Virus record (IMG/VR): IMGVR_UViG_2675903313_000009 | DNA: 64,000 nucleotides | Origin: a virus | Taxonomy: Duplodnaviria > Heunggongvirae > Uroviricota > Caudoviricetes | Reading direction: 5' to 3' (one strand) | Part shown: in pieces, positions 1-64,000 of the stretch | Numbering within the stretch: position 1 is the first letter of the stretch | Layout of the letters: each line of letters opens with the position of its first letter | Program-made: the position numbers and the translations under genes | Notes under the pieces: generated by a model | The model's input: the letters and a program-made list of their open reading frames with translations, nothing else | Told to the model about the DNA's origin: nothing | The model's database searches: none

Positions 1-1503
1 GTTTCTGGCGCTACGCCGGTAATGCGTGATTCTGAACACTTCTTCTTTGATCTGCCCTCTTTCAGCGAAATGTTGCAGGCATGGACCCGCAGCGGTGCGT
101 TGCAGGAGCAGGTAGCAAACAAAATGCAGGAATGGTTTGAATCCGGCCTGCAACAGTGGGATATCTCCCGCGATGCGCCTTACTTCGGTTTTGAAATTCC
201 GAACGCACCGGGCAAATATTTCTACGTCTGGCTGGACGCACCGATTGGCTACATGGGTTCCTTCAAGAATCTGTGCGACAAACGCGGCGACACTACCAGC
301 TTCGACGAATACTGGAAGAAAGACTCCACCGCCGAGCTGTACCACTTCATCGGTAAAGATATCGTTTACTTCCACAGCCTGTTCTGGCCTGCCATGCTGG
401 AAGGCAGCAACTTCCGCAAGCCGACCAACCTGTTTGTTCATGGCTATGTGACGGTGAACGGCGCAAAGATGTCCAAGTCTCGCGGCACCTTTATTAAAGC
501 CAGCACCTGGCTGAATCATTTTGACGCTGACAGCCTGCGTTACTACTACACTGCGAAACTCTCTTCGCGCATTGATGATATCGATCTCAACCTGGAGGAT
601 TTCGTTCAGCGCGTGAATGCCGATATCGTGAACAAAGTGGTGAATCTGGCGTCCCGTAACGCGGGCTTTATCAATAAGCGTTTTGACGGTGTGCTGGCAG
701 GCGAACTGGCTGACCCGCAACTGTACAAAACCTTTACTGATGCCGCTGAAGTGATTGGTGAAGCATGGGAAAGCCGCGAATTTGGTAAAGCGATTCGTGA
801 AATCATGGCGCTGGCTGATCTGGCTAACCGCTATGTCGATGAACAGGCTCCGTGGGTGGTGGCGAAGCAGGAAGGACGCGATGCCGATCTGCAGGCGATT
901 TGCTCTATGGGCATTAACCTGTTCCGCGTGCTGATGACGTACCTGAAACCGGTACTGCCGAAACTGACTGAACGTGCAGAAGCATTCCTGAATACAGAAC
1001 TGACCTGGGATGGTATCCAGCAACCGCTGCTGGGCCATAAAGTGAATCCGTTCAAGGCACTGTATAACCGTATCGATATGAAACAGGTGGAAGCACTGGT
1101 GGAAGCATCCAAAGAAGAAGTGAAAGCCACAGCTGCACCGGTAACTGGCCCACTGGCTGACGACCCGATTCAGGAAACCATCACCTTTGACGACTTCGCC
1201 AAAGTTGACCTGCGTGTGGCGCTGATTGAAAACGCGGAGTTTGTCGAAGGTTCTGACAAACTGCTGCGCCTGACGCTGGATCTCGGTGGTGAAAAACGCA
1301 ATGTCTTCTCCGGCATTCGTTCTGCTTATCCAGACCCACAGGCACTGATTGGTCGTCACACCATTATGGTGGCTAACCTGGCTCCGCGTAAAATGCGCTT
1401 CGGTATCTCCGAAGGCATGGTGATGGCTGCTGGCCCTGGCGGGAAAGATATCTTCCTGTTAAGCCCGGATGTCGGTGCTAAACCTGGCCACCAGGTTAAG
1501 TAA
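1..1503 (+). CDS. metG: Methionyl-tRNA synthetase, C-terminal portion (5' end outside window); includes C-terminal tRNA-binding domain
   Basis: Frame open from position 1; translation matches enterobacterial MetRS C-terminal region from memory; followed by hairpin terminator. Confidence 0.95.
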
Positions 1504-1524
1504 TTAAGCAACCATTCTTCACAA

Positions 1525-1549
1525 TGCCCAGCAATACGCTGGGCATTTT
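1525..1549 (+). terminator. Rho-independent terminator after metG
   Basis: Stem tgcccagc/gctgggca with 5-nt loop followed by TTTTC. Confidence 0.85.
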
Positions 1550-1586
1550 CATATAGACACAACCCCTTCTGACTTTAACAAACCCT

Positions 1587-1601
1587 AAAACAATTTGTTT
1601 T
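1587..1601 (+). promoter_or_regulatory. Early operator motif copy (AAAACAAnTTGTTT palindrome)
   Basis: aaaacaatttgtttt; one of about 10 near-identical palindromes in 5' leaders. Confidence 0.5.
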
Positions 1602-1636
1602 CTACCTTTTGTTAATTGAGATAATAAGCCACATAA

Positions 1637-1652
1637 GAAAACAAATTGTTTC
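1637..1652 (+). promoter_or_regulatory. Early operator motif copy
   Basis: gaaaacaaattgtttc, 12 nt upstream of ATG 1665. Confidence 0.5.
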
Positions 1653-1664
1653 GGAGTGGTTGAA

Positions 1665-1964
1665 ATGTTGAACATTACCCAAGCCTACCAGGTGGCATTG
1701 ATCAGTTCATCTCATACATCAGAGGAAGATGCTCGCCGATTCATGATCGCAAGCAATGAGCTGGATTGGGTTTCACAAATTGATGGCGGTTGTATTGTCC
1801 ACGCCGGGTTACAGGATGATGTCTGGAAAGACGACTTGCGTCGATATGGTATATCCGAAGGCGCGATTGCTAACATTCAGAAAGTACTTGATGTAGGCTT
1901 TGACTCTGTACATTTTGATTGTGGTGCACCGGTCGTTGAAGGGCTAGAGTGCTGGCAATGGTAA
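1665..1964 (+). CDS. Hypothetical early protein, acidic
   Basis: ORF with GGAG RBS; preceded by operator motif. Confidence 0.5.
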   Translation: MLNITQAYQVALISSSHTSEEDARRFMIASNELDWVSQIDGGCIVHAGLQDDVWKDDLRRYGISEGAIANIQKVLDVGFDSVHFDCGAPVVEGLECWQW

Positions 1965-2000
1965 TCCGGCAATCGCTTCATACTAGACAACGGAGAATTT

Positions 2001-2186
2001 ATGCTTAAAGAAGACTCATATCTACTAAAGGCGCTTGAAATGCGTGGCGTTGAACCTACAGTGAAAAACGCTCACGATATCTACCTTCAGTTTTCACCGG
2101 AGCTGAAACGGTTCATAAATCAATACGGGGTTAATGACTCAAGTGTTAAAGCAATGATAGATGATGAATTAGACCATCTCATCTAA
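2001..2186 (+). CDS. Hypothetical small protein
   Basis: 61-aa ORF with GGAG RBS. Confidence 0.4.
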   Translation: MLKEDSYLLKALEMRGVEPTVKNAHDIYLQFSPELKRFINQYGVNDSSVKAMIDDELDHLI

Positions 2187-2338
2187 TCGTTTCCTATGAT
2201 AATGGTTTTCACTTTGAGATTGTTATTTTTCATAGCTAAAGCTGATGTTTGTGGAAGGTGGATTGATAAACGGATGCGTATTTAGGTTATACAAGTGAGA
2301 AAATTGATAATATATAAACGCGATTTTTATGTGATGGA

Positions 2339-2908
2339 ATGGATGTGATGGAAACCCAGAACCAACAAACAAAACCTCTGAATAACATTTATGCGTGGAT
2401 TCTAGCGTTCATGCCTTTCTTCTTTGGAGTATCGCCGGAAGAGTATACCAATTACGCTATTATAATTGGGGGTGTAACTACCATCGGTTTGTTAGTAGCT
2501 GACAGAATGGCTCTATCGGAGTCTGGCTGTGAACCACCTTCAATTCTATGGGGGGTATTCCTCCTGCCTGTCTATCTCTGGAAGCGCGCGACTATTACAA
2601 AAGGCAGCAGAGTGCCATTTATCATAATCGTTGCGTCGCTGGCTTGGATTATCTTCATCGGCATCCCACACAAGGACGAGGTTGCTCTTGAAGAAGCAGC
2701 CTGCCCTCTCGTGACAACTATTCTGAAAGAGAATAACGGTTCGACTGCACCAAAATGTATGAAGGTGACAATAGAGGACAAGGTGACGGATAAGTTCTAT
2801 AGAGCAACGGCTACACTAGACAATGGTAATGACATTAACATTACTCTGGAACTTACCGGCGACAGGAACTTCTACGTCCGTGTTCCAAATGTTTATCTGA
2901 ACAACTAA
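2339..2908 (+). CDS. Predicted membrane protein, unknown function
   Basis: Several hydrophobic segments in N-terminal half; start codon uncertain. Confidence 0.5.
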   Translation: MDVMETQNQQTKPLNNIYAWILAFMPFFFGVSPEEYTNYAIIIGGVTTIGLLVADRMALSESGCEPPSILWGVFLLPVYLWKRATITKGSRVPFIIIVASLAWIIFIGIPHKDEVALEEAACPLVTTILKENNGSTAPKCMKVTIEDKVTDKFYRATATLDNGNDINITLELTGDRNFYVRVPNVYLNN

Positions 2909-2999
2909 CGGTTGTAACTTATTGATAATGGCGGTCACAATTTGATTCTTTTCTATAAGAATCCGTTGATCGCCACTACTCCCCTACCATACCCGCAAT

Positions 3000-3780
3000 C
3001 ACATCCTTAAATATCAATAAGTTATAGTTGTTTATACAATCAAGAAAACAACTGAATAACAGATCAACGAAACATCAACGCTTTCACCCGATTTGGTCTA
3101 AAAAATTGACGTTTTCACACATCACTTCTTATACCCGTAACTCTACGCAGCAGACAGCGCCACAGCGTCCAATTTTCACCACAGACGACCCAACACACTA
3201 CCAATAAAAACACACGCTCAAAATCGCTCCCGTTGCGTTACACAACCATATAAACAACTTATTTTCAGGCATAACAAAACAACTAAATAACACAAATGCC
3301 ATTCCCAAAAACAACCAACCTCTTTATGGCAGGCTACCGAAAAGACCCACCTCTTCTCCCCAGGCTACCGGACAACCAACCTAACTTTCACAGGCAATCC
3401 GAAAACATTCATACGCGCGATACCCACGACACGCCATTACCCAAACAGCGAAGAAACACCAGAATCACTGAAACCCCAACGAAGCCTGTAACCGCAAGGT
3501 TTCTCTCAATCCCAAAAGACACGAAACATAACAATCACGGGAAACGCCATTACCCAATACACGAATAACTACAAAAGCCTTTCACACACTCCAGACAAAC
3601 AACTCAAACACAATAACGAAAGGAATCGCCCACCTGCCATTACTCCATACACGGAGAAGAACAATCACCAAAACGACGAGAACACCCCATAGAAGAACCA
3701 CCGCAAAACGAACGAAACCACAGACACCGACAGAGAAAACAACACACCCAATTCACCAACAGAAATAGTCGCCGTATAGA
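3000..3780 (+). other. CA-rich, G- and T-poor non-coding tract (candidate long non-coding transcript)
   Basis: About 780 bp with strong A+C excess on + strand; only a low-complexity ORF without RBS; internal degenerate repeats (caaccaacct..ggctaccg). Confidence 0.4.
3106..3134 (+). promoter_or_regulatory. Candidate sigma70-type promoter reading into the CA-rich tract
   Basis: TTGACG, 17-nt spacer, TTATAC. Confidence 0.35.
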
Positions 3781-3892
3781 ACGTTCTGGAAGGAGTGAGC
3801 ATTAACGCCTATAGAGAGGTTGAGACAGATAAAACACGAAGAAAACACAACATGTATAGCGAACAAGACAGGTATGTATAAGTGGGGAGGGA

Positions 3893-3916
3893 AGGAGGGG
3901 TGTCGCCTCCTTTTTC
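3893..3916 (+). terminator. Rho-independent terminator at end of CA-rich tract
   Basis: Stem aggagg/cctcct with 7-nt loop then TTTTT. Confidence 0.7.
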
Positions 3917-3980
3917 GTATTTATTCAACTCCTGATTTTCATCCCCCGTAACACCCCTACGGTCAGCCTTCGGTCCATAC

Positions 3981-4120
3981 AGGGAAAAGGCTGCATCCCG
4001 CTACAGAAACGGCTGGGTTGCCTTCGGGGAACGGCTGGAGGTTTTCAGGGAAACGGTCGAGTTGCCTATGTGGATTTCGGGAAAAGGCTCGATGCCGGTT
4101 CAGGAACGGTGGCGTACCGG
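3981..4120. repeat. Direct-repeat array A: about 6 units of ~21 bp with core GGGAAACGGC
   Basis: Units agggaaaaggctg / agaaacggctgg / ggggaacggctgg / agggaaacggtcg / gggaaaaggctcg / aggaacggtgg at about two helical-turn spacing. Confidence 0.6.
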
Positions 4121-4445
4121 TATAGCGAGAGGGAGAGTTGCGGCTACCCACCTGTAATGTGCGGGAAGAAGAGAGGCGCTCACGTGCAGGCAGACTAACT
4201 TACCGTTGGACTCCCTTTGAATGCCCAACTACAGCGTAATTGTGCCAGAGAGTCAGCGGGTCACAATCGATTTCAGTAGGTTTTCGGGGAGAGGATTATT
4301 CTGCTCACCAGCCACTTTCGGCCACTAAATCAGAATAATGTAAAAAGTGTACTCGGTACTAAACCTGAAAACTCACTGCCAAAACCACATTCACCGGAAT
4401 AAAATCCTTTTTCGCCTGTGCGTTATTGCGATAATAACACCATCA

Positions 4446-4466
4446 AGAAAACATGTTGTTTAAGGA
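4446..4466 (+). promoter_or_regulatory. Early operator motif copy
   Basis: agaaaacatgttgtttaagga, immediately upstream of ATG 4474. Confidence 0.5.
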
Positions 4467-4473
4467 TTGCTTT

Positions 4474-4803
4474 ATGTTTGCAAATATCGACATCAACCAA
4501 ATCAAGAAAATGACTCAAAAAGAGTTTGACCAGTTTTATGAGTTAGAAGGTTGGTCTTCCACGCTGATCAATTCGCGCTGGGTGCTTGAGCTGATGACTC
4601 GTGATGATGCTCCTGCTTTGATTATTTGCGACCTGGGTGATGATGCTGACTTTATGGATATGAGCGAATTTTGTGTGGACACATACAACCGCAGCCAGAA
4701 GTACTACTTCACATGCGATAGCGAGAATGACGTTATTTCTAAGGTCTATCTTCACCTTGTCCAGCATTGGGACGTTCAGGAGTTTCTTGAAGTATTCGAG
4801 TAA
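4474..4803 (+). CDS. Hypothetical small acidic protein
   Basis: ORF with AAGGA RBS; Asp/Glu-rich. Confidence 0.5.
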   Translation: MFANIDINQIKKMTQKEFDQFYELEGWSSTLINSRWVLELMTRDDAPALIICDLGDDADFMDMSEFCVDTYNRSQKYYFTCDSENDVISKVYLHLVQHWDVQEFLEVFE

Positions 4804-4928
4804 CCCCAACCAAAGCCAGCATTGCTGGCTTAATTTCTCTATAGCCGCAGGGAAGAACCTGCATATCGCTCATGCACCTGATCAATATGCTTTGTAGCCG
4901 TTTTCTTACTGGTATTATTTACGCCATT

Positions 4929-4950
4929 GAGAAAACAAGTTGTTTACGGA
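4929..4950 (+). promoter_or_regulatory. Early operator motif copy
   Basis: gagaaaacaagttgtttacgga upstream of ATG 4957. Confidence 0.5.
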
Positions 4951-4956
4951 GTTGTA

Positions 4957-5268
4957 ATGAAAAAATCATTGGTTCTTGGTCTGGACAAAGACCAGAAGAA
5001 AAAAGAGAAGCCTGCGCTGGTTGCTCAATTAACTTTGCTGGACATCGTTGCCAATGGAACCTCTATTCGTCTGTTCCGTGAAACAGCGGTGTCTTTCGAT
5101 AAAAACACCTTTACTCGTTATGTAATGAATGTTCGTCGCCAGCGTGGAAAAGGCTGGGTGGCATTTCAAAGAATGTGGCCGGAACATCAGCTCGAACTGG
5201 CTTTGATGGAAGTTAACCGCGTGGCCCAGCAAGAAATTCAGAGAGCATCAGTGATGGCAATAGCCTGA
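4957..5268 (+). CDS. Hypothetical small basic protein
   Basis: ORF with RBS; followed by terminator. Confidence 0.5.
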   Translation: MKKSLVLGLDKDQKKKEKPALVAQLTLLDIVANGTSIRLFRETAVSFDKNTFTRYVMNVRRQRGKGWVAFQRMWPEHQLELALMEVNRVAQQEIQRASVMAIA

Positions 5269-5302
5269 TAATGTGCAAGTGGTAATTAGTCGACCGTACG
5301 AC

Positions 5303-5331
5303 AGCCCCGCCATCCTTACGGGGCTTTTTTT
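5303..5331 (+). terminator. Rho-independent terminator
   Basis: Stem agccccg/cggggct followed by T7. Confidence 0.85.
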
Positions 5332-5336
5332 GTATT

Positions 5337-5352
5337 GTAAGTACATACTTAC
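5337..5352. promoter_or_regulatory. Palindromic TAAGTA..TACTTA motif copy
   Basis: gtaagtacatacttac, perfect palindrome. Confidence 0.4.
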
Positions 5353-5395
5353 GATCATAGAATAGAAAAATAACCAATACACTACGGAGAGTGAA

Positions 5396-5791
5396 ATGAC
5401 CGTTAAACGCGAAAAACTGACAGTTGATGTTTACTATGCCTCTGAAACCGCCGAAGGTAAGAATGTGGCAAAAATCACCGTTGTTACGTACAACACCGAA
5501 ACTGGTGCCGAAGTCCAGGCCAGTACGATCGTGCGTAAAGGTGATGCCTCCGGCGGCGAGTACGCGACTCAATACCAGTCCATTCTCGATGCAACTGACC
5601 CGCTGCTGCTGAAAATCGAGAACTACTTCCGCCAGGTTGATGAAGAGGTGTTTGAAACCATGATGAATATGGTTAACACCGTATTCGCCTCCAGCCTGAA
5701 TACCAACACTACCTGGATTGGTCAGTACGGCCTGCGCATTACCTCTGGCATTCCTGCCGACACCTTAATCCCTGAAAGCGTATTCGCTTAA
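5396..5791 (+). CDS. Hypothetical protein
   Basis: 131-aa ORF with GGAGAG RBS. Confidence 0.5.
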   Translation: MTVKREKLTVDVYYASETAEGKNVAKITVVTYNTETGAEVQASTIVRKGDASGGEYATQYQSILDATDPLLLKIENYFRQVDEEVFETMMNMVNTVFASSLNTNTTWIGQYGLRITSGIPADTLIPESVFA

Positions 5792-5835
5792 TCCTCTTTA
5801 AATGGCGCGTAAACCGCGCCATTTTATTAAGCCCG

Positions 5836-5856
5836 ATAACAATTTGTTTTCTGCCT
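5836..5856 (+). promoter_or_regulatory. Early operator motif copy
   Basis: gataacaatttgttttctgcc. Confidence 0.5.
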
Positions 5857-5908
5857 TATCTGATTTGTGAAAATGATTTCACTGAAGCAAGTTAATAAGG
5901 AAACCATC

Positions 5909-6283
5909 ATGGGACTTGATATCTATATCGAGACACAGCCTAAAAACGATCTGAATAACGAGGCATCCAGAAAGCAGGTTGCTTACTTCCGTAAGTTCAA
6001 TGCGCTCGTTGGGTGGATGGAGCGCAACGTAGGTGAAGTCGAAAATTGTGAGCTTTTAGAATTAACGATGAATGACATTTGTTTTCTGAAGGCTCATTTG
6101 ATGCACATAAACGAAAGTAATTGCGAAGAGTACTTGCCTACCCGGGAAGGTTTTTTCTTCGGCAGTCAGGAGTACGATGAAGGTTACTGGCATGATGTGG
6201 GGCAGTTGAAAGAGCTTGTGGAAGATCTGATTAAGAACCACGACTTTCACAATAACAGACTGACCTTCTGCGCCTGGTGGTAA
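5909..6283 (+). CDS. Hypothetical acidic protein
   Basis: ORF with TAAGGAAA RBS; start chosen at ATG 5909 rather than upstream GTG. Confidence 0.5.
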   Translation: MGLDIYIETQPKNDLNNEASRKQVAYFRKFNALVGWMERNVGEVENCELLELTMNDICFLKAHLMHINESNCEEYLPTREGFFFGSQEYDEGYWHDVGQLKELVEDLIKNHDFHNNRLTFCAWW

Positions 6284-6285
6284 AT

Positions 6286-6429
6286 ATGGGCGATTTCAAG
6301 AAACGCCTGAAGGAAAGAGCCGAGATGGTCAGAAAGCAAAACGCCTCTTCTGTCATCAGATACGCAAGGCAGTTTAGTCGCAACAACAAATCAGTTGAGG
6401 AAAAGATCCTTAGCGTAATCGGTCGATAA
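6286..6429 (+). CDS. Possible small basic protein (47 aa), translationally coupled
   Basis: ATG 3 nt after upstream stop; below ORF-track size cutoff. Confidence 0.3.
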   Translation: MGDFKKRLKERAEMVRKQNASSVIRYARQFSRNNKSVEEKILSVIGR

Positions 6430-6434
6430 TTATT

Positions 6435-6458
6435 AAGGCCATCAATGCTGGTGGCCTT
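6435..6458 (+). terminator. Hairpin, possible terminator
   Basis: Stem aaggcca/tggcctt; weak T tract. Confidence 0.4.
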
Positions 6459-6483
6459 AAATGACCATCCTGTTTCCCGCAGG

Positions 6484-6560
6484 CTAAAAACACCAACCTC
6501 TTACCTCCAGGCAACCGACAAACCCACCTGTTCCCGTCCGGCTACCGCAACTTTCCACTT
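6484..6560 (+). repeat. Second copy of CA-rich element (about 75% similar to 3312..3395)
   Basis: caccaacctctt..ggctaccg..ctttccac shared with the large CA-rich tract. Confidence 0.45.
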
Positions 6561-6596
6561 TGACGCCTTATTCGTACAACGATAATTAACACCAAC

Positions 6597-6620
6597 AAGA
6601 AAACAATTTGTTATTTACGA
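6597..6620 (+). promoter_or_regulatory. Early operator motif copy
   Basis: caagaaaacaatttgttatttacga upstream of ATG 6634. Confidence 0.5.
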
Positions 6621-6633
6621 TAAGGAATTAATC

Positions 6634-7116
6634 ATGAATTTTATCGCTACTGTAAACGCACCCGCACATGGCAATATCGCTGTAACGTTCTCTGACATTG
6701 AAAAACGAGTACTTGGTGCATGGCGCGACAATGAGACGGTAGAACTGTCAGCACAAGAAAAATGCATTATTGCACGCGACATCATTGGCAATCGTCGTTA
6801 CTCGCGGGTATTTGAGAAAGCGTATGTGGTAAATTCTGGATTCGGAACGTTCGTCTTTCCGGTGCGCTCCGGGCGATTCTGCCAGTCCAAGCTGATTGAG
6901 TTCGCTACGCAGATTTCTGTCTGGATTAAAACTCAATCGTCGTTCAAATTTTCCGACGATGAAGCAGTATCGCAGGGGATGCGGATCGCCAACAATGCGA
7001 TTAAATGCAAAAACATTACGTATACCGCTGGCGTTGATACATGGAAACTGTTTTGCGCTAACTTTATGCTGAATGTATACGCAAGCAACCGCATCCACAT
7101 CCTTGATGGCGTGTAA
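6634..7116 (+). CDS. Hypothetical protein
   Basis: 160-aa ORF with TAAGGAA RBS. Confidence 0.55.
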   Translation: MNFIATVNAPAHGNIAVTFSDIEKRVLGAWRDNETVELSAQEKCIIARDIIGNRRYSRVFEKAYVVNSGFGTFVFPVRSGRFCQSKLIEFATQISVWIKTQSSFKFSDDEAVSQGMRIANNAIKCKNITYTAGVDTWKLFCANFMLNVYASNRIHILDGV

Positions 7117-7124
7117 CTGAGAAG

Positions 7125-7147
7125 AGGGCCAGAAACGGCCCTTTCTC
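7125..7147 (+). terminator. Hairpin terminator after 6634..7116
   Basis: Stem agggcc/ggccct then TTCTCT. Confidence 0.5.
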
Positions 7148-7255
7148 TATAGCCACCAGCTGCCGCAGGGAAATTTTCAGAAACGGCGAGGAACGTATTC
7201 ATGAGCCGACGGGGAACGGCCAGGATTTTTTCGGGAAACGGCTGCATTCGCCTTT
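7128..7255. repeat. Direct-repeat array B: about 4 units with core G(G)AAACGGC
   Basis: cagaaacggcc / cagaaacggcg / ggggaacggcc / gggaaacggctg; same core as array A. Confidence 0.55.
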
Positions 7256-7660
7256 GTGTAGAAAAAACATCGGGAAGCTGGTGGAATCCAACCAGCGGTT
7301 GTCGGACAGGTGAGCGGGGAAAATTATGATGACTTTCGTCACCTGAGACATCCAGATTTCTTTCGTGGCATAATCACATACGTGATTAAGTGGTGTGATT
7401 ATGTGAAAAATCACGCGCACATAATACGCGAGCGGATACAGAACAAAACAAAATGCCGATCCGCACCGACAAATAAACGCGGATCACATAGCAAGACTAA
7501 AAGCCAATGATTAACCATACTCTATAGCGCAATATAACGCGTTTTAAGCGCGTTAATGTGTTAAGTAATGGGCATGTACTGGTAAGGATATAAAAGCGCG
7601 TCTATGGCGTTATTTTGGCGCTTATTTTTATGTTGTTGGAGTGAGTTAAAGACAATAAAA

Positions 7661-7680
7661 ACGCGCCATCATTGGCGCGT
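7661..7680. promoter_or_regulatory. GC-core palindrome acgcgcca..tggcgcgt
   Basis: 20-bp inverted repeat in AT-rich intergenic region. Confidence 0.3.
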
Positions 7681-7707
7681 TATGGTGGGAGTATTGGAAA
7701 CGAAAAA

Positions 7708-7726
7708 AGCGCCCATAGTGGGCGCT
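7708..7726 (-). terminator. 19-bp palindrome agcgcccatagtgggcgct with flanking A/T runs (copy 1); likely bidirectional terminator
   Basis: Perfect inverted repeat directly downstream of minus-strand gene 7732..7962. Confidence 0.55.
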
Positions 7727-7731
7727 CGATT

Positions 7732-7962
7732 TTATTTGTGTAAACTGATTTTAAATCCCATTTCTACAAACGCTTTTAGCATTAAAAATATATCAGCGTC
7801 GTTCACGTCTGCTTTTTTTCGCTCCTGGTCGCTCAATAAGTCAATTTTGTGCGTCGTTTCATCTATAAGCTCGACTGCGCGCCCAGCGTAACCAGCGATC
7901 CCAGCGATGCGATTAACATAATATTCATTATGGACGTTAACGCCAGCGATAAGAACAAACAT
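7732..7962 (-). CDS. Hypothetical small protein
   Basis: 76-aa ORF in AT-rich minus-strand block. Confidence 0.4.
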   Translation of the reverse strand: MFVLIAGVNVHNEYYVNRIAGIAGYAGRAVELIDETTHKIDLLSDQERKKADVNDADIFLMLKAFVEMGFKISLHK

Positions 7963-7983
7963 GATTAAGCTCCTTAAAAAAAA

Positions 7984-8187
7984 TTAAATAGAATTTTGAA
8001 GTTTTCCGATTAATGCGCTTAAACGTAAGTATTCACGTTTGCGCTTGCAATCTCGCTTGCTGTTAAGCAAATCAGAAAACGTAAAATTTAATTGGTCGCG
8101 TTGCGCGATTAAATCATCGATTAATTCCAGTTTATAAGCGCGATACTTTGCGCGATATTCCGCGCGGATCTTGTCATAGCTGACCAT
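7984..8187 (-). CDS. Hypothetical small basic protein
   Basis: ORF with GGAG RBS before ATG at 8187; Lys/Arg-rich. Confidence 0.4.
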   Translation of the reverse strand: MVSYDKIRAEYRAKYRAYKLELIDDLIAQRDQLNFTFSDLLNSKRDCKRKREYLRLSALIGKLQNSI

Positions 8188-8204
8188 TTTTAAAGCTCCT
8201 TTAA

Positions 8205-8223
8205 AGCGCCCATAGTGGGCGCT
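8205..8223. promoter_or_regulatory. 19-bp palindrome agcgcccatagtgggcgct (copy 2)
   Basis: Identical to 7708..7726; lies between two minus-strand genes. Confidence 0.4.
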
Positions 8224-8235
8224 TGATTCCATTAA

Positions 8236-8895
8236 TTACGCTTTGAAAGCATCAGCTAAATAATTGTAGAAATCATTTTTAATGAAGCGATATTGCTGAG
8301 TACCAGCTTTCGCGCTCCCAGCTCCTTTGACTTTTTCAACAAGTCCAAGACGTTCGCAAAGATTGATCAACTGGTTGGCTTGAGTATAGCCAGCGTCCAA
8401 TTTAATTTCACACGCTTTTTTAGCTTCATTCATTAAATCGAAAACAGCGCCATTGGTGAACGTGTCGATCTCGTCGTTAATCATATCGATTAAAGCGAAT
8501 ACACGAGATCCTGACATATCAGCGATGGAATAAACGCATTTACCAGATTTAATTGATTTAACCAGATAAACCAGTTTTTCCAGAGAATAACTATTAGTCA
8601 TTGCATCACGGAAAAATACTTCTGGCGCTTGTTTGCTTGCTTTAATCGCATAGTAGAAAACAGAGCATAATTTTTCGTCTTCTACAGCGTTTACAACGTT
8701 GTTGATGAAGTAAGCAAGTTTCGTGGTCGCAGCTTGCATATTTGCTTTGTCTGTTTTAGTGTGCGTACCATTTTTATAATGTTCGTTATATGTTTGAGTC
8801 GCCAGATCTGCTTTTTCGCGCAGCTCGTCGGATACAATAGATGCAGCTTCAATGATGGACTTTTTAGAAATGATAACGTTAGCCATGATGGACAT
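8236..8895 (-). CDS. Hypothetical protein
   Basis: 219-aa ORF, AT-rich. Confidence 0.55.
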   Translation of the reverse strand: MSIMANVIISKKSIIEAASIVSDELREKADLATQTYNEHYKNGTHTKTDKANMQAATTKLAYFINNVVNAVEDEKLCSVFYYAIKASKQAPEVFFRDAMTNSYSLEKLVYLVKSIKSGKCVYSIADMSGSRVFALIDMINDEIDTFTNGAVFDLMNEAKKACEIKLDAGYTQANQLINLCERLGLVEKVKGAGSAKAGTQQYRFIKNDFYNYLADAFKA

Positions 8896-9140
8896 CCTTA
8901 CGAAAAATTAAAATGAATTTATTTTTTACTGTCGTTAGCTAGCTCGCTTTCGACGAGTTCAATTATCGATACGTGAAAAAAGATTGCAAGTATTTTTTTT
9001 AAATTTTTTGCAGGGATGAAAGCCCTAGAAATAAAAGCGAGATCGTCGAAGGTGTTCCCTAAATAAATAATCAATTCGGGCCTTTAACCTTATATATTTA
9101 TACAGAGTGGCATTGAAAGAGTTTTAAATGAATGGCATGT

Positions 9141-9168
9141 AAAATAATAACCGGGCTTAGCCGGTTAT
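9141..9168 (-). terminator. Rho-independent terminator (minus strand) after 9182..9706
   Basis: Stem aaccgg/ccggtt followed by T-run on minus strand. Confidence 0.65.
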
Positions 9169-9181
9169 TACCCTTATAGAT

Positions 9182-9706
9182 TTAAAATGGAAGGATTCGT
9201 TCAACCCAATCGAAGAAAACAAGTATTTTTCTGCCGTCTTCTAACTTAAGAGTGACCTGGCAAGCATCAACGCCTCTTGACACCCCTTCAATTTCACGAC
9301 CGTCTGCCATGTAGACCCTTATAGATTGGTCGTTTTGATAAGCCTTGCGACATATCGCAAAAAAGTCACGGCGTGATGGCTGATTGTCAACATAGTCTGG
9401 ATGTATTGTTAGCCTACCTTTGAACTCGCGAGCAATGCCATCGATTACACCTGATTCAATTGTGCTAATGCGCTCAAGTGGGAGTCTTATACGATTTTCT
9501 TTATCATATGGAAGCGGGCATAAATCTAGCTTATTGCGGGAAGGCATTGTCCCCTGAACGTACATGCAAAACACCTGACCGTCTTCAAGCGTGACTCTTA
9601 CAGGAATGTTGTTCTTCCGCCAGAACATAAGTATGTTTTCAGCATGTTCGTAGTCTCGCGGCCAGACTTCAGCCGGTATGCCGTAGGTGATGTCCAATGT
9701 TCTCAT
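9182..9706 (-). CDS. Hypothetical protein
   Basis: 174-aa ORF; overlaps upstream gene by 4 nt. Confidence 0.5.
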   Translation of the reverse strand: MRTLDITYGIPAEVWPRDYEHAENILMFWRKNNIPVRVTLEDGQVFCMYVQGTMPSRNKLDLCPLPYDKENRIRLPLERISTIESGVIDGIAREFKGRLTIHPDYVDNQPSRRDFFAICRKAYQNDQSIRVYMADGREIEGVSRGVDACQVTLKLEDGRKILVFFDWVERILPF

Positions 9707-10317
9707 TCTGATACTCTTAGAGGTGTTTTCAGCAACCCAAATTTAAATTCTTTGTTACCAACGACAAAGAAGGGAACCTCAACATAGATTTTTTTATCGA
9801 CGGATTTAGAGTTAGCTGTTTTCTGTATGTCACGAACGATACGTTTTGAGATATTTTCATCGATAAACAATACCTTTCCACTTGTATTCCCTTCAGCCTT
9901 GGCGTAAGTAACGATAGGCTCTTCATTGCCAACCCTAATGTTTACTTGGCAACCTGTTGTAGCCATTTCATCACAGTAAAGTGTGCCGTCTTGAACTTCT
10001 AAAACAATTCCAGATGGCTTCATGGCTTCGTCAGAGTTTACATTAACGTTTTCTGGTACAGCGGTCCCGTTAATTTGCAACCGTAATCTTTCTTTTCCTC
10101 CATTAAGTATTGTTTCTTCTGCGTTGTCTGAGAATCTGAACCAAACTGGCTGATTCAGACCTCGTGATTTGTATTCTACTACGTCTTCGGAGGTAAACAT
10201 GCTGTACGTTTTTTGCATGTCAGAGACGAAATCTGATAATGCGTTGGCGGAAAACGCCGGGAGGCATATACAAGCAAGGAGTAACGAAATTTTCATTTTC
10301 ATATCATGATAATCCAA
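9703..10317 (-). CDS. Predicted secreted protein (N-terminal signal peptide)
   Basis: N-terminus MKMKISLLLACICLPAFSANA; true start probably a few codons inside the ORF. Confidence 0.55.
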   Translation of the reverse strand: MDYHDMKMKISLLLACICLPAFSANALSDFVSDMQKTYSMFTSEDVVEYKSRGLNQPVWFRFSDNAEETILNGGKERLRLQINGTAVPENVNVNSDEAMKPSGIVLEVQDGTLYCDEMATTGCQVNIRVGNEEPIVTYAKAEGNTSGKVLFIDENISKRIVRDIQKTANSKSVDKKIYVEVPFFVVGNKEFKFGLLKTPLRVSE

Positions 10318-10806
10318 TTATTTAACATCACACTTTCTAAGTTTTTCTATTTGTTCTAATTTTTCATGATCATCATTTAGATTTCCTTCGACTATCTCCG
10401 TTTCAAGTTTGCTGATTAGCATGTTAAGTGCGTTGTAGTTATTGCATTTTACTTTGTAGGCGTAGTATGACCTTGTCCCTGGTTTTTGTACACCCATATC
10501 ATTAAAGTTAGAGCTTAAAGTATAACCTTCAAGTTCAACCCCTTTTATTGTTGGAAGAATTATATTTAATGGTTCTAATTTAAATGGGTAGATATAAATA
10601 TGTGATATGAAGTACTCTTCTGAAGAGATTTTCTTCATGTCTTTTGTGATTGAAGCTGAATATTTACGGTTCCGAGTGATATAAAATTTTGTGCATTTGT
10701 ACAACTCTAGGTTGAATAGATAATATTTATCTTTAAAAAGAACATCTTTTCCATGTGATATTTTATGTCGTAAAGAGTTAATTATTTTGTTTATGGAAAT
10801 ACTCAT
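10318..10806 (-). CDS. Hypothetical protein, Lys-rich
   Basis: 162-aa ORF abutting downstream gene; low GC. Confidence 0.5.
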   Translation of the reverse strand: MSISINKIINSLRHKISHGKDVLFKDKYYLFNLELYKCTKFYITRNRKYSASITKDMKKISSEEYFISHIYIYPFKLEPLNIILPTIKGVELEGYTLSSNFNDMGVQKPGTRSYYAYKVKCNNYNALNMLISKLETEIVEGNLNDDHEKLEQIEKLRKCDVK

Positions 10807-10951
10807 CTACAGTATCCGACCTTAGTTATCAATTGAAAAGCCTACAAATATCGTTCTGCCAATCAAGAAATTTTTTCAGCCGGAGGTGTGTGCTTCAAAA
10901 AATGTGATGAATATCACATGCAGGTGCTCTCATACACCTGCATGTAGACTA

Positions 10952-11551
10952 TTAATCATTCAATAATCTATATTTTCTTTTGATTAAATCTTCACCTTTT
11001 TTGGTGAACACAAAACCAAATTGCGATTTTTTGTTCAGCCTAAGTACTCTGTTATCCAACGCATCGGTTGATGGAATCAATGTTTGATCATCTATCCAAT
11101 TAAGTAGCGTAAGAAAGTTCAGCAGCCTCAACGTTGTTGTGCGAAGCTCTTTCGATATATTTTCAATGCTGGCAATTCGTCTTTCTTTTTTCTCAGGTGG
11201 TACAGATAATTGTTCTTGAGGTTTCGTGGATAGATAATCAATTTCGTTTGCTGCATCGAATGATATGTGTGGCGTAATTTTGCTAAAAAAGCCTTTCGCT
11301 GACTCACTTGATAATAAACCAGACCTATTCATATCGTTTGTTATTCTGTACAGGAGTGGACTGTGTTTCATTTCAGGATAACGTTGATAAAAGTTAAGCA
11401 ATTCAAAAGCAGCATTAGCGCCAACAAGAAAATCAGAAGGATCGCTGACTTTCCAGAAAGAATGATTTTTCTTAGCGCCAGTGGTGTCAACAAATGATAA
11501 TTCTTTTAACCAACTCATGATGTGCTCCTTTCTAACAAGTGAGCACATCAT
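10952..11551 (-). CDS. Hypothetical protein
   Basis: 199-aa ORF, low GC. Confidence 0.5.
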   Translation of the reverse strand: MMCSLVRKEHIMSWLKELSFVDTTGAKKNHSFWKVSDPSDFLVGANAAFELLNFYQRYPEMKHSPLLYRITNDMNRSGLLSSESAKGFFSKITPHISFDAANEIDYLSTKPQEQLSVPPEKKERRIASIENISKELRTTTLRLLNFLTLLNWIDDQTLIPSTDALDNRVLRLNKKSQFGFVFTKKGEDLIKRKYRLLND

Positions 11552-11583
11552 AGAATTAGTAGATAGGGGGTAAATATGAAATG

Positions 11584-11862
11584 TTACGGCAACCTGCTCA
11601 GTATTTCCTCTAGATCTTTTTTTGTCATATTGGAGTTCTCATAGATGCGCATGATTTTCTCACGCGTCTTAGCGGAAACCCCAACGGCAGATGTGACTTT
11701 GTCAAATTCAGCCATAGTCATCGTCTCCAGAATGGCATTGATAACTTCAGCCTTAGACATCTTGATTTTTTTCTCTTTGAGTTTTATTTGAAATTTTCCA
11801 AGTTTTTCATTGGCTTTATCAGACAATGCCACTTGGCAATAAGTTGTTTTTTTTTCGCTCAT
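11584..11862 (-). CDS. Hypothetical small protein
   Basis: 92-aa ORF overlapping helicase stop. Confidence 0.45.
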   Translation of the reverse strand: MSEKKTTYCQVALSDKANEKLGKFQIKLKEKKIKMSKAEVINAILETMTMAEFDKVTSAVGVSAKTREKIMRIYENSNMTKKDLEEILSRLP

Positions 11863-11864
11863 AA

Positions 11865-13424
11865 CTAATCTCGTTTCAGAACTCCAAAATCGAATGTGCC
11901 ATCAATTGGCAATACACCTTCTGCAAAGCCAGGTGTGGTGTCGATGATGTGTTTTCGCTCATAAGAGTGAGACAACAGGTATTTGTTGCTAATGTCAATG
12001 AAATCAGTGATAAAACACACGTTTGCCTGATTTTTTTTTGCTCGTAAGCCACGACCGACACGCTGTCTCATTTCAACTTCTGCTTTCCCACCACCAGCAA
12101 GAATGACCGCGCCCACGCTTGGCACATCAACACCGACATCCAGAATAGTCGAGCCTATTAAAACATCTATTTCGCCAGACGCTAAACTGTTCAGCTTTGC
12201 TTGCCTTGTCGCCTGGTTCGATTCCCCATAAATGAAGTCAACTCTAAGGCCGGACTCCTTCATCATCTCCATCAGGATTTGCCCGTGGCGTTTAAGACGA
12301 ACCAGAGTCATACAATTGAGAGAATGTTGCTTATAGAGCAATGCTTCGCGCACAATGGCCTCGTTACGTCCCAAATTATACACGATCCCCAACTGATAAG
12401 CCTTTTGGTAGGCAGTGCTCATACCAACTCTAAAATTGAGGTGTTTGTTGGCAAGTTCGGCCTTGATTCTGGCCTCGTCTGGCTTGTAGGCAACTTTATG
12501 ATAAAGGAAGTACGGCTTTGCCAGAATGCCTCGATCAATCAGGTACTTTTCTGTGACTTTAATTTCAATTCGCCCGGCCACCGCCATCAGGCGCATGTTG
12601 GCTTCCGTCGAATCCTTCATGAACGGCGTGGCTGTAAGCGCCAGACGATAGTCTGCGTTCACACATAATCTGGCAATGTCATAGAAATTAGAGCCTGAAG
12701 ACTCATGCGCTTCTTCCAGAATAAGCAGAGACACACTTGAAAGGAAGCGTTTCACTAGCTCCCGACGTTTGAGGTGGTAGCTCTTTTTATCTGGTGTTGC
12801 ATCGCGTGGTGGTTCTTCAAGGAAACTTGCCAGAGTTTGAACTGTAGCGACGTTGATATGTCGTGATACCTGGAACTCACCCGAGCCAATGACTCCAACC
12901 TTTTGGCCCTTTAACCACGGTTCGCCATTTTCGGCGCGGTAGTCGATGGATCTCTGGAAGTTTTCGGCCATTTGAAACATCAGAACAGAGCGGGTTGTTA
13001 AAAATAATGTCATTCGACCGATACGTGCAGCTGCTTTGCAGGCAACATTAGATTTCCCGCCACCAGTAGCGATCTGCGCAATCATCATTCCCTCTCGAAC
13101 CAGTGTTTCCACAGTCTGATCCTGATACGCATAATCAGGATTGTATGGGAATGGGTTAACCGCTGGATTTGGTTTTCCAAGCGCCGGGGCTTTGTCTTTG
13201 CGGATATGAACACATTTGATGCCCGCCTTGTTCAAGTTCGCCGCTACAGGCTTGGCAAAGCCAGCAGGGAACGAGTTTTTACTCCAGTTGAACATTGTGC
13301 TTGTGCCCTTCCAGTCGCCAGTCTCGACTTCGTAGCTCAACATCTGTTGCACCATTTGCTTTACCTTGTCATCTGCGCCAGAAATAAGCGCATTAACTGC
13401 GTTAGATACAATCCGAACAGTCAT
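11865..13424 (-). CDS. Superfamily-2 (DEAD/DEAH-like) helicase
   Basis: Walker A ATGGGKS, DEAH-like LILEEAH, motif III LTATP. Confidence 0.8.
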   Translation of the reverse strand: MTVRIVSNAVNALISGADDKVKQMVQQMLSYEVETGDWKGTSTMFNWSKNSFPAGFAKPVAANLNKAGIKCVHIRKDKAPALGKPNPAVNPFPYNPDYAYQDQTVETLVREGMMIAQIATGGGKSNVACKAAARIGRMTLFLTTRSVLMFQMAENFQRSIDYRAENGEPWLKGQKVGVIGSGEFQVSRHINVATVQTLASFLEEPPRDATPDKKSYHLKRRELVKRFLSSVSLLILEEAHESSGSNFYDIARLCVNADYRLALTATPFMKDSTEANMRLMAVAGRIEIKVTEKYLIDRGILAKPYFLYHKVAYKPDEARIKAELANKHLNFRVGMSTAYQKAYQLGIVYNLGRNEAIVREALLYKQHSLNCMTLVRLKRHGQILMEMMKESGLRVDFIYGESNQATRQAKLNSLASGEIDVLIGSTILDVGVDVPSVGAVILAGGGKAEVEMRQRVGRGLRAKKNQANVCFITDFIDISNKYLLSHSYERKHIIDTTPGFAEGVLPIDGTFDFGVLKRD

Positions 13425-13470
13425 AAACCTCTTTCCTTAGTGCCTTTTGTATGTTATTTGGCTATTATAA

Positions 13471-13489
13471 TAAGTAAGTGATTACTTAG
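13471..13489. promoter_or_regulatory. Palindromic TAAGTA..TACTTA motif copy in divergent promoter region
   Basis: taagtaagtgattacttag. Confidence 0.4.
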
Positions 13490-14187
13490 TGGATTGTAGC
13501 AATAAAATGGATGTAAAAATCACGATTTTGCAGGTTGATGTTGCCAACCTTCGCCCGAATACCTGGAACACCAATTCGGTTGGTGCGCAGAATTTTGAAA
13601 AACTGAAAGGTTCTATCGAAAAATTGGGCTTTTTTAAGCCAATTTTGGCTCGTGAACTTGAAGATGGATTTTTTGAAATCCTCGGCGGCGAACATCGCTG
13701 GCGTGCTGCTATTGAGCAAGGAATTTCAACGGTTCCAGTGCTTTCTGTGGGCAAAATTAGCGATGTCGTAGCTAAACAGATGTCACTGGTGGACAACGAG
13801 CGATACGGTGAAGACGACCAAATCGCATTGCAACGCTTCATTGAAGAAATTCAGTCAGAACTTGACTATCAACTGTCTGAAATCGCCCCGTATGACGACG
13901 AAATCTCGATGGTTTTAGCAAAAGAGGCGGCAATCGACCTTGAAGCACTGGAGGCGTTGTCTCGTGGTAGTGATGAGCCTGTCGATACCGACAAACGAGA
14001 GAAAACCGAACGTGTGGGTGCGGAACATCAGACCATGCGCTTCAAAGTAACTTTCGATGCGTCAGATCGTGTTGCAGAAACCATAAAAAACATCATCAAA
14101 GAGCAGGATATTAACACCGGTAATGAAATGGAGAACGCTGGTGAGGCTCTGGTGTGGCTGGTCGACTACTACAAGGAGCGTATGTAA
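13489..14187 (+). CDS. ParB N-terminal-domain (ParB/Srx-like) protein
   Basis: GGEHRWRAA resembles ParB box II; start codon uncertain (GTG 13489 or ATG 13507). Confidence 0.7.
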   Translation: MDCSNKMDVKITILQVDVANLRPNTWNTNSVGAQNFEKLKGSIEKLGFFKPILARELEDGFFEILGGEHRWRAAIEQGISTVPVLSVGKISDVVAKQMSLVDNERYGEDDQIALQRFIEEIQSELDYQLSEIAPYDDEISMVLAKEAAIDLEALEALSRGSDEPVDTDKREKTERVGAEHQTMRFKVTFDASDRVAETIKNIIKEQDINTGNEMENAGEALVWLVDYYKERM

Positions 14188-14855
14188 TGACCAAAAAGTT
14201 TGAAATCGTATATCGCGACCCGGCAGATCTTATTCCCTATGAGATGAATGCCAAAAAGCATGATGAACAGCAGATCCGAGATCTAGCCGCAGCCATTAAA
14301 AAGCGCGGATTTGACCAGCCAATTACGGTCGATAAGAACGACGTAATTATTACTGGCCACGGCCGCCGTGAGGCTGCAATTTTTGCTGGACTTGAGCGCG
14401 TACCGGTTATTGTTCGCGATGATCTTAGTGATGACGAGGTTCGTGCGAAGCGCCTTGAAGATAACCGACTTGCCAGCATTGATTACGATGCAATTAAGCT
14501 ACAGAAAGAGCTTGAGTCGCTTGTTCTGGACGATATCGAGGTTTTCGGCTTTGAAGAGCGTGAGTTGAATGTTCTCGTTGGCAGCATGACAGAAGAAATG
14601 GACACCGACTCGCTAGTTATCGATCTTGGCGAAGAAACTAAACGACAGAAGGATGAACACACCGAGATCAGTCGTGAAGTTGCAGCGGAAGAAGTACGTG
14701 TTGTCGACGTATTGGGCTTTAAAACGCTTCCTGCTGGCTCTGCCATTGTTGTTGGTGATTTGCTTGCCCACATGGAAGAAATGACGGGAGAAAGCGGGGT
14801 AGACGCATTTGTGGCATATGCGGAGAAGATCTCTTCCGGGGAGATGGCTGCATGA
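14187..14855 (+). CDS. Second ParB N-terminal-domain protein
   Basis: GHGRREAA motif; start overlaps upstream stop (TAATG). Confidence 0.7.
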   Translation: MTKKFEIVYRDPADLIPYEMNAKKHDEQQIRDLAAAIKKRGFDQPITVDKNDVIITGHGRREAAIFAGLERVPVIVRDDLSDDEVRAKRLEDNRLASIDYDAIKLQKELESLVLDDIEVFGFEERELNVLVGSMTEEMDTDSLVIDLGEETKRQKDEHTEISREVAAEEVRVVDVLGFKTLPAGSAIVVGDLLAHMEEMTGESGVDAFVAYAEKISSGEMAA

Positions 14856-15517
14856 GCAAATACATCATCAACGTATCGTTTCAGACACGCGTAAATAAAA
14901 CCACGCGCACGTTGGAAATCGCTGAGTCGTTCGGGCTTGGCCTGGACGAAAAAGAGTGGACGCTTTACGACAATCTGGAGCTGGATGTGAAGCAGGGCGA
15001 TGTGGTGTACATCACCGGCCAATCCGGTTCCGGCAAATCCGTTGTGCTGCGCGAGTTGCAACGACAGATGAAGGATGAAGGGCTGTCTGTAGCCTCCATC
15101 GATGATTTTACCTTCGATAATGAGGTTAACGTCATCGATCAGTTGGGCAAAACGACCAGTGATGCGCTTGGGTTGTTATCTATGGCTGGTCTGAACGATG
15201 CATATCTGTTTGTTCGCAAGCCTTCTGAAATGTCAGACGGCCAGAAATATCGTCTCAAGATTGCCAAACTGATTGAGTCAGGCGCTAAAGTATGGGCTGC
15301 TGACGAGTTCGGCGCTGTTCTCGACCGTGTAACCGCTCAGGTTGTGGCGTCTAACCTCCAGCGTGCCGCTCGAAAGGTTGGTGCGACGGTAATGGTGGCG
15401 ACGACTCACGAAGACCTGAAGAACGCGCTGCGCCCGGATATGCAGATCACCAAGCACTACAAAGAACGCGTGAAGGTGGAATATCACAATGGTAGTCATG
15501 ATGAGGTCCATTCATGA
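14852..15517 (+). CDS. Stand-alone ABC-type ATPase
   Basis: Walker A GQSGSGKS, signature-like SDGQ, Walker B AADEFGAVLD, H-loop ATTHE. Confidence 0.7.
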   Translation: MSKYIINVSFQTRVNKTTRTLEIAESFGLGLDEKEWTLYDNLELDVKQGDVVYITGQSGSGKSVVLRELQRQMKDEGLSVASIDDFTFDNEVNVIDQLGKTTSDALGLLSMAGLNDAYLFVRKPSEMSDGQKYRLKIAKLIESGAKVWAADEFGAVLDRVTAQVVASNLQRAARKVGATVMVATTHEDLKNALRPDMQITKHYKERVKVEYHNGSHDEVHS

Positions 15518-16404
15518 CGGACATCATCATTAAACGCTACCGCCCTGAAGAGTTTCCGCGTCATCTGGACTTTCTGGAGCGAATGACTGTTACAAAGGGA
15601 ACTGTAGAGGACTGGCACGCTCTTAAGTCGCTTCACTACAAAACAGACGGCAAACCTTTCGCGCCAACTTACTATCGCTGCGAACTTGATGACCGTCTGG
15701 TGGGCGTCGTGGTTATGGCTTACCCGAAACTACTGTTGGCACCTCGCCACCGCATGTTTCCTAAGTTGAAACCAACCACTAATACCACCGTGGCTAACCA
15801 GTACTGGGGTCGGTACGTGAATAACAACTTTGCGGTGATCAGTCGCTCAGTTGTGGATACTCAGTATCGTGGCGTAGGCGTCTCTTATCGAATGATTAAC
15901 CTGGTTAGCAGGATGCATGACCGGCCAATCATTGAGATCCAGTCCTCGATGAGCAAATACAATCCCTTCGCCATGAAAGCAGGGTTTAAGTTCATCCGCC
16001 CTGAGCGACCGAAGAGCTATGAAAGTGCACTGCGTGTATTCCAGCGCCATTTCCGTTCCGACCCTGGTGATAACGAGGCGATCGTCAAAGAGTTGTTCGC
16101 AATGAGCGAGTCTCGTCGTCGCCGTGCACTGCGTGATCTGGTGGCGGACTACCACAAGAACAGTTCCCTGGCAAAAGCTGGGCGGAATCGTGGCACGACG
16201 ATTCAGGACATTGCCGACAGTCTGGTGGACGAGGCCAGCATTGTGAAGCTGCTCAAGGACATTCACAACCTGAGCTTTACGTCTCCGTTGTATGGTGTGT
16301 ACCGAAACCCTGACTTTGGTCGTCGACTGCCTGACACGCTGCCACTGCTGGCATTCGACAAACAACCTTTGGATAAACCGTTAGAAATTGCTTTACCGGC
16401 ATAA
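15514..16404 (+). CDS. Hypothetical protein with possible GNAT acyltransferase core
   Basis: YRGVGVS resembles GNAT motif A (R-x-x-G-x-G/A); C-terminal 150 aa unassigned. Confidence 0.45.
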   Translation: MTDIIIKRYRPEEFPRHLDFLERMTVTKGTVEDWHALKSLHYKTDGKPFAPTYYRCELDDRLVGVVVMAYPKLLLAPRHRMFPKLKPTTNTTVANQYWGRYVNNNFAVISRSVVDTQYRGVGVSYRMINLVSRMHDRPIIEIQSSMSKYNPFAMKAGFKFIRPERPKSYESALRVFQRHFRSDPGDNEAIVKELFAMSESRRRRALRDLVADYHKNSSLAKAGRNRGTTIQDIADSLVDEASIVKLLKDIHNLSFTSPLYGVYRNPDFGRRLPDTLPLLAFDKQPLDKPLEIALPA

Positions 16405-16413
16405 GGATTTGCC

Positions 16414-16680
16414 ATGACGTTAACCGACAAACAAAAGGACATCATCAAAACGCTCAATCTCGGTTATGAGCGAGGTCATCTACTTGATCTGGACGAATTG
16501 CTTGAAGTTTTGCCGTACAAGACAACAAAGCAAAGTATCCAGTTCTCAATTCGCGCTCTGATAAAAAAGGGGCTGGTGGAGAAAGGGCATACGCGCCAAC
16601 GCAGTGACAATCGCTATCACCGCCGGACTCTTGGGTTAACCACTTTAGGTCGAGCCAAAGCGAAGTTACTGGTGATGTAA
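16414..16680 (+). CDS. Small putative DNA-binding (winged-helix-like) protein
   Basis: 88-aa basic ORF with helix-turn-helix-like segment. Confidence 0.4.
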   Translation: MTLTDKQKDIIKTLNLGYERGHLLDLDELLEVLPYKTTKQSIQFSIRALIKKGLVEKGHTRQRSDNRYHRRTLGLTTLGRAKAKLLVM

Positions 16681-16704
16681 TCGGTCTGGGAGCTTATTTA
16701 AAGA

Positions 16705-16761
16705 CCTGCTTCTGTATATATAAATAATAAGTAACTTATTAAATATATATACGGAAGCAGG
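16705..16761. repeat. 57-bp AT-rich near-palindrome with GC clamps (copy 1)
   Basis: cctgcttc..gaagcagg arms around AT-rich palindromic core; second copy at 50433. Confidence 0.7.
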
Positions 16762-16796
16762 CTTAGTAAGACATGCCAGACCTAATTAAACACCCC

Positions 16797-16815
16797 AGAA
16801 AACAAGTTGGTTAGC
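16797..16815 (+). promoter_or_regulatory. Early operator motif copy (degenerate)
   Basis: cagaaaacaagttggttagc. Confidence 0.4.
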
Positions 16816-16832
16816 AGATGCAGTAAACAAGT

Positions 16833-16850
16833 TGTTTTAGAGCGCATGGA
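16833..16850 (+). promoter_or_regulatory. Early operator motif copy upstream of terminase small subunit
   Basis: gtaaacaagttgttttag. Confidence 0.45.
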
Positions 16851-16877
16851 CGCGCTCTGTGTGTTTTAGAGGGATCT

Positions 16878-17510
16878 ATGACGGTCGAAAAAGACGAGGT
16901 AAAAACTCGCCTGACACCAGCGGAGTGGGCCGAAGCTGAAGCCAAATGGACGTCAGGCGAATATACACTCTCAAAGCTGGAGGAAGAGTACGGCATTCGT
17001 CGTGAAACACTCTCCAGACATTTCAAAAAGCGAGGATTAGAGAAAGGCGCGGACTCTGTTGGGAAGATGGTTCGTGAGTCTCTTAAATCTGACGCAGAGC
17101 TTCGCGCTAAAGCCCGTGCGGAAAAGATAGAAGAACGTCGTACACGTTATGACGGCTGGGCGTATGCGTTGGGGCAGATGGTGATGGTCGAAGTCACTAC
17201 GGCCAAACGTGAGGGTAAGCCTTTAGGGGCGATTGAGGATTCTCTCAAGAGCTTACAGAGAGCCAGTAATACTCTTGCAAAATGCTTTGAAGTTTCGTCC
17301 AAAGCATTGGGCATGGATCATGCGGAAAATGACGAGGAAGAAATTCCGAACCTGGTATTTGGTGAGCTTACGCCTTCCCAGGTGGCGAAATTACGTCAGG
17401 AAGACGACGAGCCTGAAATCATCGATGACGAATTGCTTGAGACGTTGGAAGAAGAAGCTCTAAGCGAATTTGATGCGACAGATGATGGAAGTGAAGGGGA
17501 GGACGAATAA
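16878..17510 (+). CDS. Putative terminase small subunit
   Basis: HTH-like N-terminus, acidic C-terminus; directly upstream of large terminase. Confidence 0.6.
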   Translation: MTVEKDEVKTRLTPAEWAEAEAKWTSGEYTLSKLEEEYGIRRETLSRHFKKRGLEKGADSVGKMVRESLKSDAELRAKARAEKIEERRTRYDGWAYALGQMVMVEVTTAKREGKPLGAIEDSLKSLQRASNTLAKCFEVSSKALGMDHAENDEEEIPNLVFGELTPSQVAKLRQEDDEPEIIDDELLETLEEEALSEFDATDDGSEGEDE

Positions 17511-18766
17511 TGGCAATCCCGTCCTCGCTCAGTCTTGTGCAACTGCATTCTGGACAGATGAAAGTCTTCCAGTCTCCGCATCGATTTAAAGTTGTTTGTG
17601 CTGGTCGACGCTGGGGAAAATCCCGGTTGTCGATCTCCACTATTATTCGTGCGGCGGCAAAGGAAAAAAAGCAAAGAGTCTGGTATGTCGCTCCTACTTA
17701 CCAGATGGCTCGCCAGATTTTGTGGGACGATCTACAGGAAGTTCTGCCTCGTAAGTGGGTTAGGAAAAAGAACGACACCACGATGACAATCGTGTTGAAG
17801 AACGGTTCGGAGATCGCCCTCAAAGGTGCTGATAAGCCTGACACTCTGCGCGGCGTAGCGTTGCATTTTGTAGTGCTTGATGAATTTCAGGATATGAAGG
17901 CTGACACCTGGTACAAGGTGTTACGACCTACTCTTTCATCGACACGCGGCGGTGCACTGATCATTGGTACGCCAAAAGGCTTCTCGGAATTTCACAAACT
18001 GTGGACTATAGGCCAGAACGTAGAGCTGCAAAGAAAGGGACAGTGGAAGAGCTGGCAGTTTGTAACTGCCGATTCTCCGTTTGTACCTACGGCGGAAATT
18101 GAAGCTGCTAAGAACGATATGGACCCGAAATCGTTCGCTCAGGAGTACCTGGCTAGCTTTGAGAACATGTCCGGGCGCGTTTACTACCCGTTCGATCGTA
18201 ACGTGCATGTAAAACCGCTTCAGTTCAACCCTCGGTTGCCTATATGGGTAGGGCAGGACTTCAACATTGACCCGATGTCTTCCGTAATTTTGCAACCTCA
18301 GCCAAATGGTGAGCTATGGGCAATTGATGAATTGGTGCTCTTTTCCTCTAACACGGCAGAGGTTTGTGATGAGCTTGAGAGACGCTTCTGGCGCTGGAAA
18401 TCACAGATAACGGTATTTCCAGATCCGGCAGGTGCTTATCGCCAACATGCTCGCGGGGAGTCTGACGTCGACATATTCAAAGAGAAGGGATTCTTACGTG
18501 TCGATTATTCGAAAAAGCACCCGCCAATTGCGGATCGTGTTAATGCTGTTAACCGAATGCTGATGACCGCATCTGGAGATATCCGGTTGTATATCGATCC
18601 GAAGTGCAAGCATTTGATTGATTCACTGGAAAAAGTCATCTACAAGCCTGGAACACGAGATATGGATAAGACAGGTGGCATTGAGCATAGTGCAGACGCA
18701 TTGGGCTATCCAGTACATCGTAGGTATCCAGTCAAAAACCGTGTTATTCTTGGTGGTTCTCGATAG
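17510..18766 (+). CDS. Terminase large subunit
   Basis: Walker A-like CAGRRWGKS; position before portal. Confidence 0.8.
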   Translation: MAIPSSLSLVQLHSGQMKVFQSPHRFKVVCAGRRWGKSRLSISTIIRAAAKEKKQRVWYVAPTYQMARQILWDDLQEVLPRKWVRKKNDTTMTIVLKNGSEIALKGADKPDTLRGVALHFVVLDEFQDMKADTWYKVLRPTLSSTRGGALIIGTPKGFSEFHKLWTIGQNVELQRKGQWKSWQFVTADSPFVPTAEIEAAKNDMDPKSFAQEYLASFENMSGRVYYPFDRNVHVKPLQFNPRLPIWVGQDFNIDPMSSVILQPQPNGELWAIDELVLFSSNTAEVCDELERRFWRWKSQITVFPDPAGAYRQHARGESDVDIFKEKGFLRVDYSKKHPPIADRVNAVNRMLMTASGDIRLYIDPKCKHLIDSLEKVIYKPGTRDMDKTGGIEHSADALGYPVHRRYPVKNRVILGGSR

Positions 18767-18784
18767 GTAAGTAATTATCTAAGG
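18762..18784. promoter_or_regulatory. GATAGGTAAGTA motif copy
   Basis: gataggtaagtaattatctaagg before portal gene. Confidence 0.35.
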
Positions 18785-18792
18785 TTATTCAA

Positions 18793-20367
18793 ATGGAATT
18801 GAACGACAAACAAATTAAGGATCTGGTGGCGCGACGCCACCCGGAATACGAAAAGAAAAAAGAACATTGGGACTTCCTCGCCAGCACTTACGCTGGCGGG
18901 CGTGGTTGGTTTACAGACAATATCTTTCGTTACTTTAAAGAGGGAGATCAGGAGTTTAAGGAGCGAGTTGAACGTGCTTATCGCTTCAACCACACTCGTG
19001 AGGTGGTAAACCTCATCAACAAATATCTCTTTAAAGAAGATATTCATAGAAATATCGAAGAGGCACCAGAGCAGATCCGCAATTTCTGGAAACGTGCGAC
19101 TCGCCAGAATGCCTCTATTGACTCATTTATGGCCGCTATTGATTTGCAGTCGTCTATTTACGGTCGCATATGGGTTGTTGTCGATAGCACGATGAGTGGT
19201 GATGTTGAGTCAGTAGCTGACGAGAAAAAGAAAGATGCTCGCGCCTACGCCTACTGGATTTCACCTCAGCAAATGCTGGATGTGGCATGGGACGACGACG
19301 GGAATATGTTGTGGGCGTTAATTGTGGAAGTCGCTCGTGATGACGCAGATCCTTTTACTTCTACAGGTCAGGAATACCAACGTTATCGTCTGTGGACACA
19401 AAACGAGTGGTATCTGCTCCGTGAGGAAGTGAAGAAGGGCGCTGGTGGAGCAGGTCGCCGTCAGGCAAAAGTTATTTTAGAGGATAGCGGTGAGCATAAT
19501 CTCGGCGTAGTTCCTGTGTTTCCTGTTGATTGTATTGGAGAAAGTGAATCACCGTATTTCAGCCCATCGTTGATCGATGATATCGCTTATCTTGATCGTG
19601 CGGTTGCAAACTATCTGTCAAACCTTGATGCCATTATTCAGGATCAGACATTTAGCCAGTTGGCTATACCGGTACAGTCGCTTTTACCTGGTGATGAAAA
19701 CCACACTAAAGTGCTTGAAATGGGCACAAAGCGAGTCTTCACCTACGATTCTGAAGGTGGAAACCAGCCGTTTTATCTGTCACCAGACCCGAAACAAGCT
19801 CAGATGATCATCACTACAATTAAGACGGTGATTAACGAAATCTACCATTCAGTTGGTGTAGCTGGTGAGCGAACGAAGCAGGACAACGCACAGGGAATCG
19901 ATAATTCATCTGGTGCCGCAAAAATGTATGACTTCCAGCGTGTAAATAGCTTGCTTGTCACAAAAGCAGAGCGTCTGGAAAGGGCTGAACGCCAAATCAT
20001 GCTACTGGTTGCGAAATGGATGGGGGTAGATCTGGACGAAGACCACTCTTTAATTGCGTATCCAGAAAGTTTCGATATTCGTGGCCTTACTGATGAATTT
20101 TCTGTTGCCGAGAAACTGTCATTACTTCAGGCACCGGACTCTGTACGTCGTCACCAGATGGAAATGCTTATTGAGAAGATTTTCCCGAACATTACTGAGG
20201 CGATGAAAAAGGAATTTGATAAAGATCTCTTGAATTTTCCTCCAAAAAATGATCTAAATACCCTTGAAAATAAGTCAGTACTTACTTATGATCGTGGTGC
20301 AGCCCAAGAAAGCGGGCAAGATCAACCCCGAGGGAATGGGGACTCATCTACTCAAGAGAACGAGTGA
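18793..20367 (+). CDS. Portal protein
   Basis: 524-aa ORF after terminase; size and gene order. Confidence 0.75.
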   Translation: MELNDKQIKDLVARRHPEYEKKKEHWDFLASTYAGGRGWFTDNIFRYFKEGDQEFKERVERAYRFNHTREVVNLINKYLFKEDIHRNIEEAPEQIRNFWKRATRQNASIDSFMAAIDLQSSIYGRIWVVVDSTMSGDVESVADEKKKDARAYAYWISPQQMLDVAWDDDGNMLWALIVEVARDDADPFTSTGQEYQRYRLWTQNEWYLLREEVKKGAGGAGRRQAKVILEDSGEHNLGVVPVFPVDCIGESESPYFSPSLIDDIAYLDRAVANYLSNLDAIIQDQTFSQLAIPVQSLLPGDENHTKVLEMGTKRVFTYDSEGGNQPFYLSPDPKQAQMIITTIKTVINEIYHSVGVAGERTKQDNAQGIDNSSGAAKMYDFQRVNSLLVTKAERLERAERQIMLLVAKWMGVDLDEDHSLIAYPESFDIRGLTDEFSVAEKLSLLQAPDSVRRHQMEMLIEKIFPNITEAMKKEFDKDLLNFPPKNDLNTLENKSVLTYDRGAAQESGQDQPRGNGDSSTQENE

Positions 20368-20388
20368 TAAGTAACAAAAGGAATTTTT

Positions 20389-21276
20389 ATGAATCTGTGG
20401 CAAATGCTTTTGGCCCGTCGTGGTCTGATGGATGTCGCTGAAGCGCATGAGCGTGGAGGCGCTGGCGGTGTAGCTGCTGATGATGAGCAGAGTACACAAG
20501 ATCCTGACAAACAGGGTGAACAAAAAGAGCAGCCGAAGGGCGATGACGAATACGCTGGCATGACTCAGGAAGAGTTACTGGCCGAACTTCGTAAAACCAA
20601 GAAAGCTGGTGCTGAACTGCTGAAGGAGAACATGAAGCGCAAAGAGAAAGAGCGCACATTGGCCGATCAGCTTGCTCAGTACGGTGAAATCGACCCGGCG
20701 CGTGCTCGCCAGCTTTTAGAAGCTGAACAGGCCGCAGAAAACGCACGTCGTGAGGCGGAGCAAGCTGAACTGGAGCGTCGTGGTGAGTTCGATGCTGTTA
20801 AAAAACAGATGATCGAAGCACACCAGGCAGAGCTGGCACAGCGTGACGAACGTTATGCAGCACTGGAAAGTGAAAACGCATCACTGAAATCTCAATTAGT
20901 CGAGATGACCGTGGGCGCTTCCTTCAGTAACTCTCTCTTCCTACGTGACAAAGTTCTGATGACTCCGGCAAAAGCCCGCGTGATCTACGGTTCTCATTTT
21001 GAAGTGGGTGAAGACGGTAGCGTAGTGGGTTATGACAAACCGGCAGGTCATAAAGAACGAGCTGTTCTGGTTGACGGTGAAGGTAAGCCGTTGCCGTTTG
21101 AATCCGCGATTGAACGCATTGTGCGGGCAGATCCGGAAGCTGACGCATTGATGCGTAGCGAAGCCAAGCAGGGTGTAGGCTCACATTCCAAATCGACCTA
21201 CACAATATCCCGACCGAAGAACAAGTCGACTATGGATAAGTTGGCCTCCGGTCTGGGGAAAATTGGACTTAAGTAA
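20389..21276 (+). CDS. Scaffolding protein
   Basis: Charged, coiled-coil-like (EAEQA/ELERR repeats); between portal and capsid. Confidence 0.6.
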   Translation: MNLWQMLLARRGLMDVAEAHERGGAGGVAADDEQSTQDPDKQGEQKEQPKGDDEYAGMTQEELLAELRKTKKAGAELLKENMKRKEKERTLADQLAQYGEIDPARARQLLEAEQAAENARREAEQAELERRGEFDAVKKQMIEAHQAELAQRDERYAALESENASLKSQLVEMTVGASFSNSLFLRDKVLMTPAKARVIYGSHFEVGEDGSVVGYDKPAGHKERAVLVDGEGKPLPFESAIERIVRADPEADALMRSEAKQGVGSHSKSTYTISRPKNKSTMDKLASGLGKIGLK

Positions 21277-21301
21277 CATCTAAATCAAAGGGAATTGATA
21301 G

Positions 21302-22177
21302 ATGCCATTACTGCGTGAAGAAGCTGAAAAGCTGTCTAACAACGAACTCGAACAGGGTGTGATCGAAACTATCATTGATCGCGATGACCTGTTTGCCATC
21401 CTGCCTTTTATGAAAATTAATTCAAAGGCATATCTGTACAATCGTGAAAAAACGCTGAGTGAAGCTACCTTCATCGACGTTAACGACACCATCACTGAAG
21501 GTGCAGCAACCTTCGAAGAATGCGTTGCGAAACTGCGTATTCTGGCTGGTGACGTAGACGTTGATAAATTCCTGGCGACCACTATGGCCGACACCAATAA
21601 CCAGTTGGCTATTCAGGTTCGTCAGAAAGTTAAAGGTCTGGCTCGTGCGTTCCGCCGCAACCTGATTTTGGGTGACTCCAGCTCCAACAACAAAGCGTTT
21701 GACGGCATTCCACGCCTGATGCACGCAGATCAGAAGATCGATATCGCCGGTGCATCTATGACTTTCTCTATGTTCGACGAACTGGTCGATGCGGTGAAAG
21801 ATCTTGGTGCTGACTGCATCATGATGCGTTCAGAGCACCTGCGTGCTTATCGTGCGCTGCTGCGTACAGTAAACGTAGGTCCGTCTGAAATCATGATGGA
21901 GAACTTTGGTCGTCCGATGCTGTGTCATAACGGCGTTCCGTTCATCATCAACGACTTCATCCCGACCGATGCTGGTAAAGCAAGCATCTACTGCCTGCAT
22001 CTGTCAGAAGAGAACGGCGTTACTGGTCTGTATGGCGGCGACAACGCAGGTATCGTTGTTGAAAACATTGGTACTGTACAGAACAAAGACGCAGTACGTA
22101 CCCGTGTGAAGTGGTACTGCTCTCTGGCGAATAAGCACGATAAGGCTATCGCTGCACTGACCAATGTAAAAATTTAA
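21302..22177 (+). CDS. Major capsid protein
   Basis: 291-aa ORF after scaffold, followed by strong terminator. Confidence 0.75.
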   Translation: MPLLREEAEKLSNNELEQGVIETIIDRDDLFAILPFMKINSKAYLYNREKTLSEATFIDVNDTITEGAATFEECVAKLRILAGDVDVDKFLATTMADTNNQLAIQVRQKVKGLARAFRRNLILGDSSSNNKAFDGIPRLMHADQKIDIAGASMTFSMFDELVDAVKDLGADCIMMRSEHLRAYRALLRTVNVGPSEIMMENFGRPMLCHNGVPFIINDFIPTDAGKASIYCLHLSEENGVTGLYGGDNAGIVVENIGTVQNKDAVRTRVKWYCSLANKHDKAIAALTNVKI

Positions 22178-22188
22178 TCAGAGTAGTA

Positions 22189-22202
22189 GATAAGTAGTTA
22201 TC
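22189..22202. promoter_or_regulatory. Palindromic GATAAGTA..TTATC motif copy
   Basis: gataagtagttatc. Confidence 0.35.
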
Positions 22203-22211
22203 TATGTTAAA

Positions 22212-22238
22212 GGGTGGGCTATACGCCCACCCTTTTTG
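22212..22238 (+). terminator. Rho-independent terminator after capsid gene
   Basis: Stem gggtgggc/gcccaccc then TTTTT. Confidence 0.85.
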
Positions 22239-22250
22239 TAGGAGCGAGAA

Positions 22251-23171
22251 ATGCCAGAACAAAAGATGAAGATTACGGAAGAGGCATTTTCGGATTTTAC
22301 GGGGCATATGTGCCGCGCCGGATTTACCAATTCTATCTCCGATGAACCTTTAACCGAGCGGCAACAAAGTCAGCTATCTGCTTGTTTGCAGGCGGTTCCC
22401 CTCTCCCAATCCGTAAACATAACCCCGGCTTCACCGTCAGTTTTGGTTGGGAAAACTGTTCAACTTAGTGCAGGTATTAGTATGGGTAAGAGTGCCAGTT
22501 CATTCACCTGGAAGTCAGCAAATGACCAAATTGCAACCGTTAACGGCACTGGATTAGTAACTGGCGTAGCACCAGGCAAAGTAAAAATTACTGCAACTGA
22601 TCAGGAAACCCAGCTTTCCGCTTCAGTGGAAGTCACCGTAAATCCGGTAGCCGTTCAATCCGTAACGGTAACGCCAGCATCAACGTCTGTTGAGAAAGGG
22701 AAATCAGTCAGTCTGAAAGCGAATGTTCAGCCGTCAAATGCGACGAATAAGGCTGTTACCTGGTCTTCCAAAAATGAAGATAAGGCAACGGTAGACCAGA
22801 GCGGGAACGTTACTGGTGTAGAAGTTGGCACTGCGACGATTGAGATCGTTTCCCAAGATGGTAGCAAAAAGGCAACTGCAACGGTGGAAGTAACTGCGCC
22901 TGTTGTGGCTGTTACAGGCGTCGAAATCGACCCAAATAGCACAACCGTTGAGGCAAACAAAACTGTTCAGCTGACCGCAAATGTCGAGCCGGCAGGAGCC
23001 ACAAATAAAACCGTTACTTGGGAATCTAAAAATACCGAGTTTGCAACGGTTGACAGCGAAACCGGTGTTGTAACTGGTGTTGCGGCTGGTACTGCCACAA
23101 TCGAGGTTACTACCCAAGATGGTAGCCACAAAGCGACAGCGACCGTAGAAGTCACTGCTGCACAGGAATAA
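22251..23171 (+). CDS. Ig-like (Big_2-type) domain protein, probable head decoration or fibre
   Basis: Three tandem ~80-aa Ig-like repeats (VTVTPASTSV..TATVEVTA). Confidence 0.7.
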   Translation: MPEQKMKITEEAFSDFTGHMCRAGFTNSISDEPLTERQQSQLSACLQAVPLSQSVNITPASPSVLVGKTVQLSAGISMGKSASSFTWKSANDQIATVNGTGLVTGVAPGKVKITATDQETQLSASVEVTVNPVAVQSVTVTPASTSVEKGKSVSLKANVQPSNATNKAVTWSSKNEDKATVDQSGNVTGVEVGTATIEIVSQDGSKKATATVEVTAPVVAVTGVEIDPNSTTVEANKTVQLTANVEPAGATNKTVTWESKNTEFATVDSETGVVTGVAAGTATIEVTTQDGSHKATATVEVTAAQE

Positions 23172-23179
23172 TCAATATT

Positions 23180-23197
23180 GGGCGGCGAAAGCCGCCC
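23180..23197 (+). terminator. Hairpin, possible terminator
   Basis: Stem gggcggc/gccgccc with GAAA loop; no T tract. Confidence 0.4.
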
Positions 23198-23215
23198 ATG
23201 TAGAGAGAATGCGTT

Positions 23216-23650
23216 ATGAAACCAGCAAAAATTGTTTTATTAGAACCGCAATTTTCCGGTTATTCGGGAATGTTGTGCGGCGTTCAGTTCGAGAACGGGT
23301 TGTCCGTAGCGGAGTTGCCTTTTATCGATCAGCAAAGGATTTGTGCCTCAATGCGAGCATCAACAGTCGAGGGCAAAAATGTTTCTCCGTCTGCCGCATA
23401 CAGTGATCGTGGCGAGTTGACCGCAGACCTGATTACCGAGCCAGCAGCACCTGACATTGTGCCAATGAAACGTGGGACACCAGATGAACCGGCCAAACAG
23501 ATCCAGACTTTCACACGAGAAGAGTTGGAGTCAATTGCAGACAATGAAGGCATTGCCGGTCTACGTGTGATTGGTAATCAGGTTGGTGTCAAAGCGAAAG
23601 GAATTGTCGAGATGATTGAAGGCATCCTGAAAGCACAAGGCGGTGAGTAA
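23216..23650 (+). CDS. Hypothetical virion morphogenesis protein
   Basis: ORF in head-tail connector region. Confidence 0.4.
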   Translation: MKPAKIVLLEPQFSGYSGMLCGVQFENGLSVAELPFIDQQRICASMRASTVEGKNVSPSAAYSDRGELTADLITEPAAPDIVPMKRGTPDEPAKQIQTFTREELESIADNEGIAGLRVIGNQVGVKAKGIVEMIEGILKAQGGE

Positions 23651-24483
23651 TGGCGCAGATCGACTCGTATCGTAGCGGTGAAGCTGTTTCCCTTTCATTT
23701 GCCTTCAACGTGCTGGATATCGAATCTGCTACCTACACAGTAAAGGACAGCACCGGGGCTATTCTCGTTGATGGCGAGCCGCTAGAAATTACCAGCGGTC
23801 AAATGTCGATTCCGGTTGTCGTGTCGGCTGAATATAACCAGCTCTCTGAGAAAGAACGCGATCTGCGGTACGTCATTGTGAAGGCTGTTGCATCGGGTCT
23901 GACGCATGAAGAGCGGCAAATGTATGTTCTGCTGAATAGTTTTGAACTGTCGATACCAGAACAGTCGTTTGCAACTGTCGCTGATGCTCAAATGCAGGCG
24001 ATCGATATGCTGAATGGGGACACTTTGCTGTCGGATGGTGAAGGCTTAATGCGCAAGCGTCTCATTGAGGCTACCAGACGAATTAAAACTTTACCGTTCT
24101 CAATCCGCAAAATTCTACGTATCGACTTTGACCGATACGATCGCCCTCAAAATATGCTGAATGTGTATGACATTCCGTGGGGAGCAGATGGAGCGTACCG
24201 GCATGATTTAGTCGATTGGGAAAAGATGACGCAGGAGAAGTTTGAAGAGTTCCCTGACTACTTCAAAGAAGCGTTGATGCTTGCCGTTGTCAACGAAGCG
24301 TGTGAGATCGCAAATGGCAATGATGTAGCCGCAGCACGAGAGGATGGCATTTTGTCAGAGTCCATCGGTGAAACAACCAACATGTACCGTACCGGTAAAG
24401 CTGCAAACGTGCATGTGGCTCGTAGTACCTGGCGCTTGCTGGTCAGTTACATCAACAACCGTATGATTGTTCGCCGTGCGTAA
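23650..24483 (+). CDS. Hypothetical virion morphogenesis protein
   Basis: 277-aa ORF, start overlaps upstream stop. Confidence 0.45.
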   Translation: MAQIDSYRSGEAVSLSFAFNVLDIESATYTVKDSTGAILVDGEPLEITSGQMSIPVVVSAEYNQLSEKERDLRYVIVKAVASGLTHEERQMYVLLNSFELSIPEQSFATVADAQMQAIDMLNGDTLLSDGEGLMRKRLIEATRRIKTLPFSIRKILRIDFDRYDRPQNMLNVYDIPWGADGAYRHDLVDWEKMTQEKFEEFPDYFKEALMLAVVNEACEIANGNDVAAAREDGILSESIGETTNMYRTGKAANVHVARSTWRLLVSYINNRMIVRRA

Positions 24484-24562
24484 CGCCAGTCGCATTATTT
24501 ACTTTTGGTCGAAAGGTTTTTTGGCCAGTAATGAGAGCGACCGACAACAACAGGGAGAGAGC

Positions 24563-24907
24563 ATGAATATTTCATGGCAAACAGAAATTGCGATATACCG
24601 ATTTGGCGCAAAGAATGTTTACGGCGAGGCGCAATTGCAATTCGTCAGGAAGACGAATGTCGGCGTGGTTAAGTTCGAACAGAGTAATGAGAAATCGTCA
24701 GTTCGTGCTGATAGCTCTGGTAGTCGTGGTAAGGCGAGCCTGGAACTGTTTGATGCTGTGTTAGTTGTCCCTTTGGAAGCGGCTGTACAACTTGATGATG
24801 TACTGATCCTTGAAGGTCAAAAATTAAAGGTGTCCAGTGTTCATCGCCGCTGGGGGCTACGAGGAAGACCTGGGCATCTTGAAGTGGGGGCGAATATATG
24901 GGTCTGA
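24563..24907 (+). CDS. Hypothetical head-tail joining protein
   Basis: Start set at ATG 24563 with GGGAGAG RBS. Confidence 0.4.
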   Translation: MNISWQTEIAIYRFGAKNVYGEAQLQFVRKTNVGVVKFEQSNEKSSVRADSSGSRGKASLELFDAVLVVPLEAAVQLDDVLILEGQKLKVSSVHRRWGLRGRPGHLEVGANIWV

Positions 24908-25371
24908 AATACGATGCGCATCAGTTCAAACGTGCGGGGAATAGACTCAACAACAGCCAGAAAGCATTTAAGCGATATCTTATTCGGGACATGGAAAAGC
25001 TGGCGCGTTTGGTTGAGCGTCTCAGCCGTGCAATGGCCCCGCTGGAAACCGGATCTCTGGAGACAGCCATCTTTGCCAGGGTGATTAAAGAAGGTTATTC
25101 AGGGCTGCGCATTGAGCTTTCTGTGTCTGGAGCAAAACCACGTCAGGGGCATCCGGGCGTAGAAGTCGGTGACTATGCTAAGTACATGGAGCTGGGTAAA
25201 TACCGACTCGGTTATCTTTCTCGAATGAAGAACGTGACAAACCCACCAATTGCCGGTGTTAAACCCCGTGTTGGGCCACACTTTCTGGAAAGAGCGGTGG
25301 AAATTAGCGAGAAGCAGTTCTCAGAAGCGATTCTTGAGGCTGCCAGAAAAGCCGGATTTACGAGAGGTTAA
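24898..25371 (+). CDS. Hypothetical head-tail joining protein
   Basis: 157-aa ORF overlapping neighbours. Confidence 0.45.
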   Translation: MGLKYDAHQFKRAGNRLNNSQKAFKRYLIRDMEKLARLVERLSRAMAPLETGSLETAIFARVIKEGYSGLRIELSVSGAKPRQGHPGVEVGDYAKYMELGKYRLGYLSRMKNVTNPPIAGVKPRVGPHFLERAVEISEKQFSEAILEAARKAGFTRG

Positions 25372-25372
25372 T

Positions 25373-25756
25373 GTGTTTATTGAAGCGTTTGCAAGTTTGA
25401 TGCAGAAGGCAAAGATTGGCACGGTCGGGACTGACATTTTCTGTCACTACTTGCCTGCCAATGTGAAATCTGGCGTCCTGCTTATTAACCCAAATACCGG
25501 TATCAGCATCGATCATGAGCTACAGGGCTTTTATCACGAATCATTCACAATCATTGTGCGTGGTTCGTCAATTACTACGACGGTTGAGAAAGCCAATAAA
25601 ATCATTGAGATGTTTCCAGTAGAGGAAACGGAATCTGGTGGTGTTTATTTTCGACTTGTACGACCGATGGCGATGCCAATCATTTATCCCAAAAATGATG
25701 GGGCATTAATAGAAGCAGGCATTCCTGTTGAATTTGCTGGCTATTTATTGAATTAA
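25373..25756 (+). CDS. Hypothetical tail completion protein
   Basis: GTG start with GAGG RBS immediately after upstream stop. Confidence 0.4.
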   Translation: MFIEAFASLMQKAKIGTVGTDIFCHYLPANVKSGVLLINPNTGISIDHELQGFYHESFTIIVRGSSITTTVEKANKIIEMFPVEETESGGVYFRLVRPMAMPIIYPKNDGALIEAGIPVEFAGYLLN

Positions 25757-25762
25757 CTCAAT

Positions 25763-25782
25763 TAGTAAGTATATACTTACTA
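25763..25782. promoter_or_regulatory. Palindromic TAAGTA..TACTTA motif copy (perfect 20-bp palindrome)
   Basis: tagtaagtatatacttacta upstream of major tail gene. Confidence 0.45.
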
Positions 25783-25830
25783 TTAGCGCAATGAATGCGT
25801 AGAATTAACGGAAAAAGGAGTTTTCCATCA

Positions 25831-26577
25831 ATGTCTAATACCCATGTAAAAAACATCAAACTTGGTGCCTGTAAGGTGTCGTTTGGTGGTGTGGATTTGG
25901 GTTACACCAAAGGTGGTGTTCAGGTTGAAATCGCAACCGAAACGCTGAAAGTGACCGTAGACCAGCTGGGCCAGACCACGATCTCCGAGCTGATCCAGGG
26001 CCGCAACATCACCATTACTGCGCCGCTGGCTGAATCCGTGTTGAAAAACATGGTCGATCTGATGCCAGGTTCCACGCTGAGTTCTGGCGAAGATACCGTA
26101 ACCATCACGTCTGCGCAGGGAGTGAACCTGATCGACGTTGCGAAAGAGTTGGTGCTGACCCCGCAGGATGCGACGGATTATGTTCTGACCATCCCTAAAG
26201 CAGCAACCGCGGGTAACTTCACCATGACCTACCAGTCTGACGACGTTCGCGTGTTCTCAGTTGAGTTTTCCGCTTACCCGGACGACGCTGGCGTGTTGGG
26301 GAAAATGAGCCTCCCAAAGCCGGTTGAGAGCGTCACGCTGACCCCGTCTTCACCGACCGTAAAAGTGGGCACTAAAGTTCAATTGAGCGCAACCTTCACC
26401 CCGGCCGATGCAACCAATAAGACTGGCGTGTGGAGCTCTGATGCGACTGATAAAGCGACCGTAGATCAGAACGGACTGGTAACTGGTAAAGCTGTCGGTT
26501 CAGCCAATATCACCTTCACAACTAATGACGGTGCCAAGAAGGCGACCAAAGCCGTCTCTGTAACTGCCGCAAGCTAA
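25831..26577 (+). CDS. Major tail protein with C-terminal Ig-like (Big_2-type) domain
   Basis: AAAGGAG RBS; C-terminal Ig-like segment; position before chaperone and tape measure. Confidence 0.7.
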   Translation: MSNTHVKNIKLGACKVSFGGVDLGYTKGGVQVEIATETLKVTVDQLGQTTISELIQGRNITITAPLAESVLKNMVDLMPGSTLSSGEDTVTITSAQGVNLIDVAKELVLTPQDATDYVLTIPKAATAGNFTMTYQSDDVRVFSVEFSAYPDDAGVLGKMSLPKPVESVTLTPSSPTVKVGTKVQLSATFTPADATNKTGVWSSDATDKATVDQNGLVTGKAVGSANITFTTNDGAKKATKAVSVTAAS

Positions 26578-26592
26578 ATTGTGATAACCCAA

Positions 26593-26612
26593 GAGGCCCA
26601 TGGATGGGCCTC
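26593..26612 (+). terminator. Hairpin after major tail gene
   Basis: Stem gaggccca/tgggcctc. Confidence 0.45.
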
Positions 26613-26638
26613 TGTATGAGTTTAAAAGGATTTAAACC

Positions 26639-26956
26639 ATGACCAAATTACTCGATCTCGACTCCATTCTGCCGCCGAAAAAAAGCATCAAATTTGGTGG
26701 CAAAGAATATCCCATCGTTGAAATGACCGTCGGCCTCTTTGTTTCCATCAAGCAGATGGAAGGCAAAGATCTCATGAACATGTCTCCTGTTGAGCAAGTG
26801 ACAGCTTATGCAGATCTGGTTCGTAAGGTTATCCCTTCAGTACCTGACGAAGTTCTTGAAAAACTGACTGTTCCGCAACTCCAGCAGATCTTCACCTTCG
26901 CTATGGAAGTGATTGATGAAGAAAACGAAAAAGCGGCTGGCGAAGGGGCAAAGTAA
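26639..26956 (+). CDS. Tail assembly chaperone (lambda G-like position)
   Basis: Small acidic ORF between major tail and tape measure. Confidence 0.55.
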   Translation: MTKLLDLDSILPPKKSIKFGGKEYPIVEMTVGLFVSIKQMEGKDLMNMSPVEQVTAYADLVRKVIPSVPDEVLEKLTVPQLQQIFTFAMEVIDEENEKAAGEGAK

Positions 26957-27036
26957 TTTCCCGTGATGAATCCGGGACAAGGACCGTCTCAATAGATCTC
27001 GGATTCTATTTCAGTCGTGTAGTTGCTCACTACGCC

Positions 27037-27306
27037 GTGTCGCCATTAGAGCTACTGAACGTTCCTCTCACGATGTTCTGGATGCTCAGTCGCAATATAG
27101 ACCGTCTGCGTGCGGAAGAGGATGTCCGCAACTTACAAGTCGCTCGTGCGTCCCAGGCGGATGGCGAGGCTGTGAAGGCGTTCATGGAGGGTTTGCAACT
27201 CAGGATTGGAAGACCTGTCGTAACAGATAAAGTCTACGATCCAAGCCAGGATAAGGCAGACCCTGACGCCAAAGAGCAACTGATGCAAATATTTGGCAGA
27301 GGATGA
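27037..27306 (+). CDS. Possible tail assembly chaperone extension (T-like)
   Basis: Frame is -1 relative to 26639..26956 and open from 26920; no canonical slippery heptamer found. Confidence 0.35.
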   Translation: MSPLELLNVPLTMFWMLSRNIDRLRAEEDVRNLQVARASQADGEAVKAFMEGLQLRIGRPVVTDKVYDPSQDKADPDAKEQLMQIFGRG

Positions 27307-30300
27307 CAAGGGAATGTCACAAAACGTAGAGTTTATCCTGTCGCTGGAAGACAAACAGTTTACAGCGTCAATCGATCGTGCGGGGAAACTGCTTACTCGA
27401 TTTGGTGAGCAGGTAACAAAGCCTGCTCAAAAAATCCAAACCTTTGAACGCTCTTTGGGTTCGGTCGCCCGTATCATTGGCGTTCTGGAAAGCAAGCTCG
27501 ATTCTACGGCAGATAAACTACAGGATGTAGCTGCCGGTTTTGAGCTTGCTTCAGATGCTACGCGTAAAATGCGTGGCAACATCACCAGCCTCAATTCTGG
27601 TCTTAAAGCCCTGATTGAGCGCGTCGATACGACAACTTCTTCAGTAGATAAACTCACCGCGTCATTACGTAAAGTGCAATCAGAGCTAAATGATTTCTCT
27701 GATTGGGCGACCTATGCAAGCAAAAGCGCAAGCCGCTTTGGTACGGAGGTCAAAGAAGCCTCTGCGTCCGTGAGTGGCATGAATACGCGCCTTAATACCA
27801 CGACGAAGCGACTCAGTAATTGGGGTGTCACAACGAGTCAGGCTGCCGAGGGACTGAAAAAGGTTCGTGAGCAGATGGACGAAGTTATCGGACGTCAGCA
27901 ACTGATTAGCAAGCCGGTACGCGTTCGTACATCTGGAAGTGGCGATGGTGGCAGCGGGCGGCGTAGCGGCTCTGGCCATAGCGGTAAAAGTAACGAAGGA
28001 GGTATGTTCTCTGGCCTTCGTGGCAACATTTTCCTGCTTGGCGAGATCGGAGATGCAGCCAGAACGGTTACTGACATCATGTTTGGGTGGCAGAAGCCTA
28101 TTGTTGAAGCTGCGGCCGAAATGGAACGTATGCGGGTGATGCTTCGAGGGTTGAATAAGGATAAGCCCAACCCTGGCCAGGCTGCCGCTGATGATATGAA
28201 GTACATCGTAGACATGGCGCAAAATGCGCCGTTCGCGATGCAGGCGTTAACAGACTCCTTCGTGAAGTTTCGTTCTGCTGGCTTAGATCCAACCGATGGT
28301 TCTCTGAAGGCGCTGGTGGACTCCGTTGCTCGTTTTGGTGGTGATAGTGAGCTGTTGAAACGTGCGGCTGTGGCCGTTCAGCAGATGTCCGGTAAGGGCG
28401 TTGTGTCAATGGAAGAGCTACGTCAGCAATTAGGTGAAGCCGTTCCTAACGCGATGCAGGCAATGGCAGACGCCGCAGGCATCACTATGGGGGAACTGAC
28501 TAAAGCCGTTGCCAGCGGTACGGTTGAGGCAAAACAGGCGTTGTCTCTGATGTTTGTTGGTCTGCGTGCGGAGAATGAGAACGCAGCGAAAGACATGATG
28601 CAAACCTACACAGGTGCGCTGGCGCAACTTCAGACGTCATTCACGTTATTTGCTGATCGGGTTGGTCAGGCCGGATATCTGGATTCTCTATCGAAGGGGA
28701 TGAAAGAACTGGCTTCAATCATGAATAGCGCCGAAGGGATTTCGTTTGCCAATTCTTTAGGTTCGGGGTTAACAACGGCAATCGATGGGTTGCGTCAGCT
28801 TGCTCAATGGTTAGCAAAGAACCAAGAGCTGGTAATTAATCTCGGTAAGGTCGTGGCCGCGATGGTTGCGTTCAAACTGATGCGAGCAGGGATCATGGGG
28901 GTAGTTGGCGCAGGCAGCCAGATGGTTAGCACCTTTGCCACGATGGCGACAGCCATACAGACTCCATTTAACCTCGGCGCTACAGCAGCAACCCGATTCA
29001 ATCGTGCGGCACGTATGGGGCTGGCTCCGATCCCCTCTCTTATTTTCGCCATCCGTGGGGCGATTACGGGGCTTAAAGGCGCTTTTGCTGGATTAACGGC
29101 GTTCATTGCAGCAAACCCTATAGGGGCAGCATTTACAGTTGCCACTGTAGCTGTTGCTGGCCTAATCACGTACATGACCATGCTCCGCAGCGAAACTTCA
29201 AAGGTCGTTGACGAGATTAGGAAAATACCAGAAGCGATGACAGCGGCCAAACGTGCACAGATGGCGGAGTATAAAGCGCGTCTTGAGCAACAAATCACGC
29301 AAAAGGAACAAGAGTTAAAATCTGGCGAAAAGGTGGTTTATGGGCCGGGTATGGCCGGAACTACAGTAAAGATTAATCAGGATGAACGTAAGCGTATAGA
29401 AAATGAGCTAAATGACCTTCGTAAGAAACGCGATAAAACTACTGGGGCAATTGAACGCGGAGACATTGCTGTAGCCAAACGTCTTGCAAAAGATGCGGCA
29501 GAATCACAGATAGAGAAAATACGGGAAGAGAATAGAGACTTTGCGGCAACATTCGTGAAAGCCCGGCAGGAGGCTCTGGATAAGATCCAGAAAATCAATG
29601 ATGACGGTTCACTTTCAGATGACGAAAAGAACAAGCTATTGGCACCGTTACGTGAAACGGTAAACAAAAGCTATCTGGAGCCTGCGCAAAAACTGGTTGA
29701 TTCACTTTCTTCTCGTAAGAATGCTGTCGAGGGGCAAATAGCCACTCTTAATGATCAGCTTGAAAAAGCGAAAAAGGAAGGAAACACCGAGCAGATCAAG
29801 AAACTGCAAGGCAGTATTCGTGGTTATCAGGAGAATTTGGAAGTCGTCGCTCAGGAACTGACTCAGGCAGAGTTCGAGAGAGATAACGCTGCCAAAACTG
29901 GTAAGGGCGTAATGTCAAACCAGGGGACTGTTCTGGGGTTAGGTACAACTGATAAAGCTGCTCAGAAGGCGCTGGCGCAATATATGCGAAACCAGATGGA
30001 TTCTGCGACTTATCAGCGTACTCTGCCTGACGGCACTCCGATGATGGACTTCGAAGGTAAGCCGATTATTGGGCCTAAACAACTCAAGACGCAGCTTAAT
30101 TTGCAGAAAGCATCCAGCGCCAGCTCTCTGGAGAAAATGAGCGATGAAGAGCGTGCCGCAGCCATTGCTGCACTAACTAAAGCTCGTGAACAGGATGCAG
30201 CAGCTGCCGAGAAAGCAGCCCAACGATCAGCTAACGCCTCGCAGCGTGCGGCCAAGAAGGAACAGGCAGCGCAACAGAAACTGGCAGCCGGATACCAGAA

Positions 30301-31870
30301 GGCTCTGGACAAAGCCGATCAGCTTATGGGGCAAATGGGTGAAAGCTCTAAGGCTACGGTATCGTTTGATCAGTCTCTTCGCGATACAACGAAATCGCTG
30401 TCAGATTTGGCTAATGCGGTTCCTAACGAGTTCATCACTCAAGAGATGATCGACAAGGCGAAAAAACGTCTTGAAGACCTCAAAAATGCGACACCTGAAT
30501 ATCGCGAGATGTTTAATCGCCGCAATGTTGAGCAGATGATCTCCACTTGGGCACCGGAGGCGGATTCCATTATTAGTGCTGGCTATACGCCGTCTCGCGA
30601 AGAGAAAGTTGCTGATTTCGAAGACACCTACAACCGCAATCTCAAAGCGTTGATAGAACTTCGTGATAAGGCGTCTGATCCTAAAGTTGTGGCGCTTTAT
30701 ACAAAGAAAATCAATCAACTGATTGCTGCTGGCAATACCGCGCTCATTAAAGAGACGGGGACTGCGACGCAGAAGTTGGCACTGGAATACGAAAACTTGG
30801 CAGAGCAGATCGAAAGCACCTGGACTGATTTGTTTAGTGGCTTAACTGATGTCCTGACTGATTTCGTTATTAACGGGAAGATGAGCTTCTCCAGCCTATC
30901 TCAGTCCATTTTGAAAGATATCACCAATATGGTCGTGAAGTCGCAGATCACGCTGCCTCTAATGAACATGTTGGGGATGGGAACCACCGCAGCTGGTAGT
31001 TCACAGAGTGGTAATTTGCTGACCGGGGTTGCTTCCGCCGTTGCCAATCAAGGGGTACGAATGGGCAACACTGTTAACGGCGACAAGTCGGTAGGAGAAG
31101 CCACGAAGGAGACGTCCAGTTCGGTAACTGGATTGGGGCAAACAACACAGCAGACCACTAGCGCAATTGGCACTGCAACAAATGCGATTGGTAGCTGGGT
31201 ATCAGGGCTATTTGATAGCACTGAAGCCAAAGATGCCGAGACAAAAGCCGTGAAGGACTCCATCTTCTCGATGCAGAACCTCAGCTCTGTTACCGGCGCG
31301 CTGTCTGCCGCGTTTGCAATGCTTGGAGCTAATGCTTCCGGCTCTGGTAATAAGTGGTTGAGTTTTGGAGCAACGGTTGCATCTGGTCTTGTTTCAGCTT
31401 GGGCTGGCGGTGGTTTCGACAGCGTGACATCAAGCTCTGCTAAAACCGCAACCAGCAGTGTGGCTGACGGAACTAAAGGCATTCCTGCAATCCCGAAGTT
31501 TGCAAATGGAGGAATATTCGGAAAAGACGGCGTGATCCCACTCCGGGCATACCAGAAAGGCGGTATTGCTAACTCGCCTCAATTAGCGTTATTTGGGGAA
31601 GGTTCTATGAATGAGGCGTATGTTCCATTGCCTGATGGTCGAACAATCCCTGTAACGCTCAGTACCGATGGTATGAGTGGAGGAGGAAATGTTCTTTCTC
31701 CGGTATCAATTGAGATCAACGTCCATAGTGACGGTAGCACAACTGAATCCGGCGATACAGAAAGCATATGGAACAATGCCGCTCAACGGATGAAAGCAAT
31801 CGTGCTTGAGACTATCGCTCAAGAGAAACGCCCTGGCGGATCACTCAACCCAAACACTCAACGTAACTAA
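27293..31870 (+). CDS. Tail tape measure protein
   Basis: 1525-aa ORF, helical N-terminal two-thirds, Gly/Ser-rich C-terminus; start may be ATG 27314. Confidence 0.9.
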   Translation: MAEDDKGMSQNVEFILSLEDKQFTASIDRAGKLLTRFGEQVTKPAQKIQTFERSLGSVARIIGVLESKLDSTADKLQDVAAGFELASDATRKMRGNITSLNSGLKALIERVDTTTSSVDKLTASLRKVQSELNDFSDWATYASKSASRFGTEVKEASASVSGMNTRLNTTTKRLSNWGVTTSQAAEGLKKVREQMDEVIGRQQLISKPVRVRTSGSGDGGSGRRSGSGHSGKSNEGGMFSGLRGNIFLLGEIGDAARTVTDIMFGWQKPIVEAAAEMERMRVMLRGLNKDKPNPGQAAADDMKYIVDMAQNAPFAMQALTDSFVKFRSAGLDPTDGSLKALVDSVARFGGDSELLKRAAVAVQQMSGKGVVSMEELRQQLGEAVPNAMQAMADAAGITMGELTKAVASGTVEAKQALSLMFVGLRAENENAAKDMMQTYTGALAQLQTSFTLFADRVGQAGYLDSLSKGMKELASIMNSAEGISFANSLGSGLTTAIDGLRQLAQWLAKNQELVINLGKVVAAMVAFKLMRAGIMGVVGAGSQMVSTFATMATAIQTPFNLGATAATRFNRAARMGLAPIPSLIFAIRGAITGLKGAFAGLTAFIAANPIGAAFTVATVAVAGLITYMTMLRSETSKVVDEIRKIPEAMTAAKRAQMAEYKARLEQQITQKEQELKSGEKVVYGPGMAGTTVKINQDERKRIENELNDLRKKRDKTTGAIERGDIAVAKRLAKDAAESQIEKIREENRDFAATFVKARQEALDKIQKINDDGSLSDDEKNKLLAPLRETVNKSYLEPAQKLVDSLSSRKNAVEGQIATLNDQLEKAKKEGNTEQIKKLQGSIRGYQENLEVVAQELTQAEFERDNAAKTGKGVMSNQGTVLGLGTTDKAAQKALAQYMRNQMDSATYQRTLPDGTPMMDFEGKPIIGPKQLKTQLNLQKASSASSLEKMSDEERAAAIAALTKAREQDAAAAEKAAQRSANASQRAAKKEQAAQQKLAAGYQKALDKADQLMGQMGESSKATVSFDQSLRDTTKSLSDLANAVPNEFITQEMIDKAKKRLEDLKNATPEYREMFNRRNVEQMISTWAPEADSIISAGYTPSREEKVADFEDTYNRNLKALIELRDKASDPKVVALYTKKINQLIAAGNTALIKETGTATQKLALEYENLAEQIESTWTDLFSGLTDVLTDFVINGKMSFSSLSQSILKDITNMVVKSQITLPLMNMLGMGTTAAGSSQSGNLLTGVASAVANQGVRMGNTVNGDKSVGEATKETSSSVTGLGQTTQQTTSAIGTATNAIGSWVSGLFDSTEAKDAETKAVKDSIFSMQNLSSVTGALSAAFAMLGANASGSGNKWLSFGATVASGLVSAWAGGGFDSVTSSSAKTATSSVADGTKGIPAIPKFANGGIFGKDGVIPLRAYQKGGIANSPQLALFGEGSMNEAYVPLPDGRTIPVTLSTDGMSGGGNVLSPVSIEINVHSDGSTTESGDTESIWNNAAQRMKAIVLETIAQEKRPGGSLNPNTQRN

Positions 31871-31877
31871 CTCTCGA

Positions 31878-31895
31878 CTGCCCCGGTCGGGGCAG
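31878..31895 (+). terminator. Hairpin after tape measure gene
   Basis: Stem ctgcccc/ggggcag. Confidence 0.45.
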
Positions 31896-31912
31896 TCTCA
31901 CAAGGATGTGAG

Positions 31913-32248
31913 ATGGAAAGACAAACGTTTAATTGGTATCCAGATTACGAATCTGAAAAGAGCGTAAAACCGAATGTAACGGTACTTAATTTTGGTGATG
32001 ACTACGAGCAGCGACAGGCTCAAGGTCTTAATCGTATTAAAGAAGAATGGTCGTTAACCTTTACCAGATCATACAACGAAATTAATGCAATCGATGACTT
32101 CCTGACTGAGCGATCAGGCGTTGAATCGTTCTATTGGGTTAATCCAAGAGGCAAGCAGATTGTAGTTGTATGTGACAGTCATACGGTCAAGCGATATCAG
32201 GGGTACTGTGTCTTAACTGCTACATTCAGACAAGTATTTGAGGCTTAA
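31913..32248 (+). CDS. Minor tail protein (lambda M-like position)
   Basis: 111-aa ORF immediately after tape measure. Confidence 0.65.
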   Translation: MERQTFNWYPDYESEKSVKPNVTVLNFGDDYEQRQAQGLNRIKEEWSLTFTRSYNEINAIDDFLTERSGVESFYWVNPRGKQIVVVCDSHTVKRYQGYCVLTATFRQVFEA

Positions 32249-32255
32249 GTATCTG

Positions 32256-32280
32256 GATAAGTAAGTACTAATTTACTATC
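32256..32280. promoter_or_regulatory. GATAAGTAAGTA motif copy
   Basis: gataagtaagtactaatttactatc. Confidence 0.35.
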
Positions 32281-32330
32281 ATTGTGGCGCTGACAGGATG
32301 TTAGCGCCTACTTATTTCAAGGATGAAACA

Positions 32331-33029
32331 ATGGGAATTAAAGCTGATATTCAGAGCTTATCTCCCTCTGCACTCATTGAGTTGTTCGTACTGGATATGT
32401 CGAACACAACTTCAGGGGGGAAGCTATTCTTCCACGCCGGAACAAACGAACTGATGCAACCGGTCGTCTGGCAAGGAGTGACATACGAGCCGTGGCCAAT
32501 CAAAGCATCAGGCTTTGACAAAACTGGCCAGGGAACGTTGCCACGTCCAAAAATTCAGGTATCGAACTTTGCCGGAACCGTCTCTGCGGAAGTTCAGGCG
32601 AACGACGATCTTGTTGGCTGCCGCATTATTCGCAAGATGACGCTGGCTCGCTTCCTCGATGCCGTTAATTTTAAAGACGGCAACCCAACAGCAGATCCAA
32701 ACCAACATTTCCCGGATGAAATGTGGTTTATCGAACAGAAAACTCTCGAAACTCATCAGGTTGTCGAGTTTGAATTGTCCAGTGTGTTCGATTTGATGGG
32801 GGTGCAACTGCCGTATCGTCAGATCATTAAAAACACCTGCCCGTGGAAATACCGAGGGCCAGAATGCGGCTATACCGGTCCATATTTCGACAAAAATAAC
32901 CAGCAGACGTCTATGTCTGGTGCTGATTACTGCACAAAACGTTATGACGCCTGTAATGCGCGTCGGAATTATTTTGCCAACGGAGTGATCCATTTTGGCG
33001 GGTTTATTGGAGCTACGCGATATGGGTAA
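32331..33029 (+). CDS. Minor tail protein (lambda L-like position)
   Basis: Gene order; start set at ATG 32331. Confidence 0.65.
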   Translation: MGIKADIQSLSPSALIELFVLDMSNTTSGGKLFFHAGTNELMQPVVWQGVTYEPWPIKASGFDKTGQGTLPRPKIQVSNFAGTVSAEVQANDDLVGCRIIRKMTLARFLDAVNFKDGNPTADPNQHFPDEMWFIEQKTLETHQVVEFELSSVFDLMGVQLPYRQIIKNTCPWKYRGPECGYTGPYFDKNNQQTSMSGADYCTKRYDACNARRNYFANGVIHFGGFIGATRYG

Positions 33030-33819
33030 TAAAGCAATCCCTGAGCTTGGCTCTGATGTTATGCAGCAAATCTATCTCTGCGCCATAAATCGCTACCCTA
33101 ATGAAGCGTGTGGCTTTCTGGTGAGAACTAATGGCGACAAATATCGCTTTATGGAAGCGCGAAATGTTTCGGAGAACCCGCAGAACACTTTTGTAATGCA
33201 CGTTGACGACATTATGGCGGCAGAGGATGCGGGTGATGTTATCGCAATCTGGCATTCACATACTGATGAATCAGCAGAAGCATCTGATGCCGATCGTGCA
33301 GGCTGCGAAGCGACGGAAGTTCCGTGGATGATTCTGGCTATTCGCAAGAATGTTGAGGGAGATGCCCCTTTCCATTTTAGCGAGATGAATGTGATCACAC
33401 CTGATGGTTTCGAAATGCCATACCTGGGTAGACCGTATGTATTTGGCGTATTCGATTGCTGGATGTTGTGTCGGGACTATTTGAAGCGTGAGTTTAACGT
33501 CGAACTAAACCCGAACGCACACCTGCATATTCCATCGTGGTACACCGGCGATAACGACATTCTCGATCAGAACTACCGTAACGAGGGATTGGTGCGTCTT
33601 GCGCCCGGAACAGAGCCTCAACGTGGGGACATCTTCTTTATCCAATACGGGAAAATGCCTGACCACTGCGCGGTTTATATCGGCGATGGAATGATTCTTC
33701 ATCACCAGATCGACCGCCTTAGTTGTCGTGCTTATTACGGCGGGATGTATCAGAAACATACGACGCATCACTTGCGTCACAGAGACTTGCTCAAGGGAGA
33801 TGAGACGTGTCTGAGTTAG
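33022..33819 (+). CDS. Tail assembly protein K-like (JAB/MPN plus NlpC/P60-like)
   Basis: AIWHSHTD metal-binding-like motif; conserved Cys/His in C-terminal half; gene order. Confidence 0.75.
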   Translation: MGNKAIPELGSDVMQQIYLCAINRYPNEACGFLVRTNGDKYRFMEARNVSENPQNTFVMHVDDIMAAEDAGDVIAIWHSHTDESAEASDADRAGCEATEVPWMILAIRKNVEGDAPFHFSEMNVITPDGFEMPYLGRPYVFGVFDCWMLCRDYLKREFNVELNPNAHLHIPSWYTGDNDILDQNYRNEGLVRLAPGTEPQRGDIFFIQYGKMPDHCAVYIGDGMILHHQIDRLSCRAYYGGMYQKHTTHHLRHRDLLKGDETCLS

Positions 33820-34400
33820 TTCATGTGCAGCTTGGCGGCCCTATGGCCAAACATTTTGGCCGCCACTGGCATCTAAAGGTGCGCAATACAAAACAGGCTC
33901 TGGATTTAATTGAGGCCAACAAGCCTGGGTTTAAAGCATGGATGAAGCGCAACATCAAAACCTATGACAGATACCACATCCAGATCACCAATAAACAGGG
34001 CCACAAGTGGTCTGTGGACGAGAGTGAATATCAGATGATGGGGCAGTCTGACAACATAGCCAAAATCCGCATTACCCCTGTTCCGCGAGGAAGCGGCGGT
34101 TCTGCTTTTGGGTGGTTTCAGACGGTAGTAGGAGCCGCTTTGTTGGTTGTATCGGCGGTAATGATGCCCGCTCTTGCGCCTCTCGGTTTGTCACTGATGA
34201 TGGGCGGTATAGCGCAAATCATATCTCCGCAAGCCACTAACGAAAGTGTGAGGCAGGCGGATAACTCGAACTCTTATTACTTTGATGGACCTCAAAACAC
34301 AACAAACCAGGGGAACCCTGTACAGCTTATCTATGGCGAGGAAATTTTAGTTGGCTCACAGGTCGTGAGTTCTTCTATCACCATCGATCAGCTTATGTAA
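33807..34400 (+). CDS. Tail assembly protein I-like
   Basis: C-terminal hydrophobic segment; position before J-like gene. Confidence 0.65.
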   Translation: MSELVHVQLGGPMAKHFGRHWHLKVRNTKQALDLIEANKPGFKAWMKRNIKTYDRYHIQITNKQGHKWSVDESEYQMMGQSDNIAKIRITPVPRGSGGSAFGWFQTVVGAALLVVSAVMMPALAPLGLSLMMGGIAQIISPQATNESVRQADNSNSYYFDGPQNTTNQGNPVQLIYGEEILVGSQVVSSSITIDQLM

Positions 34401-34411
34401 TCAAGGATTTT

Positions 34412-37400
34412 TTGGACATGGAACAGTTCAAGAAGAAAAAATTACCGCTTCTTATTGCCGGTGCTGGTGGCAAGAAAAGTAAAAGCTCCAGCCGTACCCC
34501 GGTTGAAGCTGATGATACTGTCAATTCTCGTGCTATGGCAGCCATCCTCGACCTTCTTGGCGAGGGGGTTATCGGTGGCCTGGTAAATGGCGCAAAGTCG
34601 ATCTTCATCGACGATTTACCGATCTTGAATGAAGATGGCTCTTCCAACTTCAGCGGTATTACATGGGATTTTCGTGACGGCTCACAAGACCAGACGCCAA
34701 TGGCTGGTTTTGATTTTGTTGAAACGCCTAAGTCCGTAAATATTCAGCTTAAAAAAACACACGACGTTACGGTTTCAATCGATAACGATGAAGCTGATCG
34801 CGTTCGTGTCATCATGAAATTCCCCTCTTTACGTAGCGTTGATAAAAGCTCTGGCGATACAAATGGCACTACGGTGAAGTACAAATTCCAGATCGCCAAC
34901 GCAGACGCAACATTTTCTGATGTAGTGGCAGAAGGTGAGAAAAGCGTTGATATCACGCTAACGGCAAAGAAAACCGGCGTGTATTACCGTAGCCATGAGC
35001 TGAAACTGCCTAAGCCTGGTCGTGCATACAAGGTTAGGGTGATTCGTCTTACAGATGATAATAGTAGCCAGTACCTCTACAACGACACATGGGTTGATTC
35101 CATCGGTGAGATTGTCGACACGCCAATGAACTACCCTAACTCTGCTCTTGTTGGCTTGAAGGTCAATTCAGAGCAGTTTGGTAGCACAATGCCTTCCCGT
35201 TCGTATTTGGTGCGCGGTATCAAAATCCGAGTACCGTCAAACTACAACGAATACACCAATACTTATGTCGGCGTATGGGACGGTACTTTTAAGCTGTTGT
35301 CTTCTTCAAACCCTGCGTGGATTCTCTACGATTTGCTTACCAATACTCGGTATGGTCTTGGGCAATTTGTGTCGGAATCCATGATTGACCTCGGCCAGCT
35401 CTACCAGATTGGTCGATATTGTGACGAAGAGGTCGATGATGGCTTTGGGGGTAAAGAGAAACGCTTTGCAATCAATACGCAGATCACCAGTCGACAAGAC
35501 GCATACCGATTAATTCAGGATATTGCCGGTGCATTCCGCGGCATGGTGTTTTGGGCTGGTGGCATGGTTAACATCATGCAGGATAGCCCATCAGATCCGG
35601 TAATGATGTTTACCAACTCCAACGTCAAAGATGGACTGTTTACCTATAAAGGTTCTGCGCGTAAAGATCGCCCATCCGTTGCGCTCGTAACCTACAACAA
35701 CAAGGAGGACGGTTATAAGCAAAATATCGAGTACGTTGAAGATCAGGACGCAATGCGCCGTTATGGTGAGCGTAAAACAGAAGTCGTAGCATTTGGATGT
35801 ACAAGCCGAGGCCAGGCTCACCGAGTTGGTTTGTGGCTTTTGTATACCGCCAGAATGGAGTCGGATGTAATTACATTTACTGCCGGCTTAGACGCCTCAT
35901 TTCTGATGCCCGGTGAAACCGTTCTGATTCAGAACAAATATCGTGCAGGTAAACGTAACTCCGGTCGAATTGTGGAGTTTACCAAAAACAGCATCACTCT
36001 CGATGCGCCTGTGTCGTTAGCTAAAAGCGGCAGCTTTATTCGGATATTGAATCAGGAAGGCAAAATCGTTGAACGCGATGTTCTTGAAACTGGCGAAAAC
36101 ATAACAAAGGTTACGTTTTCAAAAGCCCTGTCGTCAGCGGAAACGCCTGTTTTGAACGGTGTCTGGACAATTACAGAACCAGATCTCGAACCTATGCGCG
36201 TTCGCATCGTTAACATCGCGCAGGGGGAAACGCCGGGTAGCTTTGACATCACCGCTGTTGAGAACAATCCGTCTAAATATGAGGCAATCGACAATGGTGC
36301 AACGCTGATCCCGCAGAATACGACGGTATTGGACCCAACTTACTCCAAGCCATCTAATCTGCAAATCACTGAAGGGACTTATCTCTCAAGCCCGGGCAAC
36401 CTGTCAGTAAAACTGACTGCAACATGGGAAGGAAAATCTCCAGAGTATTGGATCAGTTGGCGACGTTCTGATGAAAACAATGTATCGAACTGGCAATCGG
36501 CGCGTGTAACCGAAGAGCAATACGAAATCGTTAATGTCGCGGAGAATGGACGCTACGACTTCCAGCTGTATGCGGTTTCATTCAACGGTAAAAAAACAGA
36601 GATTATCAGTACCGTTTATCAGGTGTTGGGCACAATGACACCGCCGGATGCCCCAACGTCATTAACGGCCGTTGGAGACTATCGTAATGTGATACTGAAT
36701 TGGGTTAATCCAGATTCGGTAGACCTTGATCACATTAATGTTTACGCATCCCAGACCAACAATCTGGATACGGCGAAACTGATCGCAGAGTCTGCAAGCA
36801 CCACCTTTACACATGCTGGTCTTGGGGATAGCGAAACGTGGTATTACTGGGTTCGAGCATCGAACAAGCGAGGTATGTTAAGTCCTCCGAACTCAAACTT
36901 GGGTACAGAGGCGGCAACTCGCGATGTACTGTCGTTCCTGACTGGCAAAATTACATCTTCCGAGCTTGGTCAGGCTCTGCTTGAGGACATCAACAGCAAA
37001 GCCTCTCAAGAAGCAGTTGACGAGTTAAATGAGCATATCAACCAGAGCGTCGAATCTTTGGAGGGGGCGGTAAACGACGTTAAGGAAGATATAGCTGAAT
37101 TAGATAAGCAGTTCAGCGATAACCTCGCGAATTTTGAAATAAAATTCAACGAGCGTAGCGATGCTTTGGAGAACGCACAAACCGAGCTTAAAGGTGAGGT
37201 TTCGGCAACGATCGACAAGGTCAATGAAGCGTTTGAAAAAATTGATGCTACTGATGCTGCAATTGTTGAAATCGAAAACACCGTATCTGAACACGATAAA
37301 GCTCTCGCTAATACAGTCGAGGCAATAAAGGCTGCAAGAGATGAAGCGGCGGCTCTTATTGCTAAGGAAAGCGAGGCTCGTGTTGAAGGCGATGCTGCAA

Positions 37401-39142
37401 ACGCTAAACAACTGGAAGTGTTGCAGTCAACGGTAGAGGAAAGCTCCGCTGCCGTTGAAGAAATGAAAAAGACGGTTGCAGAGGTCGATCGTGCCAGTGC
37501 AGAACTGACTACGAACATTGAGGCGTTAGCCAAAACAAATATTGACTTGGCTCTTCGTCAAGATGAAGACCAGCACAAGCAGATGGTCAATAACGCGAAG
37601 ATCGCAACAACACAGAAAACCTTTGCTGATGATATGTCTGCAATGGCCACGAAGGTTGAGGAAATTCGCGTAGAAATTGGCGAAGACATTAAGGCCAGTA
37701 TTCTGGAAGAGTCCACCGCTCGTGCCGATGGCGATGAAGCGTTGGCAAAGCGTGTCACTCAGCTGCAATCTAAGTTTGAAGGAGATATCAGCGCGGCGAT
37801 TAGTACAGAGCAGGAGGCTCGTACATCTGCCGATGAAGCTCTGACGACACAGATCACTCAGCTTGAGTCGAAAGTAAGCAACGATATCGTCGCAGCTATT
37901 AAGGAAGAGCAAGAAGCCCGAGCAACGGAAGATTCGGCTCTGGCAAGCCAGATCACCCAACTTCAGGCAAAGGTTGATGATGATATTTCTGCTGCAATAC
38001 GTAGTGAGCAGGAGGCCCGAGCAAGCGGGGACTCTGCGTTAGCCAAACAAATAAACCAGCTTCAGTCAAAGGTTGACGGTGATATATCCGCTGCCATCAC
38101 TCAGGAGCAGGAGGCCAGAGCAAGTGCTGACCAGGCGCTCTCACGAGAAATTAACAGCCTGCGAGCACAAACCGGAACTGATATTGCCGCAGCGGTTGCT
38201 GTAGAGACAAAAGCAAGGACTGATGCCGATAGTGCATTGTCTACCCAGATTACGTCTCTTACAGCAAAAGCTAATGATCTCAAGGCGTCTCTTGCCAGAG
38301 AAACAACGGCTCGTGCAGATGGTGATACCGCTTTAACAAAAGAGGTTTCAAGTTTAAAAGCACAGACAGCGAAAGATATTAGTGCGGCCGTTGCAGTTGA
38401 AACGCAGGCTCGAACTGATGCTGACTCGGCGTTGTCGTCTCAGATCACCAAGCTGACCTCTCAATACAAAGAGGATATTAAAGCGGCTGTAGCAACCGAA
38501 ACGAAAACGCGTACAGAGCAAGATGCTGCATTGGCAACTCAAATCACAAACTTAGAGTCTCAAACGGCAGCCAACATTTCCGCGGCGGTCACAACTGAAA
38601 CGACAGCGAGAACGCAGGCAGATAATGCTCTGAGTGGGCGAATCGATACTCTGAAAGCAGAGGTGAATGGAAATACCGCGACAATTCAACAGCAGGCAAC
38701 AGCTATTGCTGATACCAACAAAAAAGTGTCAACCGCGTGGACGTTGAAAATGGAGACTTCAACGAGCGGAGGGCAGAAGTATGTTGCCGGTATTGCGCTT
38801 GGTATTGACACCACTGGGCTATCTCAGTTTTTGGTTCAGGCGGACAGGTTTGGTTTGGTCAACTCTGTTAACGGGAAGATCACAACGCCATTTGTTATCG
38901 AAAACAGTATCGCCTATATGAATGGAGCGTATATCAAGGATGGCACAATCACCAATGCAAAAGTAGGCGATCTGCAATCTACCAATTTTGTTAGCGGTAG
39001 ATCTGGATGGCGGTTCGGCAAAAATGGAACGCTTGAGATCAACGGTAATAGCGGCGGCAATGGGCGATTGGTTATAAATGGTCAGCGGATTGACGTTTAT
39101 GACGATAACAACGTCCTACGAGTAAGAATTGGCCGTCTGTGA
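34412..39142 (+). CDS. Tail tip / host specificity protein (J-like) with long coiled-coil repeat domain
   Basis: 1576-aa ORF after I-like gene; about 11 tandem 28-aa repeats. Confidence 0.85.
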   Translation: MDMEQFKKKKLPLLIAGAGGKKSKSSSRTPVEADDTVNSRAMAAILDLLGEGVIGGLVNGAKSIFIDDLPILNEDGSSNFSGITWDFRDGSQDQTPMAGFDFVETPKSVNIQLKKTHDVTVSIDNDEADRVRVIMKFPSLRSVDKSSGDTNGTTVKYKFQIANADATFSDVVAEGEKSVDITLTAKKTGVYYRSHELKLPKPGRAYKVRVIRLTDDNSSQYLYNDTWVDSIGEIVDTPMNYPNSALVGLKVNSEQFGSTMPSRSYLVRGIKIRVPSNYNEYTNTYVGVWDGTFKLLSSSNPAWILYDLLTNTRYGLGQFVSESMIDLGQLYQIGRYCDEEVDDGFGGKEKRFAINTQITSRQDAYRLIQDIAGAFRGMVFWAGGMVNIMQDSPSDPVMMFTNSNVKDGLFTYKGSARKDRPSVALVTYNNKEDGYKQNIEYVEDQDAMRRYGERKTEVVAFGCTSRGQAHRVGLWLLYTARMESDVITFTAGLDASFLMPGETVLIQNKYRAGKRNSGRIVEFTKNSITLDAPVSLAKSGSFIRILNQEGKIVERDVLETGENITKVTFSKALSSAETPVLNGVWTITEPDLEPMRVRIVNIAQGETPGSFDITAVENNPSKYEAIDNGATLIPQNTTVLDPTYSKPSNLQITEGTYLSSPGNLSVKLTATWEGKSPEYWISWRRSDENNVSNWQSARVTEEQYEIVNVAENGRYDFQLYAVSFNGKKTEIISTVYQVLGTMTPPDAPTSLTAVGDYRNVILNWVNPDSVDLDHINVYASQTNNLDTAKLIAESASTTFTHAGLGDSETWYYWVRASNKRGMLSPPNSNLGTEAATRDVLSFLTGKITSSELGQALLEDINSKASQEAVDELNEHINQSVESLEGAVNDVKEDIAELDKQFSDNLANFEIKFNERSDALENAQTELKGEVSATIDKVNEAFEKIDATDAAIVEIENTVSEHDKALANTVEAIKAARDEAAALIAKESEARVEGDAANAKQLEVLQSTVEESSAAVEEMKKTVAEVDRASAELTTNIEALAKTNIDLALRQDEDQHKQMVNNAKIATTQKTFADDMSAMATKVEEIRVEIGEDIKASILEESTARADGDEALAKRVTQLQSKFEGDISAAISTEQEARTSADEALTTQITQLESKVSNDIVAAIKEEQEARATEDSALASQITQLQAKVDDDISAAIRSEQEARASGDSALAKQINQLQSKVDGDISAAITQEQEARASADQALSREINSLRAQTGTDIAAAVAVETKARTDADSALSTQITSLTAKANDLKASLARETTARADGDTALTKEVSSLKAQTAKDISAAVAVETQARTDADSALSSQITKLTSQYKEDIKAAVATETKTRTEQDAALATQITNLESQTAANISAAVTTETTARTQADNALSGRIDTLKAEVNGNTATIQQQATAIADTNKKVSTAWTLKMETSTSGGQKYVAGIALGIDTTGLSQFLVQADRFGLVNSVNGKITTPFVIENSIAYMNGAYIKDGTITNAKVGDLQSTNFVSGRSGWRFGKNGTLEINGNSGGNGRLVINGQRIDVYDDNNVLRVRIGRL
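37690..38650 (+). repeat. Tandem ~84-bp (28-aa) repeats inside the J-like gene
   Basis: Repeating (D)ISAAI..EQEARA..D.ALA.QI.QLQSKV units visible at DNA and protein level. Confidence 0.8.
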
Positions 39143-39177
39143 TGGTGGAAAAAAAAATTTATATCGGTAAAAATAGG

Positions 39178-39191
39178 TAAGTATTTACTTA
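39178..39191. promoter_or_regulatory. Palindromic TAAGTA..TACTTA motif copy
   Basis: taagtatttactta upstream of tail fibre gene. Confidence 0.4.
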
Positions 39192-39235
39192 ATGGCGGGC
39201 AAGGTTGGCCCGCCAAATCAAGGAGCATATTCAAC

Positions 39236-42200
39236 ATGTGGTACAGGGAAGGTACTATCACATTTACACAGGGTAGCAATACTCTGGTTGGGGCAGGGAC
39301 AGCCTGGAATGTAACAGCTAATGGTGTGTTGCCGGGGATGATCGTCATTGGCCCCGACAATAAGCTGTATGAGATCAAGCGCGTAATAAGCGATACGAAT
39401 ATTGTTCTCTCAGAACCTTATACCGGCGAAACTCAGTCTGAGGTTCCGTGCCGAATCATTACGACCTATGAAGGCGACTTAACACAGTTTAGCGCGCGCT
39501 TTACTGCGCTAATGTCGCGTATGTCGGCTGATTCCAAGTCCATACGCAGTTGGTTGACTGCGCTGGATGAGGTGACAATCGAGCGTGAAGACGGTACAGA
39601 AGTGACCGTTAAGCCGCTAATGCAGATCGTCAACGAGCACAACGAAAACGTTGAGTGGTATAAAAATAACACTGACGCGATTGATGCTGCTGGCGACAAA
39701 GCTCGTGAGGCGGCGGCCAGTGCTGCCGCAGCAGCAAAAAGCGCCAATGTCGCTGGAGAAAAAGCCTCTCAAGCGTCTCAAAGTGCATCCGCTGCGGCAT
39801 CCTCACAAAGTGCCGCAAGTGCGAGTGCAACTGCTGCGAAAAAATCTGAAACGAATGCTGCAGCGTCACAAAAATCTGCAGCCACTTCTGCATCCACCGC
39901 GACCACGAAGGCGTCAGAAGCTGCCACCTCAGCCCGGGATGCGGCGGCCTCAAAAGAGGCAGCGAAATCATCAGAAACGAGCGCTGCCTCGAGCGCCGGC
40001 AGTGCAGCTTCCTCGGCAACGGCGGCAGGAAATTCCGCGAAGGCCGCAAAAACGTCTGAGACGAATGCGGATAACAGCGCACAGGCGGCAGCAGACTCAC
40101 AAACTGCATCGGCAAACTCCGCGACAGCAGCCAAAAAATCAGAAACCAACGCGAAAAATAGTGAGGCAGCAGCAAAGGTCAGCGAAACCAACGCTAAAGC
40201 GTCAGAGAACAAGGCGAAAGAATATCTCGACAAGGTCGGGGGACTCGTCAGCCCGATGACGCAATACGATTGGCCCGTTGTTACTGGTAATGAGTCTTTT
40301 TACATAAAGATCGCGAAACTTTCCGATCCCGGAAGCAACAATTGCCATGTAACGCTAATGGTTACTAACGGCGGTGACTACGGCTCCCCTTACGGAAACA
40401 TTGACTTTATCGAGATCTCGGCGCGCGGTCTGCCTTCTTCGCTTACTGCTGATAATGTATCTCGTTACCTGAGTATACGCCGTTTAGGGCCAACCGGGCT
40501 AATCAATAGCATGCAAATGCGTTACGGCCTGGTTAAAGGTGATGGCTTTATTGAGGTTTGGGCCTTCCAGCGTGCATTTATCAACGGCGCAAAGGTTGCG
40601 GTACTGGCGCAGACGGCACGCACGGAATTATACATTCCAGACGGATTTGTTAAGCAAACCGCCGCGCCTTCTGGATATGTTGAAGGCAACGTTGTAAGGA
40701 TTTACGACCAGGTAAACAAGCCGTCGAAATCGGATGTTGGACTTGGCAACGTAACGAACGATGCGCAGGTAAAAAAAACCGGCGATACAATGACCGGTGG
40801 GCTTACTTTTGCAAACGACTCAATCCTTGCCTGGATTCGGAATACTGACTGGGCGAAGATTGGATTTAAAAATGATGCCGATGGTGACACTGATTCATAC
40901 ATGTGGTTTGAAACAGGCGACAACGGCAATGAATATTTCAAATGGAGAAGCCGCCAGAGCACCACAACAAAAGACCTGATGAATCTTAAATGGGATGCTT
41001 TGTCTGTTCTTGTTAAAGCCCTTTTCAGCAGTGAAGTAAAAATATCGACAGTCAATGCACTGAGGATTTTTAATTCATCCTTTGGTGCTATTTTTCGCCG
41101 TTCTGAAGAAAGCCTGTATATCATCCCTACACGAGAAAATGAGGGTGAAAATGGAGATATTGGGCCATTAAGGCCATTCAACATCAACTTAAGAACAGGA
41201 GTTGTGTCTGTTGGTCATGGACTAAATGTTACTGGTGGCGTTAATGGTAGTTTGAACGGTAATGCTTCAACAGCTACGAAGTTGCAGACTGCGCGTACTA
41301 TTAATGGGGTGTCGTTTGACGGTTCTAAAAACATTGAGCTAACTCCAAGGTCTATAGGAACGATCAACTCAGCAACAATGTCTTTTAGTGGTGGTGCCGG
41401 ATGGTTCAAGCTGGCAACTGTAACCATGCCACAGGCCAGTTCCGTGGTTTACATAAGCCTGATTGGTGGTGCAGGGTATAACGTTGGCGCCCCGCAGCAA
41501 GCAGGCATCTCTGAGCTGGTTCTGCGTGCCGGAAATGGAAATCCAAAGGGTATTACTGGTGCATTATGGCGACGGACATCGGTTGGATTTACTAATTTTG
41601 CATGGGTGAATACATCCGGTGATACCTATGATGTTTATGTTGAAATAGGTAATTACGCCACAGGTGTTAATATTCAGTGGGATTATACCAGTAACGCCAG
41701 CGTAACGATTCATACATCACCAACTTATACAGCGAATAAACCAACTGGTCTTACTGATGGAACGGTATATGTCATTTACAGTTCGCACATTAAACCGACC
41801 GCCACGGATGTCGGCGCATTACCAATAACCGGAGGAAATCTCAACGGCGGTTTAACGGCTACTGGTGAGATCATTTCAAAATCGGCGAATGGTCTGCGCA
41901 TTGCCTATGGCAACTATGGATTCTTTATCCGTAATGACGGCGGCAGCACATATTTCATGCTAACAGCATCAGGAGATACATTAGGTTCATGGAACGGTTT
42001 GCGACCTATTACAATTAATAATACCAGCGGTGCTGTATCAATTGGTAATGGACTAAATGTGACTGGTGGCGTAAATGGTAGTTTGAACGGTAATGCTTCA
42101 ACAGCTACGAAGTTGCAAACAGCGAGAAACATCAATGGTGTTAAGTTTGATGGTTCAGGCGATATCAATATTAATACATTGGTATCTCGTGGCCGAGTTA

Positions 42201-43150
42201 CGGCGTTAAGCGGCTCTACTCAAGGCACTGCTGGCATTCAAATGTATGAGGCGTACAACAATAGCTACCCGACCACGTATGGCAACGTATTGCACATGAA
42301 AGGTGCGAGTGCTGCTGGTGAGAGCGAGTTGCTTATTGGCTGGAGTGGTACGAGCGGTGCACATGCGCCAGTTTTCATTCGCTCACGAAGAGATAACACA
42401 GGTGCAGCATGGTCAGCGTGGGCGCAGGTATATACCGCTAAGGATTCAATCCCTGGTGTGAATACAACTGGTAATCAGAACACTACTGGTAATGCCGCAA
42501 CCGCCACAAAATTGCAGACAGCAAGGAAAATTGCTGGTGTGGCGTTTGATGGCTCTGCCGATATAACTTTGACTGCGGCTAACCTTAATGCTTACACGAA
42601 AACAGAGGTAGCAAACCTTCTAAGTTCCTATGCAAGCAGATCATCACTGACAGGCTATAGTGGCAACCTGGATATTGTTGCTGAAACACTGGTTGTCAAA
42701 TCAGGCGGTAGTGGAGGGTTTGCTATATGGGATATTGGCACAACTACTAGCGGTGCCAATATGTACATTGATCCAAACCCAGGTATCAATACAGTTTGGC
42801 GTTCAACGTCTTCAAGGCGCTATAAAAAGGATATTGAAACATTACAAGATCGATATGCTGATGAACTTTTGTCATTAAGACCTGTTTGGTATCGTTCAAT
42901 TTGTCGAGGTGACCGAAAGAATTGGGGGTATTACGGCCTTATTGCTGAAGAGGTTGGTGAGATTGCCCCGCAATATGTCCATTGGCGTGAACCAACAAAT
43001 AATGATTCTCCAGAAGATATTTCCTCAAATGGTATGGTCGCTGAAGGAGTGATGTATGAGCGTTTGGTTGTACCACTCATTCATCATATTCAGCAATTGA
43101 CCAAAAGGGTTGAGGAGCTTGAAACGAAGTTAAATTCACCTAAAGAATAA
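39236..43150 (+). CDS. Long tail fibre protein with Ala/Ser-rich region and C-terminal intramolecular chaperone (peptidase S74-like)
   Basis: Ala/Ser-rich low-complexity block; three internal repeats containing [13 protein letters not shown]; C-terminal segment resembles auto-cleaving fibre chaperone domains. Confidence 0.8.
41203..42570 (+). repeat. Three dispersed internal repeats in tail fibre gene
   Basis: [33 protein letters not shown] near 41215, 42055 and 42480. Confidence 0.7.
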
Positions 43151-43163
43151 ACAACTTCAATCG

Positions 43164-43186
43164 GGGCTGGAGCTAAACCAGCCCCT
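43164..43186 (+). terminator. Hairpin after tail fibre gene
   Basis: Stem ggggctgg/ccagcccc. Confidence 0.5.
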
Positions 43187-43210
43187 GCTTAAAAGTATAA
43201 GGATATATTT

Positions 43211-43465
43211 ATGAGCTATGGTGCACAGGTTTGGTCGCCATCAAGACAGGAGATGGTCAATGCGTTGGCCCCTGTTTATTACCTCGATTATTTTACTCCC
43301 TCTGGTTCAGGAAGTAGAACATATGAGGTTGAGGCGGGATTGGGAATCGACTATTACATAATGGACGTAACCAATGGAAAGTACACAAGTCTTACGGTTT
43401 CTGGAAATACCATTTCGTGGTCTGGAGCTAGTGGTAATTTAAACATATTGGTTTTTCAAAAATAA
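43211..43465 (+). CDS. Hypothetical protein (possible fibre accessory)
   Basis: 84-aa ORF downstream of fibre. Confidence 0.4.
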   Translation: MSYGAQVWSPSRQEMVNALAPVYYLDYFTPSGSGSRTYEVEAGLGIDYYIMDVTNGKYTSLTVSGNTISWSGASGNLNILVFQK

Positions 43466-44073
43466 TGTACGGAAGCAAGATATATCGATCTGACGGGAAG
43501 GTCTGGATGTCTCCTTCTTTGTCTCCTATCGTTTTTCAGAGAAAGCAGGTTGTTTCTTTGTCCGGCGGAACAGAGTTTAACACCAAAATATCTCCAGATC
43601 GTTCACCGATTATTTTTGTTGCCTATTCGAAAGCTGTTTCATTAATAGCCAACAGAATAGTGCGTAACAACCAGGTGATTTACAGTTTCGGAGGTCGGGG
43701 TAGCGACTCTAGTGCCACGATATACGTATTTTCGAAAGGTATAGCCAAAAAAGAAACTTGGGGCATGAGTTTTTTCAATGCACAAGGGGGGGAAATCTAT
43801 AATACGGCAAATATCCCACTTTCATTTACCTTTCTTAATAATACGGAGTGGAACAGCTCTGGAGGGCATGTTTTTGATTACCCTCCAGCGATAATCCCAA
43901 CATATGCGAATGTGTTCGCTGTTCCAGTACCGGGCGGAGCCATGACAATGGTTTATGGATATGCGGCGTATGGAAATACTGTTAGCTCGATATTCGTAAA
44001 CCAACTTAATGGCGGCCATAGTTTTAGCGTAAATGGCAGAGTACCGGTAATAAATAGAAATCTGTATAACTGA
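43465..44073 (+). CDS. Hypothetical protein (possible fibre assembly or adhesin)
   Basis: 202-aa ORF, start overlaps upstream stop. Confidence 0.45.
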   Translation: MYGSKIYRSDGKVWMSPSLSPIVFQRKQVVSLSGGTEFNTKISPDRSPIIFVAYSKAVSLIANRIVRNNQVIYSFGGRGSDSSATIYVFSKGIAKKETWGMSFFNAQGGEIYNTANIPLSFTFLNNTEWNSSGGHVFDYPPAIIPTYANVFAVPVPGGAMTMVYGYAAYGNTVSSIFVNQLNGGHSFSVNGRVPVINRNLYN

Positions 44074-44080
44074 TGAGTAA

Positions 44081-44314
44081 ATGATGAAAAGATTATTTCT
44101 AACAATAGCTGTTGTTCTCTCTCTTACTGGCTGCCAGAAATTGCCGACACCTATATGTTATGGTGAAGCTATCATTGGTGGACAGGAGACAGTCATACCC
44201 ATATATGCTGTTAAAAAAGTGAACGACTATACCTTATACAAAGCGGGTAGCATCTATAACTGGCGATGGGTTGGAGTAGGTGCTTTCTCATCAATCGGTT
44301 GCAATGCTGAATGA
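44081..44314 (+). CDS. Small lipoprotein
   Basis: Signal peptide with lipobox LTGC (MMKRLFLTIAVVLSLTGCQ). Confidence 0.6.
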   Translation: MMKRLFLTIAVVLSLTGCQKLPTPICYGEAIIGGQETVIPIYAVKKVNDYTLYKAGSIYNWRWVGVGAFSSIGCNAE

Positions 44315-44333
44315 TAGGTAAGTACACACCTAC
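44313..44333. promoter_or_regulatory. GATAGGTAAGTA motif copy
   Basis: gataggtaagtacacacctac. Confidence 0.35.
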
Positions 44334-44395
44334 AACAAAAGGGTGAAATGTGATATAAATCCGCCATCCCGATTTGACTTTTCATGGAGGAAAAC

Positions 44396-44719
44396 ATGTC
44401 GAACGAGATGGCGGGCGTTACAACAGAGCAAGTTGAGCGTATTGCCGCGATCGTTGCTCGGGAGGTTGTTGGCAAATTAGGTAAAGAGCTACGTGAAGAA
44501 ATTGGCCAGGAGGTCAATGATCAGCTGAAAACCTACTTTGGTGATATGACCCCGGCGCAACATAGTATTCAACACTCCAATCTGGACAAACTCCTTAACC
44601 GGTTAGATTCCATCTCAAGTGGGTTCTTTGGCGGCATTGTTTCTAAAATAACGTCGTTCATTATTACCGCACTGCTTTTGGGGTTAGCCGCGTATGGCGT
44701 AAAAAGTGGACTGCAATAA
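44396..44719 (+). CDS. Putative holin or lysis regulator
   Basis: Single C-terminal transmembrane segment; directly upstream of endolysin-position gene. Confidence 0.4.
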   Translation: MSNEMAGVTTEQVERIAAIVAREVVGKLGKELREEIGQEVNDQLKTYFGDMTPAQHSIQHSNLDKLLNRLDSISSGFFGGIVSKITSFIITALLLGLAAYGVKSGLQ

Positions 44720-44732
44720 CAGGAGATCAAGG

Positions 44733-45425
44733 ATGAAGACTCCGAGAGGCATTCGTAATAATAACCCCGGTAATCTTGATAAAGGATCACCGTGGCAAGG
44801 TCTGGTTGCGAATCCAGACGAACCGCGCTTTTGCACGTTTAAAGACCCTGTTTGGGGGATTCGTGCGCTGGCGGTGACTCTAATTACCTACCACGATAAA
44901 CGTCGCGCAAAAGACGGCTCAAGTATCGATACCATTCGTGAAGTTATTGAACGCTGGGCACCGCCGAATGAAAACAATACTGACGCCTACATTAATGAGG
45001 TGTCTAAAGCCGTTGGTGTAACCGCAGACATGATCATCGATCTGCATGATTACGACATCCTTCGACCTTTGGTTGAGGCAATCATTCGCCACGAGAATGG
45101 CCGAGGCCCGCTAAAAACGCTGAACACCTGGTATGCGGCAGAAGTTATTGAGGAAGGTCTGCGTCGAGCTGGCGTTGTTAAGCCGGTGAAAACCGTGAAG
45201 GCTGTTCCTGTAACTAAAGAAACCGCAGGCGCAACTGTTACAGCAGGTATTGGTCTGGCGCAGCTGGCCGATGTTATGCCGCAGGTTTCCGCTGCTATGG
45301 ATAAAGCACAAGGTCATATCTCTAGCGGGGATACAGTACGCATCATCTTCGGTATTGCCACTATTGTTGTGGCAGGATTCATTGCCTGGTCGCAGGTAAG
45401 AAAACACCAGAAAGGGATGGTCTAA
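44733..45425 (+). CDS. Putative endolysin (by position), C-terminal hydrophobic segment
   Basis: AGGAG RBS; lies between holin-like and spanin genes; enzymatic family not assignable. Confidence 0.45.
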   Translation: MKTPRGIRNNNPGNLDKGSPWQGLVANPDEPRFCTFKDPVWGIRALAVTLITYHDKRRAKDGSSIDTIREVIERWAPPNENNTDAYINEVSKAVGVTADMIIDLHDYDILRPLVEAIIRHENGRGPLKTLNTWYAAEVIEEGLRRAGVVKPVKTVKAVPVTKETAGATVTAGIGLAQLADVMPQVSAAMDKAQGHISSGDTVRIIFGIATIVVAGFIAWSQVRKHQKGMV

Positions 45426-45426
45426 T

Positions 45427-45678
45427 ATGCTAGGCAGCCTGATGACAAAGCTAAAAGTTGCTTTGATTACGCTGGCTGCCGTTCTTTTCGTTCTGGTCGG
45501 CGCTTACACGATGGGCGGAAATGCGGCGCGACGAGCAATGGAAGAGAAGGCAAAACAGGAAGACAGGAAACGACTTCAAAGCACAGTGGATGTCAAAAAT
45601 GAAACGGTTAATGAAGTGCGGCAAAAAGATGCCTCTGGTGTTCATCGCGAGCTGTTTGATAAATGGGTGCGTGATTAA
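45427..45678 (+). CDS. Inner-membrane spanin (Rz-like)
   Basis: N-terminal TM helix then charged helical region. Confidence 0.6.
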   Translation: MLGSLMTKLKVALITLAAVLFVLVGAYTMGGNAARRAMEEKAKQEDRKRLQSTVDVKNETVNEVRQKDASGVHRELFDKWVRD

Positions 45679-45826
45679 GACGCAGGCTCCAGGCGTGCTA
45701 TTCTGCGATGCTGCAAATCCTATCTATGTGAGTAGAGAGGATTTTATGACTGAGGAAACGGAGCGACAGTTGCTTATCCACAATACGATAGGTGAAAGGC
45801 TGTGTGAGTGGGGGCACCTGAACTGA
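45599..45826 (+). CDS. Outer-membrane lipoprotein spanin (Rz1-like), overlapping Rz in +1 frame
   Basis: Lipoprotein signal ending LINGC; overlaps Rz 3' half and extends beyond it. Confidence 0.5.
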   Translation: MKRLMKCGKKMPLVFIASCLINGCVIKTQAPGVLFCDAANPIYVSREDFMTEETERQLLIHNTIGERLCEWGHLN

Positions 45827-46050
45827 GTCGATGATTGATGAGTGGTCTCAGTTTACCTTTTATCCTAAAGATGGCATCTTCACTCATATACACGCCTGTT
45901 CACTCAAGCTCATGTTGAATCATTTAGTAATTTGATGTAGATTTATTAGGCATCCACGTAAGTGGGCACATACAGGCTACGCATCCTCGTAGCCTTCAAC
46001 CCCGAGAGGGGTGCCGCAATGACACTTGTGTTAACGGCTAAGGTGGATAT

Positions 46051-46470
46051 ATGCTAAATTATCATGACAATACGCGTTCTATGCAGACGATCCGCACCAA
46101 TACTGCGGTCATCGACAGCTTTCCTATGCGTATTCACAACAGTGAAGACGCAGTAGAAGTGCGACGTATGTTGTGCCGTGAATCAGCTAACCGCCAGCAC
46201 TTCATCGTCACTTTTAAGAGCGATGTGGCGCGTGCCGAAAAGATCTCTAATTCTACGTCACTGGTTAAACCGTTGGCCGAGGTTGTCGCTAACGGTAAAC
46301 GAACCTCTTTTGTTTTAGATGTTGCTGAACAATATCCTGACTTGAAGTGTTTAGATCGTGATATTTCTTCACGAATCAAACAAGTTGTAGAGTCTTTTAT
46401 GAAGAAATTCTGTAAAATCGATGATATGGAACCATCAACGGCACAGAATACTTCATGGCACCATCTCTAA
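46051..46470 (+). CDS. Hypothetical protein
   Basis: 139-aa ORF. Confidence 0.45.
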   Translation: MLNYHDNTRSMQTIRTNTAVIDSFPMRIHNSEDAVEVRRMLCRESANRQHFIVTFKSDVARAEKISNSTSLVKPLAEVVANGKRTSFVLDVAEQYPDLKCLDRDISSRIKQVVESFMKKFCKIDDMEPSTAQNTSWHHL

Positions 46471-47228
46471 TTGGTCAGGCGAACAGATTAATCCCTGAAA
46501 TAGAAGACTACAGCAAGGTCTTGTCTGAAATGCCGAGAGCGACGAGAATTATCGCTCTCGGTGAGTTCTATTTTATCTCCCGAGGTTTCGATCTAATTCG
46601 ATTTACCGAATACGAGCTTGTTGATTCGGCCTATGAACGCTGTATTGTTGGCGAGTGTCTTGAGTCATGTGATCCTGATTACCAAGAGCAGGAAGTTAAG
46701 CGACTCAAACGTGCTGGTTACACACCTCTTGAGATAGGAGCAGAAATTGAATCCTACAAGTTGCATGTGGGGCAGCCAGTCCAAACAGTCTTCCGCGTGG
46801 CCTACTGCGAGTTTCCAATCAAGGATAAATCTGGAGTAAAAGTCAGCGCCAAGCAGATTAGAGGGGTTTTTACTCATGCTGATTATATGGGATTAGGCAT
46901 CGCAAGTTTTGCTTACCTTTATCTCGTAGATAAGTATCAGTACTTGGTTTGCGATACGTTACAGACGGTAAAAGGCGCAACTCTTTGGGCTGTGAGTATG
47001 CGCAAACATGGACTGGTCGAAATTTACGATACGAAGAACGAAAATTTTATAGAGGAATTGGGTGAGGATGCCTGTGGCGTAAGTGGTTTTATTCCGTGGG
47101 ATATCGGTAAGTCTGACGGAGGCCAGATGCGAAGACGTGAAGAGTGGGGGACTAATAAAATCAATCTCACCCCAGGTGCTTGTACTCATATAGTGAACAT
47201 TCTGACTAAACGATCTATGAATCAATAA
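46455..47228 (+). CDS. Hypothetical protein with possible GNAT-like motif
   Basis: HADYMGLGIAS weakly resembles acetyltransferase motif A; overlaps upstream gene. Confidence 0.45.
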   Translation: MAPSLIGQANRLIPEIEDYSKVLSEMPRATRIIALGEFYFISRGFDLIRFTEYELVDSAYERCIVGECLESCDPDYQEQEVKRLKRAGYTPLEIGAEIESYKLHVGQPVQTVFRVAYCEFPIKDKSGVKVSAKQIRGVFTHADYMGLGIASFAYLYLVDKYQYLVCDTLQTVKGATLWAVSMRKHGLVEIYDTKNENFIEELGEDACGVSGFIPWDIGKSDGGQMRRREEWGTNKINLTPGACTHIVNILTKRSMNQ

Positions 47229-47250
47229 ACCCGCTACGGCGGGTTTTTTG
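47229..47250 (+). terminator. Rho-independent terminator
   Basis: Stem acccgc/gcgggt then T6. Confidence 0.85.
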
Positions 47251-47325
47251 TTATTAAGCCCCCCCTATGTACCTATCATTAAACCTTTACACCGCAGCCG
47301 TAGGCATTTAGGCTATATCACATAT

Positions 47326-47348
47326 AAGAAAACAAGTTGTTTCAGACG
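47326..47348 (+). promoter_or_regulatory. Early operator motif copy upstream of parA-like gene
   Basis: taagaaaacaagttgtttcagacg. Confidence 0.5.
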
Positions 47349-47377
47349 ATAATTATATACGCAAAGGGAACTCTCCA

Positions 47378-48046
47378 ATGACCAAGATCTTTGTGGTTGG
47401 CGGCACAAAGGGCGGGCCTGGCAAATCCACCGTTGCCCAGCAAATTGCCGTTTGCCTGAAAGTCAAAAAGAAGAAGAAGGTTTATATTACCGATATAGAT
47501 ATTCAGCGCACGACAACGAGCTGGTGTGAAGACCGTCGACAGAACGAAGACCTTGAGCTGATTCCTTTTGCATACGTTCAGGATGACATCATTAAGCACC
47601 TAAAATCGCTTCAGGGTAGAGCTGAGTTTGTAGTGGTAGATGCTGGTGGCTTCGACTCCGAAATTCAGCGACAAGCGATGCTGATGGCTGACGTTATCAT
47701 TATCCCGCTGCGTCCTAAGCGTCGTGATTTGAAATCTTTACGTGACATCGATCCTATTATCGACAATGTTCGCAATGTAAACGATAAAGTGAAGGTCCGC
47801 GCGGTCATGAACCAGTGCCCGGCTTTGCCATCACAAGTGTCTCGCATTCTGGCGGCTAAAGAGATTGTTGAGACGTTTGGCATCGAGTCTGCGCCAGTCA
47901 ATCTATATAACCGCAACGTCTATGATGATGCGGAAGAGTCTGGTCGTTCTATCTTTGAAATGACCGGTAGCGAGCGCGACAAAAAGGCGGAAGCCGAGTT
48001 TGAAGAATTTGTAGATTATCTGTTGAGTCTGGAGGAAGAAGAATAA
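47378..48046 (+). CDS. parA: ParA/MinD-family partition ATPase
   Basis: Deviant Walker A GGTKGGPGKST; 222 aa. Confidence 0.85.
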   Translation: MTKIFVVGGTKGGPGKSTVAQQIAVCLKVKKKKKVYITDIDIQRTTTSWCEDRRQNEDLELIPFAYVQDDIIKHLKSLQGRAEFVVVDAGGFDSEIQRQAMLMADVIIIPLRPKRRDLKSLRDIDPIIDNVRNVNDKVKVRAVMNQCPALPSQVSRILAAKEIVETFGIESAPVNLYNRNVYDDAEESGRSIFEMTGSERDKKAEAEFEEFVDYLLSLEEEE

Positions 48047-48405
48047 TGTCCATGAAAATGGGTGACCTAGCAAAGCGCAAAGAGCCTGATGCACCGGCTA
48101 AGAACACAACTCCTTTGCGCCAACCAGTCAGACCACAGGGACGCCCGACTCGTGGCAAAGAGAAAATTAAAAGCCGCACAATGTCACTGGAGGACGAATA
48201 CTTCGAACTGCTGGAGATGATGAAGTTCATCCCTCGCTTCGAGAAGTTCACTCGTTCTGACGTGATTCGTGCTGCTATTTTCCATCTTGCGGAGAAGACA
48301 CCGCAGGAAATCGAGGACATCGTGAAACTTAACGAGGCGATCACAGCTGCCGATGTCACGATGCGTACCGATGAAATCAAACGCGAGTTGATGAAGAAAG
48401 GTTAA
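48046..48405 (+). CDS. Small partition partner (ParG/ParB-like centromere-binding candidate)
   Basis: 119-aa basic protein coupled to parA (ATGTCC overlapping stop). Confidence 0.5.
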   Translation: MSMKMGDLAKRKEPDAPAKNTTPLRQPVRPQGRPTRGKEKIKSRTMSLEDEYFELLEMMKFIPRFEKFTRSDVIRAAIFHLAEKTPQEIEDIVKLNEAITAADVTMRTDEIKRELMKKG

Positions 48406-48412
48406 TTTTATT

Positions 48413-48437
48413 GAGGTGCTGCTTGGCACCTCTTTCT
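48413..48437 (+). terminator. Terminator after partition operon
   Basis: Stem gaggtgc/gcacctc then TTTCT. Confidence 0.65.
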
Positions 48438-48449
48438 ATAGGTTCCCTA

Positions 48450-49169
48450 ATGCTCTACAAATATATTGGAAGTGAAGATTCGCAAAAAGTGTTACGTAAC
48501 CTCAAACGGTTTGTAGAGGACGGCACTATCTCTGCTAGCGCACCTTCTTCATTCAACGACCCATCAGAGTTCAAAGTTTCGATAACGATGGGAGGTACAG
48601 AAGTGGAGCACCGGAAACACTTTGAAGACAATGGATGTAAGGATTTTTCCTTTGAAGACTGGGATGCTGTAGCTCCTGAAGCTGCAAAATCGTTGGCTGT
48701 GGATTTGCGGAAAGAATCATTAGGGGCTTTTGGTGTGGTGTGCTTGTCACCAAACGAAGATAACATCTTGATGTGGTCACATTACTCAGTGTCGCATAAA
48801 GGTTTCTGCATAGGCTTTGATGATGATTTTGTTACCTCTATTGAGGGGTATCACAGCTTTGATAATGTGAAATATATACCTTCTGTTCCCGTGTTCGATG
48901 AAGTTACAGATGAGTTTAAGGTACTTTTTGATAAGCTCTTTTTCTACAAGCACGAATGCTGGAAATATGAGGAAGAACAAAGGGTTATTACTAAAAAAAT
49001 AGGCGCTCAGGCATTTGATAAGAAATATATTAGAGAGATCATTCTTGGACATAACGTTTCTCCTGAAGTAGAAGAATATGCCCGGACACAGCTAGACACG
49101 AGCATCGAGGTTTACAAAATGAGTACACCTGATGATGGTTATCTTCTTGTCAAAGAAAAGCTGAAGTAG
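48450..49169 (+). CDS. DUF2971-like protein
   Basis: N-terminal LYKYIGSED and FNDPSEF, later MWSHY; recalled as DUF2971 hallmarks, not verified. Confidence 0.5.
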   Translation: MLYKYIGSEDSQKVLRNLKRFVEDGTISASAPSSFNDPSEFKVSITMGGTEVEHRKHFEDNGCKDFSFEDWDAVAPEAAKSLAVDLRKESLGAFGVVCLSPNEDNILMWSHYSVSHKGFCIGFDDDFVTSIEGYHSFDNVKYIPSVPVFDEVTDEFKVLFDKLFFYKHECWKYEEEQRVITKKIGAQAFDKKYIREIILGHNVSPEVEEYARTQLDTSIEVYKMSTPDDGYLLVKEKLK

Positions 49170-49235
49170 CTCCAGACTTTCCTCAAATGATTATGTTGGG
49201 CGCTTTTCTTATTGAACTGGTTAGTGAGGCTAATA

Positions 49236-50408
49236 ATGGATTTGTTCTCAACCAAAATAGCAAAAAACAAGCTGCACGAATCTTTTAAACAGATTTATCA
49301 AGATAATACATATGCTCCAGTAAGAGAAGTGATACAGTCGTGGGGGCGTGGGTTACTGGAGCGTAGCGGTGAGCAGACTAAATTCGTTAAAGAGTTTCAG
49401 ACAACCTTCAATTCCGCCTTATGGGAATTGTATCTGAACGAAATGTTTATTCGTCTCGATTATTCTGTCGACTACACAAAAGACAGTCCCGATTTCTGTG
49501 TTACTACACCGTCAGGCTACCAGTTTAACGTCGAAGCTGTGATATCAGATCGGCCACATAATCCACCTGCAGGTGTTCTTTTTAGCGAATCAAAATTCAA
49601 ACATCAATCAACGCTAAAATTAATCGGAAAAATCAAAGACAAACATGATCTTTTTACAGGAGTTAATGGCAAAAAATTCCCGTACTCTACGATGTCTCAT
49701 GTAGTTAATAAGCCGTTTGTTCTGGCGCTTGCACCCTTTGACTCCGATTTATCATTGTCTCAAAATAACACAATCATCAATCGAGTGTTGTTTGGCATTG
49801 AGGAACCTACCACCAGAAATTTGGTGACTGGCAGCCAAACTAAAGTTACCTCAATCAAAAAGAATGAAGACGTTGAAATTCCATTAGGTATATTTACTAA
49901 CGACTCATATAAAGAAATAAGTGCGGTTATTTTCTCCACCACCGGCACTTTTGGAAAAGCCGTGGTTCAAAGCGGTATCGGTAGATATGTAAGGTCAACA
50001 CGATATCGAGCCATTGATGTGAATGATTTCATCGCCAATGAAGGGATGAAAAACGAGGGAAAGCACACACAAAGGATAGGACCTGATCATTTCATCACTA
50101 CATATCGGCATTTTTTAAATAACGAAGTCACTGGTGCGGATATTGTAGTTTGTCATTCCACTGCTCATGAAGAGACGCACTTTGACGGCCTTCATATTTA
50201 CTACAATCCTTTTGCGACAGTGCCACTGGACAGAAATATTTTCTTCCCCCCAGAGATAACTCATAATTTTTACGATATGGAAAAAGAACAGTCTGTTCAG
50301 AATCATCCTGATGGAGCGCTGGTATCTAGACAGGTTTTTGAACCAACTAGAGCACATTTTAGGTATATCATGAAACATTGGTTTCCAGGCTTTCTAAAAG
50401 ATGTTTAA
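49236..50408 (+). CDS. Hypothetical 390-aa protein, partner of DUF2971-like gene
   Basis: GTGAGG RBS; no recognisable motifs; lower GC than neighbours. Confidence 0.55.
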   Translation: MDLFSTKIAKNKLHESFKQIYQDNTYAPVREVIQSWGRGLLERSGEQTKFVKEFQTTFNSALWELYLNEMFIRLDYSVDYTKDSPDFCVTTPSGYQFNVEAVISDRPHNPPAGVLFSESKFKHQSTLKLIGKIKDKHDLFTGVNGKKFPYSTMSHVVNKPFVLALAPFDSDLSLSQNNTIINRVLFGIEEPTTRNLVTGSQTKVTSIKKNEDVEIPLGIFTNDSYKEISAVIFSTTGTFGKAVVQSGIGRYVRSTRYRAIDVNDFIANEGMKNEGKHTQRIGPDHFITTYRHFLNNEVTGADIVVCHSTAHEETHFDGLHIYYNPFATVPLDRNIFFPPEITHNFYDMEKEQSVQNHPDGALVSRQVFEPTRAHFRYIMKHWFPGFLKDV

Positions 50409-50432
50409 GCATCCTGCTGGTTGAATTTGGAA

Positions 50433-50486
50433 CCTGCTTCTGTATATAAATACTAAGTTACTTATTATTATTTATACGGAAGCAGG
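50433..50486. repeat. 54-bp AT-rich near-palindrome with GC clamps (copy 2)
   Basis: About 85% identical to 16705..16761; followed by TCTTTTT. Confidence 0.7.
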
Positions 50487-50572
50487 TCTTTTTCTATGCC
50501 AACTTCCCAGACACATTCCCTTCCGTTTCCACTTCCAAAAACTGCCACCAGTCGCTATCATCCGCTCATTGC

Positions 50573-50594
50573 AATAAGTAAGTAACTACCTATC
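50573..50594. promoter_or_regulatory. TAAGTAAGTA / GATAGGTA motif copy (inverted orientation)
   Basis: aataagtaagtaactacctatc. Confidence 0.35.
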
Positions 50595-50605
50595 TGGTGA
50601 GCCAC

Positions 50606-51346
50606 ATGAGCCAAATCTTTTTTGATACCATTGACAACGACCAGTACGACTTCATGACAGAGTGGAATACCGCTGTTATGGACAAGTGGGTCGCTGAAAA
50701 CATTGGTTTGTCGCGCTGCAAAGACGAGGCTGAACTCTTCGAGACGAAGTGGTTTGATTACCGCGATATGCATCCTCTCATGGCCACCTGTCTGTTTACG
50801 GAGGCGTACAAACGTCAGTACTCAAATATCATGCTGACGCACGGTCGCGAACACTTTGAAACAGCTCCGTTCACCACCGGGTTAAAACGCCTGCCTTATC
50901 AGGAGTTGTCGACTGCCAATAAAACGTCGCTATGGAAAGCACGCCAGTTTGCTGATCGCTATTGCTGTTCATACGACTACTTTATCTCCACGGTTCTTTC
51001 CGCAGCTGCACGGCGTCTGTGGGACAAGTTGCCGCGCCCACAGCATTTATGGCAGCCAGAACTGGTTGAGATATTCGAAGAGAAATTATCCAGACGCGCA
51101 ACAACCCGTCTGGATGACTCTCTGGTTAGCTTTAAGCATATGGGAGACATGCAGTTCAACCCGATTCAGGAAAGCTATTTTGAGTGGATTCTGGAGCGTT
51201 TGCGCATCATCCCCCGCAGCAAGCGCATACGCGCAATTTTCTCTGCTATCTGGCTAATGGAAATCGTTCCAGAGCGCCTTATTTCCGCCCACTTTCCAGA
51301 AGAACTGGAAGAAGCACGGCGGTTTATTGATCCCCTATCTAATTAA
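50606..51346 (+). CDS. Hypothetical protein (possible replication initiation or helicase loader, by position)
   Basis: ORF immediately upstream of DnaB-like helicase. Confidence 0.45.
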   Translation: MSQIFFDTIDNDQYDFMTEWNTAVMDKWVAENIGLSRCKDEAELFETKWFDYRDMHPLMATCLFTEAYKRQYSNIMLTHGREHFETAPFTTGLKRLPYQELSTANKTSLWKARQFADRYCCSYDYFISTVLSAAARRLWDKLPRPQHLWQPELVEIFEEKLSRRATTRLDDSLVSFKHMGDMQFNPIQESYFEWILERLRIIPRSKRIRAIFSAIWLMEIVPERLISAHFPEELEEARRFIDPLSN

Positions 51347-51353
51347 CTAATAC

Positions 51354-51378
51354 TAGAAAACAATTTGTTTAAAAAACA
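51354..51378 (+). promoter_or_regulatory. Early operator motif copy upstream of helicase
   Basis: ctagaaaacaatttgtttaaaaaac. Confidence 0.5.
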
Positions 51379-51389
51379 AAGGAAAGCAC

Positions 51390-52730
51390 ATGACCGAACT
51401 TTGCCATACAGGACGCGGGCTGTCCGAAGAGTTTGATGAAGATTTCCAGAACAGACTGACGGCATATTTTTGTCGTGATCACGAGTTTCTTACTCGTGCG
51501 GGAGATCTGGTTGTGCCTAGCCAATTTGCCAATGCGGCCAATGCCATATTGGTTAATATGGTTTCGGGCTATTACCGTATGTACAAGAGCGCGCCTTCTT
51601 CATCTGCGATTCTGGATATGCTTAAGCGCGCGAAACGCGATAAGACCATCCGTGAGGAACTCTTCCCGGATGTTGTTGCTGCGTTTAAGCGCATCCTTGC
51701 AGAAAAATTGTCTGATACCACGTACATGGTTGACCAGGTATCCACATTCGCAAAAAGTGTAGCGTTTGATGATGCTCTGATTAAAGCTGCTGAACTGAAA
51801 GAGAAGGGCGACTTTCAGGGGGCGATGGCAATCATGGCCAAGGTTCAGCAGATAGGCTCGAACGAAGCGACCGGAATCTATGACTACTACACCTCCGCAA
51901 GTGAGCGATTGAAAGCGCGTGAATATGAGGCTTCAGAGGAGTATGTGCCAAACAGCATTACAACTGGACTCCCTCTGCTCGATAGGTTGCTGTACCAAAA
52001 AGGCTGGGCGAAGCGTGAAATGGTGCTCTTCATGGGGTTCGCTAAATCCGGCAAATCGACCGCAATGGGTGAGTTTTCCATAAACGCAACGCTTGCTGGC
52101 TACAATGTTCTGTATCTCTCGCTGGAGGTTCACACCACCATTTTATCCGACCGTTTTGATGCAAGATTGTCGGAGACAGAAATGTCCAAGCTGGTGGAAC
52201 GGCGCGATGAGGTTCATCGTAAGTTGGCAGAGTTGGGAGCCACGAAGGGGATTGGTAGTTTGTGGGTGGTTGAGCGTCCGTCAGGAAGTATGTCACCGGC
52301 AGATCTGGACCGTATGCTTAACAGCATGAAAGCCAACGGCATGGTGCCTGACATGGTTGTTGTCGACTACGCAGATTTGATGCGTGCCAGTTATGACCTT
52401 CGTGATGATCGCGCCAACATTCGTAGTATCTACACCGATTTACGTGCTCTTTATGACAAGCATAACGTTGCTGGGATTACGGCATCGCAGACAAACCGTG
52501 AAGGTGGCGCGTCAGAAGTTGCCACAATGATGCACGCTGCCGACAACATCGAAAAAGTACGTATTGCTGACCTGGTAATAACGATCAACAAAACCGAAGA
52601 AGAAGAAGCGAAAGGAGAGGCTCGTCTCTACTTTGCTGGTTCACGTAACCAGCAGGGAGGGATCAGCATTCGCGTTAAACAAAACCTCGAACAAATGCGC
52701 TTCATTGAGCGAATCTTAGACGTTACCTAA
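51390..52730 (+). CDS. DnaB-like replicative helicase
   Basis: Walker A GFAKSGKST, Walker B MVVVDYADLM; 446 aa. Confidence 0.8.
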   Translation: MTELCHTGRGLSEEFDEDFQNRLTAYFCRDHEFLTRAGDLVVPSQFANAANAILVNMVSGYYRMYKSAPSSSAILDMLKRAKRDKTIREELFPDVVAAFKRILAEKLSDTTYMVDQVSTFAKSVAFDDALIKAAELKEKGDFQGAMAIMAKVQQIGSNEATGIYDYYTSASERLKAREYEASEEYVPNSITTGLPLLDRLLYQKGWAKREMVLFMGFAKSGKSTAMGEFSINATLAGYNVLYLSLEVHTTILSDRFDARLSETEMSKLVERRDEVHRKLAELGATKGIGSLWVVERPSGSMSPADLDRMLNSMKANGMVPDMVVVDYADLMRASYDLRDDRANIRSIYTDLRALYDKHNVAGITASQTNREGGASEVATMMHAADNIEKVRIADLVITINKTEEEEAKGEARLYFAGSRNQQGGISIRVKQNLEQMRFIERILDVT

Positions 52731-52736
52731 AAAATA

Positions 52737-52759
52737 AGCGTGGAGAACACCTCCACGCT
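52737..52759 (+). terminator. Hairpin after helicase gene
   Basis: Stem agcgtggag/ctccacgct. Confidence 0.45.
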
Positions 52760-52877
52760 TGATTCATTGGTGAAACAACTTTTCTTTTGCCAAACCACAA
52801 AAGAAAAACACATGAACCTTTATATTATATCAACATTTAGGTTGGTCACAATATTGCCTATTAAAAGTGGAATTATC

Positions 52878-53993
52878 GTGAGCGAGCTGAAAGAGCTAAT
52901 TACCGAATTAGATTTTGAACAATGGTTGGACACTGAAGGTATCGTTTATCGACGTGGAGGCGTGAGTGCTCGCGGTCGTGAAGTGAATATCAAGGAGTGT
53001 CCGGTATGTGGCAGCTCCAACTGGAAGGTATATTTCAATCTGACCAGTGGCGTCGGCAAATGCTTTGCTGGTGATCATCCCGAAGAGATTCAGTTCAATA
53101 AGCTGATCTTCCTCAAGCACTACAGCGGTAAATCACGACGACAGTTCGAGGAATATGTGCAGAACGCGCTGATCTCACAAGGATGGGCGCCGAAGAAGGA
53201 AGAGGTCGTGCTGGCCAGCAAGGTTGAACTCGAAGGGCCAGTAGCTCTCCCTCGACATTACGAACTCCCCATTGACGGTCGTCTTCCTGATTATCTGGTG
53301 GAGCGCCATATCTCCCCGGATCTGGCCAAATACTTTGATCTGCGTTACTGCGTCGAAGGCAAGCACGCATACGTCGATCCGTACACAGACCAGGTCAAAG
53401 GGCAGGTGTTTGATATGCGCATCCTGATACCGGTTTACGATCTGGATGGCGTGATGAAGACCTTCCAGGGGCGTGACATTACCGGTGCAGCAGAACGTCG
53501 CTACCTCTTTCCTATGCAGCTTCCAGCTTCAGGTAGGTTTCTCTACAACGGCCATAATGCAGTCGGCAAACAGACTGTAGTTGTCTGTGAGGGGGCGTTC
53601 GATGTTATGGGGGTCAAACGAGCTATTTTTGACGAAGAAACATTACGTGATTACGTGGAACCAATAGGAACGTTCGGGATGCATCTATCTGGTAACACCA
53701 CTCAGGATGCAGAAGATCAGCTGGGCGCGTTCCTGACGCTCAAGGCGCGTGGGCTACGTAATGTGATTATGATGTGGGATAGTGAAAAGCAGGCTATACG
53801 CAACACTATGGCCGCAGCCAGGCGACTGAGCAGTATTGGTCTTAATGTGAAAATTGCATGTTTGGGCGAGGAAGGACTCGACCCCGGCGATGCGACCCCG
53901 GGGCAGATTATCAAAGCCTACTATTGCGCAAAACCTTACTCACGACAGCTTGAACTTTTAAGCAAGGTAAAAGGCATAGCTGCATTAGTTTGA
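52878..53993 (+). CDS. DNA primase (zinc-finger plus TOPRIM)
   Basis: CPVCGSS..CFAGDH zinc-binding motif; TOPRIM-like VVVCEGAFDVMG; start codon uncertain. Confidence 0.75.
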   Translation: MSELKELITELDFEQWLDTEGIVYRRGGVSARGREVNIKECPVCGSSNWKVYFNLTSGVGKCFAGDHPEEIQFNKLIFLKHYSGKSRRQFEEYVQNALISQGWAPKKEEVVLASKVELEGPVALPRHYELPIDGRLPDYLVERHISPDLAKYFDLRYCVEGKHAYVDPYTDQVKGQVFDMRILIPVYDLDGVMKTFQGRDITGAAERRYLFPMQLPASGRFLYNGHNAVGKQTVVVCEGAFDVMGVKRAIFDEETLRDYVEPIGTFGMHLSGNTTQDAEDQLGAFLTLKARGLRNVIMMWDSEKQAIRNTMAAARRLSSIGLNVKIACLGEEGLDPGDATPGQIIKAYYCAKPYSRQLELLSKVKGIAALV

Positions 53994-55130
53994 ACCAGTA
54001 TTAGTCACATACACATTGACCGAAAATGATTTAACTTCAGTATTGAAGTTGTCAGTCATTACCGCGAGGTAGGCATTTTTGGTATCTCTGAATTGCTTCA
54101 GGATGATTTGAACGTTATCTGTGCAAACAAACGAGGTAGCCAGATTGCCTCCTTTCTCTGAAAAATCCTTCAGGAATGTGCAGTCAACTTTGCCATCATT
54201 AGCGGTGAAGGTAGCATCATCACCCTGCCAGGTAAATGTAGCGTTAACGCCCTTATCAATGGATTTAGCAATAAGTCGCTGGGTGGCGGATTTTGTTTTG
54301 GCTTTGGAAGCCGGCGCTCGATATTTGCCGCTTTCTTTCAGTTCTGCAATGTAATCGCAGCCTCTTTTTTCTCCTTTATCGCAAGCAGTCTGATAAAGGT
54401 CGGCTGCTTTTTTATAGTCCTTTTTTACACCTTCCCCATTCTCATACATAATGCCAAGATTGGTTATGGCGTCGGCGTTTCCAAGTTCCGCTGCCTTTTT
54501 ATACCACTTAACTGCTTCTGCATCATTGCGTTTAACGCCTAACCCATCATCGTATAGTATTCCTAATCCTATCATAGCTTCTGAACTGCCTTGGTCTGCC
54601 GCCTTTTTGTAATAAGTAAAAGCCTTTTTATAATTCTTTTTAACGCCTTTACCATATTGGTAATACGCCCCAAGAACTGAAGTTGCTTTAACATACCCGG
54701 CATCAGAGGCTAGTTTGAAGTATTTAATGGCGAGTGCATGATCTACTTTACCAAGCAACCCCTTTTGATAAATAGCACCAAGATTGTTGTAGGCTCTACC
54801 TTCACGAGCATCCCCCGCAAGTTTGTAGTACTCAACAGCTTTATTTAGGTCTTTATCTACACCCTCGCCAAATGTGTACATAACCCCAAGTGCATAATAT
54901 GCTACTTTGTCTCCCTTTTCTGCAGCGAGATCAATCCACTTCTTGGCCTCAACTACATCCTTATCAAAACCATTGATACCATCAAAATAATTTGTCCCTA
55001 ACTCACTTTGTGCTGCGGTATCCCCTGCGGTAGCGGCTTCTATCAGCGTTTGTTTATTGTCTGCGTTAACGAATCCAGAGCTAAAAAGCAAAGTTAATGC
55101 CAGCAACGATGAAGATTTTATGTATTTCAT
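53985..55130 (-). CDS. Secreted Sel1-like repeat protein
   Basis: Signal peptide MKYIKSSSLLALTLLFSSGFVNA; about 7 Sel1-type repeats; C-terminal ~120 aa unassigned. Confidence 0.8.
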   Translation of the reverse strand: MKYIKSSSLLALTLLFSSGFVNADNKQTLIEAATAGDTAAQSELGTNYFDGINGFDKDVVEAKKWIDLAAEKGDKVAYYALGVMYTFGEGVDKDLNKAVEYYKLAGDAREGRAYNNLGAIYQKGLLGKVDHALAIKYFKLASDAGYVKATSVLGAYYQYGKGVKKNYKKAFTYYKKAADQGSSEAMIGLGILYDDGLGVKRNDAEAVKWYKKAAELGNADAITNLGIMYENGEGVKKDYKKAADLYQTACDKGEKRGCDYIAELKESGKYRAPASKAKTKSATQRLIAKSIDKGVNATFTWQGDDATFTANDGKVDCTFLKDFSEKGGNLATSFVCTDNVQIILKQFRDTKNAYLAVMTDNFNTEVKSFSVNVYVTNTGSN

Positions 55131-55363
55131 ATTTTTTGTTCTGTTGATATAGGATGAACAGTTTAGACGCGGCAAGCGTCAAGTGTGCGAAAAAGGGTAC
55201 TTAAATTTAGTTAATATGTCAGCTTTGTTGATTTAGTTTATGGTCGGTAAAGTTACTAGGAAACTAATAACCATAAGAAATAGTACGCCATTTAATTATT
55301 GTGGCACTGCTCGTGTTTTGATTAACTAATACCTGCGATAAATATAAATAAAGGGAAGCCAAC

Positions 55364-55777
55364 ATGAGCAAAAATAAGCTGATTTTAACAGGAGCTTTAT
55401 TGTCTTTGTTTGCTTTAGTGGGGTGTAAGCCTACAGACGAGAAGGCTATTGCTCTGGGCCAACAAGCAATTGCGGATGATATGAAAGATCCCACGTCGGT
55501 GATGTTTAGGAAAGATAAGTTTGTCAGGACTGATCATGACGATGGGAGTGTGACAGGCTTTGTGTGCGGAGAATTGAACGCCAAAAATGGCTTTGGTGCA
55601 TACGTGGGCTATCACTCATATGTTGTTGAACTCGAAATGAAGCCAAAGGGCATGTTTTCGAAAGGGGTGGTATACAAAATCCTATCGAAGTCGTTGGCAC
55701 CTAATGATCCTCATGACTTACAGCGTTATAAGCAGGTCTACAGAAAGATGTGCAACAGTGAGGCTGTAGCTCATTAA
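55364..55777 (+). CDS. Lipoprotein
   Basis: Lipobox LVGC in N-terminal signal peptide. Confidence 0.65.
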   Translation: MSKNKLILTGALLSLFALVGCKPTDEKAIALGQQAIADDMKDPTSVMFRKDKFVRTDHDDGSVTGFVCGELNAKNGFGAYVGYHSYVVELEMKPKGMFSKGVVYKILSKSLAPNDPHDLQRYKQVYRKMCNSEAVAH

Positions 55778-55783
55778 TGGTGA

Positions 55784-55815
55784 ATGCCGGGCAGACTATA
55801 AGCCCGGCATCTTCG
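55784..55815 (+). terminator. Hairpin terminator after lipoprotein gene
   Basis: Stem atgccgggc/gcccggcat. Confidence 0.6.
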
Positions 55816-55840
55816 TATAGGGAACTATTGCGCCTAAAAT

Positions 55841-55861
55841 GATAAGTAGATACATACTTAG
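55841..55861. promoter_or_regulatory. Palindromic GATAAGTA..TACTTA motif copy
   Basis: gataagtagatacatacttag. Confidence 0.4.
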
Positions 55862-55902
55862 TTTTTTGTAAGAATACTTTCATCTGTTAGCTAGGAGTTG
55901 GT

Positions 55903-56679
55903 ATGAAAGACGAAATTCAGAAATTGGCCTGTGACATCATTGATAAAACAGGTTTAGAAATCAGCGAGGGCAGTCGACTAGACATCATTGGAAAGGCCGT
56001 CAATACAGCAATGAATCATATCGCTGCTCGTATGGACGAGATCCCGCTACCAGGGTTGCCTTATCTGAAAGTTGAGTTACACGTATGGGGCGAACCTTCT
56101 TGTGCACGGCGTTCTGCATTAGTTGTTTTTATTAGCAAAGAAAACCCGCTCAGTCTTAAAGTGCAGGTTGGAGCATGGCTTGATGGCAGAGTGATCTACA
56201 CAAATACCGTTTTTTGTCTTTCAAACGACGAAACTATTGAAGCGGCCATTCAAGAAGCAGTTCTAGCAATGCGCAGCAGCGGTTTGATGAAGAATAACTA
56301 CGAAGAGTACTTGCGTTCGATAAGTGGTGAAAAGACATTATCTCTGAAAGCAGATTTCGTTACCCCGAAAAATCTGTTGGAAGTTTTGATTAATAAAGGG
56401 GCTAATAGTGCCGTAAATGTAATCAGAGAGAGTGAATACGCGTCTCTTTGGGATATGTGCAAAAGCCAGTTGGATCTTGTGCATATCGTTGTAGATGCGG
56501 GGAAGGCTTGTGATGGCGTAATGGCGGAATTTACTGGGAAGATGGTCAGGATTGCTAACGAATTACCGATGATTAAACAAGAGGCTAAATCATACGCCAC
56601 CAATCATGTCACAGAGCTTCTTGCCCCTTATCGCTTAGAAAGCGATCAGCGCAAGATGATTAGCTGGGGAAGTTGGTAA
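55903..56679 (+). CDS. Hypothetical protein
   Basis: 258-aa ORF. Confidence 0.5.
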   Translation: MKDEIQKLACDIIDKTGLEISEGSRLDIIGKAVNTAMNHIAARMDEIPLPGLPYLKVELHVWGEPSCARRSALVVFISKENPLSLKVQVGAWLDGRVIYTNTVFCLSNDETIEAAIQEAVLAMRSSGLMKNNYEEYLRSISGEKTLSLKADFVTPKNLLEVLINKGANSAVNVIRESEYASLWDMCKSQLDLVHIVVDAGKACDGVMAEFTGKMVRIANELPMIKQEAKSYATNHVTELLAPYRLESDQRKMISWGSW

Positions 56680-56746
56680 GCTCTCTGTGTGTCGTTTTTT
56701 ACGCAAACAATGATAGGTAAGCACAAGATTATTTCTGGCGGTAATT

Positions 56747-57217
56747 GTGAAAGCTGATTTGTCAAAAATCCCTTCTATTTCAGGAAATAACGGTTATTCA
56801 CTTCGTTGTGAGGAAGTAAAGATAAACGGTGAGTCGGCATATTGCAGCTACTCCGTTTGCCAGCACACCATTCTTGCCTTCAAAGAAAACCGTCTTCCTC
56901 GAACTTCATTCCAGTCGTGCGCAACCGCTATCAAAGCAGGCAAATGCAAGGCGTTAAAAATGATGGTTGAAGAGATTCGTAAAGGAGAATCTCTGTATTT
57001 CGAAGATATGACCGCGCTCATTAAGGAGGTTGAAGAACGGAATAAACAAGCCAGAACTTTAAAACGAAAACGTGACAGTGTAACGATTAATAGCATGGTT
57101 AAGAAGAGCACCACATCACAAACAGCGATCACTGACGTGTATGCGGCGTTGCTTGAAGAAACAACAAAAGAAACACATGAGCAAATCGATCAACATATGG
57201 AGGTAAAACAACAATGA
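56747..57217 (+). CDS. Hypothetical protein
   Basis: 156-aa ORF (GTG start in track). Confidence 0.4.
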   Translation: MKADLSKIPSISGNNGYSLRCEEVKINGESAYCSYSVCQHTILAFKENRLPRTSFQSCATAIKAGKCKALKMMVEEIRKGESLYFEDMTALIKEVEERNKQARTLKRKRDSVTINSMVKKSTTSQTAITDVYAALLEETTKETHEQIDQHMEVKQQ

Positions 57218-58536
57218 AAAAGTTGATCGCACTTAAGCATAAGCTGGACGAAATGAAAGCTATGGGAACCAATGCAAAAAAAGAGGCATTGGCCAACATG
57301 GATGACTTCGAGCAAAGCATGGTTTCATTGATGCTCAACCCTTTCATCCGTTTTGGGGTAAAGAAATACAAAGTGGCAGAGCCGCTTAGTGAGTCCATCC
57401 CAAGTGACGAAAAAGCCATTGATGTACTGAATAAGCTGGCCTCTCGCGAGCTAACGGGGAACGCAGCAATAGCTGCTGTTGAGTCTATCGTGGCGTCAAT
57501 GTGCGCCGATGGGCAGGACGTGTTCCGTCGTTTCCTCTTAAAAGACCCGAAAGCGGGTGTTGGGATTAGCCTATGCAACAAGGTTTTTGAAAATCCCATT
57601 CCGAAATTCGAGGTGCAGCTGGCGTCACCGTATAAAGAAAAAGGCGACAAATACCCCTTCAAGCCAAATCCTAAAGCAAAATGGCCGATGATTGGCAGCC
57701 TTAAGCTCGATGGTTTGCGAGTAATTTGCGAGGTTATTGTTGACGAAGAAGAGGTTAACTTCCTTTCTCGTACTGGTAATCCAATCACGTCTCTCGATCA
57801 CCTAAAGCCAGCCATGCTCGAATTAGGCAAACTTTCAGGCCACAAACACATCTTCTTCGATGGTGAAGGCACAGCCGGTTCATTTAACCAGTCCGTATCT
57901 GCATTGCGCAAAAAGAACGTGCAGGCAATTGGCGCTATTTATCATATTTTCGACTTCTTCCTACCGGAATGGCGAGCACAGGCTAAATCCAAAGAGTATG
58001 CAAAGACAGGTATGAAGCTGAAAGAGCGCCTGGCTATGCTGGTGGCGTTGTTCAAAAACGATCGCAGTGAAGGCTACACACAAGACATTCACCTGCATCC
58101 GTTCTATATCATCCATAGCCACGAAGACTTCATCGAACGCTTCATGAAACGCCTGGACGATAACGAAGAAGGGGAGATGGGCAAAGATCCGAACTCTGTT
58201 TACGAGTTTAAACGTACCCGCAGCTGGTGGAAGTTAAAAGACGAAGATTCAGAAGATGGTGAAATTATCGACTTTGAGCCGGGCGATCCGGACTCTGGTT
58301 TTGCCAACACGCTTGGAAAAATTGTTATTCGCCTTGAAAACGGTGTGATTGTTCGTGCGAGCGGCATTAAGCATAAATATCTGGACGAGATCTGGAACAA
58401 CAAAGAGAAGTACCGTGGTCGTATTGTCGAGGTTCATTGTCACGAGAAAACGCCGGATGGCAGCTTACGCCACCCACGACTGAAATGGCCGCGTTGCTTA
58501 CGCGATACAGAAGATCGAATCGGAGATAAAGAATGA
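57214..58536 (+). CDS. ATP-dependent DNA ligase
   Basis: Adenylation motif I KLDGLR (SLKLDGLRV); about 150-aa N-terminal extension. Confidence 0.85.
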   Translation: MKKLIALKHKLDEMKAMGTNAKKEALANMDDFEQSMVSLMLNPFIRFGVKKYKVAEPLSESIPSDEKAIDVLNKLASRELTGNAAIAAVESIVASMCADGQDVFRRFLLKDPKAGVGISLCNKVFENPIPKFEVQLASPYKEKGDKYPFKPNPKAKWPMIGSLKLDGLRVICEVIVDEEEVNFLSRTGNPITSLDHLKPAMLELGKLSGHKHIFFDGEGTAGSFNQSVSALRKKNVQAIGAIYHIFDFFLPEWRAQAKSKEYAKTGMKLKERLAMLVALFKNDRSEGYTQDIHLHPFYIIHSHEDFIERFMKRLDDNEEGEMGKDPNSVYEFKRTRSWWKLKDEDSEDGEIIDFEPGDPDSGFANTLGKIVIRLENGVIVRASGIKHKYLDEIWNNKEKYRGRIVEVHCHEKTPDGSLRHPRLKWPRCLRDTEDRIGDKE

Positions 58537-58712
58537 TGCTCGGTTGGATGATTGCATTTTTAGCAGTTGGTTTTTTCATAGGTATTGTGGTGATGTCCAG
58601 TTGCATCAATGACTACATTAAAAGCGGTGTTATAGAAAGACGCGGTCGTATTTATCGCATTGTAGAAATAACCAACACCGTGAAGGAGATTAAGGATGAT
58701 CGTATTAAGTAA
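58536..58712 (+). CDS. Small single-pass membrane protein (paralog 1)
   Basis: 58-aa ORF found by eye; TM helix then RIYRIVEIT; start overlaps ligase stop (ATGA). Confidence 0.45.
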   Translation: MLGWMIAFLAVGFFIGIVVMSSCINDYIKSGVIERRGRIYRIVEITNTVKEIKDDRIK

Positions 58713-58911
58713 ACGGGAGAAGGAAACGCTTCATGAAATCAGTAAGTGGCCGGAGTTCCCTGAGTACTGGAAGCCTAAAACGCGAGCTAAGTTAGAGCGT
58801 TTAGGGTTGGTTGCAAACGTTTCTGAAACGTGGTGTTCGGCCAACTACCAGTTAACTGATAAAGGGAAAGTATTGCTACAGCAATTAGTAGAATCAGGAG
58901 TGTTAAAATGA
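58696..58911 (+). CDS. Hypothetical small protein
   Basis: 71-aa ORF overlapping neighbours. Confidence 0.4.
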   Translation: MIVLSKREKETLHEISKWPEFPEYWKPKTRAKLERLGLVANVSETWCSANYQLTDKGKVLLQQLVESGVLK

Positions 58912-59060
58912 TTCCATACATCTCATTAGCTTTTATGGGTGGCTTCCTTATCGGCTTCGGCATCTGTCGTGATTTAATTAAGCAGGAACTTAAAACCAAA
59001 ACACTGTGCATCGGAAAGCGTGTGTATCGGGTAGTTCATGAAACAAAGGTGAAAAAATGA
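58908..59060 (+). CDS. Small single-pass membrane protein (paralog 2)
   Basis: 50-aa ORF found by eye; TM helix then RVYRVVHET; ATGA overlaps at both ends. Confidence 0.45.
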   Translation: MIPYISLAFMGGFLIGFGICRDLIKQELKTKTLCIGKRVYRVVHETKVKK

Positions 59061-59347
59061 TCAATTTGACTTCTTGGAACTGGTGGTTGGCCACCTATTT
59101 CTTAGCGGCCGGAGTCGCATTCGCCTTTTACGTAGGTCAGTTAGTCGTAAAACTGTTGCTGATTAAATTTGCTAGTCATAAACGTATCGATGATGGTCTG
59201 TGGCGTCTTGGCACCCTGGTGGAAATTCGCTACGGGCAACTTAAGGAGAACGAAACCATTACTATCCAAGCGAAACGATTCACTGCCACCATTACAAGAA
59301 CACCTAGTCGTAGAGTGGCCTTGATCAAAAAAGTCACAACCGAATAA
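59057..59347 (+). CDS. Small membrane protein (paralog 3)
   Basis: N-terminal TM helix; basic C-terminus. Confidence 0.5.
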   Translation: MINLTSWNWWLATYFLAAGVAFAFYVGQLVVKLLLIKFASHKRIDDGLWRLGTLVEIRYGQLKENETITIQAKRFTATITRTPSRRVALIKKVTTE

Positions 59348-59356
59348 AAACATATT

Positions 59357-59378
59357 GATAAGTATTTACTTACTTATC
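59357..59378. promoter_or_regulatory. Palindromic GATAAGTA..TACTTATC motif copy (full 8-bp arms)
   Basis: gataagtatttacttacttatc. Confidence 0.45.
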
Positions 59379-59553
59379 TTTTGTGTATAAGATGACTTTG
59401 TTTTCGTTGAGACGCGACTGTTTGAACTTAAATACAAGTGCAAACGAAGAAGTCTATCTGGCAGTAGCCTAATAAGCCAAACACCAGCGAGGTCAGTTTC
59501 CAGCCTCGTTACCGAAATGGGACACACTGAGCGAGTGTGATTGCAGAACGCAG

Positions 59554-59576
59554 GAGGGAACATTCATGTTCCCTCC
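59554..59576 (+). other. Perfect 10-bp-stem hairpin
   Basis: ggagggaaca/tgttccctcc with 4-nt loop. Confidence 0.5.
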
Positions 59577-59582
59577 GATGAA

Positions 59583-59661
59583 GTAACAGAATGGGCGGTT
59601 GGTATATTTTCAACTCCATATGACTCCCGGATTCTTAGCCACTGACCGCCCATCCTGTTAC
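59583..59661 (+). other. Long-range stem-loop (17-bp stem around ~45 nt), candidate structured RNA
   Basis: gtaacagaatgggcggt pairs with accgcccatcctgttac. Confidence 0.4.
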
Positions 59662-59736
59662 GTCATTTTGTTCAATTATGTCGTTTATACTGGGTTAAAA
59701 AGCGGCGACGTAGCCCGGCTGGTATGGTTAGCCAGC

Positions 59737-59859
59737 ACACAACGTTGAGGCCATTACATTTTTATCAATTCTAAGGTTCTATTCACAGAGATACCGGCGA
59801 ACGTTGATATGTAACATGTTGGGCAAACATTCAATCGGAGTAGTGGCCTCAACGTTGTG
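59737..59859 (+). other. Long stem-loop H1 (ACACAAC..GTTGTG termini)
   Basis: 16-bp stem acaacgttgaggcca/tggcctcaacgttgt around ~90 nt. Confidence 0.45.
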
Positions 59860-60125
59860 AAGACGGGATTGTTGTGTAGGTTTAACCACTGTTGCCATTG
59901 GTGCCTGTTTTCACAACAAATGATTCCATACATCACATAGTATAAATTACAAAGTAGGTGCTGTCCTCAGAAACATCATCTACTTAAAGATTTTGCCTTC
60001 TACTATTGAGCGAAGTCGAAAGCGTCTGGCACTAACGAAAAGTGCAAGTAGCGGTGCGTTTCCTGGCAGAAACTAAACCGTCGCGATTGGCACTGTTGAG
60101 TAATAAATACTGGCAGTGCTGAATT

Positions 60126-60200
60126 GATGGTGTAGCTCAGCGGTAGAGCAGTTGGCTGTTAACCAACTGGTCGGTGGTTCGAATCCACCCACCATCGCCA
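60126..60200 (+). tRNA. tRNA-Asn (anticodon GUU)
   Basis: Cloverleaf folds by hand; anticodon loop CUGUUAA; CCA encoded; not the E. coli Asn tRNA sequence. Confidence 0.85.
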
Positions 60201-60205
60201 ATTTA

Positions 60206-60292
60206 GGGGAGTTAGTCCGTAGAGGTAGCGGTGTAGACTGTAAATCTACTGTCATGGCGACTCGGGTGGTTCGACTCCATCACTCCCCACCA
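60206..60292 (+). tRNA. tRNA-Tyr (anticodon GUA), long variable arm
   Basis: Anticodon arm gtaga-CUGUAAA-tctac; acceptor ggggagt/actcccc; CCA encoded. Confidence 0.75.
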
Positions 60293-60296
60293 AATT

Positions 60297-60372
60297 GCCG
60301 GTTTAGCTCAGTTGGTAGAGCAGTCGCTTTGTAAGCGAATGGCCAGCGGTTCAAGTCCGTTAACCGGCACCA
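60297..60372 (+). tRNA. tRNA-Thr (anticodon UGU; assignment tentative)
   Basis: Acceptor gccggtt/aaccggc; anticodon loop UUUGUAA with one mismatch in stem. Confidence 0.65.
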
Positions 60373-60462
60373 ACACAACAGGTAAGAGCATTGGGCGAAT
60401 CGGCGATACTGACCCACAAGGCCGTAAATCGATAGAGTCAGACCAGTGCTCTTACCGTTGTG
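60373..60462 (+). other. Long stem-loop H2 directly after tRNA-Thr
   Basis: acacaacaggtaagagcattgg pairs with ccagtgctcttaccgttgtg. Confidence 0.45.
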
Positions 60463-60562
60463 ATGAATGCACAGGCTGATGTGCCGCAACTACAGTAGTG
60501 CGCGCTTTGCGGGGCTTGCTACAACCCTGTGTCGGAGTTCAGTACCGACCATCACAATAGCT

Positions 60563-60649
60563 GGAGAGTAGGGAGCATGGTGCTCAAGCGGTCTTGAAAA
60601 CCGTTCCATTGTGCAAACGATGATGGTTCGATTCCATTACTCTCCGCCA
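60563..60649 (+). tRNA. tRNA-Ser (anticodon UGA), long variable arm
   Basis: Acceptor ggagagt/actctcc; anticodon loop CUUGAAA; CCA encoded. Confidence 0.8.
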
Positions 60650-60650
60650 G

Positions 60651-60729
60651 ACACAGCGTTGAGCGGTTTGGCCTTTTAATCAACTCGATTAAGACTCCGC
60701 TAACATAAACCAGACCGCTCAACGCTGTG
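60651..60729 (+). other. Long stem-loop H3 directly after tRNA-Ser
   Basis: acacagcgttgagcggtttgg pairs with ccagaccgctcaacgctgtg. Confidence 0.45.
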
Positions 60730-60803
60730 ATAGATAATTACGGCAGACGTTCTTAACCATAGCTTGCTAACATCTTAGCAACACTTTTTTCAGCGCAAAA
60801 TTC

Positions 60804-60826
60804 AAAGGGGCTTCGGCCCCTTTTTT
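60804..60826. terminator. Bidirectional rho-independent terminator
   Basis: aaaggggc ttcg gcccc tttttt, A/T runs on both sides. Confidence 0.9.
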
Positions 60827-60841
60827 GTTGAACAGTGCAAT

Positions 60842-62104
60842 TTACTTTACATAGTCGCCCAGTTTTAATATTTCGCGCTTATATTCTTTAACCATGCTAC
60901 TGGATTCAGTATAAATTCGATTTAAAAGATTATCGCTATCTTTATTCTCATTTATCTTAATGAGTGATAATTTAAATTCATAGTCATCAAATGCCACAAT
61001 CAAATGGTGGCCTGGGATTATATCTTCGTCACTCTTGAAGTATATATCTTCAAGTATGTAATCTAGTTGATTAGATTTTCTTTTCTCGATGTAATCTTCA
61101 GCCATAGCTATTACATCATTCCTGTCATTTAACCTGTTTTTTTCGGAAGGCACATCTTCGTAATGTTGCACGATTGAACAACCAATAAGGCGTGGGATGT
61201 AAACGTCAAAATGAGTAACTCTATCATTCGCGGTTTTAAGTTGTTCCTCAAAGTAGTTTCTTACATGTAAAGGCAACTTCTCAAAGTAATCATTAATTAT
61301 AGGAGAACAAGGAGTTTTATAATTCATAAGAACCGACGGTACGAGCTGTGGGCGTCGAAACATCCAGTCCCTTTTAACGTCCGATGGAACATAATAACTT
61401 TTAATGATATTATCAAAATAATTTATCATTCGAGATTTGAATATTTTATTGAATCTAAGGTTTATGAATGTATCCAGATAAGGCATATTTGAATAAGCAT
61501 CATCAAAAAATATTTCATCATTGAAAAAATCATATTTATTCAATAAACAACACAGTTTTTCCGAATTAATATGTTCACAATAATCGATTTTTAATCCAAA
61601 GATAGCAATGATCAACTTCATCTGAGGTGGGATTTTAAAAATTAATTGTGATACATACGCTCTTTTTTCCTTGAGACATTCCCCATCAATATAAAATGAA
61701 CTATCCACATACTCAAATATATTAATAATATGCTTCACATACTGTATTACCTCATGCTGTTTTACCAATGGGTAATAGAGTCTATGTAACTCATCGCTGT
61801 TTAAATTAATTTTGTGTTTATCGATAATTTGTTTTGCAAGAAGACATAACGCATCATGTTGATTTAATAAGGAATCAAACCATTGTTTAAATGCACTCTT
61901 TCGCATTTCGAACAATGATTCAGTTGTTAATTGAAGGGCTGAAAAAGCTGCTTTTGCACTTTTTCTCGCTTCGTAGGCATTCCATGCTGTTGCTATAAAA
62001 GCAAATGCTGTAGCCAATGTTCCAACAGTTTGACCATTTAAAACAACCCAATCCCAAAAAATAACGGTGAGCAGTAGTATAATAATGAAAATTAAAAAAG
62101 GCAT
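60842..62104 (-). CDS. AT-rich membrane-anchored protein of unknown function
   Basis: 420-aa minus-strand ORF; two N-terminal hydrophobic helices; GC far below neighbours; own terminator. Confidence 0.6.
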   Translation of the reverse strand: MPFLIFIIILLLTVIFWDWVVLNGQTVGTLATAFAFIATAWNAYEARKSAKAAFSALQLTTESLFEMRKSAFKQWFDSLLNQHDALCLLAKQIIDKHKINLNSDELHRLYYPLVKQHEVIQYVKHIINIFEYVDSSFYIDGECLKEKRAYVSQLIFKIPPQMKLIIAIFGLKIDYCEHINSEKLCCLLNKYDFFNDEIFFDDAYSNMPYLDTFINLRFNKIFKSRMINYFDNIIKSYYVPSDVKRDWMFRRPQLVPSVLMNYKTPCSPIINDYFEKLPLHVRNYFEEQLKTANDRVTHFDVYIPRLIGCSIVQHYEDVPSEKNRLNDRNDVIAMAEDYIEKRKSNQLDYILEDIYFKSDEDIIPGHHLIVAFDDYEFKLSLIKINENKDSDNLLNRIYTESSSMVKEYKREILKLGDYVK

Positions 62105-62278
62105 GTATGTATTTCACTCTACTAACTATAAATTATTAGGCTAATGTTAACCAAACAATGCCTTAATTAATAGATTGATCGAGGCTTTAATAGCTTTATA
62201 ATGCAGACTGCAAAGATAAGTATGCACATACCTATCTTCTTTGTAAGTAAAGTTGCATATCAATTCTATGAGGTAACA

Positions 62279-62524
62279 ATGACGATCACTATCTACGGAC
62301 GAGATAACTGCTCATACTGCAAACGTGCGGTCGAGCTGGCGAAGCAACTAAAGGGACATGGCTACGGTGATTATGAGTACATCGACATCACCACTGCCGG
62401 TATCAACAAGGAAAAACTAAGTGAAATTGTTGGTAAACCGGTAGAGACTATCCCCCAGGTGCTGATCGATGGCCAGCCGATTGGCGGATACACAGAACTG
62501 GCTGCATACGTCAGCACCCTCTGA
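62279..62524 (+). CDS. Glutaredoxin (GrxA/NrdH-like)
   Basis: CSYC active site in YGRDNCSYCKRA; GKPVETIPQ and GGYTE motifs resemble E. coli glutaredoxin 1 from memory. Confidence 0.8.
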   Translation: MTITIYGRDNCSYCKRAVELAKQLKGHGYGDYEYIDITTAGINKEKLSEIVGKPVETIPQVLIDGQPIGGYTELAAYVSTL

Positions 62525-62529
62525 TTTTA

Positions 62530-62552
62530 ACGGCTCACAGGAGCCGTTTTTA
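62530..62552 (+). terminator. Rho-independent terminator after glutaredoxin
   Basis: Stem acggctc/gagccgt then TTTTT. Confidence 0.85.
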
Positions 62553-62603
62553 TTCCCACCAAACTCACTCCCATTTCCCTTAAAATTCAAAAAACAACGT
62601 CAA

Positions 62604-62630
62604 AATGATTCCATACCTACTATGTATGGA
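62604..62630. promoter_or_regulatory. Inverted repeat upstream of integrase
   Basis: attccata..tatggaat. Confidence 0.3.
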
Positions 62631-62734
62631 ATCATTACTGAAAATGAGTTACTTTTACTCTTGATCCTATAAGAATCTATGCCTAATATACTGTTTACTT
62701 ATACAGTGAATCGGCGTAACTCGGTGATTGTCAT

Positions 62735-63838
62735 ATGAAAAATAGCTTTGACAGAGCACGCGCTGCGGAGAACACCTCAAAAGAGGCGATTGAGTATCTC
62801 GAAAGAGCATCTCAAATGCAGGCCGTTATGATCTCGCAGGTCAGCAATGACATGAGATTCTCGGACGCATTCATGTTATTCACTCGCTTATCTCTGCTGA
62901 TAACAAGACGTCGGCCAGAGATCGCTGTTCATTGTATTTTGATACATGTTTTGCCGCACATTGCCGATGTAAAAGTAAGTGACATTAATAGGTTCATGGT
63001 GAACCAACTGGTCAACCCACTAATACTGGATGGCAAAATTGTTATGGGCCGCCGCGTTTTCTCTCTGATGAAGCAGTTCCTTAGCTGGTGCGCCTTCCAG
63101 GGGATGATAGACGTGTCACCGTTAAACGATATGTCACTAAACAAAGTTGCCGGTGGCGCAAAGCCCACACCTCGCGAGCGGAAGCTGACCGACGCAGAGG
63201 TATGGGTGTTCTGGAATATATGGGACTACTTCAATGTGTGCGCTGGTACAAAATGGGCGGCCAGGCTGTGTCTTGTATCCGCAAGACGACCTGACGAAGT
63301 ACTGCGGGCTAAAAAAAGTGAGTTCAATCTTAAGCGTGGGGTTTGGAATCAAGGCAAGAGGAACAAATCTGCCCGTGAGCATTCGCTGCCTTTAAGCACA
63401 TTAATGCGCACATGTATTGAAGAGTTGTTCGAATACGGTAAAGGCAGCCAGTGGCTCGTGCCTTCGAATAAAAAAATCGGGAAAGACCTTCCTATGTCTA
63501 AAGTGGCAATAGCCCAGGCATTACGTCGTATCCTGGAACGACCAGAACTGATGGAGCTTGAGCCATTTACACCCCGAGACTTGCGCCGTACTGCGCGTAG
63601 TTACTTCCCAGCATTAGGCATAAGCCAGGAGGTATCACGCAAAATCATGAACCACAGTCTTGAGGGGATAGATCGAGTCTACGACCGGCACGATTATATG
63701 GACGAGATGCGAGACGCCTTAGAAAGTTTCTCGACGTACATCGCATCAATCGTAGAGCAACCGGATTTAGACGAAATTGACCACAAATTCAAGGGAGATC
63801 GTCTATCAACAGAGCTTATTCGTGTAAATTTTTCATAG
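62735..63838 (+). CDS. int: Tyrosine-type site-specific recombinase / integrase
   Basis: C-terminal catalytic signature (TPRDLRRT, MNHSLEGI, RVYDRHDY); N-terminus atypical. Confidence 0.8.
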   Translation: MKNSFDRARAAENTSKEAIEYLERASQMQAVMISQVSNDMRFSDAFMLFTRLSLLITRRRPEIAVHCILIHVLPHIADVKVSDINRFMVNQLVNPLILDGKIVMGRRVFSLMKQFLSWCAFQGMIDVSPLNDMSLNKVAGGAKPTPRERKLTDAEVWVFWNIWDYFNVCAGTKWAARLCLVSARRPDEVLRAKKSEFNLKRGVWNQGKRNKSAREHSLPLSTLMRTCIEELFEYGKGSQWLVPSNKKIGKDLPMSKVAIAQALRRILERPELMELEPFTPRDLRRTARSYFPALGISQEVSRKIMNHSLEGIDRVYDRHDYMDEMRDALESFSTYIASIVEQPDLDEIDHKFKGDRLSTELIRVNFS

Positions 63839-64000
63839 AGACTTTATGGCCTCAACAACCTTTTGTGATGCGCCTTTCTCTTTACCGAATCGCTCGTTAT
63901 ATGCAGCAAGAACCTGTTTTTCGTCCTCGTTAAGAGGAGCGGTGCCTTCTTTGTATAAAAATGCTGCGAGTTCAGGTTGGCGTTCTTCCAGCACCATCAT
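63832..64000 (-). CDS. Hypothetical protein, C-terminal fragment (start beyond window)
   Basis: Minus-strand open frame ending ..VVEAIKSL; overlaps integrase stop. Confidence 0.35.

Follow-up and report, generated by a model that had tools for sequence, protein, structure and literature searches.

The window is a 64,000-nucleotide stretch of Caudoviricetes DNA (IMG/VR record IMGVR_UViG_2675903313_000009). It is an SSU5-like phage-plasmid, and those of its genes that are given below with coordinates are on the plus strand. The gene for the central tail-tip protein TipJ (J; 34412 to 39142) encodes 1,576 amino acids with the Pfam domains FNIII-A_GpJ, Phage-tail_3, and Phage_Tail_Tip. The protein is 97.7% identical to J of Escherichia phage Cyrano (pLF82). 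The lateral tail fiber gene (39236 to 43150) encodes 1,304 amino acids with Gp34_trimer and Peptidase_S74 domains. The fiber contains its own C-terminal intramolecular chaperone and is a mosaic relative to the Cyrano and SSU5 fibers. Three small genes follow. The first encodes an 84-amino-acid protein like gp22 of N15 (43211 to 43465; PHROG 557, E = 2.4e-24). The second encodes a 202-amino-acid protein like gp23 of N15 (43465 to 44073; PHROG 425, E = 6.4e-48), which is 188 amino acids long from the RefSeq start at 43507. The third is cor (44081 to 44314, stop codon included), named from PHROG 1119, NCBIfam model NF047972, and the RefSeq name.

The lysis cassette (44384 to 45826) matches PHROGs 5093, 873, 1026, and 1275; the SSU5 and Cyrano records label its genes holin, endolysin, Rz, and Rz1. 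It contains a holin-like gene (start at 44384 or 44396, end at 44719), an endolysin gene (start at 44706 or 44733, end at 45425; PHROG 873), Rz (45427 to 45678), and an Rz1 lipoprotein open reading frame (ORF) within 45521 to 45826. The region is 95% identical to Cyrano and 83% identical to SSU5, and a ParA gene follows it. The endolysin ORF (44706 to 45425) has a GTG start and overlaps the end of the holin gene; the RefSeq start is at 44733. The endolysin also has a strongly hydrophobic C-terminal helix (residues 213 to 231; KD19 of 2.07), which is an unusual place for a membrane anchor.

A sequence-only reading of this DNA had placed a small lipoprotein gene after the fiber and accessory genes and ahead of a lysis cassette. 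The holin, endolysin, Rz, and Rz1 genes are indeed downstream, and TipJ, the fiber, and two small genes are upstream. The two small genes, however, encode neither fiber accessory proteins nor chaperones but homologues of gp22 and gp23 of N15 and phi80, the partners of cor in a known three-gene cassette.

The cor ORF lies exactly where that reading had called a 77-amino-acid lipoprotein gene, and it contains an LTGC lipobox. Translation from the first ATG yields 77 amino acids, MMKRLFLTIAVVLSLTGCQKLPTPICYGEAIIGGQETVIPIYAVKKVNDYTLYKAGSIYNWRWVGVGAFSSIGCNAE. The true start is likely the second ATG at 44084, which yields 76 amino acids. This is the RefSeq start of the 99.9%-identical locus (WP_021520500.1), and the Cor family profiles begin aligning at residue 2 of the 77-residue ORF. 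A GAG Shine-Dalgarno-like triplet is present at 44075 to 44077, with a spacing that fits 44084 better than 44081.

The N terminus of Cor is basic, and its core is hydrophobic. The lipoprotein signal peptide (MMKRLFLTIAVVLSLTG; 44081 to 44131) was recognized from a lipobox regular expression, the hydrophobic stretch, and a Pfam LPAM_1 match to residues 2 to 19 that is below the cutoff. The lipobox is at 44123 to 44134, and its cysteine is Cys18. The protein starts with MMKRLFLTIAVVLSLTGC|QKL, with glutamine at +2. This +2 residue is compatible with the predicted sorting to the outer membrane. Mature Cor (44132 to 44311) contains 60 amino acids, with lipid attachment predicted at Cys1, Gln at +2, and conserved Cys9 and Cys57. 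It also contains the conserved segment A38-G-S-I-Y-N-W-R-W-V47.

Cor matches the curated models of one family over its full length. Residues 2 to 76 align with positions 1 to 76 of 78 in PHROG 1119 ("Cor superinfection exclusion protein"; E = 7.8e-30). Residues 2 to 75 align with positions 1 to 77 of 78 in the NCBIfam equivalog NF047972 ("phage exclusion lipoprotein Cor") with 80.1 bits, above the cutoff of 31 bits. These matches are far beyond chance. Pfam has no Cor model and gave only the subthreshold lipid attachment match, and PADLOC gave no match for any of the three cassette proteins.

Homologues of Cor were found by tblastn in 193 phage records, most of which are annotated as Cor. The identities to the window protein were 59% for SSU5, 58% for Stx-converting podophages, 47% for HK75 and the mEp phages, 41.6% for phi80, and about 30% for T1-like and Dhillonvirus phages. 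A protein search with the single sequence retrieved 4 proteins, and a 9-sequence profile retrieved 345. In the 9-sequence alignment, three cysteines are invariant and an NWRW segment is conserved, and mature C1, C9, G39, and C57 are invariant among 114 homologues. The window, SSU5, and Stx phage proteins form their own subgroup and are 56 to 60% identical to one another. The window gene differs from the SSU5 copy with a pN of 0.29 and a pS of 0.80 (uncorrected, with synonymous sites saturated), which indicates purifying selection on cor.

An AlphaFold2 model of mature Cor, built from 114 sequences, had a pLDDT of 88.3 and is a small beta-barrel. Its best PDB match is Llp of phage T5 bound to FhuA (PDB 8A60, 7QJF). 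Foldseek gave Llp the best TM-scores (0.62/0.60), with E-values that were not significant, as expected for so small a domain. The model appears as a small disulfide-stapled barrel that is superposable on Llp. Llp itself scores in PHROG 1119 (E = 1.1e-19). An hhalign comparison gave a full-length alignment of Cor with Llp (E = 2.3e-5; probability, 76%; identity, 12%). It paired the lipid-bearing cysteines, Cys9 with Llp Cys11, Cys57 with Llp Cys58, and a tryptophan of the conserved segment with Llp Trp46. The two further cysteines are near both ends of mature Cor. A phmmer search with Cor against PDB sequences found no match at E ≤ 10, and Llp and window Cor are only about 12 to 14% identical. 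T5 also differs in its receptor-binding protein (RBP), pb5, and its llp gene has its own annotated promoter.

We estimate a probability of about 85% that the product of this gene is a phage exclusion lipoprotein of the Cor family, belonging to the SSU5-like phage-plasmid. The earlier suggestion of a receptor-blocking superinfection exclusion lipoprotein beside receptor-binding genes is borne out, and all computational tests agree on it. The protein scores above the cutoff of the curated Cor model and matches PHROG 1119, retains the lipobox cysteine and the two other cysteines, and has Llp as the best PDB match to its model. It is encoded directly after a gene whose modeled product resembles a proven siphophage RBP.

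We infer the localization, target, and allosteric mechanism of Cor, as well as its timing. By the general rules for lipoproteins, the precursor would be exported and receive its lipid on Cys18, and signal peptidase II would cleave it. With Gln at +2, it would be sorted to the outer membrane and would face the periplasm. The 60-residue mature protein would form a small beta-barrel whose ends are tied by a Cys9-Cys57 disulfide, as in Llp. In the crystal structure of Llp with FhuA, Llp is periplasmic and binds a non-native conformation of the plug, with Llp residues Ile39 to Trp46 in place of the switch helix (PMC9586334). On binding, extracellular loops EL7 and EL8 fold inward across the site for pb5, and resistance to phi80 and to colicin M results as well (PMC9586334). 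Cor is said to share the Llp fold and probably the mechanism (PMC9586334; bioRxiv 10.64898/2026.03.26.714494; PMC13164509). An AlphaFold3 multimer model of KanT1 Cor with FhuA without residues 1 to 70 had an ipTM of 0.84. By analogy with Llp, Cor may attach to a TonB-dependent transporter at its periplasmic face and plug. The plug would be locked in a non-native state, the extracellular loops would fold inward, and the phage RBP could not dock. Superinfection would be blocked, and progeny would not be wasted on lysing cells and debris. The earlier idea of receptor masking may accordingly be refined: Cor probably does not cover the receptor from outside and instead closes its loops allosterically from the periplasmic face.

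The trio of gp22, gp23, and cor recurs in phi80, HK75, T1, ES18, grams, Gluttony, and SSU5. In the window, PHROGs 557 and 425 are immediately upstream of cor, which places it beside tail-tip genes for receptor specificity. A "cor cassette" tied to FhuA-dependent phages is described in PMC13164509 in a passage that cites Wietzorrek 2006. The locus downstream of J has been treated as a bona fide RBP locus with a cognate exclusion protein (Maffei et al. 2021; bioRxiv 10.64898/2026.04.02.716166). These two sources, like PMC13164509, connect the trio with the use of FhuA.

Neither the gp22-like nor the gp23-like protein contains a signal peptide or transmembrane segment in a scan of sequence features. 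An AlphaFold model of the 202-amino-acid protein, built from 102 sequences, had a pLDDT of 66.6 and a pTM of 0.71. Its first 130 or so residues were the most confident, and residues 147 to 191 were poor. The model resembles the LptD-binding RBP of phage Oekolampad, which suggests that this protein without an export signal has a fold like that of an experimentally proven RBP. An hhalign comparison of the gp23-like family with the Oekolampad RBP gave no signal. Against PDB sequences, the protein had no phmmer match, and the one hmmsearch match of its 102-sequence profile was due to chance. The Oekolampad RBP is labeled "membrane protein" in PHROGs (phrog_1265), so such labels are unreliable. The 202-amino-acid protein probably serves as the RBP at the central tail tip, with Cor as its cognate partner. 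The cor gene thus most likely lies directly behind its cognate RBP gene. The gp22-like protein may be an accessory of the RBP locus.

The cassettes of other phages differ in strand layout. In T1, ES18, grams, and Gluttony, cor alone is inverted. In the dhillonviruses TheodorHerzl (5518 to 6683) and Oekolampad (4655 to 5844), the RBP and a small lipoprotein form a two-gene unit opposite J with the lipoprotein first. These differing layouts indicate that modules of RBP and exclusion protein are wired into transcription in at least three ways. We considered the position of cor opposite J, gp22, and gp23 in T1, ES18, grams, and Gluttony as evidence that gp22 and gp23 are structural. This argument was dropped because the proven or probable RBPs of Oekolampad and TheodorHerzl are also opposite J, each with its own lipoprotein.

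The window protein is like Cor of phi80, N15, HK022, and mEp167 in its curated HMM family, identity (42 to 49%), length, lipobox, and three cysteines. As in the phi80/N15 type, it follows homologues of gp22 and gp23 on the same strand. It differs in that the trio of the window and SSU5 comes after the lateral fiber gene and not directly after J, that the partner proteins are only 21 to 30% identical, and that the host element is a phage-plasmid of about 110 kb. In SSU5, the gene at the orthologous position is SSU5_025 ([quoted passage not shown] in GenBank), and the cassette and lysis region are collinear. This region shares about 76% DNA identity with the window, and the Cor proteins are 57 to 60% identical. 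The cassette proteins are 57 to 74% identical, in contrast with 94 to 95% for those of the adjacent lysis genes. SSU5 also contains an extra fiber adhesin gene, SSU5_022.

Cyrano lacks the cassette. In a blastn comparison, the window and Cyrano are 95% identical up to 40068 and again from 44313, and only scattered fiber repeats match in between. The left edge of the divergent block is inside the fiber gene (40068), and the right breakpoint is the last base of the cor stop codon (44313). The host-range module that differs from Cyrano (40068 to 44313) thus contains the distal fiber and the gp22-like, gp23-like, and cor genes. In Cyrano, the fiber gene is followed directly by holin although J is 97.7% identical; the distal fiber and the whole gp22-gp23-cor cassette are swapped or absent there (compared locus 6688 to 10001). 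Close relatives like Cyrano show that the cassette is dispensable for the element.

The closest Cor proteins outside SSU5-like elements are those of Stx-converting podophages (Oslovirus), with 58% identity. They are encoded after a 'tail fiber adhesin' gene and without gp22 and gp23 (for example, vB_EcoP_phi367, 2428 to 3213). This suggests that cor also travels alone as a general antiphage moron.

The timing of cor expression bears on its main role. The gene starts 7 nucleotides after the upstream gene, on the same strand and inside the string of genes from tail to lysis, and the spacing is equally tight in SSU5. Scans around cor for promoters and terminators found nothing above the shuffled expectation, with no convincing sigma-70 promoter and no terminator of its own. 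A looser scan found one weak candidate, a perfect TATAAT (43798 to 43803) with a weak -35, which is inside the upstream gene and 280 nucleotides upstream of cor. Such consensus scans are weak evidence either way on a cor promoter. The short gap and the absence of promoter and terminator signals above background suggest that Cor may be made late with the tail genes. It may then shield progeny from debris and not be made constitutively in the plasmid state.

The same protein with the same target could therefore serve mainly late in the lytic cycle, when it would stop progeny from adsorbing to lysing cells and debris, and not as standing lysogen immunity. Exclusion is also held to keep progeny off the remnants of lysed cells in work on KanT1 (PMC13164509). 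Against a mainly late role, Cor of E. coli prophages is reported to prevent superinfection by FhuA-dependent phages (bioRxiv 10.64898/2026.03.26.714494). In phi80, a gap of 111 nucleotides precedes cor and a terminator follows it, and the cor gene of T1, ES18, grams, and Gluttony forms a separate unit on the other strand. The TATAAT inside the upstream gene also argues against it. We consider a mainly late role quite possible, at a little under even odds.

The identity of the receptor is the next point at which readings diverge. FhuA is the most likely target, since all Cor and Llp proteins tested so far act on it, and we lean toward it with some reserve. Inactivation of FhuA, with exclusion of FhuA phages and a block of ferrichrome, colicin M, and albomycin, is known for Cor of phi80, N15, HK022, mEp167, and T1 (bioRxiv 10.64898/2026.03.26.714494; PMC9586334; PMC13164509). 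The Cor proteins of phi80 and T1 are both reported to act on FhuA (bioRxiv 10.64898/2026.03.26.714494; PMC9586334; PMC13164509), and these two bracket the window protein. Window Cor is 43 to 45% identical to Cor of phi80 and HK75 (43% for phi80), closer than T1 Cor is to phi80 Cor (32%).

A Cor-family lipoprotein with the same mode of action could instead have a target other than FhuA. This would be another TonB-dependent transporter or outer membrane protein that is matched to the divergent RBP. The gp23-like protein is only 21 to 26% identical to the proteins of T1, phi80, HK75, grams, Gluttony, ES18, and PMBT35. The gp23-type proteins of T1, phi80, HK75, grams, and Gluttony are 53 to 86% identical to each other. 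The FhuA-type RBP family of Drexlerviridae and relatives has been delimited at >30% identity (bioRxiv 10.64898/2026.04.02.716166), and the window protein falls below this threshold although it groups with the FhuA-type proteins in one PHROG (phrog_425). The membership in PHROG 425 counts in favor of FhuA, as do the tested family members and the closeness to phi80 Cor.

Further lines point away from FhuA. Cor-like proteins also occur in phages that use BtuB (PMC13164509), so membership in the family does not fix the target. The analogous lipoprotein Rtp45 acts on LptD. Rtp45 and Oekolampad bas18_0026 are, like Cor, small periplasmic lipoproteins of about 6 kDa that are encoded beside the RBP and alter the receptor from the periplasm. 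They belong to a different family (phrog_4281), of which only the signal peptide aligns with Cor, and they act on LptDE by steric displacement and not by long-range allostery. The separate subgroup of window, SSU5, and Stx phage Cor is also consistent with another target. The sole demonstrated receptor of SSU5 is the LPS core, which it binds via a side-fiber adhesin, and we found no paper linking SSU5-like elements to FhuA. On balance, we regard a target other than FhuA as possible but doubtful, and FhuA remains our preferred target.

The contrast between the two partners is an observation in its own right. In the window and SSU5, the gp22-like and gp23-like proteins share only 21 to 30% identity with their counterparts in T1, phi80, HK75, grams, and Gluttony, which are 53 to 100% identical to one another. 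Window Cor and the phi80 group share 42 to 46% identity. The outlier is thus the RBP-like partner, and the receptor may differ. We also considered the C terminus of J as an indicator of the receptor. Its last 204 amino acids match 1,823 phage records from many genera, which marks this part as a generic domain without diagnostic value.

A broader reading of these data can be offered only tentatively. The SSU5-like pair of RBP and Cor may be a deep branch of the cor cassette. Its RBP is <30% identical to all FhuA-type proteins and may recognize a receptor other than E. coli FhuA, which its Cor may jam. The cassette 'membrane-associated protein' appears to share its fold with the LptD-binding RBP of Oekolampad. 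It is conceivable, if rather unlikely, that RBP families now called unrelated are one ancient superfamily that swaps together with a matching exclusion lipoprotein.

Cor might also be an assembly factor or partner of the two upstream proteins in a three-protein exclusion system and not an autonomous receptor blocker. The authors of the KanT1 study suggested that the two proteins upstream of cor might take part in exclusion, and they found no structural match for them (PMC13164509). The synteny of the trio is strong. On the other side, Stx podophages have Cor but neither gp22 nor gp23, T5-like phages have it as Llp, and Llp alone binds and inactivates FhuA (PMC9586334). The upstream proteins have neither an export signal nor a membrane segment, and the larger one resembles a virion RBP. 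We consider such a system very improbable, and an autonomous receptor blocker remains the preferred reading. We give almost no credence to a lysis lipoprotein (an o-spanin or lysis accessory of the downstream cassette). In its favor, the product is a small lipoprotein of outer membrane type encoded 70 nucleotides upstream of the holin gene. Against it, a complete and separate Rz/Rz1 pair is present downstream (45427 to 45826; PHROGs 1026 and 1275), the cor product matches Cor models and no spanin model, and cor does not lie within an Rz gene. In Cyrano, the lysis cassette is retained (95% identity) without cor.

The cor finding itself is already known. The Cor family has been described since the 1990s, and near-identical copies of this gene are named "cor" in public records of E. 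coli plasmids. Loci with 99.9% identity are on E. coli plasmids of about 110 kb, under the RefSeq name "cor: phage exclusion lipoprotein Cor". The cassette (43211 to 44314) was present at 95 to 100% identity in 68 of 5,426 complete E. coli genomes and was on a plasmid in every case; one plasmid that bears it is pSLy3 (NZ_CP015915). The TipJ marker was present in 225 of these genomes, which makes the cassette an accessory module. Homologues of Cor were found on 145 plasmids, of which 73 were from Escherichia, 45 were from Enterobacter, and others were from Salmonella, Klebsiella, and further hosts. Older GenBank and PLSDB annotations often leave the ORF uncalled (for example, CP056250, 7946 to 8269), and cor is a small gene that earlier annotation pipelines overlooked.

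Current RefSeq pipelines annotate the window cor automatically, and the gene is an ordinary member of a long-known family. Three by-products are mildly new. These are the structural link between the cassette "membrane-associated protein" and a proven RBP, the strong divergence of the gp23-like protein in SSU5-like elements, and the fact that phage-plasmids that are otherwise nearly identical are polymorphic for presence or absence of the cassette. The gene also flags these E. coli phage-plasmids of about 110 kb as possible carriers of resistance to FhuA-dependent phages. If cor is expressed, plasmid carriers could resist colicin M and albomycin too. The 202-amino-acid protein encoded just upstream of cor is the likely terminal RBP and offers a handle on the protein receptor of SSU5-like elements.

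Two minor features of the flanking genes were also observed. An extended -10-like sequence, TGaTATAAA (44351 to 44359, plus strand), lies just after cor and 25 to 37 nucleotides upstream of the holin start. It is within the segment that is conserved in Cyrano (95%) and could serve as a promoter for the lysis genes. The J gene contains a long insertion (37700 to 38130, plus strand) that is rich in Ala, Glu, and Ser and is coiled-coil-like, with internal repeats at an offset of about 100 nucleotides and 67% identity. J of phi80 lacks this insertion and aligns only to residues 19 to 1026 and 1373 to 1576 of the window protein.

What the first reader, a model, noticed from the sequence alone, without database searches (positions are those of the whole stretch)
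48413..50486. DUF2971-like protein plus a 390-aa unknown protein as a self-contained cassette between partition and replication modules
The pair lies between a terminator after the ParA operon (48413..48437) and a 54-bp palindromic element (50433..50486), so it looks like an independently inserted unit. The first protein carries LYKY, FNDPSEF and MWSHY motifs that I recall as DUF2971 hallmarks; the second has no recognisable motifs. Neither is needed for virion production, partition or replication. This is the typical footprint of a prophage-carried abortive-infection or anti-phage cassette, and this gene pair does not match any named system I know.
Basis: partly seen in the sequence, partly recalled or inferred. 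Interest (0 to 1): 0.75.

Follow-up and report, generated by a model that had tools for sequence, protein, structure and literature searches.

The report
Two known-type anti-phage genes stacked
The two genes sit in a swappable cargo slot of an SSU5-like E. coli phage-plasmid: the 390-aa "unknown" protein is the already named, experimentally validated defence nuclease PD-T7-5, and the first is a DUF2971 protein with an ADP-ribosyltransferase fold that is a catalogued defence candidate, so the finding is real but largely ordinary.

Summary
Two same-strand ORFs (239 aa, 48450-49169; 390 aa, 49236-50408) lie between the parA/119-aa operon and a conserved palindrome, in a low-GC stretch of an E. 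coli SSU5-like phage-plasmid.

- **ORF A** passes Pfam DUF2971 and matches PADLOC candidate PDC-S31. Its high-confidence model is closest to DarT-type ADP-ribosyltransferases.
- **ORF B** is not unknown. It matches PD-T7-5 over its full length (E 1.8e-139). PD-T7-5 is a single-gene E. coli system validated by Vassallo et al. 2022 and already reported in SSU5-group phage-plasmids.
- **The slot** is a real defence hotspot. Relatives carry DUF2971 alone, PD-T7-5 alone, PD-T4-3, a KAP NTPase (PDC-S49) or unknown genes there.
- **The palindrome** belongs to the backbone, not the cassette.

Each gene also occurs alone elsewhere: DUF2971 in a P2 hotspot, PD-T7-5 in a P4-like satellite. So they are best read as two autonomous modules.

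One residual point is interesting. Close PD-T7-5 relatives usually follow an ART-like gene, either DUF2971 or, in a sister clade, AbiGi. Two "alone" loci keep a DUF2971 3' remnant. A functional couple is therefore not excluded (about 0.2).

Novelty is low: already known.

The parts
47378..48046 (+). ParA/MipZ-type partition ATPase. This is the conserved left-flank backbone.
   Evidence: Pfam MipZ 7.3e-14, AAA_31, CbiA and ParA. It is conserved in 713-724 PLSDB records.
48046..48405 (+). 119-aa protein, the second gene of the par operon and presumably the centromere-binding partner. It is the last backbone gene before the slot.
   Evidence: The ORF is. It is conserved next to parA in all relatives examined. 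It has no Pfam hit. Phage Cyrano annotates it as RelE/ParE, which I could not confirm.
48413..48437 (+). GC-rich hairpin plus a short T-tract, 17 nt upstream of the ORF A start codon. It travels with DUF2971-type cargo.
   Evidence: Found by the terminator scan. Backbone homology with the KAP-NTPase variant ends at 48413. Homology with the DUF2971-only variants runs on to 48473.
48450..49169 (+). ORF A, 239 aa. It is a DUF2971 / PADLOC PDC-S31 protein with an ADP-ribosyltransferase-like fold.
49093..49235 (+). The last 76 nt of ORF A plus the 66-nt intergenic spacer. This is the likely position of ORF B's own promoter and ribosome-binding site.
   Evidence: A weak sigma-70-like site lies at 49093-49120. 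Vassallo et al. cloned PD-T7-5 with only 143 bp of native upstream DNA (PMC9519451 Table S2). A remnant of about 100 nt of the DUF2971 3' end is retained upstream of 'alone' PD-T7-5 genes. That this stretch is the promoter is an inference.
49236..50408 (+). ORF B, 390 aa. It is a PD-T7-5 family defence protein: an N-terminal PD-(D/E)xK-like nuclease core (about residues 58-165) plus a beta-rich C-terminal domain with no known match.
50432..50487 (.). Conserved 56-bp palindrome followed by a T-run. It marks the right edge of the variable slot and is part of the backbone. It is probably the terminator that insulates the replication module.
   Evidence: The outer arms ACCTGCTT/AAGCAGGT are invariant in 10 SSU5-like elements carrying 6 different cargos. 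Homology to all relatives resumes at 50421-50432.
50597..51346 (+). phrog_2500 protein of unknown function. It is the first backbone gene of the replication module, followed by a DnaB-like helicase (51390-52730) and a primase (52740-53993).
   Evidence: Conserved in relatives.

Best explanation
The window is an E. coli SSU5-like phage-plasmid. Between its parA/119-aa partition operon and a conserved palindrome in front of the replication genes lies a cargo slot that acts as an anti-phage defence hotspot. In this element the slot holds two single-gene modules, one after the other.

**ORF B is PD-T7-5.** It is a known E. coli defence protein with an N-terminal PD-(D/E)xK-type nuclease core. I infer that the core cuts nucleic acid once the variable C-terminal part of the protein has detected infection.

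**ORF A is a DUF2971 protein with a DarT-like ADP-ribosyltransferase fold.** I infer that on infection it uses NAD+ to ADP-ribosylate phage or host nucleic acid, or a protein, and so blocks phage gene expression. The DUF2971 system Aristaios in Lactococcus blocks phage transcription.

Both would protect the lysogen, and thereby the phage-plasmid, from competing phages.

**Shown here:** family membership, the folds, the conserved catalytic-type residues, the variability of the slot, and the occurrence of each gene on its own.

**Taken from the literature:** the defence phenotype of PD-T7-5 as a single gene.

**Inferred:** the substrates, the triggers, and any defence activity of ORF A in E. coli.
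For: **Identity of the element**
- It is 99.9% identical to E. coli plasmids of about 112-127 kb.
- It is 83% identical to Salmonella phage SSU5 in the flanks only.

**ORF B**
- PADLOC PD-T7-5, E 1.8e-139, full length.
- Same length (390 aa) as the validated protein, which was cloned with 143 bp upstream and 119 bp downstream (PMC9519451 Table S2).
- The published HHpred nuclease hits lie at residues 58-107. This is where the invariant E64, D86 and E100 sit.
- The model shows the canonical alpha-beta-beta-beta-alpha-beta core there.
- PD-T7-5 is already reported in SSU5 clade J phage-plasmids.

**ORF A**
- Family hits.
- Structure and conserved residues.
- Literature: DUF2971 is described as an ART family related to DarT and AbiGi (PMC12522546). 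Aristaios is a DUF2971 single-gene Abi system (PMC11381338 and PMC13064643).

**The slot is a hotspot.** Backbone homology breaks at 48406-48473 and resumes at 50421-50432. Alternative occupants are:
- DUF2971 alone;
- two hypothetical genes plus DUF2971;
- PD-T7-5 alone;
- PD-T4-3 (GIY-YIG);
- a KAP NTPase (PDC-S49);
- unknown genes.

**Each gene stands alone elsewhere**
- A DUF2971 gene (52% identical) sits alone in the P2-like prophage hotspot between the tail-fibre assembly gene and the sheath gene.
- PD-T7-5 (76% identical) sits alone in a P4-like satellite.
- PD-T7-5 alleles with and without DUF2971 are 96-98% identical.
- 80 more distant PD-T7-5 relatives have no DUF2971 within 4 kb. 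Their neighbours include RM, GmrSD, RT and SIR2 genes.
Against: - **No phenotype was measured here.** ORF A's family has no validated member in Enterobacteria. PDC-S31 is only a candidate, and I could not compare ORF A with the Aristaios sequence.
- **The nuclease motif is incomplete.** The canonical lysine of (D/E)xK is a valine (V102).
- **I could not establish which allele was validated.** The experimentally tested PD-T7-5 (RRM82777.1) could be this allele or one about 76% identical to it.
- **The two genes may not be fully independent.**
  - This exact ORF B always follows this ORF A in the 10 places shown.
  - In a sister clade an AbiGi gene sits in the position DUF2971 holds here.
  - Two 'alone' PD-T7-5 loci are deletion derivatives of a pair.
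Confidence: 0.7

Rival explanations
1. The two genes form one cooperating two-gene system: an ART-like partner (DUF2971, replaceable by AbiGi) plus the PD-T7-5 nuclease. The layout would resemble lactococcal AbiG, which I recall as AbiGi of about 250 aa plus AbiGii of about 400 aa. The ART-like protein would act as sensor, regulator or second effector.
For: - In the Enterobacterales clade (at least 73% identity), PD-T7-5 usually lies 41-85 nt downstream of, and on the same strand as, an ART-like gene.
- That gene is DUF2971 in three divergent pairs: 99/99%, 73/80% and 54/76% identity to ORF A/ORF B. The 73/80% pair is inferred only from matching contig lengths.
- It is AbiGi (Pfam 6.6e-49) in a Proteus lambdoid prophage, in Yersinia prophages and in a chromosomal defence island.
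- DUF2971-linked alleles are paraphyletic around the AbiGi-linked clade, which suggests displacement in place.
- The 'alone' loci in Cronobacter and Enterobacter keep about 100 nt of the DUF2971 3' end (tblastn E 2e-11 and 6e-12). The P4-satellite allele keeps a weaker trace (E 3.7e-4).
- A sister plasmid carries AbiGi plus an unrelated 403-aa protein elsewhere.
Against: - PD-T7-5 protected as a single cloned gene (PMC9519451).
- Intact PD-T7-5 persists after loss of DUF2971: the P4-satellite allele belongs to a cluster of 354 member sequences, and there are Cronobacter, Enterobacter and Salmonella alleles.
- DUF2971 stands alone in P2 hotspots and in many SSU5 slots, with no PD-T7-5 remnant downstream.
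- Among 49 upstream neighbours of more distant relatives, no family recurs.
- ORF A has no AbiGi hit and ORF B has no AbiGii hit in Pfam or PADLOC.
- Adjacency inside a hotspot is expected by stacking alone.
Confidence: 0.17
2. ORF A is not a defence gene. It would be an ADP-ribosyltransferase used by the phage-plasmid itself, for example for host take-over, anti-defence or modification of its own or the host's machinery, as T4 Alt/ModA/ModB do. Only ORF B would be defensive.
For: - Some DUF2971 allele is present in about 40% of SSU5-type plasmid records (309 of about 720) and in SSU5, Cyrano and pJN2-26. That is more widespread than a typical hotspot cargo.
- ART-fold enzymes are used by phages against hosts (own knowledge).
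- About 18% of DUF2971 proteins are predicted effectors (PMC12522546).
Against: - The gene is absent from most relatives and is replaced by bona fide defence genes (PD-T4-3, PD-T7-5) in the same slot.
- A 52%-identical gene occupies the classical P2 defence hotspot.
- It is a PADLOC candidate family, and Aristaios is a validated DUF2971 defence system.
- The alleles are highly diversified (about 40% identity between neighbouring lineages), as is typical of defence genes.
Confidence: 0.08
3. The pair is a toxin-antitoxin or addiction module that stabilises the plasmid prophage. One gene would be the toxin and the other its antidote, with no role against phages.
For: - It lies next to the partition operon.
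- Pfam labels the related AbiGi family as an 'antitoxin'.
- DarT-like ARTs and nucleases are typical toxins.
- The neighbouring slot upstream of parA holds GNAT/TacA toxin-antitoxin pairs in relatives.
Against: - Each gene is found intact without the other.
- PD-T7-5 was cloned alone on a low-copy plasmid and was scored as a defence system (PMC9519451).
- There is no small antitoxin-like ORF, and no macrodomain (DarG-like) partner.
Confidence: 0.04

Closest known systems
PD-T7-5 (Vassallo et al. 2022, Nat Microbiol; single-gene E. coli defence system; in PADLOC and DefenseFinder)
   Same: - ORF B matches the family HMM over its full length (E 1.8e-139).
- It has the same length, 390 aa.
- Its conserved nuclease-like motif region (residues 58-107) is where the published HHpred hits fall.
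- It comes from the same host species and is carried on a mobile element.
- The family is already reported in SSU5-group phage-plasmids.
   Different: - Nothing structural differs.
- I could not check whether this allele is identical to the validated protein RRM82777.1 or is one of the alleles about 76% identical to it.
- Here it lies directly behind a DUF2971 gene, a feature the literature I could read does not mention.
PD-T7-1 (Vassallo et al. 2022)
   Same: It shares the N-terminal 240 residues with ORF B, that is the nuclease core plus the middle region (PADLOC 4.4e-42; residues 1-241 against profile positions 108-347). PD-T7-1-type relatives (450 aa) occupy the P2 tail hotspot in Yersinia phages.
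   Different: PD-T7-1 has an extra N-terminal extension of about 107 residues and a different C-terminus. ORF B scores far better on the PD-T7-5 model.
PDC-S31 (PADLOC v2 single-gene defence candidate) / Pfam DUF2971
   Same: ORF A matches four PDC-S31 models (best E 4.5e-38, nearly full length) and passes the Pfam gathering cut-off. The hallmark residues are conserved.
   Different: PDC-S31 is only a computational candidate. I found no paper that tests it.
Aristaios (Lactococcus plasmid single-gene Abi system, 316 aa, DUF2971, ART fold; blocks phage transcription)
   Same: Both carry a DUF2971 domain, have a predicted ADP-ribosyltransferase fold, are single genes and are plasmid-borne.
   Different: - Aristaios is 316 aa and ORF A is 239 aa.
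- The host is Gram-positive.
DarT of DarTG (DNA ADP-ribosyltransferase toxin with macrodomain antitoxin)
   Different: - There is no sequence-level match.
- There is no DarG macrodomain partner.
- ORF A has large helical inserts.
- ORF A is not a member of the DarT family.
AbiG (Lactococcus AbiGi + AbiGii two-gene abortive infection system)
   Same: The layout and sizes are similar: an ART-related gene of about 240 aa followed by a gene of about 390-400 aa on the same strand. In a sister clade, true AbiGi genes sit directly upstream of PD-T7-5.
   Different: - ORF A does not hit AbiGi and ORF B does not hit AbiGii in Pfam or PADLOC.
- hhalign aligns only the YExE stretch of DUF2971 and AbiGi (probability 8.8%).
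- AbiG is described as a two-component system, whereas PD-T7-5 works alone.

Membership tests
PD-T7-5 | Full-length match to the family profile used by defence-system finders | tested here: met
   PADLOC PDLC04110: E 1.8e-139, 462.6 bits, residues 1-371 against profile positions 1-342 of 346.
PD-T7-5 | Single gene sufficient, with no obligate partner | tested here: met
   This is comparative evidence only. Intact homologues (73-77% identical) stand alone in SSU5 slots of Salmonella, Enterobacter and Cronobacter and in a P4-like satellite. The published clone held only 143 bp upstream of the ORF. No experiment was done here.
PD-T7-5 | N-terminal PD-(D/E)xK-like nuclease region (published HHpred hits at residues 58-107) | tested here: inconclusive
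PD-T7-5 | Protection against T7 and other phages | not testable with these tools
   This needs plaque assays.
DUF2971 (PF11185) / PDC-S31 | Profile match above the curated cut-off | tested here: met
   Pfam 30.2 bits against a cut-off of 22, covering profile positions 1-89 of 89. PADLOC PDC-S31 4.5e-38, residues 2-234 against profile positions 9-254 of 259.
DUF2971 (PF11185) / PDC-S31 | ADP-ribosyltransferase fold with a conserved Tyr (motif II) and ExE (motif III), as described in PMC12522546 | tested here: met
DUF2971 (PF11185) / PDC-S31 | NAD+-dependent ADP-ribosylation activity and anti-phage phenotype | not testable with these tools
   I found no published test of an enterobacterial member.
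Aristaios | Detectable homology to the Aristaios protein itself | not tested
The two share only the Pfam domain.
AbiG (AbiGi + AbiGii) | First gene matches AbiGi (PF10899 / PADLOC AbiGi) | tested here: not met
   ORF A gives no AbiGi hit at E <= 0.1. True AbiGi genes next to PD-T7-5 relatives score 6.6e-49. hhalign aligns DUF2971 and AbiGi over only 14 columns, at probability 8.8%.
AbiG (AbiGi + AbiGii) | Second gene matches AbiGii | tested here: not met
   ORF B gives no AbiGii hit in Pfam or PADLOC. No profile-profile test against an AbiGii alignment was possible.
DarTG | DarT-family toxin plus an adjacent macrodomain antitoxin (DarG) | tested here: not met
   There is no sequence match to solved DarT chains, even at E 10. 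Neither ORF B nor any neighbour has a macrodomain.
Defence hotspot of a mobile element | Conserved flanks with interchangeable cargo that includes known defence genes | tested here: met
   The breakpoints are 48406-48473 and 50421-50432. At least 8 different occupancies were seen, including the validated PD-T7-5 and PD-T4-3 and the candidates PDC-S31 and PDC-S49.

The most novel reading that the evidence does not exclude
PD-T7-5 and an upstream ART-like gene form an evolutionarily linked couple, an AbiG-like architecture in Enterobacteria. The ART-like gene is DUF2971 here and AbiGi in a sister clade. It would modulate, back up or widen the action of the nuclease, so PD-T7-5 would have been characterised as only half of its native system. 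The evidence does not exclude this:
- the pair looks ancestral in the Enterobacterales clade;
- the partner was displaced in place by a distant homologue;
- the 'alone' loci in Cronobacter and Enterobacter are deletion derivatives that keep a DUF2971 3' end, perhaps because it holds the promoter.
Probability: 0.18. Interest if true: 0.55.

Novelty: already known. Interest (0 to 1): 0.22.

Why it matters
Practically, this removes an apparent novelty. Standard defence-finder profiles name both genes. RefSeq records nevertheless still label ORF B a "hypothetical protein" (13 of 5,426 complete E. coli genomes, always on plasmids of 111-240 kb, most about 112 kb).

Two modest points add value:

1. 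**The slot is a well-delimited defence hotspot of SSU5-group phage-plasmids.** It runs from the parAB operon to the palindrome, with sharp conserved edges. Several occupants are uncharacterised: a 352-aa gene, a 250+140-aa pair, and two genes predicted here to be membrane proteins in SSU5. The slot is therefore a cheap place to look for new systems.

2. **An ART-like gene recurs directly upstream of PD-T7-5.** If the link is functional, it would connect two poorly understood families, DUF2971/AbiGi and PD-T7-5, and would give a handle on the still unknown mechanism of AbiG-type systems.

The mechanisms of PD-T7-5 and DUF2971 are both unresolved, so the catalytic residues listed here are directly testable.

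Tried and rejected
- **Sequence search of both family profiles against all PDB chains.** Nothing useful, even at E 10.
- **NCBIfam.** No hit for either protein.
- **Is DUF2971 a general neighbour of PD-T7-5?** No. Among 80 genome loci there were no DUF2971 HMM hits within 4 kb, and no family recurred among 49 upstream genes.
- **Is the 403-aa partner of AbiGi on a sister plasmid, or the 420-aa ORF at 60842-62104, a distant PD-T7-5 relative?** hhalign probability is at most 0.14%.
- **The palindrome as part of the cassette or as an insertion scar.** Rejected, because it is conserved in all relatives.
- **The hairpin at 48413 as a significant terminator.** The scan count equals the chance expectation.
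- **Which allele Vassallo et al. cloned.** I tried to settle this from cluster accessions and contig coordinates, without success.
- **PD-T7-5 remnants downstream of DUF2971-alone genes.** None found.
Full report
**What is there.** Window 48413-50486 holds two ORFs on the + strand.
- ORF A runs 48450-49169 (239 aa, MLYKY...).
- ORF B runs 49236-50408 (390 aa, MDLFST...). The two are separated by 66 nt.
- Upstream lie a ParA/MipZ-type ATPase (47378-48046) and a 119-aa gene (48046-48405).
- Downstream lie a phrog_2500 gene, a DnaB-like helicase and a primase.
- A small hairpin sits at 48413-48432. The count of such sites in the region equals the chance expectation.
- A 56-bp palindrome sits at 50432-50487 and is followed by a T-run.
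- GC falls to 38-41% across the pair, against 47-50% in the flanks.

**What the element is.** The region is 99.9% identical to E. coli plasmids of about 112-127 kb. Its flanks, but not the pair, are 97% identical to Escherichia phages Cyrano, PhiR41_1 and CMS-2020a, 83% to Salmonella phage SSU5 and about 79% to Klebsiella phage-plasmids. It is an SSU5-group phage-plasmid.

**ORF A.**
- It passes Pfam DUF2971 (30.2 bits against a cut-off of 22). It matches PADLOC candidate PDC-S31 (4.5e-38) and phrog_1762.
The same alignment shows an invariant Y173-E174, with E176 at least 90% conserved, and R178.
- The AlphaFold model is very confident (pLDDT 96.1).
- This agrees with a published survey that places DUF2971 in the ART superfamily near DarT and AbiGi, with a conserved Tyr and an ExE motif (PMC12522546).
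- It also agrees with Aristaios, a lactococcal single-gene abortive-infection system that carries DUF2971 and blocks phage transcription (PMC11381338 and PMC13064643).
- I found no experimental test of an enterobacterial DUF2971 gene, and no paper on PDC-S31.

**ORF B.**
- Contrary to the finding, it is named. It matches PADLOC PD-T7-5 over its whole length (E 1.8e-139). Over residues 1-241 only, it also matches PD-T7-1.
- PD-T7-5 was isolated by Vassallo et al. 2022 from E. coli UMB0934 as a single ORF of the same size. It was cloned with 143 bp upstream and 119 bp downstream and annotated "Nuclease" (PMC9519451 Tables S1-S2).
- Their HHpred hits (Hjc, FokI_C, PDDEXK_5, RmuC) lie at residues 58-107.
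- In my 62-sequence alignment, E64, P85-D86-F87 and E100 are invariant there. The model (pLDDT 88.5) shows the canonical nuclease core.
- The nuclease assignment is therefore plausible but not proven. The beta-rich C-terminal domain has no known match.
- A 2025 preprint already lists PD-T7-5 among the DefenseFinder hits in E. coli/Shigella SSU5 clade J phage-plasmids.

**The slot.**
- Homology to relatives ends at 48406-48473 and resumes at 50421-50432, at the left arm of the palindrome.
- The palindrome's outer arms are invariant in ten elements with six different cargos. It is backbone, most simply a terminator that insulates the replication genes.
- Occupants of the slot in relatives are:
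  - a divergent DUF2971 gene alone (pECOH89, Cyrano, Klebsiella);
  - two hypothetical genes plus DUF2971 (SSU5);
  - PD-T7-5 alone (Cronobacter, Salmonella, Enterobacter);
  - PD-T4-3, a validated GIY-YIG system;
  - a KAP NTPase matching PDC-S49;
  - unknown genes.
- Of about 713-724 related PLSDB records, 11 carry this pair and 309 records (including a few non-SSU5 plasmids) carry some DUF2971 homologue.
- 13 of 5,426 complete E. coli genomes carry the cassette, always on a plasmid.

**One system or two?**

*For autonomy:*
- PD-T7-5 worked as a single cloned gene.
- Intact homologues stand alone in three SSU5 lineages and in a P4-like satellite next to smpB.
- A 52%-identical DUF2971 gene stands alone in the P2-like hotspot between the tail-fibre assembly gene and the sheath gene, and in many SSU5 slots.
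- Alleles of PD-T7-5 with and without DUF2971 are 96-98% identical.
- 80 more distant relatives have no DUF2971 nearby, and their upstream genes share no family.

*For linkage:*
- The exact ORF B sequence follows the 239-aa DUF2971 in all ten places shown.
- Divergent pairs exist, at 54/76% and apparently 73/80% identity to ORF A/ORF B. The second pair is inferred only from matching contig lengths.
- A sister clade of PD-T7-5 (85-90% identical within the clade) is always preceded by a true AbiGi gene, in three unrelated contexts.
- The "alone" loci of Cronobacter and Enterobacter keep about 100 nt of a DUF2971 3' end (tblastn E 2e-11 and 6e-12). They therefore descend from a pair.

*My reading:* the pair is ancestral in this enterobacterial clade and tends to move as a block. 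PD-T7-5 does not need its neighbour. The retained 3' end probably carries its promoter (inference). I give about 0.7 to two autonomous stacked modules and about 0.17 to real cooperation.

**Verdict.** The finding is real and is correctly sensed as anti-phage cargo, but it is not a new system. ORF B is PD-T7-5, and ORF A is a catalogued DUF2971/PDC-S31 candidate with a DarT-like ART fold. Novelty: already known. Interest is low, apart from the recurrent pairing of an ART-like gene with PD-T7-5 and the uncharacterised alternative occupants of the hotspot.

Noticed in passing
window 46051-47228 (+): A second variable slot lies just upstream of parA. In the window it holds an overlapping gene pair of 139 aa and 257 aa (phrog_2594 and phrog_3307), with no meaningful Pfam, PADLOC or NCBIfam hit. 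Relatives carry other cargo at the same place: a GNAT-toxin/TacA (DUF1778) antitoxin pair on the other strand (Cyrano, Cronobacter, several E. coli), or other unknown genes. Homology to many relatives starts only at about 47226. The pair is a candidate toxin-antitoxin or defence pair.
   Followed up: partly
window 60825-62603, next to the integrase gene at 62735-63838: This is a third variable region. The window has an unknown 420-aa ORF (60842-62104, minus strand) with no family hit. The sister plasmid pR7-S2K78-1 carries the same DUF2971+PD-T7-5 cassette. At this place it has instead an AbiGi gene (273 aa) followed by a 403-aa protein with a weak HSDR_N_2 (nuclease) hit, then GrxA and a 307-aa gene.
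   Followed up: partly
window 50432-50487, and the same site in L002-L006, L011, L100, L103, L109, L112: The palindrome at the right edge of the hotspot is conserved across E. coli, Salmonella, Cronobacter, Enterobacter and Klebsiella SSU5-like elements. Its outer arms ACCTGCTT/AAGCAGGT are invariant and its AT-rich centre is variable. It could be a terminator, a protein-binding site or the recombination edge for cargo exchange.
   Followed up: partly
L014 5187-7176; L015-L017 5249-7182; L123 3249-5173: A true AbiGi gene (228-242 aa) lies 65-85 nt upstream of a PD-T7-5 homologue (77% identical to ORF B). This unit occurs in a Proteus lambdoid prophage, in Yersinia prophages and in a chromosomal defence island. 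No AbiGii gene is present, and PD-T7-5 occupies the place AbiGii would hold.
   Followed up: partly
L006 about 3400-3500; L103 about 3900-4000; L098 about 3860-4000: Loci where PD-T7-5 stands alone keep a remnant of the 3' end of a DUF2971 gene directly upstream. The remnant is 80% identical over 102 nt in Cronobacter and Enterobacter. A weaker protein-level trace is present in the P4-like satellite allele.
   Followed up: yes
L126 1089-2147 (-); L128 1088-2146 (-); L129 1080-2247 (+); L002 2185-3229 (+): Several alternative occupants of the same hotspot have no Pfam family and no convincing PADLOC match. They are a 352-aa gene on the opposite strand (E. coli ETEC plasmid, Klebsiella), a 250+140-aa pair (pRM13322) and two hypothetical genes, probably membrane proteins, in SSU5. 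All are candidate new defence genes by location.
   Followed up: no
window 48046-48405: Phage Cyrano annotates the 119-aa gene after parA as a 'RelE/ParE putative toxin'. No Pfam or NCBIfam model supports that. Its position and conservation fit a ParB/ParG-like centromere-binding partner instead.
   Followed up: no

Follow-up and report, generated by a model that had tools for sequence, protein, structure and literature searches.

The p16.7 protein of phage phi29 has a helical, dimeric DNA-binding domain, and phage T4 produces Imm and Sp at an early stage of its lytic cycle. In phi29, p16.7 and p1 serve the replication machinery as points of anchorage to the membrane (PMC4974454). The locus described here lies in the window, by which we mean the whole stretch of 64,000 nucleotides that was analysed, and which is identified by its sequence as an SSU5-like phage-plasmid. 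Across the stretch concerned the window is 98.7% identical to Escherichia phage Cyrano, and the DNA ligases of the two are 99% identical. Downstream of the ligase gene are four small genes, A, B, C and D, which are the final four genes of a helicase-primase-ligase operon. The positions of these genes, and of a direct repeat that flanks A, are as follows.

57214..58536, + strand: ATP-dependent DNA ligase, 440 aa (Pfam DNA_ligase_A_M, E=1.2e-12; phrog_114, E=1.8e-125)
58522..58538, + strand: left copy of the direct repeat GGAGAT(A/T)AAG(A/G)ATGAT, at the ligase/A junction, carrying the Shine-Dalgarno sequence and start
58536..58712, + strand: ORF A, 58 aa (59 aa from an alternative ATG at 58533), phrog_4381; predicted single-pass membrane protein and, by alignment, a paralog of C
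58685..58701, + strand: right copy of this repeat, where A and B meet, 163 nt 3′ of the left one
58696..58911, + strand: ORF B, 71 aa, predicted soluble, phrog_4054
58908..59060, + strand: ORF C, 50 aa, phrog_6302; predicted single-pass membrane protein, by alignment a paralog of A, pairing with D as the core
59057..59347, + strand: ORF D, 96 aa, phrog_4507, a family of its own; predicted membrane helix, long helix, beta-hairpin and basic tail

Like T4 Imm and Sp and gp15 of HK97, the predicted membrane proteins encoded here are small, phage-encoded and of the inner membrane, but A–D have no homology to them. The likeness to p16.7 and p1 lies in an N-terminal anchor with a predicted cytoplasmic remainder, which A, C and D have by hydropathy and the positive-inside rule, and in the placing of the genes among early replication genes, A–D being chained to the ligase by overlapping starts. 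Neither sequence similarity (profiles of B and D against PDB sequences) nor fold similarity (model of D against PDB and BFVD) to p16.7 is seen, however, and the cytoplasmic parts of A, C and D differ from it in comprising only 28–59 residues with a predicted beta-hairpin, in a Gram-negative host.

A preliminary description of this DNA had recognised three small proteins after the ligase, all taken to be paralogous and chained to the ligase and to each other through ATGA overlaps. ORFs A, C and D are present where it had located them, and its start for A, at 58536, is the one kept in relatives, the ATG at 58533 being changed to CTG in SSU5 and pMT1. The fourth coupled ORF, B (58696–58911, 71 aa and soluble), had been overlooked, however. 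ATGA overlaps are found between the ligase and A (58533–58536), B and C (58908–58911) and C and D (59057–59060), whereas A and B overlap by 17 nt, and as B sits between A and C, these two are not chained to each other. As read from its overlapping starts, A-B-C-D is a translationally coupled cassette chained to the ligase. The gene order is the same in SSU5, pJN2-26 and pMT1, and the junction overlaps are conserved among 68 distinct cassettes of SSU5-like phage-plasmids, including Yersinia pestis pMT1, with the 4-nt overlap of C and D retained in all but one of these (67/68). No promoter-like site was found on the coding strand inside the cassette, and a weak terminator-like hairpin within D (59082–59095) is one of four such found against 5.0 expected by chance. 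The picture of small single-pass membrane proteins coupled 3′ of the ligase is thus borne out in the predicted membrane build and the overlapping starts, but not in the claim that all are paralogs. The corrected gene model, with four genes and the conserved start of A, comes from the present analysis, as do the paralogy of A and C and the recognition of C and D as the core. In PHROGs, A–D give full-length matches (E 1e-36 to 1e-57) to four separate families, each tagged ‘unknown function’, whose members are the hypothetical proteins SSU5_045–048 and those of pMT1 and pHCM2-type plasmids. None of the four has a significant match in Pfam, NCBIfam or PADLOC, and at Pfam E<=1 there is no match to a membrane toxin (Hok_Gef).

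Judging from their alignments, A and C are paralogs. The two are related in blastp (E=3e-5) and in hhalign (probability 95.4%, E=1.9e-8, 47 columns), the alignment having no internal gaps and invariant G12, G16, R38, Y40, R41 and T46, and the A and C queries cross-match reciprocally in tblastn. In the L012 lineage they are 37% identical (E=2.6e-8). Both are of 50–58 aa, with a very short N-terminus, one predicted membrane helix containing GxxxG and a basic C-terminal part of 28–35 residues, and they have in common the motif G(R/K)R(I/V)YR(I/V)V..T, which in ORF A reads RRGRIYRIVEIT. This accords with the R-I/V-Y-R-I/V-V..T motif noted previously in two of the ORFs, which is RIYRIVEIT in A and RVYRVVHET in C. 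The corresponding PHROGs entries, phrog_4381 and phrog_6302, are not linked there, in contrast to the relationship seen in the present analysis. A search for A and C among 5.8 billion proteins, and a scan of IMG/VR with a profile of the two, matched SSU5-like elements only.

The relationship does not extend to D, which gives no blastp alignment with A or C and an hhalign probability of 0.2%. The hairpins look alike by eye (GKRVYRVVHET and AKRFTAIITRT), but the hhalign value does not back D as a distant paralog. By these comparisons D belongs to a family unrelated to A and C, though its general build of membrane helix, helix and basic hairpin is similar. When 1.84 billion protein representatives were searched in full with a HMMER profile of D, only 17 matched, all of one family, and among the contigs examined, those of the representatives P0174, P0176 and P0177, the gene neighbourhood is as in the window. 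In the L012 lineage C is followed by a D-like ORF of 83 aa that is built alike. In an AlphaFold2 model of D a helix spans residues 6–61, followed by strands at 67–71 and 76–80, with a mean pLDDT of 67, which is low confidence. Foldseek searches of this model against PDB and BFVD gave no match at E<=0.001, prefoldin-like shapes appearing only at E>5, where they are meaningless, and the D profile found nothing below E=1 among PDB sequences. Homologs of D are often labelled ‘C-type natriuretic protein’, a label that is unsupported, with no Pfam match; nothing useful was found in the literature on ‘C-type natriuretic protein’ in phage or in pHCM2 transcriptomes.

B is a different kind of protein. 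Its maximum Kyte-Doolittle value is 0.33, which indicates that it is not a membrane protein, and its homologs have 32 invariant columns across eight diverged sequences. Residues ~31–66 give weak matches to winged helix-turn-helix proteins, all of them sub-threshold (HTH_45, E=0.18; the C-terminus of Csa3, E=0.0015; HxlR-like 2f2e, E=1.4), so that B is possibly a winged helix-turn-helix protein. The B profile against PDB sequences gave nothing below E=1, and a single-sequence AlphaFold2 model, with a pLDDT of 59, is uninformative.

The Kyte-Doolittle maxima over 19 residues are 2.55 for A, 1.84 for C and 2.00 for D. The hydrophobic helix and short basic tail that had been ascribed to all three hold in that each has one N-terminal hydrophobic segment with a cluster of K/R behind it; in D, however, the C-terminal part is no short tail but a region of 59 residues. 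There is no K/R on the N-terminal side of the hydrophobic segment in any of them, and since the cluster lies just behind it the positive-inside rule would place the C-terminal parts in the cytoplasm. A, C and D are accordingly predicted to be N-out/C-in, with 1–9 residues exposed to the periplasm. In published RNA-seq of Cyrano lysogens, the genes CYRAN_36–39 (ligase, B, C and D) have normalized counts of about 5–7.5, near the floor. These data, which come from a near-identical phage and cover the ligase, B, C and D, A being unannotated in Cyrano, show that B, C, D and the ligase are not expressed in lysogeny.

The lack of conservation in relatives that the preliminary description had named as speaking against its ORFs was not observed, the ORFs being conserved in hundreds of SSU5-like phage-plasmids. 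For each of A–D, pN is far below pS in comparison with diverged relatives, with dN/dS of about 0.06–0.23 (about 0.06–0.18 for A), and on these ratios all four are under purifying selection. Among PLSDB plasmids A is found in 532, B in 637, C in 682 and D in 653, and in the searches made all four families turn up in SSU5-like elements of Enterobacterales alone. Their sequences change far more rapidly than that of the ligase: at a ligase identity of 74%, the identity of D has fallen to 36%. In distant relatives, with the ligase at 74%, the order consists of ligase, C-like and D-like genes only, and the C-D pair persists in lineages where D is just 33–37% identical. From this distribution C and D are the persistent core of the cassette and A, with B, is an add-on.

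Among some 220 Escherichia plasmids about 80, or about a third, lack A through a precise deletion. In an A-less E. coli plasmid (L004), the junction alignment switches from the left context to the right context inside the direct repeat, and the gap of about 163 nt in such plasmids equals the spacing of the repeat copies. A is a duplicate that can be deleted by recombination across its flanking repeat. Other losses are seen elsewhere: the ligase is deleted with C-D present (L010), D occurs alone without the ligase (L021), C is truncated (L009), and in Moellerella the cassette is replaced by other genes. Judged by these variants, A–D are dispensable to varying degrees.

It is possible, by analogy with phi29 p16.7 and p1, that during lytic replication a complex of A, C and D holds some component of the phage or the host at the inner membrane, and we put this forward as a tentative reading. 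A–D would be made alongside the replication enzymes at the start of the lytic programme and not in the plasmid state. A, C and D would probably come together by way of their hairpins and GxxxG helices, as a small complex of the inner membrane acting at the cytoplasmic face, and the component tethered, possibly through B, may be DNA undergoing replication or a protein of replication or recombination, the role being accessory and not essential. A more specific form, in which GxxxG packing and a sheet of hairpins would make A, C and D a hetero-oligomeric platform that, with a winged-HTH-like B, tethers the genome or a ligase-containing replisome, as a Gram-negative and independently evolved counterpart of p16.7/p1, would seem doubtful. 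The C-terminal hairpins of A, C and D are tiny and unlike the DNA-binding domain of p16.7, and no homology of A–D to anything tied to DNA, replication or another activity was found. L010 and L021 show that the genes need not be linked to the ligase, which speaks against a role in replication, and fast evolution and patchy presence suit genes for host interaction or exclusion at least as well.

Such a role during lytic growth, whether in exclusion or in taking over the host, is likewise conceivable. Shortly after induction or infection A, C and D would then alter some function of the inner membrane, for example by acting on a transporter, on the divisome, on a defence protein bound to the membrane or on the entry of DNA from a second phage, as with T4 Imm and Sp. 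The proteins are small, fast-evolving, patchy and in an accessory slot, all three being predicted to lie in the inner membrane, and in relatives other accessory genes follow the cassette, the stretch 3′ of it encoding Tad2-like, colicin M-like and YebF-like proteins, TEM-1/Tn3 or the caf1 operon; no similarity to a known exclusion or anti-defence family is seen in PADLOC, Pfam or NCBIfam, however, and there is hardly any periplasmic exposure for such an action. Moreover, B–D are silent in the lysogen, the usual stage for the exclusion genes of temperate phages. Lysogens do express prophage exclusion genes of the HK97 gp15 type, but those of Cyrano show background levels for B, C and D, and prophage-expressed exclusion is thus disfavoured.

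Slightly less likely, the four genes may have no common function and be independent accessory genes packed together, B regulating the transcription of other genes and A being a redundant duplicate in the course of being lost. They belong to four distinct PHROGs families and each is separately absent somewhere, A in Escherichia, C by truncation in L009 and the partners of D in L021, where D stands alone, but the retention of the C/D overlap in nearly every cassette and of the C-D pair at such low identity of D are not easily reconciled with independence, nor is the purifying selection on A where it is present.

The remaining reading turns on a separate lysis cassette in the window, 13 kb upstream:

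44384–45826: lysis cassette, comprising an endolysin (phrog_873), an Rz-like spanin (phrog_1275) and a 111-aa protein with a C-terminal membrane helix

That A, C and D are membrane-active toxins or modulators of lysis timing (holin, antiholin or pinholin-like) which depolarise or permeabilise the membrane, along the lines suggested in the preliminary description, is improbable: in its favour are the lone membrane helix, GxxxG as a motif for oligomerisation, a basic tail and a very weak match of the membrane helix of D alone to holin phrog_2359 (E=0.02), but the endolysin/Rz-like spanin cassette located elsewhere makes a holin unlikely, A, C and D lying outside it with no significant match to a holin family in Pfam or PHROGs, and coupling to replication genes implies early synthesis, which would be dangerous for a holin. 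Hok/Gef proteins are similar in having about 50 aa, one membrane helix, a short charged region and, superficially, an ‘IRYR’-like motif, but a Hok-type toxin is rejected on the Pfam null, on gene organisation, the genes being coupled to an enzyme gene with no sign of a promoter of their own or of an antisense RNA, and on topology, as that of Hok is opposite to that predicted for A, C and D, whose basic residues are on the other side of the helix.

On present evidence the cassette is one of ordinary uncharacterised small phage membrane proteins. Clinical Enterobacterales commonly harbour phage-plasmids of the SSU5 type, and about 650 plasmids in PLSDB, among them pMT1 and Salmonella plasmids of the pHCM2 type, carry the cassette, its genes having so far been ‘hypothetical’ or mislabelled throughout. 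It is easy to test, the natural deletion variants, such as the A-less plasmid CP070074, being ready-made controls, and if replication were organised at the membrane, or superinfection blocked, this would be a small addition to the biology of phage-plasmids.

Unrelated to the cassette, the 400 nt 3′ of it contain a structured RNA that is conserved and has a tag frame like that of a tmRNA. Matches of this RNA to Rfam are below threshold only, and in part of the Y. pestis sRNA catalogue the pMT1 sRNAs lie at two other positions and not at this site. ARAGORN finds no tmRNA in the 400 nt by default; with relaxed thresholds the tRNA-like domains are implausible and the tag is recovered.

Directly 3' of the ATP-dependent DNA ligase gene lies a coupled, conserved cassette of four consecutive plus-strand ORFs, A to D, which encode a small soluble protein (B) and three membrane proteins of the single-pass type, of which A and C are paralogues. 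The preliminary description had recognised the three membrane proteins, A, C and D, all of which are present, but had missed B (ORF list).

Genes of the ligase-linked cassette
57214-58536, plus strand, DNA ligase gene, upstream of the cassette
58533/58536-58712, plus strand, ORF A, membrane protein of 59/58 aa
58696-58911, plus strand, ORF B, soluble protein of 71 aa
58908-59060, plus strand, ORF C, membrane protein of 50 aa
59057-59347, plus strand, ORF D, membrane protein of 96 aa

The start of A at 58536, as originally proposed, is the conserved one, the upstream codon being CTG in SSU5, pMT1 and others. Overlapping ATGA junctions had been described throughout; they are seen at ligase/A (TGATG if counted from the conserved start of A), B/C and C/D, but B lies between A and C and overlaps A by 17 nt. 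These overlaps are nearly invariant in 68 distinct full cassettes, with 1 or 4 nt at ligase/A, 17 nt at A/B in 66, 4 or 1 nt at B/C in 66 and 4 nt at C/D in 67. A Shine-Dalgarno-like sequence is present at every start, no promoter-like site was found on the coding strand of the cassette interior, and a weak terminator-like hairpin within D (59082-59095) is one of a number within chance expectation.

While all three membrane proteins had been thought paralogous, this holds only for A and C, which align both in blastp (E=3e-5) and in profile-profile comparison (probability 95.4%, E=1.9e-8, 47 columns). D is detectably related to neither, giving no blastp alignment with A or C and an hhalign probability of 0.2%. 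The A/C alignment is without internal gaps, with Gly12, Gly16, Arg38, Tyr40, Arg41 and Thr46 invariant and Lys29 nearly so, Gly12 and Gly16 forming a GxxxG motif within the hydrophobic helix of both proteins. In the divergent lineage of L012, one of the fetched relative loci, A and C are 37% identical and an 83-aa ORF of D-like build follows C. D itself is similar in general build to A and C despite the lack of a detectable sequence relation; its AlphaFold2 model (16-sequence alignment, pLDDT 67) has a long helix (6-61), a beta-hairpin (67-71/76-80) and a disordered basic tail. In each of the three a single N-terminal segment reaches a Kyte-Doolittle mean of 1.8-2.6 over 19 residues, as against a peak of 0.33 for B. 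Given that there is no Lys or Arg before this segment and that there are four in the 15 residues after it, the C-terminal parts are predicted from the positive-inside rule to be cytoplasmic, with just 1-9 residues in the periplasm. The product name 'C-type natriuretic protein', widely spread among D homologues in RefSeq/GenBank (e.g. SSU5_048, WP_079964113.1), is without any supporting family match and is probably an annotation error.

Conservation in relatives, one of the points on which the preliminary description had left the reality of the ORFs to depend, is clear for all four: tblastn finds A in 532 plasmids, B in 637, C in 682 and D in 653, and pN is far below pS throughout. The comparisons are against relatives where synonymous sites are near saturation. 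Between the window and SSU5 the values of pN and pS are 0.14 and 0.57 for A, 0.16 and 0.56 for C and 0.12 and 0.59 for D; B has ~0.20 and ~0.74, and dN/dS is ~0.06-0.23 wherever computable. Each protein matches its own PHROG family over the full length, all four families being of unknown function. Conservation of B is strong (32 columns are invariant, among them WKPKTRAKLE), and B gives several sub-threshold winged helix-turn-helix matches, all on residues ~31-66; a single-sequence structure model was uninformative. In Cyrano B is annotated as a 'putative transcriptional regulator'.

Over 57000-60000 the window is 98.7% identical to Escherichia phage Cyrano, an SSU5-like phage-plasmid carried by E. 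coli LF82; the identity is 79% with Salmonella phage SSU5 and 76% with Klebsiella phage pJN2-26. With 58450-59400 as the query, blastn matched 791 plasmids in PLSDB, which come from Klebsiella, Escherichia, Enterobacter, Salmonella, Yersinia (pMT1), Citrobacter and Cronobacter. All annotated relatives share the order helicase, primase, two to three hypothetical genes, ATP-dependent DNA ligase, small-ORF run and tRNA genes, while the composition of the run varies among the fetched loci.

Gene order in the fetched loci
ligase-A-B-C-D, 79 loci
ligase-C-D, 4 loci (L016-L019)
D alone, without ligase, 3 loci (L021-L023)
ligase-B-C-D, 1 locus (L004)
C-D, ligase mostly deleted, 1 locus (L010)
neither, other genes in the slot, 1 locus (Moellerella, L011)

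The ligase-C-D lineage retains D, and its small protein is closer to C (44-48% identity) than to A (only 24-30%), so that C and D are the persistent core of the cassette. D evolves much faster than the ligase, with 33-37% identity in this lineage against 74% for the ligase. Copies of a direct repeat, GGAGAT(A/T)AAG(A/G)ATGAT, flank A at 58522-58538 and 58685-58701 and form the ribosome-binding sites and start regions of A and B respectively, and A-less E. coli plasmids are the exact product expected from recombination across this repeat. About one third of Escherichia records lack A (139 with A, compared with 218-220 for B, C and D). Other lesions include a truncated and fused C in K. pneumoniae pGYB02-1, a D cut by Tn3/blaTEM-1 in an E. 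cloacae plasmid and, in the Salmonella Derby plasmid AnCo3, a C (1959-2111 of L007) with charged residues in a disrupted membrane helix and relaxed constraint (dN/dS 0.25-0.58). These natural losses and lesions of A, C and D show the cassette to be accessory.

The paper naming Cyrano re-analysed LF82 RNA-seq from overnight LB cultures. Normalized counts there are near the floor for CYRAN_36 (ligase, 5.9), CYRAN_37 (B, 6.4), CYRAN_38 (C, 5.0) and CYRAN_39 (D, 7.6), A being unannotated, whereas CYRAN_40 has 151 and the toxin-antitoxin genes are much higher (PMC9928086). On these counts for the ligase, B, C and D, the plasmid state leaves the cassette essentially silent, consistent with expression alongside the replication genes after induction.

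The cassette is predicted to be co-expressed with the replication enzymes, and A, C and D, with their C-termini predicted in the cytoplasm, probably assemble via the GxxxG helices and the hairpins. The function can only be guessed at. The persistent coupling of C and D and the linkage to the ligase favour, at a low probability, a lytic-phase inner-membrane complex that would tether something cytoplasmic, either replicating DNA or a replication protein, to the membrane, perhaps via B and by analogy with the phi29 membrane proteins p16.7 and p1 (PMC4974454). Lytic-phase exclusion or host takeover, which the fast evolution and patchy distribution of the cassette favour, is about equally probable. 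Slightly less likely are unrelated accessory genes without a joint function, and a toxin or lysis modulator is quite improbable. A, C or D is unlikely to be the holin, since the lysis cassette sits elsewhere:

44384-45826, plus strand, lysis cassette: 111-aa protein (phrog_5093), transglycosylase-type endolysin (phrog_873), Rz-like spanin (phrog_1275)

The 111-aa protein, which has a single C-terminal membrane helix, is the likely holin. A Hok-type toxin was rejected on the lack of a Pfam match, an opposite charge distribution and the lack of an own promoter, and A-D matched none of the defence and anti-defence models. The sequences of A-D were already in databases as hypothetical proteins and a specialist is unlikely to find the cassette surprising; what is new is the correction to a four-gene model, the finding that A and C are paralogues, the C+D core and the loss of A through the repeat.

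Directly 3' of D, ~400 nt of 'intergenic' sequence (59358-59753, plus strand) are 80-83% identical in SSU5, pMT1 and Klebsiella elements, exceeding the identity of the neighbouring protein genes. This is a conserved structured RNA: compensatory changes are seen at 18 of the 97 consensus pairs of its fold, compared with 4.6 in shuffles (0/500 reaching 18) and 0-5 when the controls are slid. A tmRNA-like tag frame at 59440-59475 (GCA AAC GAA GAA GTC TAT CTG GCA GTA GCC TAA TAA) reads ANEEVYLAVA followed by two stops, where the SsrA tag of E. coli has ANDENYALAA. Relatives have ANEDTYLAVA, ANDNQYLAVA and ANDTQYLAVA, the last codon varying only synonymously, and an upstream in-frame start codon is absent in seven of eight aligned sequences. 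Rfam tmRNA_permuted and beta_tmRNA both match the region below threshold, and a search for a tRNA-like domain found none. In seven of the eight sequences (G/A)(C/T)CA comes after the closing helix, which pairs 59421-59428 with 59745-59753. Among the records listed, of 259 E. coli genomes carrying the RNA, PGAP has no annotation of the region. In a 2014 survey that covered the plasmids and phages of RefSeq, mycobacteriophages were the only ones in which ssrA was identified; Bacillus phage G and mycobacteriophage DS6A are named there separately (PMC4131195). The RNA may be a novel type of tmRNA relative or mimic in phage-plasmids and merits separate study.

AnCo3 is decayed at two sites, ORF C and the tag frame (~2500 of L007), where a 1-nt deletion gives ANDNQYWQ and a stop. 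The 33 nt at the 3' end of the RNA (59726-59758) are 100% identical to a 'CRISPR'-annotated feature of the E. coli chromosome NZ_LR778147.1 (1705873-1705905), one of fifteen chromosomal places matched in all; the feature is an apparent spacer directed at SSU5-like phage-plasmids.

The tRNA cluster (60126-60649, plus strand) differs in number among close relatives, with four in the window (Asn, Tyr, Thr, Ser), three in the Cyrano annotation (Asn, Thr, Ser) and Asn only in the examined SSU5 stretch. Between it and a glutaredoxin gene, a 420-aa ORF with an N-terminal membrane helix (60842-62104, minus strand) has no Pfam or PADLOC match and is a candidate accessory or defence gene; Cyrano is annotated there with CYRAN_40 and CYRAN_41 and with no ORF of that size or strand. 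In relatives the region directly 3' of the cassette and structured RNA is a cargo hot spot, holding caf1R of the F1 capsule operon in Y. pestis pMT1 (L005, 2928-3833), the Tn3 with blaTEM-1 that truncates D in the E. cloacae plasmid (L015, 2481-3341) and YebF-like, Tad2-like and colicin M-like genes in distant relatives (L016, 4371-8291; L018, 6444-7238).
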